Shown: positions 1 through 64,000, numbered from the stretch's first letter. The stretch: 64,000 nucleotides of DNA from Methanobacteriota archaeon (GCA_016207515.1 JACQPN010000022.1:129549-193548); one strand, 5' to 3'. Notes: generated by a model from the sequence alone, not told the origin. Made by a program: numbers and translations.

Positions 1-360
1 GCGGCGGCGCACGCGCGACGGGGGGAGCGTGTCGAGAACATCGCCGGTTCCCTCCAGGAATGGGGGTTCGCGATGCTCACCGAGGTCACGGAACGCGCCC
101 TCGCGCATCTCGAGTACGACGAAGTCCTCCTGGGCGGCGGCGTCGCTCGCAACAAGCGACTTAGGACGATGGTCCAGGCGATGTGCGAGGAGCGCGGGGC
201 GAAGAGCTTCGTCCCCCGCGACGACCTCTGTGTGGACAACGGCGCGATGATAGCGTGGCTCGGGCTCATGATGAAAAGGAGCGGTGTTGTGACACCGATC
301 GATGAAAGCGTCGTCGACCAACGGTTCCGCACGGACGACGTGGAGGTGACTTGGCGATGA
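1..360 (+). CDS. kae1: tRNA N6-adenosine threonylcarbamoyltransferase Kae1/TsaD, C-terminal fragment (5' end lies outside the window)
   Basis: Frame 1 is open from nt 1. The C-terminal sequence ([15 protein letters not shown]...[12 protein letters not shown]) is typical of the Kae1/TsaD C-terminal lobe. TGA at 358-360. Confidence 0.85.
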
Positions 361-1199
361 AGAAGCGCCTTGGACCGGCCAGTCGCAAGGAAGCGAAGCG
401 CGAGGCGAATGGCCGCGTCGCGAAGCGTGGAGGGGCCGCAAAGACGACCAAAGGCCGGCTGCGGGGAAAGACGGGCCCGGAGATCCGACAAGCCCGGGGC
501 CGGGCAAGAACGGGCCCGAAGGCCCGACAAGACCAGGGCAGGGTAACGACTGGCACGGGCGCCTCGAGCCTCGCCTTGGAAAAGGGGTCGGTGCGCGGCG
601 CGGAGGCGACGCTCACAATGGTCGATTCCAACGGGCGCCCCGCCGTGGAGAAGCGCCGTATCCCGAAGATTTACCGGCATCGTGAGATCGATTCGCGGTT
701 GCGTCGGGAAAGGACCAGGCTCGAAGCGCGCCTGTTGCACGACGCGCGCTCCGCCGGTTGCCGGACGCCGATAATCTACGACGTGGACCTAGTCGCGGGC
801 GTCATCACGATGGAGCGGTTGCCCGGAAGGAGGCTAAAGGACGTCCTCGACTCGTCCGGTGCGGCAGCGGCGAAGCCCCTCTTGGAGGCGGCCGGTTCCG
901 CGGTCGCACGCCTTCACGCCAGCGGCATCATCCATGGGGACCTCACCACAAGCAATATGCTCGTGACGGACGGGTCCATCGCGTTGATCGACTTCGGGCT
1001 CGGCGCTTTCTCAGTGGACATCGAGGACATGGGCACCGACCTCCACGCCTTCCAGGAATCGCTCACCGCCTCGCACGCCGTCGGGGCCGCGGGGTTCCGG
1101 CACGTGATGAATGGCTACGCGAGGGGGAGATCGGCGAAGGCGGTCGCGAGAAGACTTACGCGAATCGCCAAGCGGGGCAGGTACAAGGGTGGAGAGTGA
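357..1199 (+). CDS. bud32: Bud32/PRPK-type atypical kinase (KEOPS subunit) with a ~90-aa K/R/G-rich N-terminal extension; the kinase core could instead start at ATG 618
   Basis: ATG 357 overlaps the Kae1 TGA (ATGA). RIO/Bud32-like motifs are present ([21 protein letters not shown]). This is the conserved archaeal kae1-bud32 neighbourhood. Confidence 0.8.
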
Positions 1200-1200
1200 A

Positions 1201-1578
1201 TTGATCGGCCGATCCACGGCGGTCTTCGTGGTCCTTCTCCTTCTTCCAGGTTGCCTTGCGACGCCCGCGCGGCAAACGACGGACGCACTCATCGCAAGCT
1301 TCGAGATCGAAAGGCTCGACCCGGGCTTGGCCGATTACCCGTTCGACGTGAAGGAGGATTTCCTACGCATCTACAACCAGTACGACATCCTCCAGCAAGC
1401 CAACGCCTCCTTCGCATTCGTGTCACCGTCGGGAACGTACCATGCGGCGCCAGCGGGGCTTCCCGGCCCTGCCGTCCACGCGGACCGGCCGGAACGAGGG
1501 GCCTGGCTCCTTCGCATCGCGGTAGGCGAGGATGGGGAACTGGTGAAGGCCCGCATGAGCGTGGTGGGTAGACGTTGA
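1201..1578 (+). CDS. small secreted/lipoprotein-like hypothetical protein (TTG start)
   Basis: ORF 1111..1578; hydrophobic N-terminus (AVFVVLLLLPGCLA) straight after the Bud32 stop. Confidence 0.35.
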   Translation: MIGRSTAVFVVLLLLPGCLATPARQTTDALIASFEIERLDPGLADYPFDVKEDFLRIYNQYDILQQANASFAFVSPSGTYHAAPAGLPGPAVHADRPERGAWLLRIAVGEDGELVKARMSVVGRR

Positions 1579-2084
1579 CCGCCACCGGGAAGGACCCGCG
1601 GCGAAGGCTCGGAGAAGGCCTTGACGAGGCCGAGCGCCTTTACCTCAAGAACCACAACAAGGAACTCGACGAGCTGTCGAGCTCGTTGGTGGAAGCGTTC
1701 CCGCAGTCTCGCGAGGCGTGGGAGTTCCTAGCCTACGCGAGGAACGCGATGAAGGATCCCTCGGGCTCGCTTGCCGCCTACCAGCGCGCAATAGACATCG
1801 CGCCGGAGGATTTCGAGTTCTACGACCGGCGCGACATTTTCCTGTCGAGCGAATACAAACAGGACGACCGGATCACTCGAATGGTGGAGAATTGGGAGCA
1901 GTATTTGACAAGGCACCCGGAGGACGCGGACGTCTGGTTGCTCCTCGCCCGACTCTACGTCGCCAAACGACGTTACGACGCCGTCGCGGAGGCGGCACAG
2001 CGCATCCTCGCCTTGGAACCCGGGAACCGGAAAGCAGAGATCCTCCTCGCCCGGGCCGAGGCAAGATCGGCAAGACAAGGATGA
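1575..2084 (+). CDS. TPR-like helical repeat protein, hypothetical
   Basis: 169-aa ORF with a TTG start overlapping the previous stop. GGTGGGT lies 6 nt upstream. TPR-like W/Y/L/A spacing (AYQRAIDIAPED..., LLLARLYVAKRRYDAVAEAAQRILALEP). Confidence 0.4.
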   Translation: MTATGKDPRRRLGEGLDEAERLYLKNHNKELDELSSSLVEAFPQSREAWEFLAYARNAMKDPSGSLAAYQRAIDIAPEDFEFYDRRDIFLSSEYKQDDRITRMVENWEQYLTRHPEDADVWLLLARLYVAKRRYDAVAEAAQRILALEPGNRKAEILLARAEARSARQG

Positions 2085-2137
2085 ACAAGACGCGCGCCCG
2101 CTAGCGCCGGACGCGGCCGACCGTTCGAAGCGAGGGA

Positions 2138-2159
2138 CGTAACATTCTTCTCTGTTACG
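2138..2159 (+). terminator. hairpin CGTAACA-N8-TGTTACG with a T-rich loop, downstream of the kae1-bud32-TPR gene set
   Basis: Perfect 7-bp inverted repeat seen directly; sits 54 nt after the TPR stop and just before the Ham1 GTG. Confidence 0.25.
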
Positions 2160-2172
2160 CCTATCCCCGGCC

Positions 2173-2736
2173 GTGCCGGTCCCGCTCACGTTCGTCACGT
2201 CCAATGCAGGCAAGTTCCACGAGGCGGAGACTCTGCTCTCGGCCTCGCGGGTCGTTCTTCGCCACTCGACCGTCAAGACCGTGGAGATCCAGGCGGATTC
2301 CCTGGAGGAGGTCGCCCAGGCGAAACTCCTGCAGCTACGCGGGGAGGTGGAGCCGCCGTTCTTCGTCGACGACGCAGGTCTCTTCGTTGACGCGCTCGCG
2401 GGGTTTCCCGGAGTGTACTCGGCGTACGTCTCACGGACTATCGGCTGCCGGGGCTTACTCAAACTTCTTCATGGTGTGGCCGAGCGCGGAGCGCGTTTCG
2501 AGGCCGTCATCGCCTACCTCGAGGACGCGAACTCGGATCCGCTGGTGTTCGAGGGCAGTTGCACGGGATCGATCACCACGGAGACGAGGGGAACGCGAGG
2601 CTTCGGTTTCGACCCCGTGTTCAGCCCCGAGGGCTCGACCCTCACCTTTTCCGAACTGGAAACCGGCGCCAAGAACGCCCTGAGCCACCGGGGTCGAGCA
2701 CTCTCGAAGTTCGCCTCGTATCATGACGACGAGTGA
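2173..2736 (+). CDS. non-canonical purine NTP pyrophosphatase (Ham1/RdgB/ITPase family), GTG start
   Basis: Ham1-family motifs: TSNAGKFHEA, VDDAGLFVDALAGFPGVYSA, GFGFDPVF, KNALSHRGRA. Confidence 0.85.
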   Translation: MPVPLTFVTSNAGKFHEAETLLSASRVVLRHSTVKTVEIQADSLEEVAQAKLLQLRGEVEPPFFVDDAGLFVDALAGFPGVYSAYVSRTIGCRGLLKLLHGVAERGARFEAVIAYLEDANSDPLVFEGSCTGSITTETRGTRGFGFDPVFSPEGSTLTFSELETGAKNALSHRGRALSKFASYHDDE

Positions 2737-2853
2737 CCGGGCACAATCGATCGTGAGCCACGGTCGTGGGCCGGGCATCCGAGATGAGCGTTCCCCCGAA
2801 TCGCGTCGACGCCGGAGAGACGGCGTACGTGCGCCAGGTCCGCGCATCGGAGA

Positions 2854-2864
2854 AACCTTTATCC
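2854..2864 (+). promoter_or_regulatory. TATA-like box (AACCTTTATCC) about 30 nt upstream of the srp54 ATG; leaderless-type promoter
   Basis: Only AT-rich patch in the GC-rich spacer, at the canonical distance from the ATG. Confidence 0.35.
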
Positions 2865-2889
2865 CCCTTGACCCACCCTGCCGTGTCGA

Positions 2890-4233
2890 ATGGTCCTCGA
2901 TAACTTAGGCGACTCGTTGCGAAAGACCCTCGCCAAGGTCGCCAACGCGACGCGCATCGACGCCGACCTCGTGAAGGAGGTGGTCCGCGACATCCAGCGA
3001 GCCCTGCTGCAGGCGGACGTCAACGTGAAACTGGTCCTCCAGATAACGAAACGGATCGAGGACCGCAGCCTCACCGAGAAGCCAAAGCCGGGTGCGCACC
3101 CGCGAGAGCACGTGGTGCGTATAGTCTACGAGGAACTTGTGGCGATTCTCGGCAAGCCCCGTGAGGTCGCGGTGCGCTCCCAACGGATAATGCTCCTCGG
3201 GCTCTACGGCCAAGGCAAGACGACGACCGCCGGAAAGTTGGCCAAGTACTTCCAGAAGAAAGGGCTGCGGCCCGCCTTGATCGCCGCCGACGTGCACAGA
3301 CCGGCCGCATACGATCAATTGAAGCAATTGAGCGAACAGGTGAAATGCCCCTTCTACGGAGAACCGGGTGTCACCGACGCGCCGGGGATCGTGAAGCGCG
3401 GCCTCGCCGCGATCAAGGGGGACGTCTTCATCGTCGATACGGCCGGCCGGCACAGTCTCGACGATGAACTGATGAAAGAGATCGAGGCGGTCGCACGCAT
3501 CGTGAACCCGCAGGAGAAACTCCTGGTGCTTGATGCCCAAGTGGGCCAACAAGCGGGTCCGCAGGCGAAGGCGTTCGCAACGTCGGTCGCGGGTCTCACT
3601 GGCGTCATCGTCACGAAACTGGACGGCACGGCCAAGGCCGGAGGCGCCCTTTCCGCCGTCGCCGAAACGGGCGCTCCCATCGTGTTCATCGGGGTGGGGG
3701 AGCACGTCGACGATTTCGAGAAGTTCGATTCGGCAAGGTTCATATCGCGCCTCCTCGGGATGGGCGACATACAGACGCTTCTTGAGAAGGCCCAGGAGGT
3801 CGTCGAGGACGAGGCGGAGGCGGAGCGGGCCGCGAAGAAGATCATGAGCGGGAAGTTCACGCTTCGTGACATGCGCGACCAGATGGACATGCTCACCCAG
3901 ATGGGCCCGTTGTCGAAGGTCATGGACATGATCCCCGGCATTAGCGGCGCCAAGGCGAAGATGCCGGCCGGCCACATGGACGAAACACAGGCGCGCCTCA
4001 AGCGGTTCCGCGTCGTCATGGACTCGATGACCGAGGAGGAGTTGGAGAACCCGGACGAGATCAAGGGCACGAGGATCGCTCGGATCGCGAAGGGCGCAGG
4101 GGTGACGCCGAAGGAAGTAAAAGACCTCCTAAAGTACTACGAGACCAGCAAAAGGGCCGTGAAGTCGTTCGCCGGCAACAAGAAGATGCAGAAGAAATTG
4201 ATGGAGCAATTCGGGGGGATGGAGGAAAACTAG
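2890..4233 (+). CDS. srp54: signal recognition particle protein SRP54
   Basis: N domain, G domain (GLYGQGKTTTAGKLA, DTAGRH, TKLDG) and a Met-rich M domain; 447 aa. Confidence 0.95.
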   Translation: MVLDNLGDSLRKTLAKVANATRIDADLVKEVVRDIQRALLQADVNVKLVLQITKRIEDRSLTEKPKPGAHPREHVVRIVYEELVAILGKPREVAVRSQRIMLLGLYGQGKTTTAGKLAKYFQKKGLRPALIAADVHRPAAYDQLKQLSEQVKCPFYGEPGVTDAPGIVKRGLAAIKGDVFIVDTAGRHSLDDELMKEIEAVARIVNPQEKLLVLDAQVGQQAGPQAKAFATSVAGLTGVIVTKLDGTAKAGGALSAVAETGAPIVFIGVGEHVDDFEKFDSARFISRLLGMGDIQTLLEKAQEVVEDEAEAERAAKKIMSGKFTLRDMRDQMDMLTQMGPLSKVMDMIPGISGAKAKMPAGHMDETQARLKRFRVVMDSMTEEELENPDEIKGTRIARIAKGAGVTPKEVKDLLKYYETSKRAVKSFAGNKKMQKKLMEQFGGMEEN

Positions 4234-4250
4234 GAAGCGGCCGAATAGAT

Positions 4251-4267
4251 CCGGCGAGGATCGCCGG
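4251..4267 (+). terminator. hairpin CCGGCGA-GGA-TCGCCGG 18 nt after the srp54 stop
   Basis: Perfect 7-bp stem with a 3-nt loop seen directly; no T-tract follows. Confidence 0.25.
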
Positions 4268-4280
4268 AATAAGTTCATGA

Positions 4281-4290
4281 CCCCCCCCCC
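4281..4290 (+). repeat. C10 homopolymeric tract just upstream of the regulator start
   Basis: Ten consecutive C residues; the only long homopolymer in the window. Confidence 0.9.
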
Positions 4291-4312
4291 GTCCTTCCCT
4301 CCTTGGGGAGGA

Positions 4313-4609
4313 AAATTGGCGGACGCATACGCGACGTTGCTTTCGGCATCCGAATTAGCCGCGATTGCCCTCCTCGGCGGCGGACAAACGACCGCTTCAG
4401 AACTGGGCCGCCGTTTGGAACTATCTCGCCAGGGTGCCCACAAGCTCTTAGGGCGTCTCGCTCGTCGGGGTATAGTGGTGACGGCGGGGACCGATCGATT
4501 TCGAACCTATCGCCTGAGGACTTTGGACATACAGCTCCATGGCTTGGTCGTAATGAGGCCCGGGTGCGCGGAGGTGACTTTATCGGTAAGTTGTTCGCAG
4601 TATCGGTAG
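4313..4609 (+). CDS. small winged-helix (MarR/TrmB/PadR-like) transcription regulator; TTG start with a GGGAGGA SD (alternative ATG 4277 runs through the C10 tract)
   Basis: 98 aa; HTH-like stretch TASELGRRLELSRQGAHKLLGRLARRGIV followed by a wing (TAGTDRFRTYRL). Confidence 0.6.
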   Translation, partial: KLADAYATLLSASELAAIALLGGGQTTASELGRRLELSRQGAHKLLGRLARRGIVVTAGTDRFRTYRLRTLDIQLHGLVVMRPGCAEVTLSVSCSQYR

Positions 4610-5874
4610 CCCTGACTGTCATTTCCGCCGTGGCGCAAACCTCCTTGGCCGAGCCGCCGGAGTACGCCGATTTGTACCCGGCCTCCACAAAAACCATGGA
4701 CCTGCCGGCAGTCCCGGCCGGCGCCGCAGTCATCGTCGACGTCGCGGGCGATCTGGTCCTTGGGGGTCTCATCGCGACAACTACCGCACCTTTGGAGGGT
4801 TCTGACGGGCCCGACATCACCATCCGGGTCGGCGGGACGTTGACCCTCCTCCCTGGCCTCGAAATACGCGCTGCGGACGGCCGCGATGGCAAGAACGCCA
4901 TGGCGCACGGAATCGCAATGGGTGGGAACGGAGGCAAGGGTGGCCGCGTGTTGATCATCGCCGAAGCTATTGTGGGTGGACCGGCGTCAGTCACGGCGGG
5001 GGCAGGCGGCGCGGGAGGGTCGGCCACGGCGTCAGGATTTCGGGACGCAAAGGCCATCGGCGGTGCGGGGGGTTCCGGCGGGTTCGTGAACGTTAGAGGT
5101 GAGGCGCGTGCGCTCGTGCGTATCACCGACGGCAACGGCGGCCACGGGGGTGAAGCCGCCGCCGCGGGCCAGGACGGCGAGGATTGCAGCAGCGTCAACG
5201 GCACCTCCAGTCGAATGGTGGGAAGGAATGCTAGCCTTGGCGGCGGCGATGGCGAATGGGCGTACTCCTCCGCCCAGGGCGGCTCTTGTGGGCCCGTGGA
5301 TGGCAAGGGCGGCACCGGCGGAGACGCAGAGGCGTTCGGCGGGACCGGCGGAATCGCCCAGAACGCGACCGGGGGCCGCGGGGGCAATGCGACCGCCATC
5401 GCGGGAACGGGCGGAGATGGACTTGCAGCCTGTTATGTTTCGTACGACGCGGGTCTGGCTAGCGGTCACGTTCACGCCGGCGACGGGGGCGACGGAGGAC
5501 TTTACAGCGCTATTGGAGGTGACGGGGGTGCGGGACTCAACGGTGGAAACGGCGGAGATGCCTATGGCTCCAATCTTGGCGGTCGAGGAGGAAACGCGTC
5601 ATCTCCAATAAGGGCCGGGACCGGTGGAGCAAATGGCTACTACCCGCCAAAACCGGGCTTCTATCATGGCACCCGAGGCGGCGATGGAGGGACCGGCTTG
5701 GCGGGCAGCGGGGGGGCGGGCGGTGCCGCGGTGGTGGACAGTCGGGGCGGCGACCAAGGTAATTCTTCTTGCTTCGATGTCGTTGAACAGCAATCGCGAA
5801 CTGTTCCCGGGGAGGGCGTTTTAGTGTTGATGGCCTTGGCCCTCGCTGGCCGACGACGGCGACCTTCATTGTAA
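4591..5874 (+). CDS. secreted Gly-rich repeat protein (GGxGG/GGxGxD-like repeats) with a C-terminal PEP-CTERM/PGF-CTERM-like sorting signal
   Basis: TTG start 14 nt after a GGAGGTGA SD. Signal peptide KLFAVSVALTVISAVAQTSLA. Dozens of GGNGG/GGAGG/GGDGGD repeats. C-terminus ends VPGEGVLVLMALALAGRRRRPSL (motif, TM, Arg cluster). Confidence 0.65.
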   Translation: MFAVSVALTVISAVAQTSLAEPPEYADLYPASTKTMDLPAVPAGAAVIVDVAGDLVLGGLIATTTAPLEGSDGPDITIRVGGTLTLLPGLEIRAADGRDGKNAMAHGIAMGGNGGKGGRVLIIAEAIVGGPASVTAGAGGAGGSATASGFRDAKAIGGAGGSGGFVNVRGEARALVRITDGNGGHGGEAAAAGQDGEDCSSVNGTSSRMVGRNASLGGGDGEWAYSSAQGGSCGPVDGKGGTGGDAEAFGGTGGIAQNATGGRGGNATAIAGTGGDGLAACYVSYDAGLASGHVHAGDGGDGGLYSAIGGDGGAGLNGGNGGDAYGSNLGGRGGNASSPIRAGTGGANGYYPPKPGFYHGTRGGDGGTGLAGSGGAGGAAVVDSRGGDQGNSSCFDVVEQQSRTVPGEGVLVLMALALAGRRRRPSL

Positions 5875-5921
5875 ACCAGCGGTTGACACTCCTTTATGCG
5901 CCTAGTTCTCGATTCACCGGC

Positions 5922-6722
5922 ATGAAACCCCAAAGAGGTTTTCTGATTGGTGTGGTGTTTTGCGTACTCCTTGCCCAAAGTGTGCCCGGGGCGTTAGCGG
6001 TGACGTCGACTTGCAACATGGCGCAGGGCGTGCCTGGTCTCGACAGCTCAACCGGCAGCGGTGGCGATGGAGGGGACGCGTGCATCGTGTTACGTGGCGA
6101 CGATGGCGCGACCGGGGCTCAAGGAACGGATGGCTGGCTCAATTGTACGCCGGGGGGTCCGGGCGGCGCCGGTGGATCCGTCACCTCGGGGGCGGCCAAT
6201 GGTGGAAACGGCGGCAATGGAGTAATGGATGGTGGCGACGGCGGATCGGCCCGCTCGGAGGCATATGGCGGAAAAGGGGGAGACGGCGGCGCGGGCGGCG
6301 ACATTCTTGTCGGCGGCGCATGCGCAGGCGGTAATGGTGGACCCGGCGGCAACGCTGCATCTGGCACCGCGACCGGCGGCAATGGAGGCACCGGCCTCTG
6401 CGGGCGGGGCGGAAAGGGTGGGGACGCAAGAAGCGTCGCGGCGCCCGGAGTCGGAGGTTCCGGCGGCAGCGGGGAGCCTCCCGGCCAACCTGGTCTGCCA
6501 GGGACGGCTCAACAGGGCGTCGCCCAGGCGGGTATTGGCGGTCAAGGTCCCGGAATCTGTCCCACGCAAATGATTGAATCCATGACAGCGCCCCTCTTCG
6601 AAACGCTGGAAGGCGTGGCCCCTCCAGGCGTTATCCCTCCAGGGTTGCCTGGATCAAATCCAGGAGGGCCACCAGGCGTGCCGGATGATTGCCACGACTA
6701 TCCCCTAGGTTGTCCGCAGTAA
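5922..6722 (+). CDS. secreted Gly-rich repeat protein, paralogous in composition to the previous gene; no C-terminal anchor
   Basis: Signal peptide MKPQRGFLIGVVFCVLLAQSVPGALA; same repeats (GGDGGDAC, GGNGGNG, GGKGGDGGAGGD); Pro/Gly-rich tail. Confidence 0.6.
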   Translation: MKPQRGFLIGVVFCVLLAQSVPGALAVTSTCNMAQGVPGLDSSTGSGGDGGDACIVLRGDDGATGAQGTDGWLNCTPGGPGGAGGSVTSGAANGGNGGNGVMDGGDGGSARSEAYGGKGGDGGAGGDILVGGACAGGNGGPGGNAASGTATGGNGGTGLCGRGGKGGDARSVAAPGVGGSGGSGEPPGQPGLPGTAQQGVAQAGIGGQGPGICPTQMIESMTAPLFETLEGVAPPGVIPPGLPGSNPGGPPGVPDDCHDYPLGCPQ

Positions 6723-6756
6723 GAGGTGGCATGATGAGGCGGGTCTCTCCCGCCCA

Positions 6757-7251
6757 TCACAAGTATTGCTTCTCTTCCGCGATCATCTCTTCGGCGCGTA
6801 AGACGTATTTTCCATCGAGTTCGATGAACGTCTTCACGTAGATGGCGCCCTTGTTCCTGCTTTTTGGCGGCCTTGAGTACTCGACCACCTGTCTTCCCTG
6901 GTGGTTGTCCTGCGTGAGGACCAGTTCGCCGAGTTCGTCGCGCTTGTCGACGAGCGGGATGGGTTCGAGCGCCGTCTCGACCGCCTCGGGTTCGGCCGCG
7001 CGTTGGAGAAGGAGGATCATCTCGGCGACGAGGAGGACGGCCATCACGGCCGTTCCGCCGTACACGTACGTCTCGAAGGGCACGTTCCCGATGGCGCGTG
7101 AATCGATGATGCCGCTGTTGATGCCGACGACGACCAAGAACACGACCAAGGCGAGTACGGGGAGGATGATGAGGAGGAGCGGTGTCTTGACCTGGACGAC
7201 GAATTCCTTCGTCGTCGCGTCTTGCTTCGGGGCTTTGGTCTTCTTCGCCAT
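6757..7251 (-). CDS. membrane protein, hypothetical (last gene of the surface-glycoprotein operon)
   Basis: 164 aa with two hydrophobic helices; lies immediately downstream of 7270..7743 on the same strand. Confidence 0.5.
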   Translation of the reverse strand: MAKKTKAPKQDATTKEFVVQVKTPLLLIILPVLALVVFLVVVGINSGIIDSRAIGNVPFETYVYGGTAVMAVLLVAEMILLLQRAAEPEAVETALEPIPLVDKRDELGELVLTQDNHQGRQVVEYSRPPKSRNKGAIYVKTFIELDGKYVLRAEEMIAEEKQYL

Positions 7252-7269
7252 CGGTGTACTACTCCTTCA

Positions 7270-7743
7270 TCACGGCGCTCTCGTCGCCGTGCCGCTACGT
7301 CCGCAATTGGGGCACGTCTGGACTGGTTTGGCGTCGTCGAAATTGAAGATAGTCGCGCAGGACTTGCATCGGATCCGTTTCACCGGTTGCTTCGGCGTTT
7401 CCCAGGAAGGCGCGCTTCCCCCGCCGGCGCCTTGGTCCAAGGCGCGTGCCGCGGGCGGAGGCGTCTCACCCGTCTCGACGGGTTGCGCCTCGATGGTCAT
7501 CGTATCGGCGGCGAGCGGCTCCGGCTCGGCGAGGTCCATGCCGCTTCCAGTGCGCCTTTGGTCCCTGAACACGTAACCCACGGCGGCGAGGATCACGATG
7601 AGCAACAAGAGCAGCAGGTACGCAAGGGCACCGTCGATCGGGCCCGTGGCAAGGAGGACGAAGTAGATTGCCAGCACGACCACGGCCGCCGCGGCGCCGC
7701 CTTTGAAGACGTTCCCGCGCGTCGACTCGTCGAGTTCCATCAC
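7270..7743 (-). CDS. membrane protein with a C-terminal CxxC...CxxC zinc ribbon, hypothetical
   Basis: 157 aa; TM segments; CKSC...CPNC near the C-terminus; its start overlaps the stop of the 1652-aa gene by 4 nt. Confidence 0.5.
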   Translation of the reverse strand: MMELDESTRGNVFKGGAAAAVVVLAIYFVLLATGPIDGALAYLLLLLLIVILAAVGYVFRDQRRTGSGMDLAEPEPLAADTMTIEAQPVETGETPPPAARALDQGAGGGSAPSWETPKQPVKRIRCKSCATIFNFDDAKPVQTCPNCGRSGTATRAP

Positions 7744-10700
7744 TTTCGCCTCCGAAGGCCAAGGACCGCAAGGCCCACGGTCGCTGCTGCGAGTATCACC
7801 ATCGCGGCGGTGAAGAGGCTCCCGCCGGGCGGAAGGCTTCCGCCGCCGGTCACCGTGAAGTTCACACTGTCCGTCGATACGCCTTCGCCCCCGTCGGCGA
7901 ACTGCGCCACGAAATCGACCTTGTAGTTGCCCGCGGCGTCGAGCGAGAGTCTGCCGCCCCAGATGCCGTCCCCGGCCACCGAATCGCCGTTCGTGCCCGC
8001 GTCGTTCAATTGGACGACGACGATGACCTCCGTGCCGCGGGTCACCCGTGCTTCGACGGCGGTGGCGGCCTTTCCGACGCTTGCCTGCAAGACGATCGGG
8101 ACGCCGACTTGGGCGTTCGAAGGCGGCGAGACGGCTTGGACGAGCGGCTTCTTGTTGTCGACCGTCACGGCGACGCTAGCGGCCCCGTCGGCCGTGCCGT
8201 CGTTCGCACGTAGCCGCAGTTCAACGGCCCCATCGGGTAGAAGCGACGTGTTGAGGGACGCGGACCCGGAGTTCGGGAGCCGCTCCCTGAGGAGGACGTA
8301 GTCCCCCGCGGACCCGGTGGCCTTGTAATCGATGGTGATGGTCAACGTGTCGGACGCATCCACGTCGGTGGCCGTCCATTGGACGCGGTAGGTGGCGCCG
8401 ATCGTGTCGTTCGCCTTCGGCGTCAATATCTCGATCTTCGGTGGGTGGTTGGCCACGCGAAGCGTATTGGGCGTCGTTGGGTCCCGGTCGCGGCCGACGT
8501 TCTCCAGCTCGTCCTCGGCCCGCGAGTAGTAGGAGATGAGCGTCCCCTTCGGCTTCACCGGGAGATCGGCGGACCACGTCGTGGCGCTTTCCTTCGTCAT
8601 GAGCACCTGCGTGTAGCCGGCGTCGCCGCCCGCCTTCGCGAACAATGTCAGCGCCATGATGGGGATGTCCTTCGTGGACGACGCGGTCGCGGTCACATGG
8701 CCGTCGAGGGTAGATTGCGAACTCACGCTCGGCGGAGTCGTGACGACGAGCACGTTCGTCGTCTTCTTTGTCCCGGAATTGCCGACGTTGTCCGCCGCGA
8801 AGTAGCTGATCTTGTAGCTTCCCTCGCCCGCGAACACCGGCAGTTGCCCGAGCCGCAGCGACGCGACCGATGCGTTCACCCGGTCGGAATAGACCGAGGT
8901 GCCGCGCTCGATGGTGAAGTTGATGAAGGCCACACCCGAGGAAGCGACGTTGTCCGGCGGGTCGAGATCTACCGCCGTGAAATTGAGCCGTGTCTTGTCG
9001 GAGATAAGCGTCGAGTCCCCTTGGAGCACCTTGGGGTCGAGTACTAACGTGATCTCGGGCGCAAGCGCGTCGACACGGAACGTCCACGTGAAGTTGCTCT
9101 GGAGCTGTACAGGCGAGAGGTCCTTGGCGGTGACGGTCACTGTGACGAGGTCGCGCGGGCGGAAACCATCCGACGGTTCCACCTGGTACGATAGCCTGTA
9201 ACCGTTCGTTATCGCGACCTTTTGCGCATTCACCGGGGTCGTCGAGCCGCCCTCGCGTTGGATACTCATTCCGATGGAATCGAGTTGGACACCATTGGCC
9301 GCATCGCGCACTTCAACGCTGATGACGGGTCGAAGGTTGGAGAAACCGCCTGCCTTCGGGCTCTCGCCCGAATAGAGCGGGGGAAGGTTCTGCACGCATT
9401 GGTACCCGCCGGTTGGGCGGTTCTCAAAGTTCCCGGCGGAATCGGTCGCGGTTATCGTCACAAGGTAGTCGTGGGGTGGCGGAACGCCCAGGTTGGCACA
9501 AGTGAGCTCAAGCGTGTAGTTCCCGTCGCCGTCGTCGTCCGTGAGCGTGGCGTCTGTCACTGTGGCGGTGGTTTGGTTCACAACTCGCGCCGTCACCGTG
9601 AAGTTCGTGTTGTCCGTCGCTTTCGCGTATATCGTGACGTTGCCGTTTATCTCCTGCCGGATCGGCGTCACTCCAACGTTCGCCTCGTCAAAGACCGGGT
9701 CCGTGTCGTCTCCAAGGTTGAAGTTCGCCTGGAAGTAGGTGGGCGTGCGGTTCGCGTCGATCACGGTGATGTTGAACGTGTAGGAACCGGCCTCCGCGAA
9801 CGCGGTCCCACGGCCCGTGGCCGCCGTGAAAGTATAGTTGCCGGAGCCGTTCGTCGCCGTCCGAAGCCAATGCGTCGTGTCCGACGTGTCGCGCACCATC
9901 GTCGCGTTCGCGATCGTGCGTCCCGCCTTCGTGATGAGGATCGTGGCATTACGCACCATCACGTTCTCCAACACGGTCGTGTTGATCTTGAAAGTCTGCG
10001 GCGCCTTGAGTCCCGTCGGGCGTACAAGGGTGTTGGTAAGCGCTGCGGGGATCGAGTCCTGGAGGTGGACGGTATAGTTGGTCGCGGGGATTCGGAGTGT
10101 GTCGTTCAGCGAATCGGTGAACGACATCGAATACGTGTACGTTCCAATGTCGGTGTCCGGGTCCGATAGGTCGATGCCGGCGATGAACGTGTCAAAGAAA
10201 AACCTGACTACTTTCACGTTATTTGCGACGGCCTCGTTGAAGAATGGGCTATCGCAGTCGATTGCGTTTCCGTCGCGAAAGCACGTGACGTTGATACTCA
10301 TGGGTCCGGAGAACAAGATGCTGGTGGCGTTTCCAAACGTGATGTTCACACGAGTGGGGTCGGTCACATCGTTGATGTTGTGGCCGCTCTTGTCAATTCT
10401 CAAAGTGACGTTGAAATAGTTTGTGCCGTTGAATTCGACCCGGTCCGCGGGTTCGACGTTCGACGTGCTGAGGATCTTCGGGAACGACACTATCTTGAAG
10501 CTCCTTGCCGGGCCCTCGCCCTTGTTCCCGCTCGGGTCGATCGCGACGACCTTGTAGGTGTAAGTCCCCTTGACGTCGTAGCTCTGGTTGAGGAAGTAGT
10601 TCGAGGATGTGCTCGTCGCACCGGGGCAAAGGACCGCCGTGCATCGGGTCATGTTATGAAGAGTCGAGTTGCCACCGACCGTCAGGTTCACTTGGACGGA

Positions 10701-12698
10701 GGCGAGGTTGAGGTCGTTGTCCGTGACACTGGCGTTGATCCTCACGTAGCTCTTCTTGTTCGCCGGCGCGTCCCAGGACTTGCAGAGCTCCGGCGGATTG
10801 GCGTTCACGTCGTTGTAACAGTAGACGATGGTGTTGTTGTTGGGGTAGCGTGGCTCCGTGTAGTTCAGCGCGGGGAATAAGGTCTCCGCATCCAGCCTGT
10901 AGCCGTTCTCCACAGTGGGTGCCACGAGGTCGGTGACGACGAACGGGAATTCGTACGTATTCGTCTCGTTCGTCTCGGCCACGATGTCGCTCGTGTCGAG
11001 TTCCACGATTATCTTGTGGGAGCCGCCGCCGATCGCGGACGCGGTGAGGTTGTTGAAGAGGAGGCTCGCCTCGTTGTCGGCGGTGCCGTTCGCCGCTCCG
11101 AGTTTCGAGACGGTCCAAGGCGTCGGGCTCAAGGCAGTCGAATCCTTCGAGTCGCGCCAGACGGTCATCGTGAACTTCGCGCTCGACGAGTTCGTGCGAG
11201 ATTGCTCGCCGCCGGCGGGCCAATCGCCGAGGTTCGACACCTTCACCGTGAAACTGATGGGCTCTGTGGCGCCGTACGGCGTCGCCTTGAGCCCTAGGAC
11301 GCTTGCCGTGATATCCGCCCCTTTCACTGCGATCTCGCGCGACGTGGTGTCGTTTTCAGGCGTCGGCGCCGGCAGGTACTTGTCCGCATCGATCTGGAAA
11401 CCCACGGTGAAAGTCCCGGCGGCCGTGGCGAGGTCCAACGGGGGGATGTTGGTATTCAGGCCGTAGCTAGCGGATCGGTTCCCGCTGAAATCGGCGCCCA
11501 CGTCGAGGATGCGTGGTTCCATCCACTTGTTCGTGATTATCGGGATCTTCTTGTTGCAAAACGCTCTTGGTGATGTCCCGCTCTGGACACCCGTGCAGGT
11601 CGTGTTGACGTAGATGGGGACGGCGACCCAGGACGTGTTCGCCAAGATCGTGCCCGTGTCCTTGTCGACCGTCGAGTTCGCGAACACCGTGGGGAAATCG
11701 CCCCAGTTCACGACGTACGTGTCACGGAAGAAAGTGCAGTACGGCGTGTAGTGAGAGTAAAGGTCGTCGGACGGGACCTGCCGGGTCGTTGCGGCCGGGG
11801 TCGAATCGGTGCAGGCGCCGCCGCCGGCGGAGTAGGTCTGCCAGGCACTCCCTCCGATGGAGACGATGCCGAGGTCCGGCTTCTTGCCGACGACGATGCC
11901 AGCGTATTTCAGGTTGTTCGAGGGCGATGTCGGATCGTCGTCGTCGATGTCGTCGACGCCGCAGTTGGGCTGCCCACCTACCGTCGCCACTTCGCCGGCT
12001 TCGCAGACGTCGAGTCCCGCGTCCACGTGCACCTGGATGCGATGGACGCCCACCTTGTCCTCGGGGGTGGCCAACGTGTATCTCATTTCGATGGTACGCC
12101 GGTCGCCGCCACGCAGGCTCTTGATGAAACAACGTGAATTGTTGGTGCCAACAAGGCTCAGGAACCGTTCGTTATCACAACCGCTCTGTTGACCTGCGAC
12201 CGTGCCATTGACCTTGAACGCCTCCGAGTTGACGGAGTTCACGACGATCCCGTCCAGGTCGCGCACCGTGACGTAGAAGTCCCAGGCCTCGTTGGGGTCC
12301 GTGGCCAACTGGGACACGCGGGCGCCGTTGGTGATGTTGAACCGGATAAGGATGACGTCGCCGGTCCTTTCCGGCCAGGAGCCGTTTCCGCCATCCAGCT
12401 TGAAAAACGTCGGGTACGGCGCGAGGGACGCCATTTCCGGCCCGCCGCAGTGGGGCTTGCACACGTTGAAGTCTATCTGAAGGTCGATCTCGGACGAGGT
12501 CCGCGCAAGGCACGGGTTCGGCGCGTCTGTCGTGGTCTGGTTCCTGATGTGGTGATTCGAGCTGGTGGGGTGGCAAGCGGCCGCCTCCCCAACGGGCGAG
12601 AAGTCGCGAATCACCTCATTGGTGACCGGCGCGGCGGTGGCTATGAAGGCGATAACGAGGGCTGTCGTTGCGATCTGTCTGGTTCGAGGGCCTAGCAT
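7740..12698 (-). CDS. giant cell-surface glycoprotein (S-layer-like, 1652 aa) with an N-terminal signal peptide and a C-terminal TM plus RRRK anchor (PGF-CTERM-like)
   Basis: Signal MLGPRTRQIATTALVIAFIATAAP; more than 60 NxS/T sequons; C-terminus PPGGSLFTAAMVILAAATVGLAVLGLRRRK. Confidence 0.8.
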   Translation of the reverse strand: MLGPRTRQIATTALVIAFIATAAPVTNEVIRDFSPVGEAAACHPTSSNHHIRNQTTTDAPNPCLARTSSEIDLQIDFNVCKPHCGGPEMASLAPYPTFFKLDGGNGSWPERTGDVILIRFNITNGARVSQLATDPNEAWDFYVTVRDLDGIVVNSVNSEAFKVNGTVAGQQSGCDNERFLSLVGTNNSRCFIKSLRGGDRRTIEMRYTLATPEDKVGVHRIQVHVDAGLDVCEAGEVATVGGQPNCGVDDIDDDDPTSPSNNLKYAGIVVGKKPDLGIVSIGGSAWQTYSAGGGACTDSTPAATTRQVPSDDLYSHYTPYCTFFRDTYVVNWGDFPTVFANSTVDKDTGTILANTSWVAVPIYVNTTCTGVQSGTSPRAFCNKKIPIITNKWMEPRILDVGADFSGNRSASYGLNTNIPPLDLATAAGTFTVGFQIDADKYLPAPTPENDTTSREIAVKGADITASVLGLKATPYGATEPISFTVKVSNLGDWPAGGEQSRTNSSSAKFTMTVWRDSKDSTALSPTPWTVSKLGAANGTADNEASLLFNNLTASAIGGGSHKIIVELDTSDIVAETNETNTYEFPFVVTDLVAPTVENGYRLDAETLFPALNYTEPRYPNNNTIVYCYNDVNANPPELCKSWDAPANKKSYVRINASVTDNDLNLASVQVNLTVGGNSTLHNMTRCTAVLCPGATSTSSNYFLNQSYDVKGTYTYKVVAIDPSGNKGEGPARSFKIVSFPKILSTSNVEPADRVEFNGTNYFNVTLRIDKSGHNINDVTDPTRVNITFGNATSILFSGPMSINVTCFRDGNAIDCDSPFFNEAVANNVKVVRFFFDTFIAGIDLSDPDTDIGTYTYSMSFTDSLNDTLRIPATNYTVHLQDSIPAALTNTLVRPTGLKAPQTFKINTTVLENVMVRNATILITKAGRTIANATMVRDTSDTTHWLRTATNGSGNYTFTAATGRGTAFAEAGSYTFNITVIDANRTPTYFQANFNLGDDTDPVFDEANVGVTPIRQEINGNVTIYAKATDNTNFTVTARVVNQTTATVTDATLTDDDGDGNYTLELTCANLGVPPPHDYLVTITATDSAGNFENRPTGGYQCVQNLPPLYSGESPKAGGFSNLRPVISVEVRDAANGVQLDSIGMSIQREGGSTTPVNAQKVAITNGYRLSYQVEPSDGFRPRDLVTVTVTAKDLSPVQLQSNFTWTFRVDALAPEITLVLDPKVLQGDSTLISDKTRLNFTAVDLDPPDNVASSGVAFINFTIERGTSVYSDRVNASVASLRLGQLPVFAGEGSYKISYFAADNVGNSGTKKTTNVLVVTTPPSVSSQSTLDGHVTATASSTKDIPIMALTLFAKAGGDAGYTQVLMTKESATTWSADLPVKPKGTLISYYSRAEDELENVGRDRDPTTPNTLRVANHPPKIEILTPKANDTIGATYRVQWTATDVDASDTLTITIDYKATGSAGDYVLLRERLPNSGSASLNTSLLPDGAVELRLRANDGTADGAASVAVTVDNKKPLVQAVSPPSNAQVGVPIVLQASVGKAATAVEARVTRGTEVIVVVQLNDAGTNGDSVAGDGIWGGRLSLDAAGNYKVDFVAQFADGGEGVSTDSVNFTVTGGGSLPPGGSLFTAAMVILAAATVGLAVLGLRRRK

Positions 12699-12865
12699 GG
12701 GCTACACCGCGTGCGTCCTTGGCTCCGAACAGGCCCTTCCCTTCCCTCGTAGGCTCGGTGCACGGTCTCGTGCGCCACACCGCCGGCGGAAACTGATCCG
12801 CCGGGAGCGGCGTTCAAGTTGGTTTGACGGACTTGAACTTTGCCACGGGGGCCGCGGGCGGCCCA

Positions 12866-12924
12866 TCTAAATATAAGGGTGTCCTCCAAGGCGGGCGCAA
12901 AATCGTCTGATACTTAAATAAACC
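12866..12924 (-). promoter_or_regulatory. two TATA-like boxes (minus-strand TTATATTTAG and TTTATTTAAG) 170-230 nt upstream of the surface-glycoprotein ATG; a long leader with a 7-bp hairpin (GTTCAAG...CTTGAAC)
   Basis: AT-rich islands at 12866-12878 and 12911-12924 in an otherwise GC-rich 380-nt spacer. Confidence 0.35.
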
Positions 12925-13080
12925 TTGTCTATTCACACGCGTCGGACATACAATAAGCGGCTCACCAACCGCCTGTTTTCGCCTACGGCGCGAAGGCCTC
13001 CTCGACGCGTGCGTCCGCTCGTCATGACGCGTCTCATCTCTTTGGCCGATCCTAGGCCAGCGGGGAAGCCGCACGGCCGC

Positions 13081-14448
13081 CTAAATCCCCATTACCACGC
13101 GAAGCACGTCCCTCGTCCCCGGCGCGAACCCAAGGATGAAGACGGCGAGTTTCACGAGGCCGGCCATGTTCTCGTCGTGGCCAAGATCCTGCTTGAGCTC
13201 CGAATCGATGACGTGGATGACCACGAGGATCATGAGGAACTTGATGATGGGGAAGCCCCAACCGTCCCCGAACGTCAAGAGGAAGTTGCTGACCGGGTGC
13301 TTTTCGCCGTAACCGATGAGGTTCAGCCCGAAGCCCGAAGCGCCATGGCACGGGGCGCTTGGCGAGTTACTCGAACATACCGCGAAAAAAGTCGCGAACG
13401 CGTCCAGCATGTGCGCGAAGACAAGTGCCGCGTTCACGCCGACCGCGTAGGGGAGAACATGCGCCCTCCTCTTCGAGAGGAGGCGGCCGGCGAGGAAAAC
13501 GAGCGCCGTGATGCCGACGGCCGGGACGAGCACGTAGCCAAGGTACGCCGGGTTGAGCGTCACGGCGCCGCCAGGGCCCCACTGGCCTACGGTTATCCAG
13601 CGCGTCACCAGGAAGACGCCCGGAAGGACGAAGGCGATGCCACCCGCGAAAAGACTCGCGTTCACGGGGGAAGCCCCACGCTGGAGTTGAAGGCCGAAGA
13701 GGCCCGTCGCTAGCAGCCCAAAAAGCAGCATCAGGACCGGGTGCGGGAGGTACGCGAATCTTTCGGGGTCCCCCGTGGTGACGGCCCCGTAGAGGCTCAC
13801 GAACGCCAACAGGGTCGCCCCGAAGAGCAACATGGCCTTACGCGGCCGCTCGACGTGACGCGCCGCCACGTGGATCCCCACGAGCATGAAGATGAGGACC
13901 AGGATTGAGATCTGGACGTAGATCACGGGCGAGATGAAGAGGTAGGAATAAGGGGGGGCAAAGAGGCTTGAATCCTCGAGGCTGCGGGCGACGGGGCCCA
14001 GCGCGATGAAGGGGATGAGCGCGGCCAGGAACCCAGCACCCGTTTCGACCCGGTGGCGGCGCAGCACGTGGACGTAGATGCCGAAAACGGCGATGGCGAG
14101 TAGGATCCCATAAACGCCCTCCGACACGAGCGTGTAGCCCTCCTTGGCGCCCGTCGAGCCCGCGGGGCAGCGGGGATTGCCGGCCGCGTCAAGCCCCGTG
14201 GCGGTGACGCGCCCGGCCGGATCGAGGCAGGCGGCGGAGATCTGATGCCCGTCGGCGTAGAGGGGGCCCCAGAGGTGCTGCCAGATGAATTGGTCGTAGA
14301 AGAAGCCAGGCGCAAGGAGAAAACCTGCGCCGATGAAAAGGAGCGGCACGGCGAGGACGGCGAGCCACACCAAGGCGGCGTTTTGCTCGTAGATGGATCG
14401 CCAGCCTTCGGGGGTTTCGCGCACGCGACGGCACTCGTTCGCGGCCAT
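13081..14448 (-). CDS. polytopic integral membrane protein (about 12 TM, 455 aa), function unknown
   Basis: The ORF track extends it to 14586. ATG 14448 is chosen because the first 46 aa are R/W-rich and would overlap the divergent hydrolase gene. A TAATAA patch sits just upstream. Confidence 0.55.
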   Translation of the reverse strand: MAANECRRVRETPEGWRSIYEQNAALVWLAVLAVPLLFIGAGFLLAPGFFYDQFIWQHLWGPLYADGHQISAACLDPAGRVTATGLDAAGNPRCPAGSTGAKEGYTLVSEGVYGILLAIAVFGIYVHVLRRHRVETGAGFLAALIPFIALGPVARSLEDSSLFAPPYSYLFISPVIYVQISILVLIFMLVGIHVAARHVERPRKAMLLFGATLLAFVSLYGAVTTGDPERFAYLPHPVLMLLFGLLATGLFGLQLQRGASPVNASLFAGGIAFVLPGVFLVTRWITVGQWGPGGAVTLNPAYLGYVLVPAVGITALVFLAGRLLSKRRAHVLPYAVGVNAALVFAHMLDAFATFFAVCSSNSPSAPCHGASGFGLNLIGYGEKHPVSNFLLTFGDGWGFPIIKFLMILVVIHVIDSELKQDLGHDENMAGLVKLAVFILGFAPGTRDVLRVVMGI

Positions 14449-14546
14449 TAATAACTTGCCTTGGCCGCTTAGAAGGCGGCTCAAGGCGTGGGAAGTGGCG
14501 ACGCCGTTTGCGAGGGTTTGTATCCGCCATCGTGGTTTCCATCGCC

Positions 14547-15305
14547 ATGAGAACCGCGATCGCGATCCTCCTCCTCGTCCAGGCAAGCGTGGGTTGTCTC
14601 GTGCAGGAAAGGCATTGCGACGCGTCGCAGGCCCCCGTGCCGTCGGAGGGAAGCGTCACGTTCGCCGGGAGCGACGGGTTCCGCCTAGTGGGGACGATGT
14701 CGAAGGTATCGGGCGCGATGACCGCCGTCGTCATGATGCACGGCGTCAACGAGGATCGCCGCTCCTTCAACGCGACGGCGGAGCGCCTGGTCGCTGAGGG
14801 CTTCACCGTTTTCGCTTACGATCAACGCGGGTCTGGGGAAAGCAAGATCCGCAACGGGTGCGTCGTCGAATGGGAGAGCCTCACGACCCCGGAGATCGGC
14901 GGCCTCGTCGATGACGCGCGCCTTGCCGCGGCCTTCACGGTCGGCGCAAGCGACGCGCGCGCCGTGGTCTACGTGGGCGCGAGCATCGGCGCGAACGCCG
15001 CCTTGAACGCCGCCGTCTACACGGGCTTTGCCAAGGGTGCGGCACTTCTTAGTCCCGGGATCGATTACCGGGGGATCCGGGCCGATGCCGCGATGACGGT
15101 CGTCCCCGCCGGGGTCTCGATACTCATGCAAGTGGCCATGAACGACACGTACTCGAACCAGAGTGCTGCGTTCCTCGCGAACGAGGCGGGCAACAAGGCG
15201 ACGCTCTCCGTCTACAGCGGCGGCGACCACGGCACCGCCCTCTTGGGACGAAAGGACGCGGTCGATGACCTCGTCTCGTGGTTGAAGACGGTCGCCGAAA
15301 AGTGA
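14547..15305 (+). CDS. secreted alpha/beta-hydrolase fold protein (dienelactone-hydrolase/esterase-like)
   Basis: Signal MRTAIAILLLVQASVG; GASIGA nucleophile elbow; later HG and D motifs. Confidence 0.7.
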   Translation: MRTAIAILLLVQASVGCLVQERHCDASQAPVPSEGSVTFAGSDGFRLVGTMSKVSGAMTAVVMMHGVNEDRRSFNATAERLVAEGFTVFAYDQRGSGESKIRNGCVVEWESLTTPEIGGLVDDARLAAAFTVGASDARAVVYVGASIGANAALNAAVYTGFAKGAALLSPGIDYRGIRADAAMTVVPAGVSILMQVAMNDTYSNQSAAFLANEAGNKATLSVYSGGDHGTALLGRKDAVDDLVSWLKTVAEK

Positions 15306-15327
15306 ACGCGGCCAAGCGACGCTCTTC

Positions 15328-16476
15328 ATGAAGGTAATATATGGCGCATACCTTTCCGAACCCGATGCCGAAGGGGAGTCGTGGATTTTCCCGGTGGGAG
15401 GCGTGCCGTCCATGATGGATTCCTTCGACAAATCGAAACTCATGGTCTTCCCGAGGAACGTGCTCGTGGGCCACGGCGTGCTCGATCAAGTGGGGGAACT
15501 CGCGCGGACGCTCGAACTCGACGGGGGTGTCACGTTGGTCACCGGCGACATGACGCGGACGATCGCCGGCGAGCGCGTCATGGACCTCCTCAAGAAGGCG
15601 GGCTACGTCGTCACGATGCACACGATAAGGGAGCCGACGCTCGCGGAAGTCGATGCGGCGCTTTCCACGGCCCGGCGATCCGGGTCCCGTTTCCTCGTCG
15701 GTGTCGGGGGCGGGAGCGTCATCGATGTCACGAAACTTGCCGCAAAAAGGCTCGGGCATCCTTTCCTCAGCGTGCCGACGAGCGCCTCCCACGACGGCAT
15801 CACGAGTCCCCGGGCGAGTATCCGCGATGGACGCGGCACGGCGTCGATAGACGCAACGGCTCCGTTGGGGATACTCGCGGACACGGCCATCATCACGAAG
15901 GCCCCGTACAGGACGCTTGCGAGCGGTTGCGCGGATGCGATCTCGAACCTCTCGGCGGTAAAGGACTGGAAACTCGCGCACAGGTTGAAGAACGAGGAGT
16001 ATTCGAGCTTCGCCGCCGCCCTCTCGCAGACGGCGGCCGAGATGATAATCGAGAACGCCGACGCGATAAAGCCCGGGCTTGAGACCGCTTCGTGGCTCGT
16101 GGTGAAGAGCCTCATCGTGAGCGGTGTCTCCATGAGTGTCGCGGGCTCGTCGCGGCCTGCCTCGGGAGCGGAGCACATGATATCCCACACGCTCGACCGG
16201 TTGTCGGCGCAACCGGCGATGCACGGCGAGCAAGTCGGGGTTGCGACCATCCTCGCCTTGAACCTCCATGGCGGCGAGTGGGAACGCGTGCGAGAGGCGC
16301 TTCGAAAGATCGGCGGCCCGACTACGGCCGCCGAGTTGGGCGTCTCCAGGGAGACGATGGTCGTGGCGTTGACGAGCGCCCACAGGATACGGCCCGAGCG
16401 TTACACGATACTCGGCGAGTCAGGCCTCACAGAGGCCGCCGCCGAGCGGGTGCTTCGCGTCACGGGGGTCGCTTGA
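15328..16476 (+). CDS. egsA: sn-glycerol-1-phosphate dehydrogenase (NAD(P)-dependent; archaeal lipid backbone synthesis); start may be 15412
   Basis: Fe-ADH/GldA-like fold motifs: LVGHGVL, GVGGGSVIDVTKLAA, HDGITSPRAS and the metal-site Asp/His pair. Confidence 0.85.
   Translation: MKVIYGAYLSEPDAEGESWIFPVGGVPSMMDSFDKSKLMVFPRNVLVGHGVLDQVGELARTLELDGGVTLVTGDMTRTIAGERVMDLLKKAGYVVTMHTIREPTLAEVDAALSTARRSGSRFLVGVGGGSVIDVTKLAAKRLGHPFLSVPTSASHDGITSPRASIRDGRGTASIDATAPLGILADTAIITKAPYRTLASGCADAISNLSAVKDWKLAHRLKNEEYSSFAAALSQTAAEMIIENADAIKPGLETASWLVVKSLIVSGVSMSVAGSSRPASGAEHMISHTLDRLSAQPAMHGEQVGVATILALNLHGGEWERVREALRKIGGPTTAAELGVSRETMVVALTSAHRIRPERYTILGESGLTEAAAERVLRVTGVA
15332..15343 (+). promoter_or_regulatory. 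TATA-like GGTAATATATGG between the hydrolase stop and egsA
   Basis: Seen directly. Its position argues that egsA translation may start at the in-frame ATG 15412 (GGGAGG lies 16 nt upstream) rather than 15328. Confidence 0.3.
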
Positions 16477-16536
16477 GTTGACGCACACGCCGTCGCGCTA
16501 CTTCCTGACCATTTCCTGCCTGGAGGTCAACGGCCT

Positions 16537-16971
16537 TTGCGCGTGACGCTGGTCGGGGAGGAATGGGCCAAAGTCGGCGCGGAGTTCGAGTACGGGGGGC
16601 TCGCCCCCGAATGCGAGCCGTGCAAGCTTCGCAAGGTCTGCCACGACCTCGAACCTGGGATGCGTTACCGCGTCACGGGGGTCCGCCCGGTCCACCACGA
16701 TTGCCCGGCCGGGTTCTTCGAAGGGGGCTTGAGGGTCGCGTCCGTGGAGACCGTGCCCATTCCAGCGACGATACCCGTTTCAGCGCGCCGGGGCACCGCG
16801 ACGACCCATTCGTTCGAGGAGTGCGGCGCGGCCTGCCTTTACAAGAGGCTTTGCAAGCCGAGCGGGATCCCGGATGGGACGAAGTGCAAGATCAGCGAGG
16901 TGGGTGAGGCCGTGACGTGCTACGTGGGACGGGAGCTCCTCTTCGCCAAGCTGGTCCCGGAAAAAAGATGA
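16537..16971 (+). CDS. UPF0179 family protein
   Basis: 144 aa; N-terminus MRVTLVGEEWAKVGAEFEYGGLAPECEPCKLRKVCHDLEPG and the Cys pattern recall archaeal UPF0179 proteins. Confidence 0.6.
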   Translation: MRVTLVGEEWAKVGAEFEYGGLAPECEPCKLRKVCHDLEPGMRYRVTGVRPVHHDCPAGFFEGGLRVASVETVPIPATIPVSARRGTATTHSFEECGAACLYKRLCKPSGIPDGTKCKISEVGEAVTCYVGRELLFAKLVPEKR

Positions 16972-16978
16972 GAAGGCG

Positions 16979-16998
16979 GCCAGGGAAAGATCCCTGGC
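16979..16998. terminator. hairpin GCCAGGGA-AAGA-TCCCTGGC between the convergent UPF0179 and VOC genes
   Basis: 8-bp perfect stem seen directly in the 57-nt convergent spacer. Confidence 0.3.
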
Positions 16999-17028
16999 GC
17001 CGGATGGTGAAGCGTTCTCGTTCGCGTC

Positions 17029-17553
17029 CTAGTTCTTCGACATCTGGATGAGGCCGAAGGAATTGCCGTCGGGGTCGACGAACTCCGCTTCCGCCCCGCC
17101 CCACGCCGTCGCGGTCGGCTCCTTTGAGAACTTGACCCCGCGCGCCGAGAGCGTCTCGAAGCTCTTCGCCATGTTGTTCGTGCGGAAGATTATCCCCGTC
17201 GGCGTCCCGATACGGCGGCGCAAGGATTCGAGGTCGCCCCAGGCGCTATCCGGTTCGGCGGGCGCTATCGAGGCGTCGCTTTCCGTGACGCCGTACTCGT
17301 ACCAGTCCATCTTCGGTTCGGAGAAGACCACCTTCATGCCGAGTTTCTCCCCGAAGAACCGGCGCGATTCCTCGACGTCACTCACCCAGAGGATGATGCC
17401 CGAAAGGTCCCCGATGGGGCCCGTCTGGCGGGCCGGCCGTCGGCTCGCGGTCACCGTCTTCGACGATGAGCGGGGCGTGGTCTTGCGAGCGCCCGTCTTC
17501 TTCGCGGTCGCTTTCTTGCCTGTCTTACCTGCAGTCTTTGATCTACGTGCCAT
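17029..17553 (-). CDS. glyoxalase/bleomycin-resistance (VOC) family protein with a 45-aa K/T/A-rich basic N-terminal tail
   Basis: VOC beta-alpha-beta-beta-beta core (ILWVSDVEESRRFFGEKLGMKV ... GGAEAEFVDPDGNSFGLIQ) preceded by KTAGKTGKKATAKKTGARKTT. Confidence 0.65.
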   Translation of the reverse strand: MARRSKTAGKTGKKATAKKTGARKTTPRSSSKTVTASRRPARQTGPIGDLSGIILWVSDVEESRRFFGEKLGMKVVFSEPKMDWYEYGVTESDASIAPAEPDSAWGDLESLRRRIGTPTGIIFRTNNMAKSFETLSARGVKFSKEPTATAWGGAEAEFVDPDGNSFGLIQMSKN

Positions 17554-17732
17554 GCGACGATCTCCTGTGCCGCTTCGCCTTCGCGGTCTACCGCTCCAGG
17601 CGAGGCCGGCTCGCCCGAGACAGGGTGCGAGGGTAAAAAGGAGATGGCCGGACCGTTGACATCGTCGAAGATCCGGGCGTGGTCAAGAATGCGGGGTCCG
17701 TGACGCGGGAAGCCGCCGGTGGATGCGGGCGA

Positions 17733-18569
17733 TCAGTGGCCCGCGTGGGCGTGCGTGGCCTTCTTGGCCGCCGGTTTTGCATCGCCGGCCCCATCCTCGG
17801 AAGCGACCGGTAGAGGGGCTTTCGCGGGTGAGGCGGGAAGCGGGGTCGTGTACTCTTCGACGAAGCGTATCGTGCGCACCTTCGTGAAGTTCTTGATGTC
17901 GGACACGACGACGTACTTGGCGACGAACCACCGTTGGTCGTACTTGCACGCATCCGGCAACGTGATCGTGGCCACCTCATGTTCGATTCTCGCCTGGAAC
18001 CCCTCGGTCTTGCCGTGCGCGTAGTCCATGTCGATTATCGTGAGGATCTGGGCGCTCGGGTCGCTCACCTCTTCGACGACCGTGAAGACGTATTTCAGCG
18101 CCTTCCCCGCGAGCGGTGGGTTGAAATCGAGTCTCACGCGGCCGGCCGTCACCGACATGACCGTGGCCGTGCGCTGGCCGATGCTGATGCGGGCCCCCGG
18201 GTGAGGCTCAACCTCGCGCTTCTGGAACTCGCGTAGGCTCATCGTCTCGAACTTCGCCGGGTCGCGTTCGCCGTACGCCTCGGGCGCAGGGATCGTGACC
18301 TCGGCCTTGATGCCCACCTTCGCGTCGAGGAGCGCTTTGTCAAAACCGGGGACGACACGGCCGGCCCCTACGACGAGCGGCAAGGCGCCGTACCAAGCGT
18401 CTTCTTGGTACTTTTCGTGCTTGCGGGCCGTCTCCGCGCTGGTAGTGTCGAAGAGTTCGCCGTCGACTTCGATGACTTCGCTTTGCTTCGTCATCTCGTC
18501 TCGGCCACTGCGGTGGCCTTCGATGATGTATGCGTCGTAGTCGACTTTGATAATGGTTCCTTTCTCCAT
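17733..18569 (-). CDS. long-type archaeal FKBP peptidyl-prolyl cis-trans isomerase (FKBP core with an IF insert and a His-rich tail)
   Basis: FKBP motifs VDYDAYIIEG, PLVVGAGRVVPGFDKALLDAKVG; C-terminus ATHAHAGH; ATG at codon 4 of the listed ORF. Confidence 0.8.
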   Translation of the reverse strand: MEKGTIIKVDYDAYIIEGHRSGRDEMTKQSEVIEVDGELFDTTSAETARKHEKYQEDAWYGALPLVVGAGRVVPGFDKALLDAKVGIKAEVTIPAPEAYGERDPAKFETMSLREFQKREVEPHPGARISIGQRTATVMSVTAGRVRLDFNPPLAGKALKYVFTVVEEVSDPSAQILTIIDMDYAHGKTEGFQARIEHEVATITLPDACKYDQRWFVAKYVVVSDIKNFTKVRTIRFVEEYTTPLPASPAKAPLPVASEDGAGDAKPAAKKATHAHAGH

Positions 18570-18604
18570 GGGAAGCACCGGGTTGGCCGCGAGAACCGGG
18601 TGGC

Positions 18605-18616
18605 GGTATTAAAATG
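18605..18616 (-). promoter_or_regulatory. TATA-like element (minus strand CATTTTAATACC) about 40 nt upstream of the FKBP ATG
   Basis: Only AT-rich patch in the spacer. Confidence 0.3.
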
Positions 18617-18682
18617 TTCTCTGGGTGAACGGGTCGGCCTCAGCCTCTTGCTTCTTTGTTCCCGTCCGGCGGGTTGGCATCG

Positions 18683-19483
18683 CTACCGTCGGCACTCAAC
18701 GTTCCACATGAGGCCGAGATCTCCGGCGAAACCATCGATCGTCGCCGCCGGGTCCGAAACGAGCTCTCGCCAGTTCATCGGGTTCTCATCTGTTTGGCGA
18801 AGGATCCCGCCCACGGTGGTGACGTTGGTTGTCTGCGCGAGGGCGACGGAGACGACGCTTGTCCCGGACTGCTGGCAGTTCCAGACCTCGCCCATGATCT
18901 TCGCCTCGGCCGAGGACGACGTGAAGAAGCCGGATCTCTCCACTGTGCCGTTGTATTCGAAGAAGAAGGCGGGGTGGCCGCTTTTCAACTGCCGCTCGCC
19001 GCCGGTCTCCTGGACGCCGATTCGGATCCCGCGCGCCTCTGCCTCCGCGATGACCGCCGCGCGGACCTTTTCCCGAAGATCCTGTTCGGTGGGAAGCAGC
19101 ATGCCTTTGAGCGTCGTCACCGAAAGAGACGCCGGGTATCCGTTCGATCCTCCGCCGGGGTCCTGGTAGACTTTCGTCTGGATCGTGGAGAGGCCGAAGT
19201 TCGCCTGCCTTGGAGCCGCGTCGGAGCGCGCTTGGACGAACTGCCACCCGTTCGCTCCGAGGAGTTCCCGGGGCACCTCCGCCACCGTGAAAGCACCTAT
19301 GCAGCCCGTGGAGGCGGACAGGACGATGCCGCCGATTGCGAGGGCCAGCACGGACTTTGCCGTCACGAGAACCGATTGGGGGCCTGGAGAATAAGGTTCC
19401 TCTTTTGTGCCACCGGGAAAGATGGGTCTTTTTTCATGGCGCCAAGAGCAGATCGATCCGAGCCAAGATTCCCCCGTCCGCAT
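18683..19483 (-). CDS. secreted/lipoprotein-like hypothetical protein
   Basis: Hydrophobic stretch VLALAIGGIVLSASTGC followed by a mixed alpha/beta region; start uncertain. Confidence 0.45.
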   Translation of the reverse strand: MRTGESWLGSICSWRHEKRPIFPGGTKEEPYSPGPQSVLVTAKSVLALAIGGIVLSASTGCIGAFTVAEVPRELLGANGWQFVQARSDAAPRQANFGLSTIQTKVYQDPGGGSNGYPASLSVTTLKGMLLPTEQDLREKVRAAVIAEAEARGIRIGVQETGGERQLKSGHPAFFFEYNGTVERSGFFTSSSAEAKIMGEVWNCQQSGTSVVSVALAQTTNVTTVGGILRQTDENPMNWRELVSDPAATIDGFAGDLGLMWNVECRR

Positions 19484-19754
19484 CGTTCTCTTTCTGACGC
19501 TGGGCGCCGGGGAGGGTCTCCGTGACTCTTACTTGGACATGCTTCGCAGGTCCAATCGCGAGAGGGCTCCCGGTGGATCCCGTACGAGCGGTGGAAACTC
19601 CCCCTCCGGGCCGTGAATCTTGATGACCTGGCGCCACGCGATGCGTCGTCGCGTAACGCCCCGTGGCGAAGGTCGTCAACCGACTCGATGAGCGTGTCGC
19701 GCCACCCAATGGCGGCGCCGCGCGACGCCGGGGTCGTTTTCTTGTACCGGCCGC

Positions 19755-19985
19755 TCACTCGAAGTCCTTGACCGTGTCCACTAGGAAGCTTCGCATCATG
19801 TTGTCGGCGGGAAGCGTCACGTACCTGACCCAGCGACGCGCGCCTTCCTGGTTCACGTACCCGCGCGTTATCGTGATGAACTCGCGGCCGTCGTTCCCGT
19901 CGACGACCTTCTTGAGCGCGATCTCGATGTACCCGTTCTTTCCGAAGCTCTTCGTCTTCTCTTTGAGGACAGAGTATTCTGGCAT
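19755..19985 (-). CDS. small (76 aa) hypothetical protein
   Basis: Normal non-low-complexity composition (MPEYSVLKEKTKSFGKNGYIEIALKK...); GGTGA lies just upstream of the ATG; local GC is lower. Confidence 0.35.
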   Translation of the reverse strand: MPEYSVLKEKTKSFGKNGYIEIALKKVVDGNDGREFITITRGYVNQEGARRWVRYVTLPADNMMRSFLVDTVKDFE

Positions 19986-20142
19986 TCTCACCGAGACCAG
20001 GAAAATGCGTGGAAGTGACAATCGCTTTTTCCCGTTTGAATGGGTCGAGGCCGTCGAACCTCATTCGGCGCCTTTTTCCTGGCGGGGAGGTCGCCGAAAG
20101 TTCCCAAAACAGTCGAACGCGTGCGGGGTCGGGCTCCTGACT

Positions 20143-20580
20143 TCATTGCAGGAAAAGGGTTGCGGCGCCGCCGAGTTTCTGTGAGTTCACTATGAGGACG
20201 AAGTTGTATGCTCCAATTGTCTCGTCGTCGTGCGTCTCGCCAACGTCCACGCCGTATGCGAAATTACCGCCGAACATGTATTCGCGGACCGTCCATGCCG
20301 CTCCGTTGGGGTCCGTGAAGGCGAACGTCTCGCCCGTCGGAACGAGTGCTTGGCCGCGCGGGTCCGCGCCGCCCGTCGCGTAGACGATCTTCGGGGTCGC
20401 CAATTCGATCACGCCGAGCAGGTCGCCGCCGGTCGCCTTGCCGGAGATGACCGCGAAGTTTTCGTCCACGGCCTTCACGGTCACGAATTGTGTCGCCGAG
20501 TGCGAGGATTCCGACGTCACGGCGGCGCCCGCTGTGAGGGCGAGGAGCAAGGGAACCGCGAGCATCGTGGTGAATTTCAT
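20143..20580 (-). CDS. small secreted protein, hypothetical
   Basis: Signal peptide MKFTTMLAVPLLLALTAGAAVT; ATG 20580 chosen inside the 239-aa ORF, whose upstream part is low-complexity. Confidence 0.55.
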   Translation of the reverse strand: MKFTTMLAVPLLLALTAGAAVTSESSHSATQFVTVKAVDENFAVISGKATGGDLLGVIELATPKIVYATGGADPRGQALVPTGETFAFTDPNGAAWTVREYMFGGNFAYGVDVGETHDDETIGAYNFVLIVNSQKLGGAATLFLQ

Positions 20581-20788
20581 CGGCAACTCCAACACGATGT
20601 CGGGAGGAGCCGATATGAAGAGTTTCAAGACGGCGTATGCAAAAACAGTGTGCCCCGAGGGGATTGGAGGCGTCGACTTTTGCCGATTCAGGCGTTCCTG
20701 GAAATTAGTATATAAGTTCTTTCGTGGACCACTATTCGATTCCGCCGGAGGTGGGGCGAAACCAAGGCCGAAAGGGTGAACCGCGCGT

Positions 20789-22144
20789 TCACTTGATGGC
20801 GACGATGAACGGGCTCCCAAGCTGGTCGTCGATCTGGAATCCGCACTCGGTCGATAACCCAAAGTTGGCCTGGTTGAGGGCGTTCGTCGCCCACCAATAG
20901 GCCTCTTGGAGGCTGACCCGCTTGTCCGGCTCCGTGTACGCGGGAAGGCCCATCGGAACGTCGTTCGTCATGTTGTCCGCGGGGCCCCAACCGTCGGCGT
21001 CGCCCGAGCGCGCACCCTCATGCCATTCCTGGAAGTAAAGATGGCCCGTCTGGGTATTGCTGAAGCACTCCGTCACAATCGAGTCCGAAACGCTCACGAT
21101 GCGGCCCGGGCCCGTGACACCCGCGCTCGGCTCCTCCACGGGGCCGTAGATCTTGTCCACGAAGCCGCCGCAGAAACTGCAGGAGATCATGAGGCCGAGC
21201 GGCACGCTGGACTTGAGGGGCTTCAGGAGCTCCGCGAGTTCGCGATCGTAGAGCGCGTCGCAATCCTGGTGCTTGCCCGGTACCTGAAGGCAGATGTAGG
21301 AGCCGACACGACCGTCGTCTAAGTACGCGTTCCCGTGGTCTTCCATGAAGAGGAGGATCTCGCTTCCCGGGCGCGCGTTGGCGCCGGCGATGATCTGGGC
21401 GAGAGCGGTCTTGAAGTTCGCCCTTGTGGCGGCCGGGTACGGGGATGGCCCCGTCACTTTCTCGGTCCGACCGTCGCCGTCCCGAATCTGGCCGTCATCG
21501 TAGAGGAATCGCATGTTCTCGCGCTTGAATCCGGCGGATTCGATGGTCTTGCTGATGTCTTCGAGGAGATGGAAACCCGCGTCGCCGAGGTGGACGTCTT
21601 CCTCTTGGCCTTCCATGTCCTGCGTGCCATGCGTGATCCCGTTGTGGAGGAAGAGGGCGAATTTGATGGGGGCGATTACAGGGTTGGCGGTGTCGTTGCC
21701 GCTCGTGGTCTCGTTTCCTGGGGGATTGACCACGGGGGAGCTTGCCGGGGGTCGTGCGCCTTTTCCGGTGGGTCGCTCGTCCACCGTGACGTCGACCGCG
21801 CCAAAGAAGTCGTCTTCCTGGGTGATTATCTTGATGGTGACCCGGTAGGTGCCGTGCGACCAGTACGTGTGCTTGACTGAGGGCATCGAGTGCGATTCGG
21901 GGGAGCCGTCCCCGAAGGTCCACGTGTAGCCTGCGGGGTTCGGTGGCCGGCTGGACGCGGGCAAGAAGGTGATCTCGTCGCCTTCGAGGGGAGCGCTGGG
22001 CGAAAAGTTGATTCCGATCTCCGTGCCCGCGGGCGTGTAGAGGCTCGATAGGTCATCGTCAGGATTCGTGGGGCCAAATACGCACCCGGCGAGGCTTACC
22101 GCGAGTAGGGGGACGGTGACGAGAAGAGTAGCGCGGGCTCTCAT
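20789..22144 (-). CDS. lipoprotein with a PKD domain and a putative clan CD (caspase/legumain-like) cysteine peptidase domain
   Basis: Signal plus lipobox-like LAVSLAGC. PKD signature GYTWTFGDGSPES...HTYWSHGTYRVTIKI. A His-Gly ... Cys pair (LLFMEDHGNAY, then about 45 aa later LMISCSFCGGF) in caspase-like order. Confidence 0.55.
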   Translation of the reverse strand: MRARATLLVTVPLLAVSLAGCVFGPTNPDDDLSSLYTPAGTEIGINFSPSAPLEGDEITFLPASSRPPNPAGYTWTFGDGSPESHSMPSVKHTYWSHGTYRVTIKIITQEDDFFGAVDVTVDERPTGKGARPPASSPVVNPPGNETTSGNDTANPVIAPIKFALFLHNGITHGTQDMEGQEEDVHLGDAGFHLLEDISKTIESAGFKRENMRFLYDDGQIRDGDGRTEKVTGPSPYPAATRANFKTALAQIIAGANARPGSEILLFMEDHGNAYLDDGRVGSYICLQVPGKHQDCDALYDRELAELLKPLKSSVPLGLMISCSFCGGFVDKIYGPVEEPSAGVTGPGRIVSVSDSIVTECFSNTQTGHLYFQEWHEGARSGDADGWGPADNMTNDVPMGLPAYTEPDKRVSLQEAYWWATNALNQANFGLSTECGFQIDDQLGSPFIVAIK

Positions 22145-22161
22145 ATCCGACCTGTTTCTCT

Positions 22162-22180
22162 CTTTAAATACGATATTAAG
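22162..22180 (-). promoter_or_regulatory. TATA-like element (minus strand TTAATATCGTATTTAAAG) about 23 nt upstream of the peptidase ATG; leaderless-type
   Basis: Seen directly at the canonical spacing. Confidence 0.4.
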
Positions 22181-22395
22181 GTTTGTTGTGCAGTCGATGG
22201 ACACCGCCTTAAGAAGCCGCCACCCTGCTAAATCGCATCGTCAAGGCGGAACCTCGGAAATCCCCCCTATCTTGACCGGATCCTTTTCGGGATTCCTGTG
22301 GGCGTCAAACTTTCCGCTTCGTCTCTTACTAAGAGGCCTCAGGCAGCCACCGGGCGACCGATAGGTTCTTAGCTCCTTGTGGCGCCTATGGTTGC

Positions 22396-23451
22396 ATGAG
22401 GTGGCCGGGCGCCTGCACGATGGTGTTGTGCTCTGTGCTGGTCTCCGGGTGCGTAGGTCCCCTTTCCAATCCGGATTTGAGCCCCGTTGAGGTTTCGAAC
22501 GCCGAAGGGACCGGCCTGGATCCAGCCGATTGGAGAGAATCGGCAAGATGGCTGGGAATTCCAGCGGGAGATTCGTATGGAATCTTGAGAAAGAGATTCA
22601 CCGTCAATGACACCTACGAATTCCTGGGCTCCAAGGTACAAGGCCTTGCCATCGAGCAGGAATCATTGGCTGCCGATGCCCACGTTACCTTTTCGGTCTA
22701 TCGAATCGAAGGCGACGAAGTAGTCTGGTCGACCACCGTGACGGGTTTCTTTCCAGTGGGTGCATCGTCCAGCATTGGTGTTTTGTCGAACGGGGAACCC
22801 GTCGAACTGCTTTTCGTGGTGGCGGCGCACACCGCCTCCGCGGGACGGATACGCATCGGAATCCCCATAACGTCCATTCCGCCCAAGGTTTCGGACAACA
22901 CGACCGCGGGAAGCTGGCTCGCGCATGGTCCTTCGACGATTTCCTTTTATTTACTGCCTGGCCCAAGGTCGTCGACCAGTACCTTTGCTGACGGGCAGCC
23001 GGTTTCCAGTGGCGTAATGGAACGAGGAACGCCCTTTTCGCCCACGGGGGCGGCCGCGCCACCGTTTCTGTCCTTGAGTACGCGACACTCGGGGGGCGCT
23101 TCGGGCGTCGAATTCGCATTGTCTCTGGTGTCGGGCGCAGGAGGAGCGGCCGTCGTCAATGCGACTTGGAGCGGGGATGAGGCCCAGTGGTTTTCCACGC
23201 GAGCCACGCCGCCAAACCGGCCCGCTGGCCACGTGGCAGCGGGCTTCTACGAGGGGGAAACGGGAACCGAGGTGGCCATCACGGGCGCCCTCGCGGTCCC
23301 TTCCATTCGCTTGGTTCATGTCAGCGTGCCCTTCGATTTGGCAACGCTGGATCTCAAGCACAGGCCTTATTTCTCGGGCGCGGGGATGACGGTTCCAGCA
23401 ACGAGTGGTGGAACGTGCGTATCGGCGCCCTCAGGCGGTGTCTGTGCCTGA
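22396..23451 (+). CDS. secreted lipoprotein-like hypothetical protein (351 aa)
   Basis: N-terminus MVLCSVLVSGCVGP (lipobox-like); Ser/Thr/Gly-rich beta-type sequence. Confidence 0.5.
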   Translation: MRWPGACTMVLCSVLVSGCVGPLSNPDLSPVEVSNAEGTGLDPADWRESARWLGIPAGDSYGILRKRFTVNDTYEFLGSKVQGLAIEQESLAADAHVTFSVYRIEGDEVVWSTTVTGFFPVGASSSIGVLSNGEPVELLFVVAAHTASAGRIRIGIPITSIPPKVSDNTTAGSWLAHGPSTISFYLLPGPRSSTSTFADGQPVSSGVMERGTPFSPTGAAAPPFLSLSTRHSGGASGVEFALSLVSGAGGAAVVNATWSGDEAQWFSTRATPPNRPAGHVAAGFYEGETGTEVAITGALAVPSIRLVHVSVPFDLATLDLKHRPYFSGAGMTVPATSGGTCVSAPSGGVCA

Positions 23452-23507
23452 TATTGCTCTTCCCTGGAATCACGTTGGCCCGCTGCCGGCGACACAACAC
23501 GTCGGGG

Positions 23508-24134
23508 TTATCGCGTTTCCAACAGGCCACGACTCCCGCTAAGGAGATGCACTACCTGCCAAACAAGGACTCCGGTGGTTACGGCGATGCCAGCCAACGA
23601 AACGAGAACAAAAAGCCCGGGGAACACGGCTGGTGAGACATCCTCAAGACGAGGTGGACCGATCGCCGTGATTGCGTAAGATGCCGGAGGGCCTATGACA
23701 AGTAGAAACACACCGATTTGCGCGATCAGCCTCGGTGCGGCCAACGGAATCAGAAGAGCTAACGCGGCGGCGGCATAGTACGTTGCTGCCGCGCCAAGAC
23801 CGCTTCCGACCATTCGCATTTCGGGGGTTGGTGTAAATGGGAGTGGAAGGTACCTTACGGTGCCGGCTAAGAATATCGCCGATAGCGTGCATGTGCTTAG
23901 GACAAGGAAGCCGACCTGAGCACCCCGCCGCGTTTCCGGGAGCTGGTTGAGGATCCCGAATGCCAGGAATCCAATCAGCCACCCGAGTGGCACGAGGGGC
24001 ACACCTAGAGGAAGCGAAAATAACGACGCGGTGAGCAAAATCATGCCCACAACGTGCAGGATTCGTGGGTTTTTCACTGGTGCTTCTCCTGAATCGCTGA
24101 CTCGGTCGACCCCAATTATGCGTTTTTCCGCCAT
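23508..24134 (-). CDS. integral membrane protein (5-6 TM), hypothetical
   Basis: Hydrophobic helices throughout; ATG at codon 4 of the ORF. Confidence 0.5.
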   Translation of the reverse strand: MAEKRIIGVDRVSDSGEAPVKNPRILHVVGMILLTASLFSLPLGVPLVPLGWLIGFLAFGILNQLPETRRGAQVGFLVLSTCTLSAIFLAGTVRYLPLPFTPTPEMRMVGSGLGAAATYYAAAALALLIPLAAPRLIAQIGVFLLVIGPPASYAITAIGPPRLEDVSPAVFPGLFVLVSLAGIAVTTGVLVWQVVHLLSGSRGLLETR

Positions 24135-24291
24135 GGAATCCAAGTAACGTTATGCGGGGAATCGTGGTTCTTGACCCGCCTGTTGCCCCCCATGTCAAAT
24201 CCGCGAGTGAAGTGGTCCAGGCCGGTCCAGAGTCGTGGCGCTCATACAACCGACCGCCGTTTGGATTCCGCCCATTGTATTTTTCCGCGGA

Positions 24292-24927
24292 TCAGGGTAG
24301 CCATCCAAGTTCCCGCGAATAAGTACTCAGCAACGTGTCCGCCCCCATGCCAACCCCACAGGCGCGGCCATTCGGGCCCGTAACGCAAACGATTTCTCTA
24401 GGCACGCATGACAACCCTGCGCAGGCGGCCGCACGAGCAGCTCCGTCGGCGTCCACTTGATAGATTATCCCGCGAAACTCGCCAAGGAGCCGGGCACGAA
24501 ATCCCCATTCTGGTGGGGCGACCTGCGGATTGTAATGATCGCCGGCGTCCTTGATCATCTGAATGTAGTCGCCAGGCTCCCCTGTCCAGGTGTTGGATGT
24601 ACAACCACCCGACCAACCGCCGGAACTCCAATCGCCCTCCCCGGAGCAGGTCATCGTGTCTGGGCCGTCGCTCCATCCAGTGCCATAACAGGTCGTGACC
24701 CCGGTGCACGACGCACCTGCCCCGCTTCCGCAACCGCCACCGGCCGAAACGCTGGTCGCCCACAGGTCGTGATTCGCAGAATTGTAGACTTCGATCTTGT
24801 TTTCCTCGCTAGGGCATTGGTCTGCGCAGTCGGGGTGATCGCTGTCAAACGAGCAAGCCCCAGCATCCGCCGACGGAATGCCGGCGACCGAACCCAAAAT
24901 CATCGCGACGCAAAAAAGACGTTTCAT
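24292..24927 (-). CDS. secreted Cys/Gly-rich hypothetical protein
   Basis: Signal MKRLFCVAMILGSVAGIPSADA; about 20 Cys with CxxxC/CG motifs; GW/SGG-rich. Confidence 0.5.
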   Translation of the reverse strand: MKRLFCVAMILGSVAGIPSADAGACSFDSDHPDCADQCPSEENKIEVYNSANHDLWATSVSAGGGCGSGAGASCTGVTTCYGTGWSDGPDTMTCSGEGDWSSGGWSGGCTSNTWTGEPGDYIQMIKDAGDHYNPQVAPPEWGFRARLLGEFRGIIYQVDADGAARAAACAGLSCVPREIVCVTGPNGRACGVGMGADTLLSTYSRELGWLP

Positions 24928-25084
24928 GTGATTTTCACCCTCTCTGGCGCGTGAGGCAAAACGCCCCCCGTGTGCCGAACATGGACATCTGGGTTGATAT
25001 AGTTTGGTGGGCACGCGCAGCCGTTCCGAGCCGCCGGGAAACGTGGCGTTGGTAGTGCCTTCGGGCGCGCGGTCAAAATAGAGG

Positions 25085-27355
25085 TCAGGGGAAATTCCGC
25101 CTTTTCCCCGCCTCGACGACCGCTATGGCCGTCATGTTCACGACATCGTTCACGTCGTCGCCGCGCTGCAGGACGTGGACCGGTTTCGCCATTCCCCGAA
25201 GGATCGGCCCAGTCGCCTCGGCGTCCGCAAGCCGCTGAAGGAGCTTGTACGCGATGTTCGCCGATTCGAGATCCGGGAACACGAGCACGTTCGCCGCGTC
25301 CGTGAGCTTCGAGAACGGGTAGGTCCCTCGGAGGATGTCAGGAACCACGGCCGTGTCCGCTTGCATCTCGCCGTCCACTTCGAGCGTGGGTTGCCGTTGC
25401 CGCACGATCTCGACGGCGCGTCGCACCTTGTCGGCTCGCGGGTGCTGGGCGCTTCCGAAATTGCTGAAGCTCAACATCGCGACGCGTGGTTTCACGTCGA
25501 AGCCTCGGGCCCCTTCGGCCGCCTGTATCGCGATCTCCGCCAGGTCTTCGCTCGTGGGCTCGATGTTCACCGTCGCGTCGGCGAAGAAGAACACCTTGTT
25601 CTTGATGGTCATCATGTAGATGCCGACGACCTTGTCCACACCCTGCGCGACACCGATGACTTGGAGGGCAGGCCGGAGCGTCTCCGCGTAGTGGCGCGTG
25701 AGGCCCCCGATGAGCGCATCGGCATCGCCAAGACGCACCATCATCGAACCGTAGTAGGCGCGTAGGCGAAGCAGGCTCTCCGCCTCGGTCATCGTGACGC
25801 CTTTCCGTTTTCTCGCTTCGAAGAACTCGTTCACGTAAGCGTCGCGGCGTGGGTCCGTGAATATGTCCACGATCTCGGTCTTGAAGTCGAGGCCGAGGGC
25901 CTTCATCTTCGAGCGGATCTTCTCCTGGTTTCCGAGGAGGATCGGGTAGGCTATCCCCTCGTCGGTGAGGATCTGGCAGGCGCGGAGGATCTTGTCGTGG
26001 TCGCCTTCCGGGAACACCACGCGCTTCGGTGAGCGCTTCGCCTTGTTGAGGATTATCCGCATCATCTCGAAGGCCTTGCCGAGTTTGGCTTCGAGTTCGT
26101 CGCGATACTTCGCGATGTCGACGGATCTCCGGGCGACGCCGGAATCCATCGCGGCCTTCGCTACGGCCGGGGCGACCCAGAGGAGCACACGCGGATCGAG
26201 GGGTTTTGGGATGATGTAATCGGGGCCGAACTTCAACGCTTCGAGTCCGTACGCGTCGAGTACGGAATCCGGCACGTCTTCGCGTGCCAAGGAGGCCAAA
26301 GCCTTCGCCGCGGCGCGCTTCATGTCCTCGTTGATGGCGCTTGCCCTCACGTCGAGTGCTCCCCTGAAGATGAACGGGTAGCCGAGGACGTTGTTCACCT
26401 GGTTCGGGTAGTCCGACCGGCCCGTCGCCACGATCGCGTCCGGTCGGGCCCCACGCGCCTCCTCGTACGGGATCTCCGGGTCGGGGTTCGCAAGAGCGAA
26501 GATCACCGGCTTCGCGTTCATGGGTTTCAGCATGTCTCCCGTGACGACGTTCGGCGCGGAGAGGCCGAAGAACACGTCGGCGCCATGAAGCGCCTCCTTG
26601 AGCGACCGGGCACTCGTCGCGCCCGCGAACTCCTCCTTGTACGGGTTCATGTTGTTGGGCCGGCCCTTGTAGACGACGCCTTCGCGATCGACGAGGGTGA
26701 TGTTCTCGCGTTTGGCGCCGAGTGTGACGTAGAAACGCGCGGAGGCGATCGCCGCGGCCCCAGCCCCGGATATCACGATCTTCACGCGTTCGATGCGTTT
26801 CCCGGTGAGTTCCAGCGCGTTCATGAGGGCCGCGCCCGAGATGATGGCGGTCCCGTGCTGGTCGTCGTGGAAGACGGGGATCTTCATCTCGCGCTTGAGG
26901 CGCTCTTCGATGTAGAAGCACTCGGGGGCCTTGATGTCCTCGAGGTTGATCCCGCCGAAGGTGGGTTCGAGCCGTTTCACGGTCTCGCAGAACCTGTCGG
27001 GGTCGAGTTCGTCGATCTCTATGTCGAAGACGTCGATGTCCGCGAACTTCTTGAAGAGAAGTCCCTTCCCCTCCATCACGGGTTTCCCGGCGAGAGCCCC
27101 GATGTGGCCAAGTCCCAGGACGGCGGTGCCGTTCGTGACGACGCCCACGAGGTTGCCTTTCGCCGTGTAGCGGTAGGCGTCCTCGGGGTTCGTCTTGATG
27201 TCGAGGCAGGGGATCGCGACCCCCGGCGTGTAGGCGAGCGAGAGGTCGCGTTGCGTGGCGGTGGGTTTCGTCGCCACGACCTCGATCTTCCCGTGCGGTA
27301 GGCGCTCGTGGTATTCGAGGGCCTCTTCCTTGGTAGGTTTGTGCGGTTTCTGCAT
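25085..27355 (-). CDS. maeB: NADP-dependent malic enzyme (malic enzyme domain plus a phosphotransacetylase-like C-terminal domain, MaeB type)
   Basis: 756 aa; malic-enzyme motifs ([16 protein letters not shown]) plus a C-terminal PTA-like domain. Confidence 0.9.
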
Positions 27356-27464
27356 CGTTTCCGGCGTCGCCTATGGATTTCCTGGTTTAAGCGTTTGGCG
27401 CGTCAGGGTGACAGAAACAGGGCATTTCATCGTCAAACGCACGCCCGGGGCGATAGGCCTCCAG

Positions 27465-27752
27465 ATGAAGCGAGTGCCGTTGGCGGGAACCGTTCGGCGC
27501 GCAAAACTTGCAAAGGCTTATCTTGACAGACAGCGAGACAAGGAAGTGACTGCGGCACTCGTTCCCTCGAAGCCGACGGCGGCCCCGCCGATGTGCGGCA
27601 ACTGCAAGCGTTCTGCCACCCACATCCTCGGCGGTAGCTTCTCGAAGTTGAAATCGCCGCGAGTCTACTTCTGCGCCGATCACGCCCGCGAATGGAACCT
27701 CGCCCACAAATTCGGTGAGAAGGCGGCCGTGATACGCGCGGCTCCGGCGTAG
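27465..27752 (+). CDS. small Cys-containing hypothetical protein (96 aa)
   Basis: ATG inside ORF 27255..27752, past the part that overlaps the maeB start; CGNC...FCADH pattern; weak evidence. Confidence 0.3.
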   Translation: MKRVPLAGTVRRAKLAKAYLDRQRDKEVTAALVPSKPTAAPPMCGNCKRSATHILGGSFSKLKSPRVYFCADHAREWNLAHKFGEKAAVIRAAPA

Positions 27753-28099
27753 TCGCCTCGACAGGATGACGCGGGGCGCGATCCGGCATCCGTCCCGGCG
27801 CACATGTTCGGCGATCGACGCCCGACTTGTGCGCGATTCCGGGTAGCCCTCCCACAGGTCGGTTTGAAGGGCGACCACTCGCTGCTCCCTCCACAAGAGG
27901 CCTCGCCTCGTGACCCCGTCGGAGCGCGTAACACGCCGTCGGCTCGGTCGTGTCGTGGCGACCTCCGATGGCTGACCTTTATCCTTGGCAGGGAACGTAT
28001 GAGCGTTTCGGCAAACGTTTAAGACCGGGAGGGGCCAGGGCTAGGTTCTGAAGAAGGCTGAAACCTTTGGCAAGAGACAATCCAAAGAGGGTGGGCCCG

Positions 28100-28660
28100 T
28101 TGGGACCGTCCAGGCTGCGACGTCGCCACATCGTCTACAACGCGATCCTGTCAAGTCTCCTGGTCGCGTCCGCCGCCATCGCGGCCGTCACGATAACGTA
28201 CAACACGTCGAGCACCATCACGCCATCGCTCAAAGCACCGCCGATGATCTGGGCGGGAGGGCCCGACAGTTCCGGCAACAATTTCGTCGCCTCGTTCTCG
28301 TTGAGCAGCAATGCCACGTATTACACGATCACGATCAAGCCGGTGCCAGAGGCGAACGTGACGTTCAGCAACTTCACGACGCTCCGGAACCAGGCGAGCG
28401 AGGCCTACACGGTCACCGTCACCGGGACGAGCGTCTCATCGAACACCAAGATACTGGAGATGAAGATGGTCTTCCACAACTACGTGTCCGATTCGGTCGT
28501 AGCGACGCTCGATTTCCGCGCGGGTTCGCCGTCCGCTAGCCTTGGAAGCGTGTCGGCCTCCGCCTACATGTACACCGTCCTCTTCATCAAACTCGACACC
28601 GGGACGAACGCTGCCGACCTGCCATCAAGCGTAACAGTGTCCCTTACCGTAGCGCCGTGA
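28100..28660 (+). CDS. cassette-1 protein A: secreted, sequon-rich, about 165-aa mature protein (TTG start with GAGGGTG SD; ORF track start 28067)
   Basis: Sec-type signal (RRRHIVYNAILSSLLVASAAIAA); 8 NxS/T sequons; paralogue of 29833..30408 (SLKAPPMIWAGGPDSSGNNFV vs SLKAPPIIWIAGPDSSGNNFV). Confidence 0.55.
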   Translation: MGPSRLRRRHIVYNAILSSLLVASAAIAAVTITYNTSSTITPSLKAPPMIWAGGPDSSGNNFVASFSLSSNATYYTITIKPVPEANVTFSNFTTLRNQASEAYTVTVTGTSVSSNTKILEMKMVFHNYVSDSVVATLDFRAGSPSASLGSVSASAYMYTVLFIKLDTGTNAADLPSSVTVSLTVAP

Positions 28661-28665
28661 TTCGC

Positions 28666-28974
28666 ATGACGGAGATCACCGACCCAGAGTTCCTCATGAA
28701 GGCCGCCACCCTCCTTGGAGTGGCCGTGAGCGCCATCGGGGCGAATTGGCAAAGGCTCGACGGTCGCGAACAGGCGTCATGTCTTATCCTCGCCGGCGCC
28801 GGGGCCCTGCTCATGATAGGGAACGCGGAGATCGCCGCCCGACCTTATGGGCTTGCGCTCGACATCGCGTACCTGGTGGCCGCCTCCGTGCCGGTGGCCC
28901 GCCACTTGGTCTACGAAGCGCTCGAGTATGGAGGAGAGCGACGCACCGGGCCGGTGGGAAATCGAAGGCGTTAG
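28666..28974 (+). CDS. cassette-1 protein B: small 2-TM membrane protein
   Basis: MTEITDPEFLMKAATLLGVAVSAIG...; paralogue of the first 100 aa of 30417..30974. Confidence 0.45.
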   Translation: MTEITDPEFLMKAATLLGVAVSAIGANWQRLDGREQASCLILAGAGALLMIGNAEIAARPYGLALDIAYLVAASVPVARHLVYEALEYGGERRTGPVGNRRR

Positions 28975-29569
28975 AACGGCCGGTGGTGACGCCACGCGCC
29001 GCACGCCGCTGATCGTCTTTCTCGTCGTAGCAGGCTTGACGCAAGGCGTGAGCATCATCTACAACACCGGTTCCGAGAACGCCGTCTCGCTGTTCCAGCA
29101 GTCGGAGATCCCGATACAACTGGCTGCCGGTCCCCAAGGGTCGACGACCATCAATGCGAACAAGACCGGTTCGCTTTCGTCAGTCACGGGAGGGCTCGCC
29201 GCCGCATCCTTCAACACCACGTTCGTCAACGACACGTCTGCGACGGCCTACCGCATCCGTTTCACGCACGTCTCGACGTCGGGGACTTTCTCGGAGTGCG
29301 TCCAGTGTGACATACAACTACGGGCGGGAACGACCACCAGCACCCAGATCAGTTACTCGCTTGGTTCACTCGTGACGAGTCAGGGCGCATACCAGACCAT
29401 CGATGCACCCGGTGGGGCGGCATCGAGTTGGCACATCTGGGCCGTCGCAACGCGAACCGTCCTCGCGGACCAGGTCGTGACCGTGGCCTACGTGATGGAA
29501 ATAGTCCCCACGGGGGGCACGTCGCCTAGTGTCGTTTACTTCAACATGACCATGAAGTTCACCGTGTAG
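28928..29569 (+). CDS. cassette-1 protein C: secreted sequon-rich protein with an N-terminal signal anchor; overlaps the end of B by 47 nt
   Basis: TPLIVFLVVAGLTQGVSI, then an S/T/N-rich beta-type body ending MKFTV; paralogue of 30979..31566 (which ends MEFTV). Confidence 0.5.
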   Translation: MEESDAPGRWEIEGVRTAGGDATRRTPLIVFLVVAGLTQGVSIIYNTGSENAVSLFQQSEIPIQLAAGPQGSTTINANKTGSLSSVTGGLAAASFNTTFVNDTSATAYRIRFTHVSTSGTFSECVQCDIQLRAGTTTSTQISYSLGSLVTSQGAYQTIDAPGGAASSWHIWAVATRTVLADQVVTVAYVMEIVPTGGTSPSVVYFNMTMKFTV

Positions 29570-29832
29570 GGGACGTTTTCTTGGCACCGCCGCATCGGTG
29601 TCGTCAAGTCGGGCCCTTTGGGCAGAATGTGCCTTTCCGCCATGCGGCGGTTCTTGGGATTTGAACCGGTCCCAGTCGTCGTCACGGCTTAAGAAGGGGC
29701 TGTTTGGAAAGGCCGCCGTGCCATTGGCCGAAGCGCCCGTTGGACGTTTTTCACAACTTGTGGGGTTTATCTCAGCGCGACATCTCAACGTTCATCGGTG
29801 TCCGATTGACGACGAGACCTTCAGCCGCGAAC

Positions 29833-30408
29833 GTGATTGGAAAGTTTGGAATCGGGTCGACGCGGGCCGAAAGCCTTCTGCCGCTTCTTACCGTGCCCGT
29901 CGCTTTGGTCCTCGTCGCCGGGGCCGCGCTCGCAGCGATGACGGTCTCGTACGCCAACACGTCCTCGACCTCACACTCGCTCAAAGCACCCCCCATAATC
30001 TGGATCGCGGGCCCCGACAGTTCAGGAAACAACTTCGTCTCCTCATGGAGCCTTTCGAGCAACGCCACGTACTTCAGCGTCACGTTGATGCCCGTCCCGG
30101 AGGCGAATGTGACATGGGGCAACCTCACGACCATCAAGAACCAGGACACGTCGGCCTACACGGTGACGGTCACCGGGAGTAGCGTGTCCGGAAGCTCCAA
30201 GGTCCTCGACTACAGGATGGAGTTTCGCAACTACGTGACGGACGCGCTCATCGGCACGCTGAACCTGCGCGATGCCTCGCCATCGGCAAGCCTCGGCTCC
30301 ATGGCGGCGGGCGCGCAGTGGTACGTAAAGACTTACGTGAAGCTCGACACGGCGACCAACGCCGCCGATCTCCCGTCGAGCGTCACCGTCTCCATCTCCC
30401 TCGCGTAG
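29833..30408 (+). CDS. cassette-2 protein A (paralogue of 28100..28660), GTG start
   Basis: Signal LLPLLTVPVALVLVAGAALAA; mature region about 60% identical to cassette-1 A by eye. Confidence 0.5.
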   Translation: MIGKFGIGSTRAESLLPLLTVPVALVLVAGAALAAMTVSYANTSSTSHSLKAPPIIWIAGPDSSGNNFVSSWSLSSNATYFSVTLMPVPEANVTWGNLTTIKNQDTSAYTVTVTGSSVSGSSKVLDYRMEFRNYVTDALIGTLNLRDASPSASLGSMAAGAQWYVKTYVKLDTATNAADLPSSVTVSISLA

Positions 30409-30416
30409 GTGAACAC

Positions 30417-30974
30417 ATGGAAACCGTCTCGACCGAGCTGATGATGAAGGCGCTGACGCTGGTGGGCGTCGTGTCTTCGTCCGCGACCATGAGCTGGACG
30501 CCTATCCCGGTGCGTCGCCGCGCGGCGCTCCTTGCGATAGCCGGTGCGGGCGTCATCCTGATGTTCATGAACGCAGCCATCGCGGGCTCCCCGCTTGCCA
30601 TGTGGGTGGACGCCGCCTACGCGACGCTTGCGATCGGTGCCTCGGGAGCATGGTCATTTGATTCGACACGGCCCGCGGGCCGGCCCATGAACGAGGCCAA
30701 GAGCCAGGCTGCCGCGAAGGCGCCGGCCGTAGGCCTTCACGCGGCGTCTGCCCTGCTCCCGCCACCCCTGTCCACTCTTGGCATCGGTCGCATCGACTGG
30801 CATCATGCGCCGGCCTTCACGCCGCTGCCGGGAAGTCCCATTCCTGACATGCCGGGCGCCGCGGTCGCCTCGACGCCGCGCCCCGCCCGCCACAGTCCAG
30901 CCGCGCCGCCGACCGTCATGGCCCGCCGCACGCGTGGCGCCGCCACCGACCAAGAGCGCCAGGGAGCGACCTGA
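30417..30974 (+). CDS. cassette-2 protein B: small membrane protein with a Pro/Ala-rich C-terminal extension
   Basis: AGGTGA lies 4 nt upstream of the ATG; METVSTELMMKALTLVGVV... is homologous to cassette-1 B; an extra ~85 aa P/A-rich tail. Confidence 0.45.
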   Translation: METVSTELMMKALTLVGVVSSSATMSWTPIPVRRRAALLAIAGAGVILMFMNAAIAGSPLAMWVDAAYATLAIGASGAWSFDSTRPAGRPMNEAKSQAAAKAPAVGLHAASALLPPPLSTLGIGRIDWHHAPAFTPLPGSPIPDMPGAAVASTPRPARHSPAAPPTVMARRTRGAATDQERQGAT

Positions 30975-30978
30975 GACC

Positions 30979-31566
30979 GTGCGCGGATCGGGCTTCGCGG
31001 CCGTCGCCATGGCACTCATGCTCATCGGCCCCGTCGAAGCCGTCTCCAGCGTCGCAGGTACGGACAACACGATAACGCATTCGCTCCTTACGGGAAGCGG
31101 CGTGCCCGTGCAGCTTTTCGCCGGCGTGGACGGAGCCACGACCGTCGGGTCCGCAAACACTAGCGTCGTCTCGCACGTCACGGGTGGTCAACTATCCGCG
31201 AGCACGTACAACACGACCCATGTGGAGAACAAGGGGTCGCAATCGGTGCGCGTCCGCATCGCGTTCGTCTCATGGACGGGAACGACCACCGATTGCGTGA
31301 CGTGCAACATCGAACTTCGACGTTCATCCACCACTGCGAGCCAGATAGTCATTTCCAACGGCGTCGTGACACAGAGCGTCGGCTCGTGGGTCACGATCGA
31401 TGGGACCGGCGGCGCCGCGACCAAATGGTACGTCTACGCGGTCGCCCGACGCACGGTCCTCGCAGACAACGTGGTTCCCGTCGATTATTCTATCGAGATC
31501 GCCCCGTCGACATCGTTGTCGCCTTCGGTCCAGTACCACAACAACACGATGGAGTTCACGGTCTGA
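30979..31566 (+). CDS. cassette-2 protein C (paralogue of 28928..29569), GTG start 5 nt after the B stop
   Basis: Signal GFAAVAMALMLIGPVEA; shared blocks (CVTCNIELR vs CVQCDIQLR, RRTVLADNVVPV vs RTVLADQVVTV); ends MEFTV. Confidence 0.5.
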   Translation: MRGSGFAAVAMALMLIGPVEAVSSVAGTDNTITHSLLTGSGVPVQLFAGVDGATTVGSANTSVVSHVTGGQLSASTYNTTHVENKGSQSVRVRIAFVSWTGTTTDCVTCNIELRRSSTTASQIVISNGVVTQSVGSWVTIDGTGGAATKWYVYAVARRTVLADNVVPVDYSIEIAPSTSLSPSVQYHNNTMEFTV

Positions 31567-31577
31567 CGTTGGGCTTC

Positions 31578-32021
31578 CTAACCGACCGATGACGTGCAAT
31601 ATGGGCATCGCTTTGCACCCAACGGAATCGTCATGGCGCACTCGGGACAGGGTTTCGTCGTTGCCGTGCGCCCCTTCGGGCTCTCGGCGAGACGGTTGAT
31701 CGTCCGTATCATCATGAAAAGGGCCGCCGCGACTATCGTGAAGGTCATGAGGGAGTTGAGGAAAAGACCGAACCGCCAAGTGACCGCGCCGGCTGTCTTG
31801 GCAGCGTCGAGCGTCGCGTAGGGCCCCGAGGGCGCCCCCTGCCGCAAGACGACGAACAGGTTCGTGAAATCCGTCCCCCCCATGAGAAGGCCGATGACGG
31901 GCATCAGGAGGTCGTCGGTGAAAGACTTGATTATCGCCCCGAACGCAACGCCAATCACGACCCCGACGGCGAGGTCGACCACGTTCCCGCGCATGATGAA
32001 CTTCTTGAACTCTTCGATCAT
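31578..32021 (-). CDS. mscL: large-conductance mechanosensitive channel MscL with a C-terminal CxxC...CxxC zinc ribbon in place of the usual helical bundle
   Basis: MIEEFKKFIMRGNVVDLAVGVVIGVAFGAIIKSFTDDLLMPVIGLL is the MscL TM1 signature; then TM2; C-terminus CPECAMTIPLGAKRCPYC. Confidence 0.75.
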   Translation of the reverse strand: MIEEFKKFIMRGNVVDLAVGVVIGVAFGAIIKSFTDDLLMPVIGLLMGGTDFTNLFVVLRQGAPSGPYATLDAAKTAGAVTWRFGLFLNSLMTFTIVAAALFMMIRTINRLAESPKGRTATTKPCPECAMTIPLGAKRCPYCTSSVG

Positions 32022-32049
32022 GAGGGATCGTGCGGGAATCGCGACCGGC

Positions 32050-32060
32050 GTATTTATGGC
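32050..32060 (-). promoter_or_regulatory. TATA-like (minus strand CCATAAATAC) about 30 nt upstream of the mscL ATG; leaderless-type
   Basis: Seen directly. Confidence 0.35.
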
Positions 32061-32079
32061 GTTGGGGCGTGCACGAATA

Positions 32080-32112
32080 CGCGTTCCACCCGCACTGCAC
32101 AGAACTTGCACC
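32080..32112. repeat. 33-nt degenerate copy of the fdhA 3' terminus (the second copy, 32187-32219, is the genuine fdhA end)
   Basis: About 85% identical direct repeat 107 nt apart. In the fdhA-like frame the spacer copy reads CKFCAVRVERV, against EFKFCAVRVERA in fdhA. Confidence 0.5.
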
Positions 32113-32151
32113 CCGGCGACCCTGAAAAGGGTCGATCGTTCCGGCGGGGTC

Positions 32152-34953
32152 TCAGCTTCGCCTCGACCCCACCGTGTTTGGTCCTGCGCGTTCCACCCGC
32201 ACCGCACAAAACTTGAACTCAGGTATCTTCGCGTACGGGTCCAACGCATCGATTGTGAGAAGGTTCGCCGCTGCCTCCTTGAAGTGGAACGGGATGAATA
32301 CGGTCTTCTTAGGCACGCGCCGACCGACTTTCGAGCGCAACGTGACATCCCCGCGCCGCGAGGAGACCTTCACGGTCTCGCCATCCCGTATCCCGGTCAG
32401 TTCCGCATCCTCCTCGTGCATCTCGACGAACGCGTCCGGGCTAATGTCGTCGAGCACCGCGGCCCTTCGGGTCATGGTGCCGGTGTGCCAGTGCTCGAGG
32501 ACGCGCCCCGTGTTGAGGACGAACGGGAACCCTGCGTCGGGGAGCTCCTTGGCCGGCAGGAACTCGACGGCTTTGAACAGCCCCTTGCCGCGGGGCATCG
32601 TCTCGTAGATGCGCATCCCCGGTTTCGTCTCATCGCGGGCGGGCCACTGGATCGGACCCGCTTCGATGCGTTCGTAGGTTATCCCCGCGTAGTCGGGAAC
32701 GAGGCGCCGCATTTCATCGTGGATCTCCTGCGGCGAAGCGTAACGCATCTCGTAGCCCATGAGGTTCGAGATGTCCTGTATTATCATCCAATCCTGGCGC
32801 GCCTCCCCCGGGGGCTTCACGACTGCCCGGCCCAGTTGGACGTGGCGGTCGGTGTTGGCGTAGGTGCCTTCCTTTTCGAGTCCGGTCGCGGCCGGGAGGA
32901 TGACGTCCGCGTATTCGGCCGTCTCCGTCATGAAGATGTCCTGCACGGCGAGGAAATCGAGGGAGCGGATGCAATCGTCGACGTGGTTCATGTCCGGGTC
33001 GGAGAGTATGGGATTCTCGCCCATGATGTACAGGCCGCGTACGCGTCTATCCGCCGGCACGTCCGATGCAGCGGCCTTTACGATCTCGGTCACGGTCATC
33101 CCGCGTGCTGGCGCCGTCGGGACGTTCCAGGCGGCGGCGAACTTTTCGCGGACCCTCGGATCGTCGGCGCTCTGGTAGCCGGGATAGTACATGGGGATCG
33201 CCCCCATGTCGGATGCCCCTTGGACGTTGTTCTGACCTCGTAGCGGATTGAGCCCTGTTCCTTCGCGCCCGATGTTTCCTGTGAGCAGTTGAAGATTGAT
33301 AAGGCAGAAACTATTGTCGCTTCCTGTCGTGTGCTGGCTGATGCCCATCCCCCAGTAGACGGCGGCGCGTTCCGCCTGTCCGTACGCGAGCGCGGCTTCG
33401 CGAAGGAGCGCCCTCGGGACGCCCGTTATCTTTTCCACACGTTCCGCGTCGTACGGCTTCGCCGCCTCGACTAGCTCGTCGTACCCTTCAGTGTTGGAGA
33501 GCACGAACCCCGTATCGACAAGTCCCTCGTCGATGATGATCTTCATCATGCCAAGGTAGAGGGCGACGTCTGTCCCGGGGTTCTGTTGGAGATGGAATCT
33601 CGCGAAGCGGGCGAGTTCGATGCGGCGGGGATCGACCACGATGAGGGTCGTCTTGCCCCTCGCCGCCTGCTTTATCAGGTTGGCGATGACCGGGTGGTTG
33701 TCGGTCGTGTTCGACCCCGTGACGATGATGACGTCCGCCTCCTTGATGTCGTAGATGGCGTTGGTCATCGAACCAGTGCCTATCGCCGTCTGGAGCGCGT
33801 ATACGCTCGATGAGTGGCAAAGCCGCGTGCAGTGGTCGATGTGGGGTGTGCCAAGGCAGGCGCGCACCCACTTTTGGAAGATGTAATTCTCCTCGTTCGT
33901 GCATTTTGCCGACGAGAATCCAGCGAGCGAGCCGCTCCCGTGTTCGCGCTTGAGCCGTGATAGGCCGTCGGCCACCGCCTTCATCGCCTCGTCCCATGTC
34001 GCCTCCCGGAAGACATCCTCGATGCGACGGGTCCCCAGGGGACCTCGGGAAACCCCGTTCCTGCGAATCAACGGCCGTTTGAGCCGTTCCCGGTGCTCGG
34101 TGTAATCCCATCCGAAGCGTCCCTTGACGCACAGGCGCCCGTGGTTTGCGGGCCCGTCCTCCAGCCCATCGGCTCTCACGACTCTGTTGTCGAGAACGTC
34201 GTACAAAATCGCGCATCCGACGCCGCAATATGGGCAAATCGATTCAACGGTGGTCAATGCGTCCTGCCCCACAGGTTGCGGAAGCGATGCCACGCGTTTT
34301 TCGACGAGGGCGCCTGTCGGACAACGCTGTACGCATTCCCCGCAGGTGACACAGCCCGAATCGCCCATCGGGTCCGAGTAATCGAAGACGATCTCCGCGC
34401 CAAAACCGCGTCCTGCTATCCCGATGACCTCGTTCACCTGCACGTCGTCGCATGCCCGCACGCAGCGGTAACAGTTGATGCACGCTTCGGCGTTGAAGAT
34501 TATCGCGCTGTTGGAGGCGTCCTCGCTGCGAGGCCGCACGGACGATGGGAATCGCGCCTCGGCCACGCCTACCTTCGCCGCCCACTTCTCAAGCTCGCAA
34601 CCCTCCGGCATGAAATTGGCCTTGCACGGCGCATGGTCCGCCATGAGAAGCTCCAATACCATGCGGCGCGCGGCCGAAGCCTTGCCCCCGGAGGTCTTCA
34701 CTTTCATCCCGGCCTCCGCCGTCCGCGCACACGCTGGGACGAGCGCACGGCTTCCCTCGACTTCCACCATGCAAACGCGGCAAGCCCCGGCGACGGGAAG
34801 CGACGGGTGATAACATAGCGTGGGAATCTTTCGTCCGCGGCGTTCTGCGGCGAAAAGAAGGGACGAGCCCGGGGGAACGGTCACGGATTCCCCGTCCACC
34901 TCCAATGTGACGGAATCGGCTTTGTCCTCTGGCCTGTGCCGCGGCGGGCCCAC
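32152..34953 (-). CDS. fdhA: formate dehydrogenase alpha subunit (molybdopterin oxidoreductase with N-terminal 2Fe-2S/4Fe-4S ferredoxin-like domains, FdhF/FdsA type)
   Basis: 933 aa. N-terminal NuoG-like Cys clusters (CYHPSLPVAGACRVC, CINCYRCVRAC, CVTCGECVQRC). MopB core with a Cys/SeCys-position motif. C-terminal MopB barrel. Confidence 0.85.
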   Translation of the reverse strand: MGPPRHRPEDKADSVTLEVDGESVTVPPGSSLLFAAERRGRKIPTLCYHPSLPVAGACRVCMVEVEGSRALVPACARTAEAGMKVKTSGGKASAARRMVLELLMADHAPCKANFMPEGCELEKWAAKVGVAEARFPSSVRPRSEDASNSAIIFNAEACINCYRCVRACDDVQVNEVIGIAGRGFGAEIVFDYSDPMGDSGCVTCGECVQRCPTGALVEKRVASLPQPVGQDALTTVESICPYCGVGCAILYDVLDNRVVRADGLEDGPANHGRLCVKGRFGWDYTEHRERLKRPLIRRNGVSRGPLGTRRIEDVFREATWDEAMKAVADGLSRLKREHGSGSLAGFSSAKCTNEENYIFQKWVRACLGTPHIDHCTRLCHSSSVYALQTAIGTGSMTNAIYDIKEADVIIVTGSNTTDNHPVIANLIKQAARGKTTLIVVDPRRIELARFARFHLQQNPGTDVALYLGMMKIIIDEGLVDTGFVLSNTEGYDELVEAAKPYDAERVEKITGVPRALLREAALAYGQAERAAVYWGMGISQHTTGSDNSFCLINLQLLTGNIGREGTGLNPLRGQNNVQGASDMGAIPMYYPGYQSADDPRVREKFAAAWNVPTAPARGMTVTEIVKAAASDVPADRRVRGLYIMGENPILSDPDMNHVDDCIRSLDFLAVQDIFMTETAEYADVILPAATGLEKEGTYANTDRHVQLGRAVVKPPGEARQDWMIIQDISNLMGYEMRYASPQEIHDEMRRLVPDYAGITYERIEAGPIQWPARDETKPGMRIYETMPRGKGLFKAVEFLPAKELPDAGFPFVLNTGRVLEHWHTGTMTRRAAVLDDISPDAFVEMHEEDAELTGIRDGETVKVSSRRGDVTLRSKVGRRVPKKTVFIPFHFKEAAANLLTIDALDPYAKIPEFKFCAVRVERAGPNTVGSRRS

Positions 34954-35021
34954 GGTCAGGGAGAGACCGGCCGATTGAAATCATTGTCGCTTGATGGCGC
35001 CACCGCGATCTTCAGAGGCTC

Positions 35022-36341
35022 TCATGGACTCGGGCGCGCGCCAGGGATCTCAAACCCGAAAAGGGCACCCTTGCCTTCGCCGTCGCTTTGCGCCCAGACG
35101 TGCCCGCCGTGCTGTTCGATGATGCCCCGGGATATGAAGAGACCGAGGCCAGTGCCGGAACGCGCCCGACCCATGTGGTGGAGTTGGGAAAACGGTTGGA
35201 AAAGTAGGTCGAGTTTTTCAGGCGGTATCCCTGCACCGTCGTCTTTTACCCACGCGACGACGGACCTGGCTCGTCGTTCCGCGTGGAGTACGACGTGGCC
35301 GCCTCGCGGCGTGAACCTCAAGGCGTTGGAAACGAAATTGTCAAGGACCTGCGTGAGCCGTCTCGGGTCGGCGGAGATCACGAGATGCTCGGGGGCCTCG
35401 ACGTCGAGACTCACGCCGGACTTCCCCGCCGGCTCCTTGTAGAGTTCGAGGGTCTCGCGAAGCACTGTGCCGACGTCGGTCGGCTCAGCGTCGAGTCTCA
35501 AGCGCCCTGATTGCAAGCGTGACGCGTCCGACAGGTCCTCGACGAGGGACGTGAGGCGGCGGAGGTTGCGTTCGAGCACCTCCAACGAACGCCTCTGGCC
35601 GGCCGACAGCGGGCCGTAATCGCCGCCGGAGAGAAGCGCCAACTGGATGTTGATCGGAGTGAGAGGCGTGCGGAGTTCGTGGGAAGCCGTGTTCATGAAC
35701 GTGTTCTTGAGTTCCGCGAGCTCCTTGGTGCGCGCGACCATCTCCTCCGATTGTCGTGCCCTTGCCTTTTGCGCCACGATCCCGGCCCGAAGGCGATCGC
35801 CGAAACCCACAAGGAGGAGGATCCCGACTCCGGAGGCGACCGCGAAGGAGAAGATGCGGAAAGCGACGAGCGCCAGGGGGCTGGGCGTAGGGGCCAATGT
35901 GAGATTGAGGGCGACGAGGACGTTTCCGGCGATCCAACTGGCGGCGGCCACTGCATACAGGAATCGACCCGAGGCAAGGGTCAGTGCGAGACACAAGAAG
36001 ACCATCGGCACGAGGATGACGGCAGGCGAACCCGGAAGGACGATCGAGTACGCAATCGCGCCTCCAAACAGTCCGACTCCCAGGATTGTGAGCGCCGCGC
36101 CAACCCGTTCCTTATCCAAGTCTCGTCTCGCGATCACAAAGCACGCGCCGACCGCGATGGCCACCGCCGCGCCCTGGAACCATATGGGGTCTCCCGTAGA
36201 AAGACCGGCGGCCACCTCGATGATTCCAACTATGAAACCGACGAGACTGAAACCAAGGAGCGCGATTGGAAGGTTGATTCCCGACGCGAGCTTCACAACT
36301 GCCCGAGGAAGACCATGGTCTGCCGTCACCCGTTCGCTCAT
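35022..36341 (-). CDS. membrane-bound sensor histidine kinase (about 6 TM plus HisKA plus HATPase_c)
   Basis: H-box FMNTASHELRTPLTPI; N/G boxes ...GTGLGLFISRGIIEQHGGHVWAQSDGEGKGALFGFEIP; own TATA-like box (GATTTAAGGG on the minus strand) about 45 nt upstream. Confidence 0.8.
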   Translation of the reverse strand: MSERVTADHGLPRAVVKLASGINLPIALLGFSLVGFIVGIIEVAAGLSTGDPIWFQGAAVAIAVGACFVIARRDLDKERVGAALTILGVGLFGGAIAYSIVLPGSPAVILVPMVFLCLALTLASGRFLYAVAAASWIAGNVLVALNLTLAPTPSPLALVAFRIFSFAVASGVGILLLVGFGDRLRAGIVAQKARARQSEEMVARTKELAELKNTFMNTASHELRTPLTPINIQLALLSGGDYGPLSAGQRRSLEVLERNLRRLTSLVEDLSDASRLQSGRLRLDAEPTDVGTVLRETLELYKEPAGKSGVSLDVEAPEHLVISADPRRLTQVLDNFVSNALRFTPRGGHVVLHAERRARSVVAWVKDDGAGIPPEKLDLLFQPFSQLHHMGRARSGTGLGLFISRGIIEQHGGHVWAQSDGEGKGALFGFEIPGARPSP

Positions 36342-36407
36342 TTACGTGCCGGTCTTCCTTTGGCCACGACCACCTTTACATCTTGACCGAAACCCTTAAA
36401 TCTTGCT

Positions 36408-38219
36408 TCACGTCAGGATGAACGCGAACGTCACGTACGTGAAGAGCACCATGATGAAGCTGTGGCGTAGGCCCATTACGGCGCGCCCGGATTCCATGAT
36501 GCCGGCCACCACACCGTTACCCACCGCTTGGACGAGCGTTGCCACGAAATAGAAGGTGCGGTACTCGTCGACGCTTATCTTTCCGACGCTCAGACCGGCG
36601 AGCTGGACGCTGGACCCTCCGCCGACGCCGGCCGTCGCTTGCGCGATCTGGGGGACGAACGTCCCGTAAAGCGTCCCAGCGATGCCAAGGAAGACGAGGA
36701 ACGCGATGTAGATGATGGCCGTGTAAAGAAGCATCGACGTCGCCCTCTCGGTCTCAAGGTTCTTTATCTCCCGCGCGTCGCGCGCGGCCGCAAGGAGGAC
36801 GTCCGTCACGTTTCCGCCTGTTCGCGACGCTTCAAGGATGAGTGCCACGGCCCGTTCGATGAGCGGGGTCTTCGCCCTTTCGCCGAAGCGCTCCAGCGCA
36901 TCATCGAAGGCGACGTTCCAGCTCAACTGGTCCGCCATGCGGACGATCTCGGGTGTCAGGGCCCCGTATTCCCCCTTCGAGGCGATCTTCACCGCGGCCG
37001 GGAGTGTGAGCCCGGCCTTGCGGCTTGCCGCCAGGTCTCGAAGGAAATCGGGGAAGCGTTCCTCGAGCCGTTTCACGCGGCCGCGTCGCGACGCGGCGTA
37101 GAACCCGTATGGCCCGATGAAGACGAGGATGGAGAACGTGAGGAAGTCGAGCCAACGCGTGGTCGGGATGCCAAGAAGAGCTATGCCCGCAAACAGTGCG
37201 CCTGCGGTCGCAAGGAGGACCCCGCCAAGAAGACCCGAGATCGCAAGGAGGAGGAGGCCCGTGCCGGTCTCCGTTTCCGTCGGGACCTTGTAAAGCGGCG
37301 TCGAAGGCGCCCGGGCCAGCCTGAACGAGGCGACGACGCTCGCGATGAGGACGAGGACGACGAACCCGAAGACCCCGAGCAGTACGGAATTGCGCGGGAT
37401 CTCTTGGAGTATAGCGACGACACCCACCCCGAAGACGAGGAGGAGCAAGACGACGAGGAAGAGAAGGGCGAACGCGGTGACCGCCGGGAACGTGACCGCG
37501 GAGGCACGCGACAGGCCTGTGGTCGCTCCGTAAGTCTCGCGTCGTTCCGTGAAGACGCTGTAGATGGTCGGCAGCGAGCGCGCGATGAAAAGGGTGAGGC
37601 TGAAAGTCACGTAGCCGGCGAGAAGGAGAAGCGGCGAATCACCTGGGTTGAGAGTGAGAACACCGACGACCGAACCACCGACGGAAGAGGCCCAGAATGC
37701 GGCCGCCGCAAGGACAAGCGTGAGGCCGAGGCCGACGATCTGGAACGGCCCCTCAAGGCCTGTCGAGATGCGTTCCGGCGGGCTTTTCAGGGAGAAGAAG
37801 TGCGCGGCGGCGGAATCAAGCGCCAATACGGCGACGAGGATGGTCGCGATGCGCAGTATGGGCGTGGAGGGGACGCTTGCACCCGTGCGAGTGAACAGGC
37901 CGGCGACGATGACCGTGATGGAGAAGAGCGCGAGGAGGTTGAGTAGGACCGCGGACGACTTGAGCGGGCTCCAATAGCGTGACAGCTCGCGGCGCACGTA
38001 GGGCGTCGTCGGTCTTTTCTGCTCCAACGCCTCGATGCCGCGCCCGAGTTGGATCGTCGCCACGTTCACGACCAACCCGGCGACCGAGAGGAGGATCCCG
38101 CGAGCGTAGGTCGCGTCCGTGTTCGCGATCACGGCGCCGGCGACCGTAAGGAGTGTGGCGAGGACCAGGCCTGCAAGGAGGAGCGCTTCCCGGGTCTTTC
38201 GCTCGATGGCCAACTTCAC
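36408..38219 (-). CDS. type IV pilus/archaellum platform protein, FlaJ/TadC-like second half (T2SSF domain) with an unusual ~370-aa multi-TM N-terminal extension
   Basis: T2SSF-type segment FPDFLRDLAASRKAGLTLPAAVKIA...TGGNVTDVLLAAARDAREI; start overlaps the upstream gene (ATGA). Confidence 0.7.
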   Translation of the reverse strand: MKLAIERKTREALLLAGLVLATLLTVAGAVIANTDATYARGILLSVAGLVVNVATIQLGRGIEALEQKRPTTPYVRRELSRYWSPLKSSAVLLNLLALFSITVIVAGLFTRTGASVPSTPILRIATILVAVLALDSAAAHFFSLKSPPERISTGLEGPFQIVGLGLTLVLAAAAFWASSVGGSVVGVLTLNPGDSPLLLLAGYVTFSLTLFIARSLPTIYSVFTERRETYGATTGLSRASAVTFPAVTAFALLFLVVLLLLVFGVGVVAILQEIPRNSVLLGVFGFVVLVLIASVVASFRLARAPSTPLYKVPTETETGTGLLLLAISGLLGGVLLATAGALFAGIALLGIPTTRWLDFLTFSILVFIGPYGFYAASRRGRVKRLEERFPDFLRDLAASRKAGLTLPAAVKIASKGEYGALTPEIVRMADQLSWNVAFDDALERFGERAKTPLIERAVALILEASRTGGNVTDVLLAAARDAREIKNLETERATSMLLYTAIIYIAFLVFLGIAGTLYGTFVPQIAQATAGVGGGSSVQLAGLSVGKISVDEYRTFYFVATLVQAVGNGVVAGIMESGRAVMGLRHSFIMVLFTYVTFAFILT

Positions 38220-39049
38220 GCCTCCGGGGTGATGGCCTTGATCGTCACGGCGAAACCCGCCTGCGCGACGGGTAACAGTATGAGCATCATGATGTACCCG
38301 ATCGTGATGGCGGACCGGCCGCCGCTCCCGAAGGCCGTCATCACAGTGAGCAGCACGATGAGGAGGAGCGGTGCCGCGACGACCACGGTCACGTAGGACT
38401 CGGCGAGGACCGCGAGGCTCTCGATGAACTTCTTCTGGTCCTGCCTGTTCTCGTAGACGTACTGCTCGCTCTTCGTGAGGAAGTAGTTCTTGAGATCGGA
38501 CCCTGATTGGATGGCCGTGATCGCCCCTTGGAGAAGGTCCTGGAATTTGACCGAGGGGCTCCGATCGATCGCCGCCGTGAGGGCCGTGACGATGTCGCGG
38601 CCCAAGATCGTGAGGTCGCGGCTGATGTAAGCGGATTCGTTCGCGACCTCACCGTAGATGGGTTGGCGCGCAAGGCTTCCGAAGATCTTGTCCGGGGTTA
38701 TCCCGGCCGAGGCGAGGGTGGCGATGTAGTTGAGAGCGTAGGGGAGCTTCGCGTCGATGTCGCGGGCCCTGCCCGAGGCGCGGATGTCGGGGACCACGAA
38801 CGTGAGAAGGTAGATGGTGAACGCGAGGACCATCGGAAGGGGGACGAGGACCGCGAAGACGACGGGCGGCACGACCACGCTTTTCGCGAAGACCAGGATC
38901 GCGAGGATCAATATCGGAAGCAGGCTCGCGGCGAACGCGATCACCATGTTCATGTAGGAATAGCTGAGGTAGAGCTCGGGCCGCAAGTCGATCTGGGCCT
39001 TTTGGAGCGAGAAGCGCAGGTGCACGTTGCTACGCGCACTACGTTGCAC
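38216..39049 (-). CDS. type IV pilus/archaellum platform protein, FlaJ/TadB-like first half (single T2SSF domain, 277 aa)
   Basis: KLPYALNYIATLASAGITPDKIFGSLARQPIYGEVANESAYISRDLTILGRDIVTAL matches the T2SSF/GspF domain; 3 TM. Confidence 0.7.
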   Translation of the reverse strand: MQRSARSNVHLRFSLQKAQIDLRPELYLSYSYMNMVIAFAASLLPILILAILVFAKSVVVPPVVFAVLVPLPMVLAFTIYLLTFVVPDIRASGRARDIDAKLPYALNYIATLASAGITPDKIFGSLARQPIYGEVANESAYISRDLTILGRDIVTALTAAIDRSPSVKFQDLLQGAITAIQSGSDLKNYFLTKSEQYVYENRQDQKKFIESLAVLAESYVTVVVAAPLLLIVLLTVMTAFGSGGRSAITIGYIMMLILLPVAQAGFAVTIKAITPEA

Positions 39050-39139
39050 CGAGCGCCCGAAGACGCGGTAGGCGAAACGCTGGTACTTAGTCGGTGGAAT
39101 GGTCAGCGCCCCCGCTTGTTACCGCGCCGTGTGGCGGCA

Positions 39140-41014
39140 TCAGGTCCCCTTGCCCTGCCCAGGCCGCGGCCTTGACGTCTCGGCCACCCGGGCAAGAAGC
39201 GTGTCGGGCGTCGAGTAGTATGCGGACACGATGTCGCCGACGTCGCGGACGTTACGTATGCCCTTCTCCACCATCCATTCGATTATCCGAGTCCTTCGAT
39301 CCCATTCGGTCTCAAGGTCGGCCCTGCCGAGGCTCTTCGTCTCCATGATCGCCTCGAGGATCTGGCTTTTCCCCATGTACTCGTGCTTGTCGGCCTTCGA
39401 GTCCCATCGGAAGACGGTGTTCGTGAGGAGATCGCCCGTGTCGGGGTCGATCCCCACTATCTCGACGACCTCGCGGATACGCCGCACGAGCCGTTGGTTT
39501 ATCCTCACCTGGATCTGGATGGCGATGGCATCAAGGGTCTGCAGCATCAATCGTGGCACGTTGATCGGCTCGTTCTCAAGACGATACACGGCGGATTGTG
39601 CGCTGTCGGCGTGCATGGTGCTGTAACAGGCGTGGCCCGTCGCCATCGCCTGGAAGAGGGTGAGGGCCTCCGCGCCTCTCACCTCGCCGACTATCAGGAA
39701 CTCGGGGCGTTGACGAAGCGCCGCCTCCAAGAGCTTGTACATGTCGACCGCTCCCGACGGGCGGCCTTGCACTATGTCGCTCCCGAAGCCTGCCCGCGTT
39801 AGACCTGCGATCCAGTTCTCGTGCGGCAGGTTCACTTCGCGCGTGTCCTCGATGGAGACGACCTTCTTCTGTGGCGGGATGAACATGCTCGCGGCGTTGA
39901 GGCTCGACGTCTTGCCGCTCGCGGTGCCGCCGGCGAAGACCATGCTGAACCCCTCTTCCATCGCCAGCCAGAAATAAGCGGCCATGGAGGCGCTGAAGGT
40001 CCCAAGGCGCACGAGATCCGGCGGTGTGAGGGGGTCGGACCTGAACTTACGGACCGTGAACGACGAGCCACGCGTCGTCACTTCGCGAGACAACGTCGCC
40101 TGGAGACGGCTCCCGTCGGGAAGAGTCGCGTCGAGGATCGGCTCGGCGATGGAGATGTGCTTCCCGCAGCGCTGCGCGAGGCGGATGACGAAGGAATCGA
40201 GCACGGTCTCGTCCTTGAACATGAGGTTCGTCTTGATCGACTCGTACTGGCGGTGGAAGAGGTAGATGGGGATGTTCGGTCCGTCGCATGAGATATCCTC
40301 GATGAGGGGGTCTCGCAACAGGACGTCGACGGGGCCGTAGCCGAGGAAGTCCCGGAGAAGGAAATACTGCACCCTCTGTTTCGACACCTCGTCGACCAGC
40401 ACCGAATGATCGACAATCGCCTGGTCGATCGCGTCCATGAGGAACTGTTCCCAATCGGTCTCGTCCTCGAAGCGGCCGGGAAGCGTCCGGATCAACGTGT
40501 CGCGCAGGAATCCCAGGACGTCCTCTTCCGGCTGCGTGAGGACGGGTTCAATGGCCTCGTAGAGGTATTGGTTACGCGCCTTGTCGTAAAGGATCCGGAT
40601 GTAGGCCTTGCCTTCCTGGATGGTCGAGAACTCCACTTGGGCGAGCTTCTCTCGGTCGATCTCCGGGATCTCCGTGATGGGGCGGTCCGTCGACACCCCG
40701 AGTTTGGGCATCAGGTCCTTCACGTACTGCTGGTGCTTCACCGCCTCGTCGCGCACCTTCTGGTGCTTCGTGACCTTTGATTGGACGGCGCGCGAGCGTT
40801 TCTCGAAGTCCTTCTGCTCCGAACGTTCGGCCGCGGCCTTCGCCTTCTGGTCGTGCTTCAGCTCCTTGAGGATGTCGCGCGTCTCGCGGCTTGCGACTTC
40901 GGGGGGCGGGGTCTCGGGTGGCTCGACCTCGGGAGCGGTGAACTCGCCCGTGGGCTTCTTCTTGGGCCGGGGGAGACCTTCGCCGGCGTCCTCACCCTCC
41001 GTCTCTTCGCTCAA
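39140..41014 (-). CDS. flaI: FlaI/TadA/VirB11-family secretion ATPase with a ~110-aa charged N-terminal extension; TTG start with a GAGGTGA SD
   Basis: Walker A FAGGTASGKTSSLNA; Walker B EFLIVGEVRG; His box ATGHACYSTMHADS; 624 aa. Confidence 0.85.
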   Translation of the reverse strand: MSEETEGEDAGEGLPRPKKKPTGEFTAPEVEPPETPPPEVASRETRDILKELKHDQKAKAAAERSEQKDFEKRSRAVQSKVTKHQKVRDEAVKHQQYVKDLMPKLGVSTDRPITEIPEIDREKLAQVEFSTIQEGKAYIRILYDKARNQYLYEAIEPVLTQPEEDVLGFLRDTLIRTLPGRFEDETDWEQFLMDAIDQAIVDHSVLVDEVSKQRVQYFLLRDFLGYGPVDVLLRDPLIEDISCDGPNIPIYLFHRQYESIKTNLMFKDETVLDSFVIRLAQRCGKHISIAEPILDATLPDGSRLQATLSREVTTRGSSFTVRKFRSDPLTPPDLVRLGTFSASMAAYFWLAMEEGFSMVFAGGTASGKTSSLNAASMFIPPQKKVVSIEDTREVNLPHENWIAGLTRAGFGSDIVQGRPSGAVDMYKLLEAALRQRPEFLIVGEVRGAEALTLFQAMATGHACYSTMHADSAQSAVYRLENEPINVPRLMLQTLDAIAIQIQVRINQRLVRRIREVVEIVGIDPDTGDLLTNTVFRWDSKADKHEYMGKSQILEAIMETKSLGRADLETEWDRRTRIIEWMVEKGIRNVRDVGDIVSAYYSTPDTLLARVAETSRPRPGQGKGT

Positions 41015-41030
41015 GTCGTTTCACCTCGCT

Positions 41031-41060
41031 GGAATTTAAGCGGGCCTGGTAAATGAAAAT
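41031..41060 (-). promoter_or_regulatory. TATA-like elements (minus strand TTTTCATTTACC / CTTAAATTCC) 20-45 nt upstream of flaI
   Basis: AT-rich patch in the 154-nt spacer, suggesting flaI has its own promoter separate from the pilin genes. Confidence 0.3.
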
Positions 41061-41168
41061 GCCGGATTACTGACGGGGCCGAAAGAGTGGCCGCCGATGG
41101 TTTTTCCGGAACCCCACGAGGGGTCGCCGCGCGTCGCGCCCATGGGCCCCCGACGCGGTGTTTGCCGA

Positions 41169-42038
41169 TCAACCCCGGACCTCCACCCGGATGTCCCCGG
41201 TGATCGTCGTCCAACCGGTGGCCGCGTTCATCACGTAGAGATCCACCGTATCGACGTCGTTCGTGTCGCTGTCGTAGCAGAAATGCTGCGTCGACGCCGT
41301 GCAGTCCGCGATGTTCTCTCCCGTCAGGTTCGCCGCCCCGAAAGTGCGGTTGAACGCCGACCGCCACGAATACGCGGCGACATTGTCGATGAGAAGATGC
41401 GCGTTACCGGTGGCCTGCGTCGTCCGGGTGATCCCGGTCACGGTCGAGAGGACCTGGATGTCCCCGCCGGAGGCGACGTCTTGCGAACCTCCGCCGATGG
41501 TGGGGGCCTGGACGGTGACGTAGAGTTTCCCGGCGCCAGTCCGTTGCGCCGTGATGAGACTTCGAAGGTCAACGTAGCTACTGCGCGACTGGTTCACTTC
41601 AAGCGCCCCCAATACGTACCGGAAAGTCTGTGCTTCGAAGTGGGACGGGCTGGTCGTCATGGCCATGGCGCCCGATGCAGTGAAGACGGTCGTGGCCCCG
41701 TTCCCGACGGTGATCGTCGGAGCCGTCTCGACGCGGATGCTTCCGGACGATTGCCCAGCGCCGAGGATCGGAAGGCCCGCCGTGCCGGCCGGGAGGTTGC
41801 GGCTGAACGAGCGGTTGTTGAGCTCGCGCGAGATGTGGTCCTCGGCCGCGTCCGCCCATCCGCTCATCGCGGTGCGCACGGAATCGCTGTGCGACGCCTC
41901 CCAGTCGGCGGCCCACGCGGGGACGAAATTGAGGTTGAAGACGGTCAGGAACGCCACGATGCCGGCGATGACGAGGATCGCGCCGAGGACGTTGACGACG
42001 GCGGAGTCTCTGCGGTGAAGCATACCGCGTCGAGTCAT
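41169..42038 (-). CDS. pilin-like protein (289 aa) with a class-III-signal-like N-terminus
   Basis: Start ATG overlaps the TGA of the upstream giant gene (ATGA). N-terminus MTRRGMLHRRDS-AVVNVLGAILVIAGIVAFLTVF; S/T/G-rich beta body. The listed ORF 41169..42326 carries an extra R/H-rich 96 aa that was rejected. Confidence 0.55.
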   Translation of the reverse strand: MTRRGMLHRRDSAVVNVLGAILVIAGIVAFLTVFNLNFVPAWAADWEASHSDSVRTAMSGWADAAEDHISRELNNRSFSRNLPAGTAGLPILGAGQSSGSIRVETAPTITVGNGATTVFTASGAMAMTTSPSHFEAQTFRYVLGALEVNQSRSSYVDLRSLITAQRTGAGKLYVTVQAPTIGGGSQDVASGGDIQVLSTVTGITRTTQATGNAHLLIDNVAAYSWRSAFNRTFGAANLTGENIADCTASTQHFCYDSDTNDVDTVDLYVMNAATGWTTITGDIRVEVRG

Positions 42039-45000
42039 CAGACCACCTTCACGAATATGCGGAACGCGTCGTTCACGTCGGCGACCGCCGCGGTGACCGT
42101 CTCGGAGTTGGTCGACCGCGTCTCGACCAGGAACTCGTACAGCGCGCCCGCGTTGTTTGGGGGCGTCATGATGACGATGATGTGTGTCGTGTTGTCGGCG
42201 ACGCCTCGCACGGAGAAGTCGATCCACCCCGGGGCCCAGGGTGTGGGGTCGCGGATGTTCCAGTTCGCCGTACCGTTCGAGGCCCCTTGGGGCGGTACAG
42301 AAACGGCCCACCCGATGGGGATCCAAAGGCGCGTGTTGGCGGTGATGGCGTCAGCCCGCATGGTCCAACGGAACGCGACTTGTTGGGCCGTCGCCGCGGT
42401 CCGGTTCTGGAAGCCCGTGACCGTGTCGGTCCCGTCGAATCCGAAGATGTTCAGGTTTGCCCCGGTCGGGTTGTGGCGGACGTTCTGGGAACCTCCGGTG
42501 ATGGAGATGGAAGGCGAGCTGAAATTGACTTGGGCGAAAAGCTCCGTAGAGCCGGCCGTTGTGGTCGAGGCCGTCGTGAAGGACAGCATGAAGATCTTCA
42601 TGCTGTATGCTTTGAGCGTCACTGCGGCCGCCGGATTGCAGGTGACGTCGCTTCCGCCCGAACCGGTGAGAGAACAGGCTTCAAGGTCGTCGTCGGTCCC
42701 GCCCGCGACGCTCGCCGTGGTGAAGAAATTGTTCGTTGCGAGCAATGGGGTGATGAAGAGGCGGACGAGATCGATGTCGTAGTCGGACGGAGTGGGATTC
42801 ACTATCGTGAGGCCGATCTGCACGATGTTGGCGTCCTCCTGCTCCGCCGTGTAGACGAGCCTCAGCTGCACCGAGTTGACCGAGTCCCCGTTTTCGGCGA
42901 ACACGTTCCCTTTGTTCGTGACGGTCACCGCGAGTCGTGCCGCCGTCGTGTTGGTTGCGGATGCGGTGAGGACGGACTTCGCGCCTCCTCGCCAATCGAC
43001 GTATTTGAAGTTCGCGGAAGTCGACGCCGTGCCGATCGTCACGGTCGTGATGGGCGTCGTTCCATCGGTCGCGTTGAGGAAATAGCCGATCGTGCTGTTG
43101 GTCTCCAGCGTTATGGTGAGGGGAGGCGAAACGGGCGAAGCGGCCCCGCCACCGTCCGTCGTCCGCAGCGTGACCGTGTAACTCGTCGACACCATCCCCG
43201 GTAGAAGCGTCGTGTTGCTCGTCGTGAATTCCAGATAATACGGCGGCGGCGGCCCGATCCCGTCCCCGGAGCCGCCGCTCGACGGTGGAGTGCCGGTGAT
43301 CGTTATCGGCGTCATGGCGGCAGTCGTGTTCGTCGCCACGGCGAGAAGCATCGACGTCGCCCCTCCTTGCCCGTCCTTGTACTTGAAACTGGCCGTCGTC
43401 GAGGCGGTCCCGATGGTGATGCTGTTGATGATCGTCGTGCCATCGGTGTCGTTGAGGAAGACACCGCGCGTGCTGTTCGTGGAAAGGTAGATGGTGAGCG
43501 GTGGAGCGTACGGCGAGGAGGCGGTGCCCGTCGAATTCTTCAAAGTGATGGTGAAACTCGTGGTGACCGTGTCCTTGGCGACACTCGACACCACGGTCGT
43601 GTAGTCGAGGTAATACGGCGGCGGTTGGAAGAACACGGGCGCCGGGTTGGTCCCCGTGATGCTCACGGCCGTTGCGACGCTCGTCACGTTCGGGGCGAAG
43701 GCCGCAAGGACCGTCCGCGTCCCTCCTGAGTAGTCGATGTACTTGAACTGGGCGGAGGACGAGCCTGTCCCGAGGGAGATCGTGGTGATGAGCGTCGTCC
43801 CGTCCGACGCGTTGAGGAAGTAGCCCGTGGTGCTGTTCGTGAGAAGTGTGATGGTCAACGGCGGGGAATCGGGGGAAACCGCGGAACCGAACGAGTTCCT
43901 CAAAGTCAATGTGTAGTTCACGGACACGGTCGCCCTCGCCAGCGTCGACACGACGCCGCTGAACTGCAGGTAATTCCACGTATAGGGGCCGGGGTTTGTC
44001 CCCGTTATCGCGATCACCGCGGCGGCCGGCGTCGTGTTCGCTGCGTACGCCGTTATCACCGTGTTGGAAAGCGCCGCGTAGTCGATGTACTTGAAACTCG
44101 CGGTGCTTGCCGCGGCCGCGATGGTCACGTGGGTGATGAGCGTGGTCCCATCGGCGTTGCTTACAAAGAAGCCGGAAGTGCTGTTCGACGCAAGCGTGAC
44201 TATGAGTTCGGTAGGCGTGGTGACGGTAGAGCCCGTCGTGTTCTTCAAGGTCAACGTGAAAGTCGTGGACGCGGTTCCCCGGGCGACGCTCGCGGGTGCT
44301 GTCGAGAAATTGAGGTAGTTGGACGGCGGCTGGATGAAGGGCGGACTCGGGTTGGTCCCCGTCACTGCGATGACGGTCGCTTCCGGTGTCGCATTGTGCG
44401 TCACCGCCATGATAACAGATTGGGTCCCGCCGTTGTAATCGACGTACTTGAAATTGGCGCTCGAAGCGGCGGCCGCTATCGGCACCGTGAGTATGCGCGT
44501 CGTCCCGGCGAGAGCGTCGAGGAAATATCCCGATGTGCTGTTCGTCACGAGGGTCACGTTGATCTCCGCCGGGGCGGTGACCGTCGCGCCTGTCGTGTTC
44601 TTCAGAGTTACGGTGAAGTTGGTGCTCGCCGTCCCCCGGGCGACCGTTGCGGGGGCCGTCGTGAAGTTGAGGGCGAGGCTTGGCGGCTGGATGAACGGCG
44701 GCGACGGGTTCGTCCCCGTGACGGCGATCTGGTGCGCCGCCGCTACAGTGTTGTTGGCGACCGCGACGATCGCGGGGTGGCTTCCCGCGTCGTAACTAAT
44801 GAACTTGAAGTTCTGGCTAGGCGTCGATGTGGGGATGACGACGCCCGCTATGCGCACCGTCGGGTCCGTGTCGTTGACGAAGTACCCCTGCGTGGAGTTC
44901 GTGATGAGCGTCACGTAGAGGTCGTTTGACGGTGCGGTCGCGTGCCCCGTGCCGTTGAGCAGGGTGACCGTGAAACTCCCCGAGGCCGTCCCCCGCGCGA

Positions 45001-46165
45001 CCGTCACCTGTGTGGCGTTGAATTGAAGGTAGTTCGGCGCGGAGCCGCCGCCTCCACCGCTGCCGCCAGTTATGGCCGTCGTCGTGAACGTCCGGAACGC
45101 TTCGGCCGTGTTGTTGTTCCCGAGCGCGTCGACCGCCGTCACCTTGTAGTGGTACTGCGTCCCCGCGGTGAGCGAAGTGAGGCTCAGGCTGTGGGAAGTG
45201 GTCGAGGTCCCGGTCGCCCACCTTCCAGTGAGCGAAGGCGTGGGGCCGAAGGTCACGTTCGACGATGCCGCCTCATCGGTGGTGAAGGTGATCGTCGCGC
45301 TCGTCTGCCCCGGGGAGCCGGATGAGAGGGAACTGATGGTGGGCGCGACACCATCCACCGAGACGACGCTTGCGGTGCCCGCGAGGAGGTTGCCTGCGAC
45401 GTCACGGGTGCCGGTCGGAGTACCTATGCGGTTGACGGTCGGCACGTCGCTCGTCGCGAACGAGGCGGTCGTGAATTCCGCGGCGGAACCATTTCCCAAC
45501 AGTACGACGGCTGATATCGCGACCGTCGGCACGCTCACCGTGAAGTCCGCCTTGTCGATCGTGCGCAGGGGTTCCGTGAAATTCACCTGGATCGTCGTGG
45601 TGGACGTGGTCCTTGCCGACTGGAGCTGCGGGGCGGTCGTATCGGATTGTTGCGCCGTCGCCCCGCTGAGGACGACCGCGCCCGTGGATGTCTGAAGCAC
45701 GAGTATCGAGACGGCTTTGCCGGGGAGAGTGGAATCGGTGTAGCGCACCTGGTCGCCGGTGACGAAGTCGGCGCCGGCGTTCTTCGACACGCCGGAGGGT
45801 GTTACCACACTCCAAGCTGGGTCGGCCGCGGCCAATCGTTCGCCAACCGTCACGCGCGTGGGCACGCCGTTTATCTCGACCGTCACCCCGAGCACCATCA
45901 GGGGGATCGGCGAGCCGCCCCTGTGCTCCAAAACCAGGCGGTCGTTGTTGGTCGGCAGGACGAAAGTCTCGATGACGGCGTCTGTTGGCGAAGTCGGCGG
46001 GGGAAGGCTGAGGAGCAGATACATGAAACCAGCCGCGAAGACCACAGTGATGGCGACCAGAAGCACGCTTCCAAGGATGTCCGTGACGCCCGCGTCGGGG
46101 CCGGCAGGGCGTTGGAGCGCGGAGCGCGTCGGTCGCCCCTCGGGCGCGCTACGTGCCGTGGTCAT
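42038..46165 (-). CDS. giant pilin-like adhesin (1375 aa): class III signal peptide plus archaeal pilin/archaellin-type N-terminal helix, an Fn3-like domain, six ~115-aa tandem repeats and a C-terminal beta domain
   Basis: Leader ...RPAGPDAG-VTDILGSVLLVAITVVFAAGFMYLL (arch-pilin N-term type). Fn3-like APTISSLSSGSPGQTSATITFTTDEAASSNVTFGPTP...YHYKVTAVD. GGGGGTG SD 9 nt before ATG 46165. More than 80 NxS/T sequons. Confidence 0.75.
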   Translation of the reverse strand: MTTARSAPEGRPTRSALQRPAGPDAGVTDILGSVLLVAITVVFAAGFMYLLLSLPPPTSPTDAVIETFVLPTNNDRLVLEHRGGSPIPLMVLGVTVEINGVPTRVTVGERLAAADPAWSVVTPSGVSKNAGADFVTGDQVRYTDSTLPGKAVSILVLQTSTGAVVLSGATAQQSDTTAPQLQSARTTSTTTIQVNFTEPLRTIDKADFTVSVPTVAISAVVLLGNGSAAEFTTASFATSDVPTVNRIGTPTGTRDVAGNLLAGTASVVSVDGVAPTISSLSSGSPGQTSATITFTTDEAASSNVTFGPTPSLTGRWATGTSTTSHSLSLTSLTAGTQYHYKVTAVDALGNNNTAEAFRTFTTTAITGGSGGGGGSAPNYLQFNATQVTVARGTASGSFTVTLLNGTGHATAPSNDLYVTLITNSTQGYFVNDTDPTVRIAGVVIPTSTPSQNFKFISYDAGSHPAIVAVANNTVAAAHQIAVTGTNPSPPFIQPPSLALNFTTAPATVARGTASTNFTVTLKNTTGATVTAPAEINVTLVTNSTSGYFLDALAGTTRILTVPIAAAASSANFKYVDYNGGTQSVIMAVTHNATPEATVIAVTGTNPSPPFIQPPSNYLNFSTAPASVARGTASTTFTLTLKNTTGSTVTTPTELIVTLASNSTSGFFVSNADGTTLITHVTIAAAASTASFKYIDYAALSNTVITAYAANTTPAAAVIAITGTNPGPYTWNYLQFSGVVSTLARATVSVNYTLTLRNSFGSAVSPDSPPLTITLLTNSTTGYFLNASDGTTLITTISLGTGSSSAQFKYIDYSGGTRTVLAAFAPNVTSVATAVSITGTNPAPVFFQPPPYYLDYTTVVSSVAKDTVTTSFTITLKNSTGTASSPYAPPLTIYLSTNSTRGVFLNDTDGTTIINSITIGTASTTASFKYKDGQGGATSMLLAVATNTTAAMTPITITGTPPSSGGSGDGIGPPPPYYLEFTTSNTTLLPGMVSTSYTVTLRTTDGGGAASPVSPPLTITLETNSTIGYFLNATDGTTPITTVTIGTASTSANFKYVDWRGGAKSVLTASATNTTAARLAVTVTNKGNVFAENGDSVNSVQLRLVYTAEQEDANIVQIGLTIVNPTPSDYDIDLVRLFITPLLATNNFFTTASVAGGTDDDLEACSLTGSGGSDVTCNPAAAVTLKAYSMKIFMLSFTTASTTTAGSTELFAQVNFSSPSISITGGSQNVRHNPTGANLNIFGFDGTDTVTGFQNRTAATAQQVAFRWTMRADAITANTRLWIPIGWAVSVPPQGASNGTANWNIRDPTPWAPGWIDFSVRGVADNTTHIIVIMTPPNNAGALYEFLVETRSTNSETVTAAVADVNDAFRIFVKVV
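42950..45050 (-). repeat. six in-frame tandem repeats (about 345 nt / 115 aa each) inside the giant pilin-like gene
   Basis: Repeat consensus (Y/N)YL(N/Q)F(T/S)...VARGTAST.FT.TLKN.TG...TL.TNST.G.F...DGTT.I....I...S..F.KY.DY...; a 16-aa junction (AVTGTNPSPPFIQPPS) is identical in repeats 1 and 2; antisense pseudo-ORFs recur with the same period. Confidence 0.7.
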
Positions 46166-46232
46166 CTTCACGCGCACCCCCATCTGGTGCGAGTCACTAG
46201 TCCAACCATCCAACGCCACGCCTTCGGCGCTT

Positions 46233-46243
46233 GTATTATAAGA
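46233..46243 (-). promoter_or_regulatory. TATA-like (TGTATTATAAG / minus strand CTTATAATACA) about 70 nt upstream of the giant pilin-like gene
   Basis: Strongest TATA-like sequence in the 133-nt spacer between the antiporter and pilin genes. Confidence 0.35.
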
Positions 46244-46298
46244 CCAGCCTGAAAACGGTTGCCATTTATCCAGGTTTGACGATGGAAAAGCAAAGACT

Positions 46299-47588
46299 TT
46301 AGTCGGCAATCGTCGATTCATGCTGCGGCGCGTCCCCCGGCGAAGGTCGCGCGGGCGTCGGATCGGGACCGCGAGGGCCCTTTGGTTTGCTCCATTCAAG
46401 AAAGAACACCGAGCCGCTCGCGAACACGTTGGAAAGGAGGATCACCAAGAACGCGACCCCCTGAAACAGTTCCGGGGAAGGACTCGTGAGGCCCCGGGCA
46501 GCGGGATACGCCGCCATCGCCGCGGCCGCGAGGCCATTCGGGAGCATCACGGCAAGAAAGAGACGGTCCTGCCGGAGCCTCGGAACCATGGCGGCGACAC
46601 CGATGGCCGACACGTAGCGGGCAAGGGCCTTGACCAGGATCGCGGCCGTCGCAAGGATAACCACGGGCGCCGTGAAACCGCTGAGGTCGAGGATCAAACC
46701 CATGAACACGAAGAAGAAAGTCCGGACGAAGAACGTGATCTCTGCCTGCGACGCGTGCAGGTTCTCGCGGAAATCAGCTGCGGTCTTCACCTTCAACAAC
46801 GGCTCAAGCGCATGGGAGTTGCCCAGAATGACCCCGAAGACGAGCGCCGCGAAAGCGCCGCTGCTCTGCGCTCCCTCCGTCGCTACATAGAGGACGAGGA
46901 CCGCGGCAAGGGTCAGGAGATAGTTGTACTTCGGGGCGCGCAACCAATGCAACACGAGGATCCAAACCACCGCGGCGACCGTTGCAAAGAGCGCCGAGAT
47001 GGTAAAACTCCCGAAAAAGTCGCGGGCGAAGAAGCCGATGTCGAGCCCGCCGCCTTCGACGATGACCTGTATGATGGCGAGGGAAACGATGATCGTCAAC
47101 GCGTCGTTCAGCGAAGATTCGAGGGACAAGACGGTCCGCCCGGCGTCGCTCATCCGGAGTTGTCGCACGAGCGACATGATCACGGTCGAACTGTTGCCTC
47201 CGAGGATCGCGCCGAGGAGGAGCGCCGGCAGCGGCTCCCATCCGAGATAGAAGGCGGCTCCGGCGATCGCCCCCATCGTGAGCGCGAAAGCGAGGAGCGT
47301 GTAGGCAAGGGCCGGGGCCGCTTGCTTCAAGACGACGCGGTAATCGAGCGCCATGCCGCCCTCCACAAGGAGGATCACCAGCACCAGGGTCCCGAAGAAA
47401 GGGTTCAGGTCCCGCATGCTCGTAAGCACGTCCGCTCCCAACACATGGAAGACCGGTCCGATTAGGAGACCGACAAGGAGCAGGATCACGATGTCGGGGA
47501 TCTTGAAACGTTGGAAGCCTAGGGCCGCTGCGAATCCGATCGTGATGATCGCGGAGATGAGGATGAACGCGGTGGCGACGTCGACCAC
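46299..47588 (-). CDS. Na+/H+ (cation:proton) antiporter, CPA1/NhaP type
   Basis: 429 aa; 11-12 TM; CPA1-like motifs (LLVGLLIGP, SLNDALTIIVSLAI, ATEGAQSSGAFAALVFGVILGN). Confidence 0.8.
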   Translation of the reverse strand: MVDVATAFILISAIITIGFAAALGFQRFKIPDIVILLLVGLLIGPVFHVLGADVLTSMRDLNPFFGTLVLVILLVEGGMALDYRVVLKQAAPALAYTLLAFALTMGAIAGAAFYLGWEPLPALLLGAILGGNSSTVIMSLVRQLRMSDAGRTVLSLESSLNDALTIIVSLAIIQVIVEGGGLDIGFFARDFFGSFTISALFATVAAVVWILVLHWLRAPKYNYLLTLAAVLVLYVATEGAQSSGAFAALVFGVILGNSHALEPLLKVKTAADFRENLHASQAEITFFVRTFFFVFMGLILDLSGFTAPVVILATAAILVKALARYVSAIGVAAMVPRLRQDRLFLAVMLPNGLAAAAMAAYPAARGLTSPSPELFQGVAFLVILLSNVFASGSVFFLEWSKPKGPRGPDPTPARPSPGDAPQHESTIAD

Positions 47589-47812
47589 GCGGCCGCAATA
47601 GTATGAGCCGGGTTAATGATTGCGGATTCGAGGGGTGACGGCGCCCCGGATCAAAGCGCGAACGCGCCAAATCGCAAGCATTCATGTGGCCGGTCGACGG
47701 AAAGTAGAAAGGGGGAGGCGCGCATCTCACCGATAGTCCTAGCAACGAGGAGGTTTGTCTCCTGGCCTTGGCGGCGCAGGGTAGATTCGTGTGAGGACCA
47801 AGAGGGACCGCC

Positions 47813-49042
47813 ATGGACTTCTACCAGCACGGACTCACGACACTCCATCGCTTCGAGGGAGAGACGGACGATTCGGCCACACGGACGCTTGTCGCAAGGC
47901 ATTCGCAATCGCGGCCCGTGGCCCTAGTCCTACCCATGGTCTATTCAGAATTGGACCGGCCGGCGCTTCTCGGCATTCGCCAAGGGCTTCAAGGCGCCGA
48001 CTACCTCAATGAGGTGGTAGTCGCCCTAACGGCTTCGAGTGAAGGCGAGGCGAGCCGTGTTCGCGACTTTTTCGACGGCCTCCCGATGCCCACCCACGTC
48101 GCATGGTGCGAAGGGCCGGAGACCGCCGCGGTCTGCAAACGCCTCACGGCGGCCGGCTTCGACCTCGGGGGTTTCCAAGGGAAAGGACTCGCGGTATGGT
48201 TGGGTTTGGGGATCGCCGCGGAATCGAACTACGCCATCGTCGTCCACGATGCGGACATCGAGCACTATGAGCCGCGTATCATCGAGCGGCTCGCCCTTCC
48301 GCTCATAACCCCGAACCTTGATTTCTATTTCTCCAAAGGCTACTATGCCCGCGTCGACCAGGGTCGCATGTACGGGCGGGTGACCCGCCTCTTACTGTGG
48401 CCCATCATGGATGCCCTGACGGCGGTCCTTGGAGAACCCTCCCCGTTCCTCACATATCTACGGCAATTCCGCTACCCGCTGTCGGGCGAGATGGCGCTCA
48501 CCGCAGACCTCGCGCGTAACGTCCGCATGCCGACCGATTGGGGCCTCGAACTCGGCCTCCTCGGTGAAGTCTATCGGAACACCGCGCCCAAGCGGAAATG
48601 TCAGGTCGATCTTGGCTACTACAGCCACAAGCACCGCGAACTAGGCGCCGACGCCGGGGAAGGACTTCAACGCATGGCCCTCGACCTTGCCACCGCCCTC
48701 TTCAGGCTTCTCGCTTCGTTCGAGGGTCTGCGGGTCACGCCGGACTTCCTCGTCACGTTACGAGCCGCGTACAGGCGCGAAGCGCAAGACGCGATTCGAA
48801 GGTACAACGCGGATTGTGTGGTGAACGGCATGGACTACGACCGCCACAACGAGGAATCGATGGTCGAGACGTTCGAACCGTTGATCGAGATGGCCGGGGC
48901 CCAGTTCAGCCGCAAACCGACGAGCGACCAGATCGGCGAGTGGTTGCGGGCACTCAGTGCCGCGCCGGACGCCGCAAGCAGCCTCCGGGCCGCCGCAGCG
49001 TTGAACGCGGGGTCGCTCCACGCCCCCTCGACGATGAAATGA
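47813..49042 (+). CDS. GT-A fold glycosyltransferase, tentatively mannosyl-/glucosyl-3-phosphoglycerate synthase-like
   Basis: 409 aa; DAD (DxD-like) motif in IVVHDADIEHY; Rossmann-like N-half; the call is tentative. Confidence 0.45.
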   Translation: MDFYQHGLTTLHRFEGETDDSATRTLVARHSQSRPVALVLPMVYSELDRPALLGIRQGLQGADYLNEVVVALTASSEGEASRVRDFFDGLPMPTHVAWCEGPETAAVCKRLTAAGFDLGGFQGKGLAVWLGLGIAAESNYAIVVHDADIEHYEPRIIERLALPLITPNLDFYFSKGYYARVDQGRMYGRVTRLLLWPIMDALTAVLGEPSPFLTYLRQFRYPLSGEMALTADLARNVRMPTDWGLELGLLGEVYRNTAPKRKCQVDLGYYSHKHRELGADAGEGLQRMALDLATALFRLLASFEGLRVTPDFLVTLRAAYRREAQDAIRRYNADCVVNGMDYDRHNEESMVETFEPLIEMAGAQFSRKPTSDQIGEWLRALSAAPDAASSLRAAAALNAGSLHAPSTMK

Positions 49043-49099
49043 CGTCTTGGATCGCGACGGGTCGGTCTCCCTCTTTGCGCCGTGCGGGCGGCCGCGCGG

Positions 49100-49825
49100 T
49101 CACCTGATGCGTCCGGCCGCGAACGATCCCGTGAGGTCGAACCCTTGATTGCTGAAAGTGTACTCCACCCAGCCACGGTTCTCGGTAAGGCCCACGCCCT
49201 CGGCCTTGAGGACGAATTTCCCTTGCTCCGACTTGAACTCGATGACGCCTTCGACGAGGTGCTTCACAAGCTGCACCTCGTTTTCCGCGTGGATACCGGC
49301 TCCCAAGACGAGGAGGCTCGTGGCCCCCGCGCGCTTCGTCTTTCCAAGGAAGACCTGGAGGAAACGGAACGTCGTCTGCGGGTTCGTGTACGCCATGATC
49401 GTCGACACCGAATCGACCACTAGGCGGTGCGCCGGGTGTTCCCCGATGATCTTCCGTTGCGCGTTGTTCACCGCGAGGCTCACCGCGTTAAGGTTCACGG
49501 GGCTGTCGACGAATTCGGCGTTCTGTAGAGCGTCCTCCGCGCCGATGGTCTTGCTGTATGTGTCGACGAAGTGCACGAGGTTGTCCTTCTCGTACTTCGC
49601 GAAGTCCTTGTCGAGCGCCAGGAACTCCTTTCGAGCGTCCGACGCGGCGGAATCGGTGAGGACGATTATTCCGGGCACGCCCTGCTTCATGCCGGCGAGG
49701 AGAAAGACCCGGGCGACCATCTCCTTGCCGATGAAAGGCGCCCCGTAGATGAGGGTGGAGGATCCTCGTGGGAGCCCGCCGTCGAGAAGTTCATCGAGCC
49801 GCTTCACGCCGGTCGCGAGCTTCAC
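49100..49825 (-). CDS. single-domain KaiC-like/RecA-superfamily protein with a non-canonical Walker A (GAPFIGKE: Glu in place of Ser/Thr); GTG start overlapping the upstream stop (GTGA)
   Basis: KaiC-like order: LDELLDGGLPRGSSTLIYGAPFIGKE, Walker B HRLVVDSVSTI, C-terminal GVIEFK...ENRGW. Only the C-terminal 241 aa of the listed 465-aa ORF are used. Confidence 0.65.
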   Translation of the reverse strand: MKLATGVKRLDELLDGGLPRGSSTLIYGAPFIGKEMVARVFLLAGMKQGVPGIIVLTDSAASDARKEFLALDKDFAKYEKDNLVHFVDTYSKTIGAEDALQNAEFVDSPVNLNAVSLAVNNAQRKIIGEHPAHRLVVDSVSTIMAYTNPQTTFRFLQVFLGKTKRAGATSLLVLGAGIHAENEVQLVKHLVEGVIEFKSEQGKFVLKAEGVGLTENRGWVEYTFSNQGFDLTGSFAAGRIR

Positions 49826-50919
49826 GCCGTCACACCTCCCTCGAGGATCTGCTCTAGGAGCTCCTTCAGCACGTTCCTCGTGGATTGCCTCTCGGTCCCG
49901 ACGAACCCGACGCACTTCACGTACTCGGGGGCGCCGACCAGGACCGCGACGCGGTCGGGGGTCAATGCCTCCGGCATGTCCTGCTTGGACGCCGCGATTA
50001 TCGCGGGAAGCCCTTGCTTCCAAGTGAGTTGCATCATCTCGCGGGCACGAGGGAAGGAATCGGGGTCGGTCGAGTCGACGACGACGATGACGCCGAGCGC
50101 CTGCCCGGCGATTGTGCGAAGGATCGGGTCGAACCTTTCCTGCCCGGGGGTCCCGAAGATGTCGGCCGAAAGGCCGTCGATGAGGACGTGCCCGTGGTCC
50201 ATCGCGACGGTCGTTCCCACCCGGTTTACGCTCACGGCGCTGTCGGACACCGTGTGGATGAACGTGGATTTTCCGGCATGGAACGGCCCCGTCACGACGA
50301 TCTTCGGGATGTAGACGACCACACCGCCGGGACGAAGGACCTTGTAAAGGCGGGGCCGTGTCTCGATGCCAGTTTTCCAGCGGGCGCGCTCCAGCGCGAA
50401 GTATTGGCCGAAGCTCACCCGGGCCTCGACGTTCTTGAGCGTCACCACGGCATCGAAACCGTCGAGGACGGCGAGTAGGTCGGCGTCGTAAGGCCACTTC
50501 GTGAACCCGGCGGCGCCGAGCGGGAAGCGTCTCATCGCCGCGAGGATCCGTGGGAACGCGACGCGCAGTTTCTCGGGGCTAGCGGTGTCTGCGAGCGTCG
50601 AGAGTGATTCGATGATCAGGAGTGCCTCCGGGTTCTCCACGGCCGCGCGCTCAAGGAGGTCGGCGAAGGACTCCGGGTTCGTGGGGTCCTCAAGCATGTA
50701 CTTCGCCTCCGAGACCGCGCCCATGAGCCCAGAGAAGGCGTCGACGAACGAGAGCCTCTCCCCTTCGAGCGAGATGTCGAACCCGTGGTCGTCCATCGAT
50801 TTGACGACCCCCGACGGCGACCGGGCCGTGACGACGTAGACGACCCTGCGCCCATCGCCCATCCAGGAGGCGGCCGCCTGATAGAGGAACGCCTCGGCTT
50901 CGACGCCGGGGTCGTTCAC
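49822..50919 (-). CDS. fusion protein: P-loop-less KaiC-like N-terminal domain plus a C-terminal MglA/COG2229-like small Ras-type GTPase
   Basis: N-terminal domain VVYVVTARSPSGVVKSMDDHGFD...LLIIESLSTL...ERARWKTG (KaiC-like, no GxxxxGK[ST]). C-terminal domain G1 GPFHAGKST, G3 FGTPGQERF (PGQ as in MglA), G4 SKQD. Confidence 0.7.
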   Translation of the reverse strand: MNDPGVEAEAFLYQAAASWMGDGRRVVYVVTARSPSGVVKSMDDHGFDISLEGERLSFVDAFSGLMGAVSEAKYMLEDPTNPESFADLLERAAVENPEALLIIESLSTLADTASPEKLRVAFPRILAAMRRFPLGAAGFTKWPYDADLLAVLDGFDAVVTLKNVEARVSFGQYFALERARWKTGIETRPRLYKVLRPGGVVVYIPKIVVTGPFHAGKSTFIHTVSDSAVSVNRVGTTVAMDHGHVLIDGLSADIFGTPGQERFDPILRTIAGQALGVIVVVDSTDPDSFPRAREMMQLTWKQGLPAIIAASKQDMPEALTPDRVAVLVGAPEYVKCVGFVGTERQSTRNVLKELLEQILEGGVTA

Positions 50920-51006
50920 GAACGCAAGGGTCGAGGCAAGAGGGATTGGTCCAAGGAGTTTGTCGAGCTGCTGGATACCCAGCGCGTGGCCCTCGGTCGC
51001 GGCGCC

Positions 51007-51381
51007 TCACCCACCCGCTACGATCTTCGCGACCGCGTTTGAGCAATCCTCGACCGCGGTGACGACGTTTTGCAGGGGCAGGCTCGTCTCGGAGATGGCT
51101 ACGATGAGCAGTTCCTCGTTGACCGCCGCCGCGACGACGCGCGTGTTCCCCTCTTCGCTTATGGTCCGAAGCGCCGCCTTCTGCCCGAGTTCGAGCATCG
51201 CCGTCTCGGCGGAACCGACGAGGACGGCCGTCATTGCGCTGAAGGTCTCGGGGCGCGAAAGGCGGGGACACTTGTTGATGAGGCAGAACCCGTCGCGGCT
51301 GACAAGCAGTGCGCCGACCATCCCCTTACCTCCGGCGAGTTTCTCCAACGTATCCTGCATGCGGCGTTGTTTGTCGCTCAA
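51007..51381 (-). CDS. Roadblock/LC7 (MglB-like) domain protein
   Basis: 124 aa; MVGALLVSRDGFCL...ETFSAMTAVLVGSAETAMLELG is typical Roadblock/LC7 alpha-beta-alpha. Confidence 0.75.
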   Translation of the reverse strand: MSDKQRRMQDTLEKLAGGKGMVGALLVSRDGFCLINKCPRLSRPETFSAMTAVLVGSAETAMLELGQKAALRTISEEGNTRVVAAAVNEELLIVAISETSLPLQNVVTAVEDCSNAVAKIVAGG

Positions 51382-51544
51382 TCGCGCGGACCTCCGTCTT
51401 AGGCGCGCAAATCGTGCTAGGGTGCTCCCCGGTATTTAACCGTCTTGAAGCGGACCCGCAAGGTTTCAAGCCCTGAAGCCCCCGAAGTGTGGCAAATCCC
51501 GTGAGCGACGCCTGGATGAAAAAGCACTAATCGTTGGTGGGTCG

Positions 51545-52825
51545 ATGGCGAGAGGGGAAGCGAGCCTGAAGGAGACCCAGAAAACCGCTCGGGCACGGGA
51601 AACACCCGCCAGCCGCGAGGCAATCTTCGACCACGCGGCCGTGGGGCTCTACCGCCTCGACCCGTCGGGCCGGATACTTGTCGCGAACCCCGCACTCCTC
51701 CAGATGCTCGGTTACGAGTCGCTGGAGACGCTCGCAAGCGAAGACCCCGGCGCCGGTCCCCACCACCCCGAGACCGCGCTGAAGCAATTCTTGGGAAACA
51801 TTGCATCTCATGGCGCACGGGGAATCGAGACCAGGTGGCGGCGTCGCGACGGGACCACGCTCACGGCGCGTGAGACCATCGTGCCAGTGCGCGATGCCGT
51901 TGGTTCAGTCGTCTTCTACGACGCGACCGTCGAGGATGTGACCGCCCTGATGCAAAAGGACGACGAGTACCGCAAGACCAGCGAAAGGCTTGCCGAGCTC
52001 GTGAAACTCCAGACGGAGCTCCTCAACAACATCGTCGAGGAGAACACCAAGAGAAAGCAGGTCGAAGAGGAACTTCGCTCGGCGAACGAACGTCTCAAGG
52101 ACCTCGCGAAGATGAAGACGCAGCTCTTGAACAGCGTCTCCCATGAACTCTCGACACCCCTCACACCCATCATGCTCCAGCTTTACCTCATCCGCACGGG
52201 CCGCGTCGGGTCGCTCTCGGACGAGCAGAAGCACGCCGTAGACCTCCTTGACCGGAACCTGGCACGCCTGAGCATGCTGGTGAAGGACGTCCTCGACGTG
52301 TCGAGGATCGAGGCCGGCAAGTTGAGGCTCGATCGACAAGAGACCGACATCGCGGCCATCGTGGAGGAGGCGGTTGATTCCTTCAAGGCCCCGGCAAAGA
52401 CGGGAAACGTCACGCTCGAGATCCGGGGCAACGCGCCCACCGGCATCAAGGCCGACAAGCGGCGGATAGGCCAGGTGATGTACAATCTCCTGAGCAACGC
52501 CCTCAAGTTCTCGAACGCCGGTGGAAGAGTCACGATCGAAATGGGCGATCAGGCCGGCGCAGCCCTCGTGCGGGTCTCCGACGAGGGGCTCGGCATCAGG
52601 CCCGAGGACATCCCGAAACTCTTCCAGGCTTTCAGCCAGGTCCACGACACGATGCAAAAAACGCACGCGGGGACGGGCCTCGGCCTCTACATCTGCCGGG
52701 GCATCATCGAACAACACGGCGGGCGCATCTGGTGCGAAAGCGAAGGCTTGCGCCGAGGCACGACATTCGCGTTCACGATACCTAAGGGCGACGTTGCTGA
52801 AGGGGTGTTCGAGTTTGTGGCCTGA
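51545..52825 (+). CDS. cytoplasmic PAS-domain sensor histidine kinase
   Basis: Two PAS-like segments; coiled coil; H-box LNSVSHELSTPLTPIMLQL; G boxes GTGLGLYICRGIIEQHGGRIWCES. Confidence 0.8.
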   Translation: MARGEASLKETQKTARARETPASREAIFDHAAVGLYRLDPSGRILVANPALLQMLGYESLETLASEDPGAGPHHPETALKQFLGNIASHGARGIETRWRRRDGTTLTARETIVPVRDAVGSVVFYDATVEDVTALMQKDDEYRKTSERLAELVKLQTELLNNIVEENTKRKQVEEELRSANERLKDLAKMKTQLLNSVSHELSTPLTPIMLQLYLIRTGRVGSLSDEQKHAVDLLDRNLARLSMLVKDVLDVSRIEAGKLRLDRQETDIAAIVEEAVDSFKAPAKTGNVTLEIRGNAPTGIKADKRRIGQVMYNLLSNALKFSNAGGRVTIEMGDQAGAALVRVSDEGLGIRPEDIPKLFQAFSQVHDTMQKTHAGTGLGLYICRGIIEQHGGRIWCESEGLRRGTTFAFTIPKGDVAEGVFEFVA

Positions 52826-52888
52826 AGCAGCGTCGCGATGGTCCATGGAGAAGGCGCTGGCGCGCAAGGGTGTGGGTTCGTTAGCGTC

Positions 52889-52899
52889 CCGTATAAATA
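52889..52899 (+). promoter_or_regulatory. strong TATA box CGTATAAATAG about 21-30 nt upstream of the second HK start (leaderless-type; the true start may be ATG 52924)
   Basis: Seen directly. Confidence 0.45.
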
Positions 52900-52914
52900 G
52901 TCCCTGGCGCAGGA

Positions 52915-54735
52915 TTGTACCCTATGGCCGATAGCGGCGCGGCCGCCACGGCGGAGATTCTCGCGGCCGAGCGCAACATCGCTCTTATAAGGGCCTCGGT
53001 GGTGCTCGTCAACTCCATCATCTATGTGACGCTTCTCGACCGCGACGTCGGGTGGCCCCAAGTGGCGCTGGGTGTGATCGCCGTCGTGAACGTCTACTCG
53101 ATCGGGGTGGTCGTTTTCGAGCCGTACAGACGCTTCGATCTCCTGCTCACAAGTTGGTTCATCACCATCCTAGACGCGGGGTTCATCACCCTCTGGATCC
53201 TCGCGACCGGCGGCATGGATTCGCCCTTCTATGTGCTGTGGTACGTCTCCCTTGCCGCGATTTCGTACCGTTTTTCCTACCAGGCGACGGTGACGGCGGG
53301 AGTCGCCTACTCTGGGATCTACATCACGATGGCGGCCGCCCTCGGGCAGTTCACCGGCAGGATCCCCGAGATCTCCGTGCGCGTCGCGTACATCCTCTTC
53401 GCCGCAGCCCTCGGGGCGCTTCTTGCCCGGGAATCCCTAGCGCAGGCGGCGGCCCGTCAGAGGCTCGAGGAGAAGACCGTCGCCTTGGAGCGGGACGTCA
53501 TCGAGCGGAGCACACGCCTGAGGACCGTCGAGGAAGCGGAGGCCAAGTTCAGGGGCATCTCGGAGACGGCAAATGACGCGATCATCTCCGCGGACGGGGC
53601 CGGACGCGTCATCCACTTCAATCAAGGTGCACAACGGATATTCGGGTACAAGGCCGAGGCCGTCATCGGTCAACCCCTCACCGTCCTCATGCCGGAGAAG
53701 TACCACGAGGCCTTCACGGCAGGCTTCACGCGCTACCTTGAGACCGGCGAGGCGCGCGTCATAGGGAAGACCATGGAACTCACGGCGCGCCAGAAGAATG
53801 GGAACGAGATCCCCGTCGAAATATCCACGGCGGTATGGAAATCCGGGGACGCGACGTTCTTCACGGCCATCATGCGCGACGTCACCGAGCGTAGACGTGC
53901 CGAGGCGGAGCGGATGGCGAACGTCGCGAAACTCAAGGAACTCGAACGCCTCAAGGAGGAGGACAGGTTCAAGACGCAGTTCATCAACATGGCCGCCCAC
54001 GAACTCAACACGCCCCTCACACCGATCAAGTTGCAAGTCCACCTGCTCAAGGCCGGAAAAGCGGGCTACCTCGACTCGGAGCAGACGAAGGCCGTGACCA
54101 TCCTCGAGCGAAACGTCGACCGCCTGGCACAGCTTGTGGCCGACGTCCTCCAGGTCGCGCGCATGCAGGCGGGACGCCTCGGCGTGGAGAAACAGGCCAT
54201 CGACCTCAACAGGCTCGTCCTCGAAGCGGTCGAATCGTTCCAAGCAGGCGCCAAGAACGGGGGCGTCGAGATCAGGGCGCAGTTGACGCCCGACCTCACC
54301 GTGGAAGCGGACGCGAAACGCGTCAACCAAGTCCTTTTCAACCTCCTCAGCAACGCCTTGAAGTTCACGCCGACGGGCGGTCGAGTGTCGGTGGAGACGA
54401 CGAGGGACCGCGCGGGCGCGGTGGTCACCGTGCGAGACACGGGCGCGGGCCTTCGCCCGGAGGACATGGAGAGGCTCTTCAAACCGTTCAGCCAGGTCCA
54501 AGACCCGATGCAACGGACGGACGCAGGGACCGGCCTCGGCCTCTACATAAGTCGAAGCCTCGTCGAACTCCACGGCGGGCGCATGTGGTGCGAAAGCACC
54601 GGGCCCGGGTTCGGTTCCGCCTTCAGCTTCAGCCTCCCCATCGGGCCCGAGGCGCAGAAACCGCAAAAGCCCCTCGAACCCGTCCCGGAGCAGCGGCGCG
54701 AAGGCCTCGCCAAGAGGGCGAAGGAGTTGATCTGA
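52915..54735 (+). CDS. membrane-anchored (about 6 TM) PAS sensor histidine kinase
   Basis: N-terminal TM bundle; PAS (IISADGAGRVIHFNQGAQRIFGY); H-box INMAAHELNTPLTPIKLQV; HATPase GTGLGLYISRSLVELHGGRMWCES. Confidence 0.8.
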   Translation: MYPMADSGAAATAEILAAERNIALIRASVVLVNSIIYVTLLDRDVGWPQVALGVIAVVNVYSIGVVVFEPYRRFDLLLTSWFITILDAGFITLWILATGGMDSPFYVLWYVSLAAISYRFSYQATVTAGVAYSGIYITMAAALGQFTGRIPEISVRVAYILFAAALGALLARESLAQAAARQRLEEKTVALERDVIERSTRLRTVEEAEAKFRGISETANDAIISADGAGRVIHFNQGAQRIFGYKAEAVIGQPLTVLMPEKYHEAFTAGFTRYLETGEARVIGKTMELTARQKNGNEIPVEISTAVWKSGDATFFTAIMRDVTERRRAEAERMANVAKLKELERLKEEDRFKTQFINMAAHELNTPLTPIKLQVHLLKAGKAGYLDSEQTKAVTILERNVDRLAQLVADVLQVARMQAGRLGVEKQAIDLNRLVLEAVESFQAGAKNGGVEIRAQLTPDLTVEADAKRVNQVLFNLLSNALKFTPTGGRVSVETTRDRAGAVVTVRDTGAGLRPEDMERLFKPFSQVQDPMQRTDAGTGLGLYISRSLVELHGGRMWCESTGPGFGSAFSFSLPIGPEAQKPQKPLEPVPEQRREGLAKRAKELI

Positions 54736-55520
54736 TGTCGGAAACGACGCTCATCGCGAGCGCCGCCTTCGCCGCCGTCGCCGGCCTCGTGTATGCCTAC
54801 GTTGGATGGCGCCTTTCTCGCCGCCGCGTCGAAGGCGAGGCGGGCCTCGCAGCCGGCCTCTTCTCCCTCTGGTGGTACGCGCTTGGCGCTAGCAGTGTCA
54901 TAACCGCGGGGACCACCGCCCACGCCGCCTTGGGCGGTAACGAGGTGGCACTTATCCTCGCCGCGACGTACCTCAACCTGCTAGTCGTCTGCATCGCGCT
55001 TTGGGCGCTTCTCTATTACATCGTCTACATCTTCACGGGACGATCCAGCGCATTATGGGCGCTCACGGCCTTCTATCTGGCATACTTCATGCTCCTTGTC
55101 TACTACGTGACGGCAAGCGGCCCCGCGGGGGTGCAGGTGGAAAGCTGGCGGGCCACGTTGCGCTACGAAACGCCGATCGACGGGCCATTGGTCACGATCC
55201 TCGTGGTCCTGCTCACCTTCCCCCAGATTCTGGCGTCAGCCGCGTACGGCACGCTGTTCTTCCGCGTCACGGAAGCGACCCAGAAGTACCGGGTGCTCCT
55301 GGTCTCGACGAGCATCATCGTCTGGTTCCTCAGCGCCTTCCTAGGCGCGGCATCGGGTCTTGCGGCCCAGGATTGGTGGCAGCTGCTCTCACGTTCCATC
55401 GGCCTTCTCGCAACACTCACCATACTCGCCGCATACCTGCCGCCGGCGTGGGTGAGAAGGCGCTTCGGGGTCCGCTCGATCGCCGATGAAGAGGCACAGA
55501 ATGCGGCGAGCACGCCGTGA
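54735..55520 (+). CDS. 7-TM integral membrane protein, hypothetical; ATG overlaps the HK stop (TGATG) with an AAGGAG SD 9 nt upstream
   Basis: 261 aa; seven hydrophobic helices; translationally coupled to the kinase. Confidence 0.5.
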   Translation: MSETTLIASAAFAAVAGLVYAYVGWRLSRRRVEGEAGLAAGLFSLWWYALGASSVITAGTTAHAALGGNEVALILAATYLNLLVVCIALWALLYYIVYIFTGRSSALWALTAFYLAYFMLLVYYVTASGPAGVQVESWRATLRYETPIDGPLVTILVVLLTFPQILASAAYGTLFFRVTEATQKYRVLLVSTSIIVWFLSAFLGAASGLAAQDWWQLLSRSIGLLATLTILAAYLPPAWVRRRFGVRSIADEEAQNAASTP

Positions 55521-55596
55521 GGGGCGACAGCGACCAATTCGTCGAGGACCCGCGAGGCCGCTCCCGTGCCAAGCGCTTCCCCCGGGGCCGGCCCGA

Positions 55597-56088
55597 TCAT
55601 TTCTCGGGCTGGTTCCTTTTTCGCAAGACGTCAAGAGAGCGCGCGAAAGACCGGTCGCGCAGCTCGCGTGTGCGTCGCTCGGCAAGTATTGCGCGCACGA
55701 CCTCCATGATCTGGTTCGGGTCGATGGGTTTCGTGAAGAAATTCTCGATCCCCGCGTCGTTGATCGCCTTTATCGCGATGTCGAGATCCGGGAACGCCGT
55801 CACGAGAACGCGCGGGACCCCTGGTGCGAGCTCCTTGGCCTTCCCGAGGAACTCCAACCCGTTCATGCCGGGCATCTTGTAATCGGCGACGATGAGGTCG
55901 ATGGCGTGCGCGCGAAGGATCTCCAAGCCGCGGGCCCCCGATTCCGCCGTGTATATCTCGGCATTGTCAAGCGATGCCGAAAAAAGGTCGCTAAGGGACT
56001 CCAGGATGTCTACTTCGTCGTCTACGATGAGGACTCCGTGCGGTCTCAGGGCCGTCATGTCGTCGGTCTCGCGCGCGGACTTTGCCAT
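55597..56088 (-). CDS. response regulator receiver (CheY-like) with a short basic C-terminal tail
   Basis: VLIVDDEVDILESL...DLIVADYKMPGMNGLEF...VLVTAF...KP: receiver D/D/T/K constellation; start ATG 56088 chosen within ORF 55597..56205. Confidence 0.75.
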   Translation of the reverse strand: MAKSARETDDMTALRPHGVLIVDDEVDILESLSDLFSASLDNAEIYTAESGARGLEILRAHAIDLIVADYKMPGMNGLEFLGKAKELAPGVPRVLVTAFPDLDIAIKAINDAGIENFFTKPIDPNQIMEVVRAILAERRTRELRDRSFARSLDVLRKRNQPEK

Positions 56089-56207
56089 CGGGAAAAAACA
56101 CGACCTACCATCCCCTCGTACACCCTTGCCTCGGCCATAACTGTTTTGCTTCGTAGCCCCCAAAGCGCGTCGAAACGGCGGGGCCTCGAGGGCCCGGGGG
56201 CCCAAGG

Positions 56208-56241
56208 GTCAAATAGTTCCTCGATCGAGGAGTAAATAAGG
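56208..56241. promoter_or_regulatory. 12-bp perfect palindrome CCTCGATCGAGG flanked by two TATA-like boxes (GTCAAATAGTT, AGTAAATAAGG) in the divergent spacer
   Basis: Seen directly at 56219-56230; located between the receiver gene (minus) and 56259 (plus). Confidence 0.35.
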
Positions 56242-56258
56242 GGCGAACGCAACCGGAC

Positions 56259-56696
56259 GTGGGGAAAGAATTGGCACGCGATGCGACGCACCTCATTGAA
56301 AGCCTCGTTCTTGACGTCTGCGACATCCTTGGAGAAAGCGCCTCGTACACGATGTTCCACCATGGGGCCGTCGAGGAAGGCCGGCGGCTCGCAAAGCGCC
56401 ACGAGGGCGAAGGCCTTGAGCCGGTGCTCCAAGAGGTCCAAGACATGCTTAGCCGCCCGTGCCAAGTCGTCCGCGACGATGGCGACACGTTTGTCGTGCG
56501 TATCGATTCGCCCGACTTTGACCACATCGAGCGAAGGGCCCTTCAGGGGGTCCTTGCCGGCCTCTTCGAAGGTGCCGTCGGGGGAGCGAGGAACAAGGTC
56601 TACACGGGAAGAATCGAGCCCGGCTCTGCCTCCGGCGCCCGCTTTCTCACGATTGAACTCCGAGCCGAGAATGACATTGAGCAACAAGTCCCCTGA
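56259..56696 (+). CDS. hypothetical protein (possibly V4R/COG1719-like small ligand-binding domain), GTG start
   Basis: 145 aa with globular composition; weak resemblance only. Confidence 0.4.
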   Translation: MGKELARDATHLIESLVLDVCDILGESASYTMFHHGAVEEGRRLAKRHEGEGLEPVLQEVQDMLSRPCQVVRDDGDTFVVRIDSPDFDHIERRALQGVLAGLFEGAVGGARNKVYTGRIEPGSASGARFLTIELRAENDIEQQVP

Positions 56697-56741
56697 TGGG
56701 ACGCGGGGCAGACATCCGCGCCTTTTTGGCGGGGTCCGCGC

Positions 56742-57026
56742 CTAAATGATCTTGGATTGGACCAAATCAATCCGTTTCAATTCGGACACGGAACGGTCGA
56801 GCATCACTTCGTTACGCCTGATGCCATAGACCATGTTCATCGGGACCGTCACGACGGCCTCGTTAGCGCCGAGTTTGCCTTTCGCATCGGCGCTAAGCCC
56901 GATCACGAGGCTTTTCACTGTCCTTGTCGACGGGTCCACCTCTGTGGAGACAATCCGCCCGACTTCCTCGTTGTTCCAATCCTTCACGACCCGCGCGTCA
57001 AACCCGAAATCGATTGCCTTCGACAC
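56742..57026 (-). CDS. PRC-barrel domain protein
   Basis: 94 aa; VVKDWNNEEVGRIVSTEVDPSTRTVKSLVI...VPMNMVYGIRRNEVMLDRS is typical of archaeal PRC barrels. Confidence 0.65.
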   Translation of the reverse strand: MSKAIDFGFDARVVKDWNNEEVGRIVSTEVDPSTRTVKSLVIGLSADAKGKLGANEAVVTVPMNMVYGIRRNEVMLDRSVSELKRIDLVQSKII

Positions 57027-57102
57027 GTCTACACCACCCGAAAAACTACAAAGGATTGGGTAGTAGTTGGGCGGTCATCCGTCTTATAGGTTTTCCGCGA
57101 TG

Positions 57103-57534
57103 TTATATAAGGCGCGCCGTCGCCGCTCCGGCCTTTTTAAGGCCTCCTTTTATCATCAATTGCCTATAGAGGCTCCCGACGGTTCGACGGTCGATGCGTC
57201 TCCCAGCGTGCCGGTGCGGGACTATCGCCCCGGAAAACGTCCGCGGAATGTGGAGAAGCTCGTGGATGATAGTCTGATCCTTCTCCTCCTGGGGCAGCGA
57301 ATCGAATTTTTCGGAAAGGAACTCGATGACGTAGGCCGGCGGCAACGCGAACGCGATCTGTTGGATCTTCGGAAGAGCATAAATACGGGCATAGATCCGG
57401 GCCTTCGAACCCGTCGACCTCATGCAGAAGATCCGGACCGGGTCCACGTGCCCGAGCTCCAAGCCGAGCAAGATTTCCTCGAGGCGGGCGTGGATGTCCG
57501 GCGCTGGTTCGAATCGGAGTCCCATCGACGCCAA
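57103..57534 (-). CDS. putative zinc metallopeptidase (HExxH; IIHELLH), SprT/WLM-like
   Basis: 143 aa; single HELLH motif with a downstream His. Confidence 0.5.
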   Translation of the reverse strand: MASMGLRFEPAPDIHARLEEILLGLELGHVDPVRIFCMRSTGSKARIYARIYALPKIQQIAFALPPAYVIEFLSEKFDSLPQEEKDQTIIHELLHIPRTFSGAIVPHRHAGRRIDRRTVGSLYRQLMIKGGLKKAGAATARLI

Positions 57535-57583
57535 GACGAGGATACGGCGTATTCAGGCTTCCGAAGAGGGATCGGCCCACCAA

Positions 57584-57594
57584 GTCTATATTCC
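57584..57594. promoter_or_regulatory. TATA-like GTCTATATTCC (GGAATATAGAC on the minus strand) in the 74-nt divergent spacer between the peptidase and the ArsR gene
   Basis: Seen directly; about 20 nt from the ArsR ATG. Confidence 0.3.
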
Positions 57595-57608
57595 AGGAAG
57601 TCGGAACC

Positions 57609-58220
57609 ATGGATGTGGACGAAGGCAAGATAACGCTCGACGCGCAAGCCTTCAAAGCACTCGCGAGCGACACCCGCCTCCAAGTGATGAAGCTCCTCGA
57701 CCGGCGGCCAATGACCGTCTCGGAGCTTTCGAGGGAGACGGCTCTCAACAAAGCGACCCTCCTCGAACACCTCGAAAAACTCGCGGCCGCGAGCCTCGCC
57801 GAACGCCTCGAAGATGAACGGAAATGGGTCTACTACCAGCTGACTTGGCGGGGAAAACGTATCCTCCACCCAGAAAAGATCACCATCGCACTCATGCTTT
57901 CCACCGGCACGGCCACCCTTGCAACGGCTCTCCTTTCCCTGTGGCTCTACTTCGCGCAGGCCGCCAGCAGGATCCCCGGTGAAGACGAAGCTGCGTCCCC
58001 GCCGGCCTCGGCGCCTGAGACGCAAGACACCGGCGCATCATCGTCGGGCGCGGGCACGCAACAGGACCTCGCAGGCCGGTCGGGCGACACTGCGTCCCAA
58101 GGCGCTCCAGCGACCGACGCAACGCTCCTCTACCTCGCGACCGCGCTCCTTGTGCTTTTCGCGTTGATCCTGGCGCTCGGGTATTGGCAGTTGAAGAAAG
58201 ACCGAAACAAGAACGTGTGA
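57609..58220 (+). CDS. ArsR-family HTH transcription regulator fused to a C-terminal membrane anchor (2 TM) through an acidic/Ser-rich linker
   Basis: LASDTRLQVMKLLDRRPMTVSELSRETALNKATLLEHLEKL (ArsR HTH); then hydrophobic ALMLSTGTATLATALLSLWLY and ATALLVLFALILALGYW. Confidence 0.75.
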   Translation: MDVDEGKITLDAQAFKALASDTRLQVMKLLDRRPMTVSELSRETALNKATLLEHLEKLAAASLAERLEDERKWVYYQLTWRGKRILHPEKITIALMLSTGTATLATALLSLWLYFAQAASRIPGEDEAASPPASAPETQDTGASSSGAGTQQDLAGRSGDTASQGAPATDATLLYLATALLVLFALILALGYWQLKKDRNKNV

Positions 58221-58235
58221 CGCCTACGATCCGCA

Positions 58236-58937
58236 TCATCGTTCGACGTCGAACACGTGCACTCCTGTAGAAAGCGTCTCCACCTCTTGCGGTGTCAAGG
58301 CCCGGCGCTCGCTCTTCTCGGAGACGATGTCCGAGTTCCCGAACGGGTCGTCGAGGATTATCTCGAACGTAAACTCGCCCGCGCGCGCCATGAGGATCCG
58401 CTCCATGAGTTCTGCCGCTTTTTGGCGCTGAGCCTCGTGGTCCGCGAGCACAAGGACGCGCTTCAGGATGTCCTCGACGCGCGCAAGGATCCCGTCCACG
58501 TTCGAGACGAAGGACTCCGAAATCGACGTCGGCTCGATTGTCACACCGAGGCCCGGCACGTGGATGGTCGCGCTGTTCGCGCGCACCACCCGGACTGCGA
58601 GGTCGTCGGTCTCGGAGAGCCTGAACGACGTCCGCGTCGGTGCTCCCTGGTGCATTATCACCGACGTCGTGTGACGGAACCCGCAATGCTCGCACTTCAG
58701 GACCGTGTAAAGGACCTCACCGAAGTAGGGCTCGTCCACGAGATCCGAGCGCATATCGATGCCGGGCCGAGCGCAACCCGGGCAATCGGCGTTGACCTTC
58801 ATCGGGTGGGACACGATGACGCGAATCACGCGGTGCCAATAATACTTGTCCCGCAGCGTTTCAAGGAAAGTTGCATCATGACGGTTTGCGCAAAGGTCGA
58901 TGAGAAGCGAGTGACCTCCTTTCCTTCGGAACCTCAT
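58236..58937 (-). CDS. ZPR1-type zinc-finger protein; the true start may be the internal ATG at 58802
   Basis: CPGC ... CEHCG zinc finger followed by a ZPR1-like A domain; the first 45 aa of the listed ORF overlap a repeated non-coding element. Confidence 0.6.
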   Translation of the reverse strand: MRFRRKGGHSLLIDLCANRHDATFLETLRDKYYWHRVIRVIVSHPMKVNADCPGCARPGIDMRSDLVDEPYFGEVLYTVLKCEHCGFRHTTSVIMHQGAPTRTSFRLSETDDLAVRVVRANSATIHVPGLGVTIEPTSISESFVSNVDGILARVEDILKRVLVLADHEAQRQKAAELMERILMARAGEFTFEIILDDPFGNSDIVSEKSERRALTPQEVETLSTGVHVFDVER

Positions 58938-58956
58938 TCACCCTGAGCGGTTGGAG

Positions 58957-59137
58957 GGAAAATGAGATGAAATGGGTGGTTGCCAGGGACCTTTTCACCG
59001 TAGCGCACCTTCGGTGCGCTCGGCCAGGCGCAAGCCACGCTTGCGCCGTGGCCAAAAGGTCCACCAAAAGGTCGCCGCCTTCGGAACCTGCGGCTCTTCG
59101 GTCACCATGGCATGAAGATGAAATGGGTGGTTGACAG
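58957..59137 (-). repeat. two copies of a ~58-nt imperfect direct repeat (CAACCACCCATTTCATCT...AGGTTCCGAAGG) bracketing two GC hairpins and CCTTTTGG tracts; region 3' of the 5S rRNA
   Basis: Copies at about 58957-59015 and 59080-59137 on the minus strand; hairpins GCGCACC-TTCG-GGTGCGC and GGCCAGGCGCAAGC...GCTTGCGCCGTGGCC. Confidence 0.5.
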
Positions 59138-59244
59138 CGTAGCGGGCTAACATCCGACGTCAAAACGCCCTGGTTTACCGCATATGCAGGAGTTGCCCCC
59201 TGCATACTTGGCTCCAGAACTAGCCGGCATAGCGAGCCGGTCTT

Positions 59245-59368
59245 GCGACCGGTGACCTTCCCGGGGACTCGCGTACCCCAGTACAGGCGACTACACGGGT
59301 GGGCTTAACTGCCGGGTTCGGAATGAGACCGGGTGAACCCCACCGCCATGACCGTCATACCACCCACC
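59245..59368 (-). rRNA. rrf: 5S rRNA (ends approximate)
   Basis: Minus strand carries CCCGGTCTCATTCCGAACCCGGCAGTTAAGCCCACC and GGGGTACGCGAGTCCCCGGGAAGG, matching the archaeal 5S loop B/C region. Confidence 0.6.
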
Positions 59369-59611
59369 CCAAAGTAAGTCTCGAGCCCGACGGCCCGAGC
59401 GATCCACGATCACCGGCAATCCCGATGTGTGGATCATTTGGAATGAGTGACATCTCTTCGATGACTTCGCTTGCGCTCCGTCATCTCGCCCTCGCCGACT
59501 TGGAGTCGGCGAGGATGCCACTCGTTTGATTGCATACGCAATTCATCGGACCTCGACATGGATCCGACTACTAACCCGTTTGACGACCCCTTGCGGAGCC
59601 ATCTGATTGAG

Positions 59612-62558
<2,947 letters not shown>

Positions 62559-62835
62559 TGTCGACTCAATTTGCGTCCAGGTTGCGTATGCACAGACCAT
62601 CATCACGCCTCTCGGCGCTAGGCCATCTTCCCCGGGGAATTCCATCTTCCGCGGGTGCACGTGTTCAATCGGTAAACCCCGCGCGGTTGCCCGCGAGGGC
62701 GATTGAGAGTGAAGGATCGACGAGCCTCGTCGGCTCGCACATCGCTCGTGCCATGGAAGGCACTTCGCGATGTGCTCGGATTTCGCGCAATCGGCCCATG
62801 CCGATCGCGCTCATCCATTTTCGCCCGTGCGAAAA

Positions 62836-62907
62836 TGGACTCGGCGGGATTCGAACCCGCGGCCCCTCGCTTGCAAAGCGAGTGATCTACCGCTGATCTA
62901 CGAGCCC
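62836..62907 (-). tRNA. tRNA-Ala (anticodon UGC) in the 16S-23S spacer; CCA not encoded; followed by a T4 run
   Basis: Minus strand GGGCTCGTAGATCAGCGGTAGATCACTCGCTTTGCAAGCGAGGGGCCGCGGGTTCGAATCCCGCCGAGTCCA folds into a canonical cloverleaf (G3-U70 pair). Confidence 0.85.
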
Positions 62908-63343
62908 GAATTCGCGCTTCGCGCGGACTCGGGCTCGGAGACGAGAGGACGAGCCACTTCAGCGTGGCGAAGTCCTCGAAGTCTACGAGCCCTGCGCGGC
63001 GTCAGCCGCGCTTGGTGGGCGCGCAAGCAGCGAAGGGGTTCTCGAATCCCCATCATCCGTATCAATCTTGTCAAGAGGAAACCAATTCTCGTTGCTGTTG
63101 AAACACGCCTCGCGCCTTGGAAGGCGCTTCGTCGTGTTCCAAGACTCAATGGACTCGGCCCATGCCTCGTCCATTTCGTCCACGCTTCGCGTGGATTTAG
63201 GTGCTCGAAAGCCCCGCGCAATGCACTTTTCGAGTAGTGCGCAGGTTGGACTGAGATTCCTCCGAGGAAATCATCGGAGGAAAATTTTGCCACTCCGGCG
63301 CACGCGTGACGTACGTCGACGCACACGCCGGAGTTTGGCGCTT

Positions 63344-64000
<657 letters not shown>

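Follow-up and report, generated by a model that had tools for sequence, protein, structure and literature searches.

We found two adjacent, diverged three-gene units (A-B-C) in the genome of an uncultured Thermoplasmatota archaeon, and we propose, with a probability of about 0.6, that each of these cassettes specifies an extracellular filament of the archaeal thread or bundling-pilus type (TasA superfamily) that assembles without a chaperone or usher. The module is known here from genes and monomer models, and it is from these that we infer the polymerization and glycosylation of A and the parts played by C and B. A heteromeric, glycosylated fiber at the cell surface had been suggested in an earlier note on this DNA, and it was the reading favored by the fold of A, the homology of A and C, the sequons, and the recurrence of the trio.

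Two old copies of a three-gene cassette

The units occupied positions 28067 to 31566 of the window (the whole 64,000-nucleotide stretch of DNA that was analyzed), and all six ORFs ran in the same direction, on the plus strand. In unit 1, the A1 ORF spanned 28067 to 28660, with a likely start at TTG 28100 that gave a 186-residue protein and agreed with the MAG annotation. B1 (28657 to 28974), a small membrane protein of 102 to 105 residues, had a start that overlapped the A1 stop, and C1 (28928 to 29569; 213 residues from ATG 28928) was a secreted protein whose gene overlapped the 3' end of B1. In unit 2, the second putative major-subunit paralogue, A2 (29833 to 30408; 191 residues from GTG 29833, in a frame open from 29704), was followed by the membrane protein paralogue B2 (30417 to 30974; 185 residues from ATG 30417) and the second putative minor-subunit paralogue C2 (30979 to 31566; 195 residues from GTG 30979, with the public gene call at 31009). 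The starts given here for A1, C1, A2, B2, and C2 were the better ones. Neighboring genes abutted or overlapped within each unit, and the expected SD-like motifs were present before TTG 28100 (GAGGGTG) and ATG 30417 (AGGTGA). The spacer between the cassettes (29570 to 29832) was intergenic; T-rich sequence immediately followed the C1 stop, and a TTTAT element preceded A2, so unit 2 may be transcribed separately from unit 1.

The proposed tandem duplication was confirmed by matches between A1 and A2 (61% identity over 156 residues, E = 3e-62), B1 and B2 (42% over 67 residues, E = 1e-9), and C1 and C2 (41% over 228 residues, E = 4e-48). When the two units were compared, no DNA-level repeat was left. 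Synonymous sites were saturated in all three pairs (dS of 1.1 to 2.2), and dN/dS was about 0.3 to 0.36, which indicated that the duplication was old and that both copies had been kept under purifying selection, as had been supposed. The rest of the window contained no other paralogue of A, B, or C. The possibility that the ORFs were not real was ruled out by the GC3 bias of real genes in six of six ORFs, by the dN/dS values, and by conservation across about a dozen loci.

Protein A has a secretion signal, a conserved tail, and a sequon-rich head

The A proteins (30 homologues) had a basic n-region, a hydrophobic helix at residues 17 to 35, and a conserved ...SAA(V/I)A(A/S)|V site, an arrangement that looks typical of Sec-type export signals, in which the conserved Ala-x-Ala would be the signal peptidase I site. 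(Residue numbers for A1 count along the 197-residue ORF.) The A1 signal peptide extended to about position 28186 and ended in ...SAAIAA|VT. It was followed by a conserved N-terminal tail (28187 to 28243), the candidate donor strand VTITYNTSSTITPSLKAPP, and by the head (28244 to 28657). Conservation was 0.65 in the tail (residues 41 to 59), 0.70 in the head, and 0.20 in the n-region. The mature N-terminus read V-T-I-T-Y-N-T and had no Asp; its Y45 was the sole invariant Tyr, and K56, P58, and P59 were at least 90% conserved.

In the AF2 model of A (pLDDT of 84.8), the helix at 17 to 35 was followed by an unstructured stretch at residues 36 to 59 and then by an 11-strand β-sandwich, so that a 24-residue segment after the helix stayed outside the protein's own fold. 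The sequence SLKAPP(M/I)IW..GPDSSGNNFV was present in A1 and A2, as described earlier; the invariant GPDSSGN loop and E95 are candidates for calcium-binding residues. N-x-S/T sequons numbered four in A1 and four in A2, rather than the eight sites first counted for A. Their density, about 2.2 per 100 residues, was roughly 10 times that of cytoplasmic proteins in the window (0 to 0.4 per 100 residues), and sequons N82, N97, and N102 were invariant or nearly so across the family.

The fold of A matches donor-strand filament subunits

The only strong structural matches of the A model were four archaeal TasA-superfamily donor-strand filament subunits (7pnb, 9bac/9bab, 7ueg, and 9h8b), and two independent methods placed a clear gap between these four and generic β-sandwiches. 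The head of the model could be superimposed on the β-sandwich of Saci_0406, and its jelly-roll was similar to those of CanX and Hyper2. No Tafi structure was among the top structural matches of A.

Sequence models told us far less. Neither Pfam nor NCBIfam gave a meaningful match to any of the six proteins; at E ≤ 1, Pfam had no match to A or C, PF12389 included, and among 69 extended-family members it found neither PF12389 nor any shared family. PDB sequence searches with A1, C1, a narrow A profile, or the remote member P0099 returned nothing significant. When a broadened A-family profile was compared with PDB sequences, 7pnb_A came out on top with a subsignificant score (E = 0.024, 17.6 bits) that covered the N-terminal half only and owed part of its value to the signal peptide. 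In that alignment, the signal peptide, the mature N-terminus, and an APPxx[FW] motif were in register. Thus, the earlier note was right that these proteins had no assignable family as far as sequence models went (Pfam, NCBIfam, and the PDB searched by sequence), and wrong in extending this to pilin- or TasA-like families, since at the structural level the A model matched donor-strand filament subunits. Nor did its view that the module was undescribed in kind survive: it had itself named homology to a characterized family as evidence against that view, and the structural matches of A make the module a new family or variant inside a known kind.

Jelly-roll or β-sandwich folds are found in nonpolymerizing surface proteins too. 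A and C might be glycoproteins that serve in binding or adhesion at the envelope or S-layer, with a fold shared by descent only and with B as a tether or chaperone. We consider this unlikely, given the gap that both methods found between the four filament subunits and generic β-sandwiches, and given the conserved, β-prone N-terminal segment outside the fold, a feature unnecessary in a simple linker.

Protein C is probably a minor subunit related to A

Comparison of the A and C profiles (hhalign, 96.3%, E = 1.9e-9) identified C, at the level of sequence, as an old, distant paralogue of A; the C HMM also matched A proteins. The mature N-terminus of C was A-like (SIIYNTGS...SL in C1), and small residues preceded it, so that the signal peptide looked cleavable and C did not appear to be signal anchored, as had been thought. 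The M(K/E)FTV ending noted earlier was present. Relative to A, C had about 19 extra C-terminal residues (SPSVVYFNMTMKFTV in C1), and a CxxC motif was invariant in all C homologues. Because of this extra C-terminal strand and the invariant CxxC, C is likely a minor or cap subunit. The model of C was unreliable (pLDDT of 47), so the cap role is argued solely from the alignment. Word-index searches with C retrieved only five proteins, and further C homologues, roughly 15 in number, were gathered by synteny. In all complete cassettes, C was downstream of A (and B).

At more distant loci, A-like and C-like domains were joined in single proteins. A genes also occurred in tandem, like pilin genes, with four at locus L007 and two at locus L019. 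Such fusions and tandem paralogue expansions are typical of pilus loci, which is a further argument against nonpolymerizing surface glycoproteins.

The invariant CxxC could also be read as the core of an extracytoplasmic metal or redox module: copper binding or thiol-disulfide chemistry at C would be the central activity, and A and B would be partner proteins. In one C homologue (locus L001), the C-terminal part matched a plastocyanin/azurin-type domain (PF00127; 21.4 bits, cutoff 21.2), and the broadened A profile weakly matched CopC and copper-chaperone proteins (E of 0.3 to 0.9). However, these copper-protein matches were not significant, the cupredoxin fusion was limited to a single locus among about a dozen, and the invariant residues of A include neither Cys nor His. 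The structure of A points instead to filament subunits, and in a minor pilin, a CxxC could just as well form a structural disulfide or hold a metal. A metal or redox role for the trio is therefore very unlikely.

Protein B and a proposed route of assembly

B contained three hydrophobic segments in all homologues, instead of the two transmembrane segments originally assigned to it, and its conserved polar residues fell in MK..T..GV, GVALM..NA, and D..Y. B1 ended in a short basic tail, and B2 did carry the Pro/Ala-rich C-terminal tail that had been described for copy 2, which was basic and about 100 residues long. No B homologue was found in known thread, ABP, or Tafi loci, and a B profile showed no relation to membrane proteins at remote loci. 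B was absent from some cassettes (L005/L009, L007, and L012). We regard B as a previously undescribed membrane protein and as a candidate membrane anchor or assembly partner.

In the filament model that we favor, Sec would export A, and the housekeeping signal peptidase I would cut after the conserved Ala-x-Ala. A would receive N-glycans at its three near-invariant sequons and would polymerize head to tail, with the β-prone N-terminal tail of one subunit entering the β-sandwich of the next (donor-strand complementation). C would be a low-copy terminal subunit, either a cap or a nucleator, by a logic comparable to that of Saci_0405, TapA, or AbpB. B would be a three-pass partner on the membrane side, with its Pro/Ala-rich tail in the cytoplasm, and would provide an anchor or assembly site. 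The two cassettes might then yield two filament isoforms or mixed filaments.

A bolder version, which we hold to be doubtful, is that A-B-C forms a minimal self-contained assembly system. Here, B would be the missing membrane component (anchor or assembly platform) that replaces the bacterial usher or sortase, and C would be a naturally self-complemented terminal subunit that, like engineered "dsc" pilins, uses its extra C-terminal strand to fill its own groove. If this were true, the cassette would offer a tractable route to the nucleation, anchoring, and termination of threads and bundling pili that lack a chaperone or usher.

Comparison with known filament systems

The closest parallels were with the threads of Sulfolobus acidocaldarius (major subunit Saci_0406, putative cap Saci_0405; 7PNB; PMC9715654). 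A and the thread subunit were alike in size (about 160 to 180 mature residues), and both had a Sec-type signal, a signal peptidase I site, and an N-terminal tail before an 11-strand head, with the APPxx[FW] motif in register after the tail and with several N-glycosylation sequons. In both loci, an adjacent, codirectional paralogue is the possible cap (Saci_0405 there, C here), and chaperone, usher, and dedicated peptidase are lacking. However, A was only 17% identical to Saci_0406, a similarity that was not significant (E = 0.024). All reported thread homologues have a mature N-terminal Asp, the isopeptide donor, and a YYY motif (PMC9715654); the thread N-terminus is Asp-Val-Ile-Tyr-Tyr-Tyr, whereas that of A is Val-Thr-Ile-Thr-Tyr, with neither Asp nor YYY, so the Asp24-Asn57 isopeptide was not evidently conserved. 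In addition, C had a normal signal peptide and Saci_0405 has none, B was unrelated to anything reported for the thread cluster (PMC9715654), and the hosts were mesophilic Thermoplasmatota of soil and groundwater as opposed to Sulfolobales.

The cassette also resembled the bundling pili of Pyrobaculum calidifontis (AbpA/AbpB; 7UEG; PMC9245690) and the bacterial TasA/TapA/SipW system. In all of them, the secreted subunit is a jelly-roll that has a donor strand at its N-terminus (predicted in A), a second secreted accessory protein accompanies the major subunit, and small polytopic membrane proteins are encoded in the operon; a generic signal peptidase is presumed to process the subunits. In contrast to TasA (Peptidase_M73, PF12389), A and C had no PF12389 match; C was a paralogue of the major subunit, whereas TapA is a macroglobulin-type sandwich; and the cassette had three genes compared with about eight. 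There was no SipW-like gene with the cassette, whereas remote Desulfurococcales relatives of A adjoin signal-peptidase-I-like genes, as TasA adjoins SipW. No dedicated signal peptidase gene was found in the window cassette or in the examined flanks of related A-B-C loci, and no plausible gene in the window had a signal peptidase I box by motif search.

Cannulae (CanA/CanX of Pyrodictium and Hyper2 of Hyperthermus; 9H8B and 9BAB/9BAC; bioRxiv 10.1101/2024.12.30.630787) share a similar jelly-roll with A, but they are wide, calcium-dependent tubes confined to Pyrodictiaceae, with no sequence-level relation to A. The haloarchaeal Tat-fimbriae (TafA/TafE; PMC12337348) are donor-strand filaments with major and minor pilins, as we infer for the cassette; TafF is proposed to anchor them in the membrane, and they include a tip protein (PMC12337348). 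Tafi pilins use Tat export, another fold variant, and a dedicated peptidase (TafD/TafG), whereas the twin arginine was not conserved across the A family.

To our knowledge, structures of TasA-superfamily donor-strand filaments have come only from hyperthermophilic Thermoproteota, haloarchaea, and Bacillus. If our reading is correct, thread-like filaments reach mesophilic Thermoplasmatota of soil and groundwater. The work defines a new family without a Pfam entry and offers a functional annotation for six hypothetical proteins and their relatives. Both the thread (PMC9715654) and bundling-pilus (PMC9245690) papers describe the assembly and anchoring of such archaeal filaments as explicitly open; a compact three-gene unit that includes a membrane protein and can be expressed heterologously would make the assembly question testable.

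Distribution and relation to type IV pilus genes

A search for co-occurring A, B, and C homologues in other archaeal genomes, which the earlier note had recommended, found the trio again in metagenome-derived genomes of other Thermoplasmatota, where its flanks were unrelated. By this pattern of gene order, the trio is a conserved, autonomous module.

Type IV pilus or Tad-like machinery was encoded at 36408 to 46399 (an ATPase, two T2SSF proteins, and a giant pilin-like protein). These genes began 4.8 kb from the cassettes, and not 3.5 kb as first estimated, on the opposite strand and beyond genes for MscL, a formate-dehydrogenase-like protein, and a histidine kinase. A and C could in principle be pilins of this machinery that keep their N-terminal helix as the filament core: β-sandwich heads occur on archaeal pilins too, and a FlaJ/TadC-like gene immediately preceded a pair of A genes and a B gene at locus L019. 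However, neither A nor C matched the archaeal pilin N-terminal family (PF07790), which the 1,453-residue neighbor at the pilus locus did match; the hydrophobic segment of A ended in Ala-x-Ala, with no conserved K/R-G/A class III site; and the T2SSF protein at L019 was not orthologous to those in the window (22% identity). Most related loci lacked type IV pilus genes within 6 kb, so the supposed link to the nearby Tad/Fla-like locus was not supported. With no PF07790 match, no class III site, and no consistent linkage to pilus genes, we rejected the type IV pilin reading as extremely improbable.

A scan of species-representative genomes recovered five loci only, and among 1.8 billion representative proteins the family comprised about 76 clusters at 50% identity. 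Within the family, A2 (P0004) grouped with the homologue P0018 and not with A1.

Two tandem A-B-C cassettes derived from an old duplication

The cassettes comprised six ORFs on the + strand at 28067-31566, in the order A1, B1, C1, A2, B2, and C2. Pairwise BLASTP yielded 61% identity between A1 and A2 across 156 residues (E 3e-62), 42% between B1 and B2 across 67 residues (E 1e-9), and 41% between C1 and C2 across 228 residues (E 4e-48), which, with the gene order, bore out the tandem three-gene arrangement proposed in an earlier note made from the sequence alone. Third-position G+C was high in all six ORFs, as in genuine genes (window G+C, 63%). The likeliest starts were TTG 28100 for A1, GTG 28657 or ATG 28666 for B1, ATG 28928 for C1, GTG 29833 for A2, ATG 30417 for B2, and GTG 30979 for C2 (all +). 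Genes abutted or overlapped within each unit, a 263-bp spacer separated the units, and the SD sequences described previously were located upstream of A1 (GAGGGTG) and B2 (AGGTGA).

No DNA-level repeat remained between the two units. Synonymous sites were saturated in the A, B, and C pairs (dS 1.1-2.2), and dN/dS was approximately 0.3-0.36 for each pair. Thus, the duplication is old and both copies have been kept under purifying selection, as the earlier note had argued. In a neighbour-joining tree, A1 paired with the homologous protein P0002 and A2 with P0018; A1 and A2 were not sisters. Directly downstream of C2 was a convergent MscL channel gene (31578-32348, -) with a C-terminal zinc-ribbon (UPF0547-like); its ORF also extended far N-terminally, in a part that is probably untranslated.

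Protein A resembles donor-strand filament subunits

None of the A, B, or C proteins matched a Pfam or NCBIfam model, and PDB sequence searches with A1, C1, and the narrow A profile were empty. An AlphaFold2 model of A1 built from a 30-sequence alignment was confident (mean pLDDT 84.8) and contained a helix at residues 17-35, a segment outside the fold at 36-59, and an 11-strand β-sandwich at 60-196. The top four structural matches were the Sulfolobus acidocaldarius thread subunit Saci_0406 (7pnb), the Hyperthermus cannula-like protein Hyper2 (9bac; score 9.3), the Pyrobaculum bundling pilin AbpA (7ueg; 9.2), and the Pyrodictium cannula protein CanX (9h8b; 8.7); the next best was a generic GOLD domain (7.6). 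Foldseek, an alternative method, gave the same four structures as its only matches at E<=1e-3. All four are cryo-EM subunits of extracellular filaments that polymerise by donor-strand complementation (PMC9715654; PMC9245690; bioRxiv 10.1101/2024.12.30.630787), and they are now placed in the TasA superfamily with mutual identities of <20%.

The predicted tail also pointed to a filament subunit. A basic n-region preceded the hydrophobic segment of A, which terminated at a small-x-small site that hardly varied (...SAA[VI]A[AS]|V), and a twin arginine was not conserved in the 30-homologue alignment. This signal is consistent with Sec export followed by signal peptidase I cleavage, the route taken by threads, bundling pili, and cannulae. 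The first 19 residues of predicted mature A (VTITYNTSSTITPSLKAPP) were β-prone and lay outside the modelled monomer fold. The mean top-residue frequency was 0.65 in the tail, compared to 0.70 in the head and 0.20 in the n-region; Y45 was invariant, and K56, P58, and P59 were at least 90% conserved. A tail that is conserved like the head suits a donor strand, unlike a mere linker.

With the A profile as query, an exhaustive HMMER search identified 76 representative clusters at E<=1e-3 and 31 at <=1e-10. The aligned members were mostly 170-210 aa, shared the signal, tail, and PPxx[FW] layout, and included no member with a Pfam family. The top PDB sequence match of this wider profile was Saci_0406, with an E value of only 0.024, and the signal peptide, mature N-terminus, and APPxx[FW] motif were aligned in register. 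We take this sequence match as corroboration, not proof.

Sequons N82, N97, and N102 were invariant or nearly so, and sequon density in A1 and A2 was about 10-fold that of cytoplasmic proteins in the window. The eight N-x-S/T sites initially attributed to A became four each in A1 and A2 when counted; thread subunits carry five glycans each (PMC9715654). Surface glycoproteins that share the filament-subunit fold and do not polymerise would be an alternative identity for A and C, which we consider unlikely.

Protein C is distantly paralogous to A, and protein B is a small membrane protein

Alignment of the two families with hhalign related C to A with 96.3% probability (E 1.9e-9, 158 columns), and searches with the C HMM also recovered A proteins (about 1e-6). 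Both families had the same conserved motif at the mature N-terminus, h-x-h-x-Y-x-T-x-S-T..L-S-L. C differed from A in an invariant CxxC, IPxQLAAGPDG replaced the APPxxWxAGPDSSGN of A, and C ended about 19 residues past the end of A (SPSVxYxNMTMxFTV). C had been described as signal-anchored, but its signal peptide looked cleavable. One C homologue, on a 1.26-Mb metagenome contig (L001:6970-7800), carried a plastocyanin/azurin-type copper-binding domain fused beyond the normal C end (PF00127, 21.4 bits against a cut-off of 21.2), with a C-x2-H-x4-M ligand-like motif. This single cupredoxin fusion and the invariant cysteines would suit a metal or redox module, a function that we regard as very improbable.

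In two more distant A-family clusters (L020:74-3348 and L021:103-2153), a C-like gene and multiple A-like genes accompanied a gene for a two-domain protein of 337-340 aa in which A and C were fused. Such a "Rosetta stone" fusion argues that A-type and C-type domains act within one structure. In L020, a DUF131 membrane protein followed the cluster. In remote A-family relatives (L015-L018), of which one came from a Desulfurococcales MAG, an A-like gene headed a four-gene unit (L017:4195-7637; L016:1714-5227). Its product was pilin-like, about 190 aa, with a mature N-terminus of FAYYP or FVYNP. It was followed by a secreted protein of 375-393 aa with a PPVWF-type motif, a signal-peptidase-I-like protein of 377-383 aa with an SGxSMxPTL box (Peptidase_S26 just below cut-off), and a polytopic membrane protein of 190 aa. 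The outline of this unit recalls tapA-sipW-tasA.

B had a core of about 90 residues with three hydrophobic segments. Its N-terminus was slightly acidic, and its basic C-terminal tail, Pro/Ala-rich in most homologues, varied from a few to about 110 residues. Every homologue contained the three segments, not the two transmembrane segments counted earlier, and conserved polar residues lay within them (MK..T..GV, GVALM..NA, and D..Y). No relatives of B were detectable outside the cassettes with Pfam, NCBIfam, or a profile search of membrane proteins at the remote loci.

The cassette is a rare archaeal module

A set of 5.8 billion clustered proteins contained only 30 close homologues of A, each from a Thermoplasmatota or "Methanobacteriota" MAG or a metagenome contig, and a scan of 185,579 species-representative genomes returned only 5 loci. 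Word-based searches found only five C homologues and synteny recovered more; C diverged much faster than A. The window matched a Thermoplasmatota ("Euryarchaeota archaeon") MAG, with proteins HY556_10125 to HY556_10140, and genes near the cassettes were typically archaeal (UPF0179, DUF63, and FKBP26). A typical cassette also occurred on a 106-kb contig (L002/L008, JAJPHT010000014.1) deposited as "Proteobacteria bacterium isolate Centralia_MAG_189"; because every other cassette observed came from archaeal MAGs, the taxon label or binning may be wrong.

The A-B-C order was found in L001, L002/L003/L008, L004/L010, L011, and L013/L014. B was lacking in L005/L009 and L012 (A-C), and L019 had A-A-B where the contig ended. 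The largest local A expansion seen was A-?-C-A-A-A on a "Methanobacteriota archaeon" contig (L007:1899-5643), with four A paralogues, one C, and no recognisable B. A was expanded in tandem in the window (two units), L007 (four genes), and L019 (two genes). The flanks varied between loci, and the trio is therefore an autonomous module.

A predicted filament and its relation to known systems

We propose that each cassette encodes a filament like threads or bundling pili, with A as the predicted donor-strand subunit (probability about 0.6). A would be exported by Sec, cut by general signal peptidase I, and N-glycosylated, and would polymerise with the N-terminal tail of one subunit entering the sheet of its neighbour. 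C, with its A-type tail and extra C-terminal strand, might be a terminal subunit, either cap or nucleator; the cap role specifically is tentative. Terminal roles have been proposed for Saci_0405 in threads (PMC9715654) and for TapA/AbpB in TasA/ABP systems (PMC9245690). B would be a membrane partner, and its assignment as anchor or platform is doubtful. The invariant GPDSSGN loop of A aligned, in the wider-profile alignment (E 0.024), with the loop bearing Asn57 of Saci_0406, the isopeptide acceptor in threads (PMC9715654). Covalent cross-linking of the putative A filaments is, from this alignment, a speculative possibility.

A resembled thread and ABP subunits in structure and architecture, but the N-terminal Asp/YYY signature of threads was absent, A did not match the TasA Pfam model, and the cassette contained no SipW-type peptidase. 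A was therefore not placed in the Saci_0406, AbpA, CanX, or TasA families and is a new family inside the TasA superfamily. The cassette is distinct in its CxxC-bearing paralogous minor subunit and novel small membrane protein. In a full-text literature search, only the 2022 ABP survey, which dealt with PF12389 proteins, mentioned both Thermoplasmatota and a donor strand (PMC9245690). If our reading is true, the A family extends TasA-superfamily filaments to a phylum and habitat without earlier description, and the significance would be greater if B were a missing assembly or anchoring factor.

Nearby type IV pilus genes and other surface proteins

A type IV pilus-like locus occupied 36408-46399 (-). 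Its products were a T2SSE ATPase (39140-41014, -), a pair of T2SSF proteins (38216-39049 and 36408-38219, -), and a protein of 1453 aa (42038-46399, -), unusually large for a pilin-like protein, in which the N-terminal domain of archaeal type IV pilins was combined with FN3-like domains and 36 sequons. This locus had been placed 3.5 kb from the cassettes; its genes begin 4.8 kb off, on the opposite strand, beyond MscL, a formate-dehydrogenase-like gene, and a histidine kinase. We rejected the idea that A and C are type IV pilins served by this Tad-like locus as extremely improbable. At L019:2-3663, a FlaJ/TadC-like (T2SSF-type) gene was indeed followed directly, on the same strand, by a tandem pair of A genes and a B gene, but such linkage was not conserved across related loci, the signal peptide of A was of the wrong type, A and C did not match PF07790, and no type IV pilin was among the structural matches of A. 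The L019 T2SSF-type protein was only 22% identical to a T2SSF protein of the window, and no C gene was visible in L019 up to the contig end.

A candidate S-layer or large surface glycoprotein was encoded by a 1652-aa ORF at 7740-12698 (-), which had 46 N-glycosylation sequons and matched only CARDB, faintly. Several consecutive proteins at 18683-25014 were predicted to be secreted or lipoprotein-like and belonged to no assigned family; this stretch included a PKD-domain protein with an LAGC lipobox-like site (20789-22204), a protein with an LVSGC site (22396-23451), a polytopic membrane protein (23508-24143), and a Cys/Gly-rich protein (24292-25014).

Follow-up and report, generated by a model that had tools for sequence, protein, structure and literature searches.

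A type IV pilus-like gene cluster with a giant modular pilin, a likely tip adhesin, in a probable member of the Thermoplasmatota

Among the frequent features of euryarchaeal 'clade 2' type IV pilus systems are a pair of tadC genes, PilA pilins encoded in trans, and a minor pilin of 250-550 aa, arCOG02911 (PMC4858521). In Cuniculiplasma the platform protein is split, and the major pilin is encoded 500 kb away from the machinery (PMC12448462). Bacterial modular pilins are thought to be adhesins displayed at the filament tip; their survey covered the IPR012902 N-terminal domain only, and the proteins it reports are all bacterial (PMC8179133).

The locus described here lies in a 64,000-nucleotide stretch of DNA (the window) from an uncultured archaeon, probably a member of the Thermoplasmatota. 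It is a type IV pilus-like gene cluster in its gene content, homology, domain architecture, and the conservation of both the operon and the split platform, and the core of a preliminary description holds. The region encodes a T2SSE ATPase, two T2SSF platform proteins and a Pilin_N pilin with a predicted class III signal. The cluster quite probably serves the biogenesis of type IV pili of the euryarchaeal type (clade 2, PilB/PilC-like), with a tip-displayed giant modular pilin as adhesin.

Gene order and conservation of the locus

Six open reading frames lie on the minus strand, and checking them upheld the order and coordinates first given. From upstream to downstream, the features are:

46233..46242, minus strand: TATA-like element CTTATAATAC (TTATAATA at 46241-46234), read from the sequence as a motif match only
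42038..46165, minus strand: giant modular pilin gene, 1375 aa; Pfam Pilin_N above cutoff
41169..42038, minus strand: DUF7289-like pilin-like gene, 289 aa; weak Pfam DUF7289 match
41015..41168, minus strand: spacer of 154 nt between the 289-aa gene and the ATPase gene; A/T-rich elements and a Shine-Dalgarno sequence, GAGGTGA, at 41027-41021
39140..41014, minus strand: secretion ATPase gene, 624 aa; T2SSE E=5e-39
38216..39049, minus strand: short platform half, 277 aa; one T2SSF domain, GTG start
36408..38219, minus strand: long platform half, 603 aa; one T2SSF domain
35022..36341, minus strand: membrane histidine kinase, 439 aa; 6 TM helices, HisKA and HATPase_c

Two promoters had been proposed. 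The TATA-like element upstream of the giant gene is present, ~50-70 nt ahead of two candidate ATGs (46183 and 46165), and the 154-nt spacer may contain a candidate internal promoter; as promoters, both are motif matches only. The spacer may also mark the site where recombination joined the pilin pair to the machinery genes, two sets with different closest relatives and a mosaic origin. Its counterparts in relatives are gaps of only 5-117 nt. The last gene, 66 nt downstream of the platform genes, does encode a membrane histidine kinase, with Pfam matches to HisKA and HATPase_c. Two-component genes also flank related loci (L003, L005, L008, L011 and L012).

Six related loci, on probable Thermoplasmatota contigs, have the same order of genes: a large Pilin_N gene, a DUF7289 gene, the ATPase, a T2SSF protein of ~294 aa and a T2SSF protein of ~620 aa. 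At every locus the two pilin genes either overlap by 1-4 nt or are separated by a 3-nt gap. The sole Pilin_N gene is large (428-755 aa) in each of the related operons examined, and Pilin_N proteins of 500-2019 aa account for about one third of the best 150 relatives and are frequent in metagenomes. The locus had been called unusual, a view that does not survive the finding that a two-gene platform is conserved in relatives and already published, and that large Pilin_N proteins are frequent. The giant is a large example in a lineage where the layout of the cluster is already common.

No prepilin peptidase was found in the window by a GxGD scan, a multi-TM scan and Pfam searches of the candidates, in agreement with the preliminary description. 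A search with the pilin-module HMM found no small pilin in the 64-kb window, nor in the flanking sequence retrieved for the relatives.

An accessory module lies on the minus strand at 49100..51381, beyond the region first described. It is ~3 kb upstream of the pilin genes, with two unrelated genes in between, and its members were assigned with Pfam and NCBIfam:

51007-51381, minus strand: Roadblock/LC7 protein
49822-50919, minus strand: fusion of KaiC-N and a small GTPase
49100-49828, minus strand: single-domain KaiC-like ATPase

In L008, L009 and L012 this trio lies immediately upstream of the operon, and in L003 it adjoins the divergent machinery genes. With the ArlH model, whose cutoff is 215 bits, the KaiC-like protein reaches 19.

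The split platform and the ATPase

The T2SSF domains of the platform proteins lie at residues 106-233 of the short half and 392-516 of the long half (Pfam; E=4e-16 and 2e-17). Against the FlaJ profile the short half covers positions 13-249 and the long half 196-536, and by this coverage the two genes are complementary halves of FlaJ. The long half begins with ~9-10 TM helices ahead of residue 392, followed by the T2SSF domain and C-terminal TM helices; both the split platform and the multi-TM extension are thus as first described. Proteins of this kind form a family of more than 146 clusters of ~600-650 aa, many of which match 90-100% of the query. Conserved coding potential extends upstream of the GTG start of the short half to ~39112. 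The overlap at the junction had been given as ATGA, which the sequence corrects to GTGA; with a different gene caller, the long gene begins at a TTG two codons further on and does not overlap the short one.

The preliminary description allowed that the two halves might belong to a single FlaJ gene, interrupted at 38216-38219 by an error of sequencing or assembly. Nothing beyond the 4-nt overlap speaks for such an error, and it merits practically no credence. Two separate sequencing runs yielded contigs with the identical junction (100% identity over 7.8 kb and 4.8 kb). In seven related loci, the reading frame stops at the same place, after a conserved ...PE(A/V/I/S) C-terminus; the stop is TGA, TAA or TAG, and a new start codon then follows. 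Split platforms have, moreover, already been published (PMC4858521, PMC12448462).

The ATPase had been described as an extended protein of FlaI type. Its TTG start at 41014 and the GAGGTGA at 41027-41021 stand, as does the extension, which is N-terminal, charged and ~95-130 aa long. Identity with the archaellum FlaI does not: the score against NCBIfam FlaI (NF058587), 401.7 bits, is below the cutoff of 550. Among PDB structures, the GspE-like ATPase of A. fulgidus (2OAP) is matched at 460 bits (E=8e-137) and FlaI (4II7) at 282 bits. By sequence similarity the protein is a PilB/GspE-like ATPase of the euryarchaeal pilus type, closer to the A. fulgidus GspE-like ATPase than to FlaI. It is 67% identical to the ATPase of L008. 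CpaF structures match it at E=3e-44, and with the TadA family model it reaches 152 bits, below the cutoff of 373.

The giant protein and its pilin-like partner

The giant protein has a mass of 141 kDa, not the megadalton scale once suggested, and a pI of 5.1; with the ATG at 46183 as start, it would have 1381 aa. An identical product was called in an independent assembly (P0001), and there are four full-length relatives of 1103-1199 aa. Its regions are:

45641..46165, minus strand: PilA-family pilin module, residues 1-175 (class III signal, helix and beta-sandwich head)
45071..45640, minus strand: Ig-like (176-276) then Fn3-like (277-365) domains, from Pfam, AF2 and Foldseek
42899..45040, minus strand: six tandem invasin/Big_1-like repeats of ~118 aa, residues 376-1089, from repeat alignment
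42041..42898, minus strand: C-terminal domain, residues 1090-1375, fold unassigned, common to the relatives P0002 and P0003

The first ~175 residues of the giant are a complete PilA-family archaeal pilin. Pilin_N is matched at 32.5 bits (Pfam cutoff 25.2), and a hydrophobic helix (residues 24-52) leads into a beta-sandwich head with the motifs EHRGG and GDQVRY. Residues 1-175 align end to end with whole pilins of 140-160 aa; the module and these small pilins have in common the cleavage-site motif, the helix, EHRGG and GDQ/GE-x-x-Y. The module ends at ~175, where small pilins end, and the extra domains then follow. Its profile matches the solved pilins 8FJ5, from the Haloferax volcanii pilus (E=1.2e-14), and 8GI2 (E=3.6e-10), as well as 9MYG. 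The AF2 model (pLDDT 88) consists of a 29-residue helix and a beta-sandwich head, for which 8FJ5 is the best fold match and the only one that Foldseek returned at E<1e-3. The class III signal and archaeal pilin-type helix predicted in the preliminary description are borne out by these matches, and the pilin reading is now stronger than it was from sequence alone, because solved archaeal pili are matched by profile and are the best match by fold.

The putative cleavage site lies between residues 26 and 27 (...PDAG/VTDILGS, with the slash at the site). Position -2 is Ala and position -3 Asp, a departure from the classical FlaFind rule, under which residue -2 is charged. The site of Haloferax PilA (8FJ5), D-S-A/V, is parallel to that of the giant.

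The adhesin-like arm begins with residues 176-365, which match Pur_ac_phosph_N (E=2.4e-6), fn3 (E=3e-3) and Big_12 (E=0.017). AF2 models them as beta-sandwiches (pLDDT 81-91), and the top Foldseek matches are tandem Ig/Fn3 proteins. The Fn3-like domain reported earlier was recovered at residues 277-362, and so were the six repeats of ~115 aa, at 116-126 aa and 40-65% pairwise identity. The repeat region has a sub-threshold match to Invasin_D3 (E=0.009) and is homologous to a Big_1/Invasin_D3 protein, P0008 (E=2e-42). The C-terminal domain has a single pair of Cys residues (1164 and 1176) and no match in Pfam or PDB; in the alignment, P0004 and P0005 have other repeats in its place. The count of N-glycosylation sequons is 35 N-X-S/T, which replaces an earlier figure of more than 80. 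Sequons are nonetheless enriched, as shuffled sequences contain 20 +/- 3.8 and 0 of 2000 shuffles reach 35. The six-repeat region holds 27 of the 35, and the pilin module none.

The ATG of the 289-aa gene does overlap the TGA of the giant gene, with one shared base (TGATG). Its product has a putative class III signal (...RRDSA/VVNVLG), an N-terminus that the pilin-module HMM matches weakly (E=0.025), and a DUF7289 match (E=1e-3, 19 bits) below the Pfam cutoff of 27. Along its entire length it shares 38-40% identity with the 292-aa partners of giant homologues; among partners, the DUF7289 match is unmarked in L005 and weak in L003. The protein may be a minor pilin of the arCOG02911 type.

It is very improbable that the giant is instead a surface adhesin with an ordinary, uncleaved signal-anchor, next to ATPase and platform genes by coincidence. 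The absence of a peptidase from the window would fit such an adhesin, as would the different closest relatives of the pilin pair and of the machinery, which are joined by the 154-nt spacer. The homology, however, is not confined to the helix; it spans the whole pilin head and reaches solved pilins. The association with the machinery also recurs: the giant family and its 292-aa partner adjoin T2SSE/T2SSF genes in L003, and Pilin_N and DUF7289 genes precede the ATPase gene in six other loci.

Proposed mechanism and comparison with known systems

From these comparisons we infer how signal cleavage, polymerization, tip location, adhesion and regulation may come about. A hexameric PilB/GspE-like ATPase (39140-41014) would power the system, acting through a membrane platform of two polypeptides, with the 277-aa protein corresponding to the N-terminal half of FlaJ/TadC and the 603-aa protein to the C-terminal half plus ~9 extra TM helices. 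A PibD/FlaK-type peptidase, encoded elsewhere, would remove the class III signal, after which the platform would pull the pilins from the membrane and stack them through their N-terminal hydrophobic helices. One substrate would be the giant, with its pilin module (~27-175) and an arm of ~1200 aa that comprises one Ig-like domain, one Fn3 domain, six sequon-rich invasin-like repeats and a variable C-terminal domain. The other would be the pilin-like protein of 289 aa and DUF7289 type, its start closely coupled to the stop of the giant. Together the two probably make up an initiation or tip complex of low copy number, which would hold out the long arm as an adhesin at the filament end; the tip location is suggested by analogy with modular pilins (PMC8179133) and by the tight coupling of the genes. 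Small PilA-type pilins, with genes at other sites in the genome, would make up the shaft. Regulation of the pilus system probably falls to the histidine kinase and, again probably, to the Roadblock/GTPase/KaiC-like module.

Several observations speak against this reading: the 64-kb window yielded neither a prepilin peptidase nor a small major pilin, the cleavage site departs from the FlaFind rule, and the DUF7289 score of the 289-aa protein is below the cutoff. The large size of the sole Pilin_N gene in related operons counts against a tip location, in that the large proteins could be the main subunit. The giant itself would then be the major subunit of a 'bottle-brush', with a helical pilin core and a glycosylated arm of ~120 kDa on each subunit. 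In favour of this, the giant opens with a complete pilin of PilA type that is homologous to major pilins; no other such gene occurs in the window, and none of the related operons carries another kind. Sequons number 0 in the pilin module and 35 in the arm, and a rough geometric estimate suggests that steric hindrance need not prevent a radial Ig chain on every subunit. This arrangement is nevertheless unlikely. A major pilin is as a rule a small protein, transcribed on its own and expressed at very high levels; Haloferax PilA and Cuniculiplasma CdiPB are examples (PMC4858521, PMC12448462). The close coupling of the giant gene to another pilin-like gene points to a stoichiometry of 1:1, and the variable C-terminal modules are adhesin-like rather than shaft-like.

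A second alternative, itself decidedly unlikely, does without a long filament: a short pseudopilus or surface array would anchor large envelope glycoproteins, much like the Sulfolobus bindosome, in which BasEF displays proteins with class III signals, and could contribute to the envelope in a lineage that may be without an S-layer. Consistent with this, large Pilin_N proteins are very common, the operons carry large substrates only, and Thermoplasmatales are bounded by a disordered glycoprotein layer (PMC12448462). The pilin module is, however, closest to true filament formers, and the ATPase scores 187 bits against a BasE cutoff of 1000 and the short platform half 36 bits against a BasF cutoff of 1300, scores on which membership of the bindosome BasEF family was rejected.

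A tip-displayed giant on a shaft of small pilins is the preferred reading, and the known systems resemble the locus to different degrees. The archaellum (ArlI/FlaI, ArlJ/FlaJ and ArlH) has an ATPase and platform of the same superfamilies, and the single-domain KaiC-like ATPase nearby recalls ArlH in the archaellum cluster. The ATPase here is, however, below the ArlI cutoff and closer to afGspE, and the window ORFs scanned gave no Pfam or NCBIfam matches to archaellin, ArlF/G, ArlH, ArlC/D/E or ArlX; on both counts the locus was rejected as an archaellum. The bacterial Tad pilus (CpaF/TadA, TadB and TadC) likewise has two separate platform proteins with a single T2SSF domain each and a related ATPase, but the pilins here are archaeal Pilin_N proteins rather than Flp, the ATPase is below the TadA cutoff, and the locus is without a secretin or other Tad components.

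Among bacterial modular pilins, Streptococcus sanguinis PilB (vWA) and PilC (lectin), CofB and TcpB have functional modules grafted C-terminal to a pilin module, as the giant does. A predicted tip location, an adhesive role and great variety in the grafted modules are further likenesses. Their pilin module is IPR012902, whereas that of the giant is the archaeal Pilin_N (PF07790), and the largest reported has 860 aa, compared with 1375 aa here (PMC8179133). The CdiP system of Cuniculiplasma divulgatum, which belongs to the same phylum if the window is indeed from the Thermoplasmatota, is similar, as compared by description, in its platform, split into N- and C-terminal halves (CdiPFa and CdiPFb), and in having its major pilin far from the machinery. 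Unlike the present locus, CdiP has a pair of ATPases and small pilins, and the description of its operon mentions no giant modular pilin (PMC12448462).

The PilB3/PilC3 or PilB4 systems of Haloferax volcanii (pilus 8FJ5) have a PilB-like ATPase and a TadC-like platform, often with two tadC genes, as here (PMC4858521). Euryarchaeal clade 2 pili further resemble the locus in PilA/Pilin_N pilins adjoined by the all-beta minor pilin arCOG02911 of 250-550 aa, in the modular swapping of pilin sets between ATPase/TadC modules, and in links to KaiC-like ATPases and Roadblock proteins (PMC4858521). In contrast to the Haloferax systems, the lineage here is probably Thermoplasmatota rather than Halobacteria, the ATPase has a charged N-terminal extension, the C-terminal platform half has ~9 extra TM helices, and the PilA module bears a fusion of ~1200 aa with Ig-like, Fn3 and invasin-like repeats.

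Modular structure of the giant pilin

Six genes on the minus strand were predicted in the preliminary description, which read them as a type IV pilus locus. This reading is right in outline: all six open reading frames are present, and each assignment is backed by Pfam.

42038-46165, minus: giant 1375-aa protein (Pilin_N, 32.5 bits against a cutoff of 25.2)
41169-42038, minus: 289-aa partner (weak DUF7289 match, E=1e-3)
39140-41014, minus: ATPase (T2SSE, E=5e-39)
38216-39049, minus: 277-aa platform protein (one T2SSF domain, residues 106-233)
36408-38219, minus: 603-aa platform protein (one T2SSF domain, residues 392-516)
35022-36341, minus: histidine kinase, the final gene of the cluster (HisKA and HATPase_c)

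The locus is 100% identical to two contigs from separate sequencing runs (SRR12113385 and SRR12113390), and its source is therefore metagenomic, an uncultured archaeon. The predicted signals were also recovered: a TATA-like element reads TTATAATA at 46241-46234 (motif match), the giant gene and its partner overlap in TGATG, and the ATPase starts with TTG at 41014, with GAGGTGA ahead of it. The G+C content of the window is ~63%. An automatic gene map based on GC3, in which antisense frames with a shared third codon position were a confounder, was used as a guide only.

The giant protein was thought to begin with a class III signal and a pilin-type helix, and the evidence now extends to a complete pilin. 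A profile of its first ~170 residues, run exhaustively against 1.84 billion representative proteins, found 1515 relatives (a word-indexed search with the pilin-module alignment gave two matches only, was uninformative and was superseded). Many relatives are entire small pilins (140-160 aa) whose alignment with residues 1-175 of the giant runs from end to end; they have in common with it the cleavage motif x-[AG]↓[VA]-[ST]-[DEP]-x-[VI]-G, a hydrophobic helix, EHRGG and GDQ/GE-x-x-Y. The profile also matches solved, filament-forming pilins: those of the Haloferax volcanii pilus (8FJ5, E=1.2e-14), Natrinema PilA2 (8GI2, E=3.6e-10) and 9MYG. The putative cleavage site, D-A-G↓V-T-D-I-L-G, resembles D-S-A↓V-S-P-V-I-G of the Haloferax pilin. 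Foldseek with a 372-residue three-domain model was dominated by generic tandem Ig/Fn3 matches, and the pilin module was re-modelled alone. AlphaFold2 gives residues 1-176 a mean pLDDT of 88; in the model the leader is disordered, residues 24-52 form a helix and the head is a beta-sandwich. The sole PDB fold match with E<1e-3 is 8FJ5. The N-terminus is thus a whole PilA-family pilin module rather than a mere pilin-like anchor, as indicated by the full-length alignment, the matches to solved pilins and the fold match.

Past the pilin module, the 372-residue model contains two more beta-sandwiches, an Ig-like domain (181-271) and an Fn3 domain (277-361). The latter had been anticipated and has a Pfam match at residues 279-362. 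The six tandem repeats described earlier are 116-126 aa each with pairwise identities of 40-65%; they match Invasin_D3 below threshold and are homologous to a Big_1/Invasin_D3 protein (P0008). The last ~290 residues have no match in Pfam or the PDB. Two figures of the preliminary description need correction. It gave more than 80 N-glycosylation sequons, and the count is 35, which still exceeds chance (shuffles give 20 +/- 3.8, and 0 of 2000 reach 35); 27 of them lie within the repeats and none within the pilin module. The subunit, called megadalton-scale, has a computed mass of 141 kDa.

The closest homologues (P0002-P0005, 1103-1199 aa) have the first ~370 residues in common, and vary in repeat number and C-terminal modules. 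Such a constant N-terminal part with varying repeats and C-termini is what one would expect of a modular adhesin. In P0004 (L005, 5044-8643) and P0005 (L003, 10001-13561), another type of repeat, in which G-G-T-G and '...LYASGT..LSKLA...APSWGKV' motifs abound, takes the place of the C-terminal half. These two proteins are cases of module swapping on a constant base of pilin, Ig and Fn3 domains.

The size of the giant had been flagged as unusual, and is less so than supposed. Its own family is rare (14 clusters at E<1e-30, present in only 2 of ~186,000 species genomes); as a class, large Pilin_N proteins are common in metagenomes. Among the best 150 cluster representatives, 68 have at most 200 aa, 41 have 500-999 aa and 10 have at least 1000 aa, the longest Pilin_N relative reaching 2019 aa. 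These numbers suggest that uncultured archaea commonly encode large Pilin_N proteins.

Assembly machinery and the conserved operon

The ATPase had been described as an extended FlaI. The extension stands, consisting of ~95-130 extra charged N-terminal residues, and is common to the 650-aa ATPase of a related locus, L008 (67% identical). The FlaI label does not: the protein reaches 401.7 with the NCBIfam FlaI model, whose cutoff is 550, and among solved structures it is most similar to the Archaeoglobus fulgidus GspE-like ATPase (2OAP, 460 bits), with Sulfolobus FlaI (282 bits) and bacterial CpaF well behind. An archaellum was considered and rejected because the ATPase falls under the ArlI cutoff and is nearer to afGspE, and because archaellins and accessory genes were not found among the ORFs scanned.

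The platform is split, as proposed, into genes that cover complementary positions of the FlaJ profile (13-249 for the 277-aa and 196-536 for the 603-aa protein), and the predicted multi-TM extension of the longer one amounts to ~9-10 TM helices ahead of T2SSF. The family of the longer protein has more than 146 clusters of ~600-650 aa, many matching nearly the whole query, and the sources of its homologues name Thermoplasmatota or Thermoplasmata archaea, which makes Thermoplasmatota the probable lineage of the window. A sequencing error as the cause of the split is rejected, since the junction is identical in two independent assemblies and the split is kept in seven related loci. In these loci the short gene stops after the same conserved ...PE(A/V/I/S) C-terminus, by TGA, TAA or TAG, and the long gene restarts within 1-5 nt of that stop (22 nt in L003). 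The junction in the window is not the ATGA overlap first reported; GCG-TGA overlaps GTG-A, giving GTGA. An alternative gene caller begins the 603-aa gene at a TTG two codons further on. Upstream of the GTG of the 277-aa gene, the frame remains open at 39050-39112 (minus); its translation there, TKYQRFAYRVFGRS, matches the L008 orthologue at the N-terminus, TKYQRAAYRILGPS. This stretch of the frame contains no ATG, GTG or TTG. The gene may start at a non-canonical codon (CTG or ATT), or its N-terminus may have been shortened recently.

Six loci (L008-L013), found through the long platform gene, have the order large Pilin_N (428-755 aa), DUF7289-like (461-506 aa), ATPase, T2SSF (~294 aa) and T2SSF (~620 aa); in all six, the pilin gene is overlapped or directly adjoined by the DUF7289 gene. 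A PDB search with the 289-aa protein of the window gave no match. In probable Thermoplasmatota, large Pilin_N genes belong to a conserved operon with a bipartite, TM-extended platform. In the giant's own family (L003 and L005), the giant and a 292-aa DUF7289 protein form a pair followed by a response regulator and a histidine kinase; L003 additionally has a divergent T2SSE/T2SSF/T2SSF set next to them. Of the eight related loci, five are flanked by two-component genes, as is the window locus. The contig that carries L006 and L003 (JAJPHT010000012.1, GCA_021325135.1) has the record title 'Proteobacteria bacterium Centralia_MAG_189'; it is probably mis-binned or mislabelled, because it holds a Pilin_N giant and a set of pilus genes that are both of archaeal type.

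The pilin pair of the window is nearest to the L003/L005 type (37-40% pairwise identity) and its machinery to the L008 type (67%, 67% and 50%). These identities show the locus to be a mosaic of pilin-pair and machinery blocks. The spacer between the two, 154 nt, is unusually long compared with the relatives and may be a recombination joint; it may also contain the predicted second promoter.

Neither the window nor the retrieved flanks of the relatives gave a further pilin when searched with a hidden Markov model of the pilin module. The reported lack of a prepilin peptidase in the window was borne out by negative results from scans for the GxGD motif and for multi-TM proteins, and from Pfam searches of candidates; a 6-TM, 211-aa ORF at 23508-24143 was rejected for want of an A24 signature.

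A putative regulatory module and other genes in the window

Three genes (49100-51381) that lie outside the region first described are located 3 kb upstream of the pilin genes on the same strand. They are given here with the genes in between and the rRNA operon.

51007-51381, minus: Roadblock/LC7 protein, weakly MglB-like
49822-50919, minus: fusion of KaiC-N and a small Ras/Arf-like GTPase
49100-49828, minus: single-domain KaiC-like ATPase
within 46299-49042, minus: Na+/H+ exchanger gene, separating the three genes from the pilin genes
within 46299-49042, plus: glucosyl-3-phosphoglycerate synthase-like gene (NCBIfam GpgS, 441 bits, under cutoff)
59240-64000, minus: archaeal rRNA operon, with 16S (cut by the window end), tRNA-Ala(TGC) spacer, 23S and linked 5S

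In probable Thermoplasmatota the conserved operon often adjoins such a trio: in L008, L009 and L012 the trio immediately precedes the pilus operon, and in L003 it lies beside the divergent machinery genes; L010 has the KaiC-like gene only. Trio and pilin genes are contiguous in the relatives; in the window, the exchanger and GpgS-like genes are inserted between them. The trio is a possible regulatory or polarity module of these archaeal pili. In the literature it has a one-line mention, of the Roadblock protein arCOG02603 (PMC4858521).

The window contains other surface and signalling genes. The segment 51545-56205 is rich in the latter, with PAS histidine kinases at 51545-52825 and 52915-54735 (both plus) and a response regulator at 55597-56205 (minus). 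Three tandem paralogous ORFs at 28052-30408 (plus) encode proteins of ~200-240 aa, each with a single hydrophobic helix at the N-terminus and an I-x-Y-N-T-like motif after it; none has a match in Pfam, and they may be secreted or surface proteins with a common signal type. A 471-aa protein (20789-22204, minus) that combines a PKD domain with a lipobox-like signal (LAGC) is a probable surface protein. A second very large ORF (7740-12698, minus; 1652 aa) has a signal-like N-terminus, has no Pfam match at E<=1e-3 and is not Pilin_N by local HMM search.

Proposed function and comparison with published systems

The locus most likely encodes a pilus for adhesion. Its ATPase and bipartite platform would assemble pilins, and a low-copy complex of the giant with its coupled 289-aa partner, acting at the tip or in initiation, would display the long, glycosylated Ig-like arm; genes for the shaft pilin and the signal peptidase would lie elsewhere. 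While the parts list and its homology are established, we infer cleavage, polymerisation, tip location, adhesion and regulation from them. All related operons hold large Pilin_N genes only, which lends some support to two other arrangements: a bottle-brush filament with the giant as its main subunit, which we consider unlikely, and a bindosome-like surface display without long filaments, which seems quite improbable. A further proposal, to which we give little credence, is that in this group of archaea the large Pilin_N proteins are the principal cargo rather than rare tip subunits, and that the apparatus with its bipartite, TM-extended platform polymerises these giant glycosylated modular pilins into bottle-brush filaments or a pilus-anchored cell coat under an MglA/MglB-like GTPase-Roadblock and KaiC-like switch. 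If true, it would be an archaeal counterpart of the polarity-controlled type IV pilus behaviour of Myxococcus.

The locus does not reveal a new kind of machine; the traits flagged as unusual are either conserved and already published, or a large case of a common class. The locus is of interest as a clear, well-bounded case of an archaeal modular pilin, in which a complete PilA-type module, confidently modelled and with a homologue of solved structure, carries a long Ig-like adhesin arm. It offers concrete targets in the attachment to surfaces or partners by organisms that may lack an S-layer, and in the regulation of archaeal pili. To our knowledge, modular pilins have been analysed experimentally in bacteria only.

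Three published frameworks bear on the locus. Makarova, Koonin and Albers described 'clade 2' type IV pili of euryarchaea: many genomes carry two tadC-like genes; pilins of the PilA family, often encoded in trans, adjoin an all-beta minor pilin of 250-550 aa (arCOG02911); pilin sets are exchanged as modules; and there are links to KaiC-like ATPases and Roadblock proteins (PMC4858521). In Cuniculiplasma, the platform is split as CdiPFa and CdiPFb, and the major pilin gene is 500 kb away from the machinery (PMC12448462). Raynaud et al. defined bacterial modular pilins and argued that they are tip-located adhesins; the largest reported has 860 aa (PMC8179133), compared with 1375 aa for the giant. 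The window locus fits all three frameworks.
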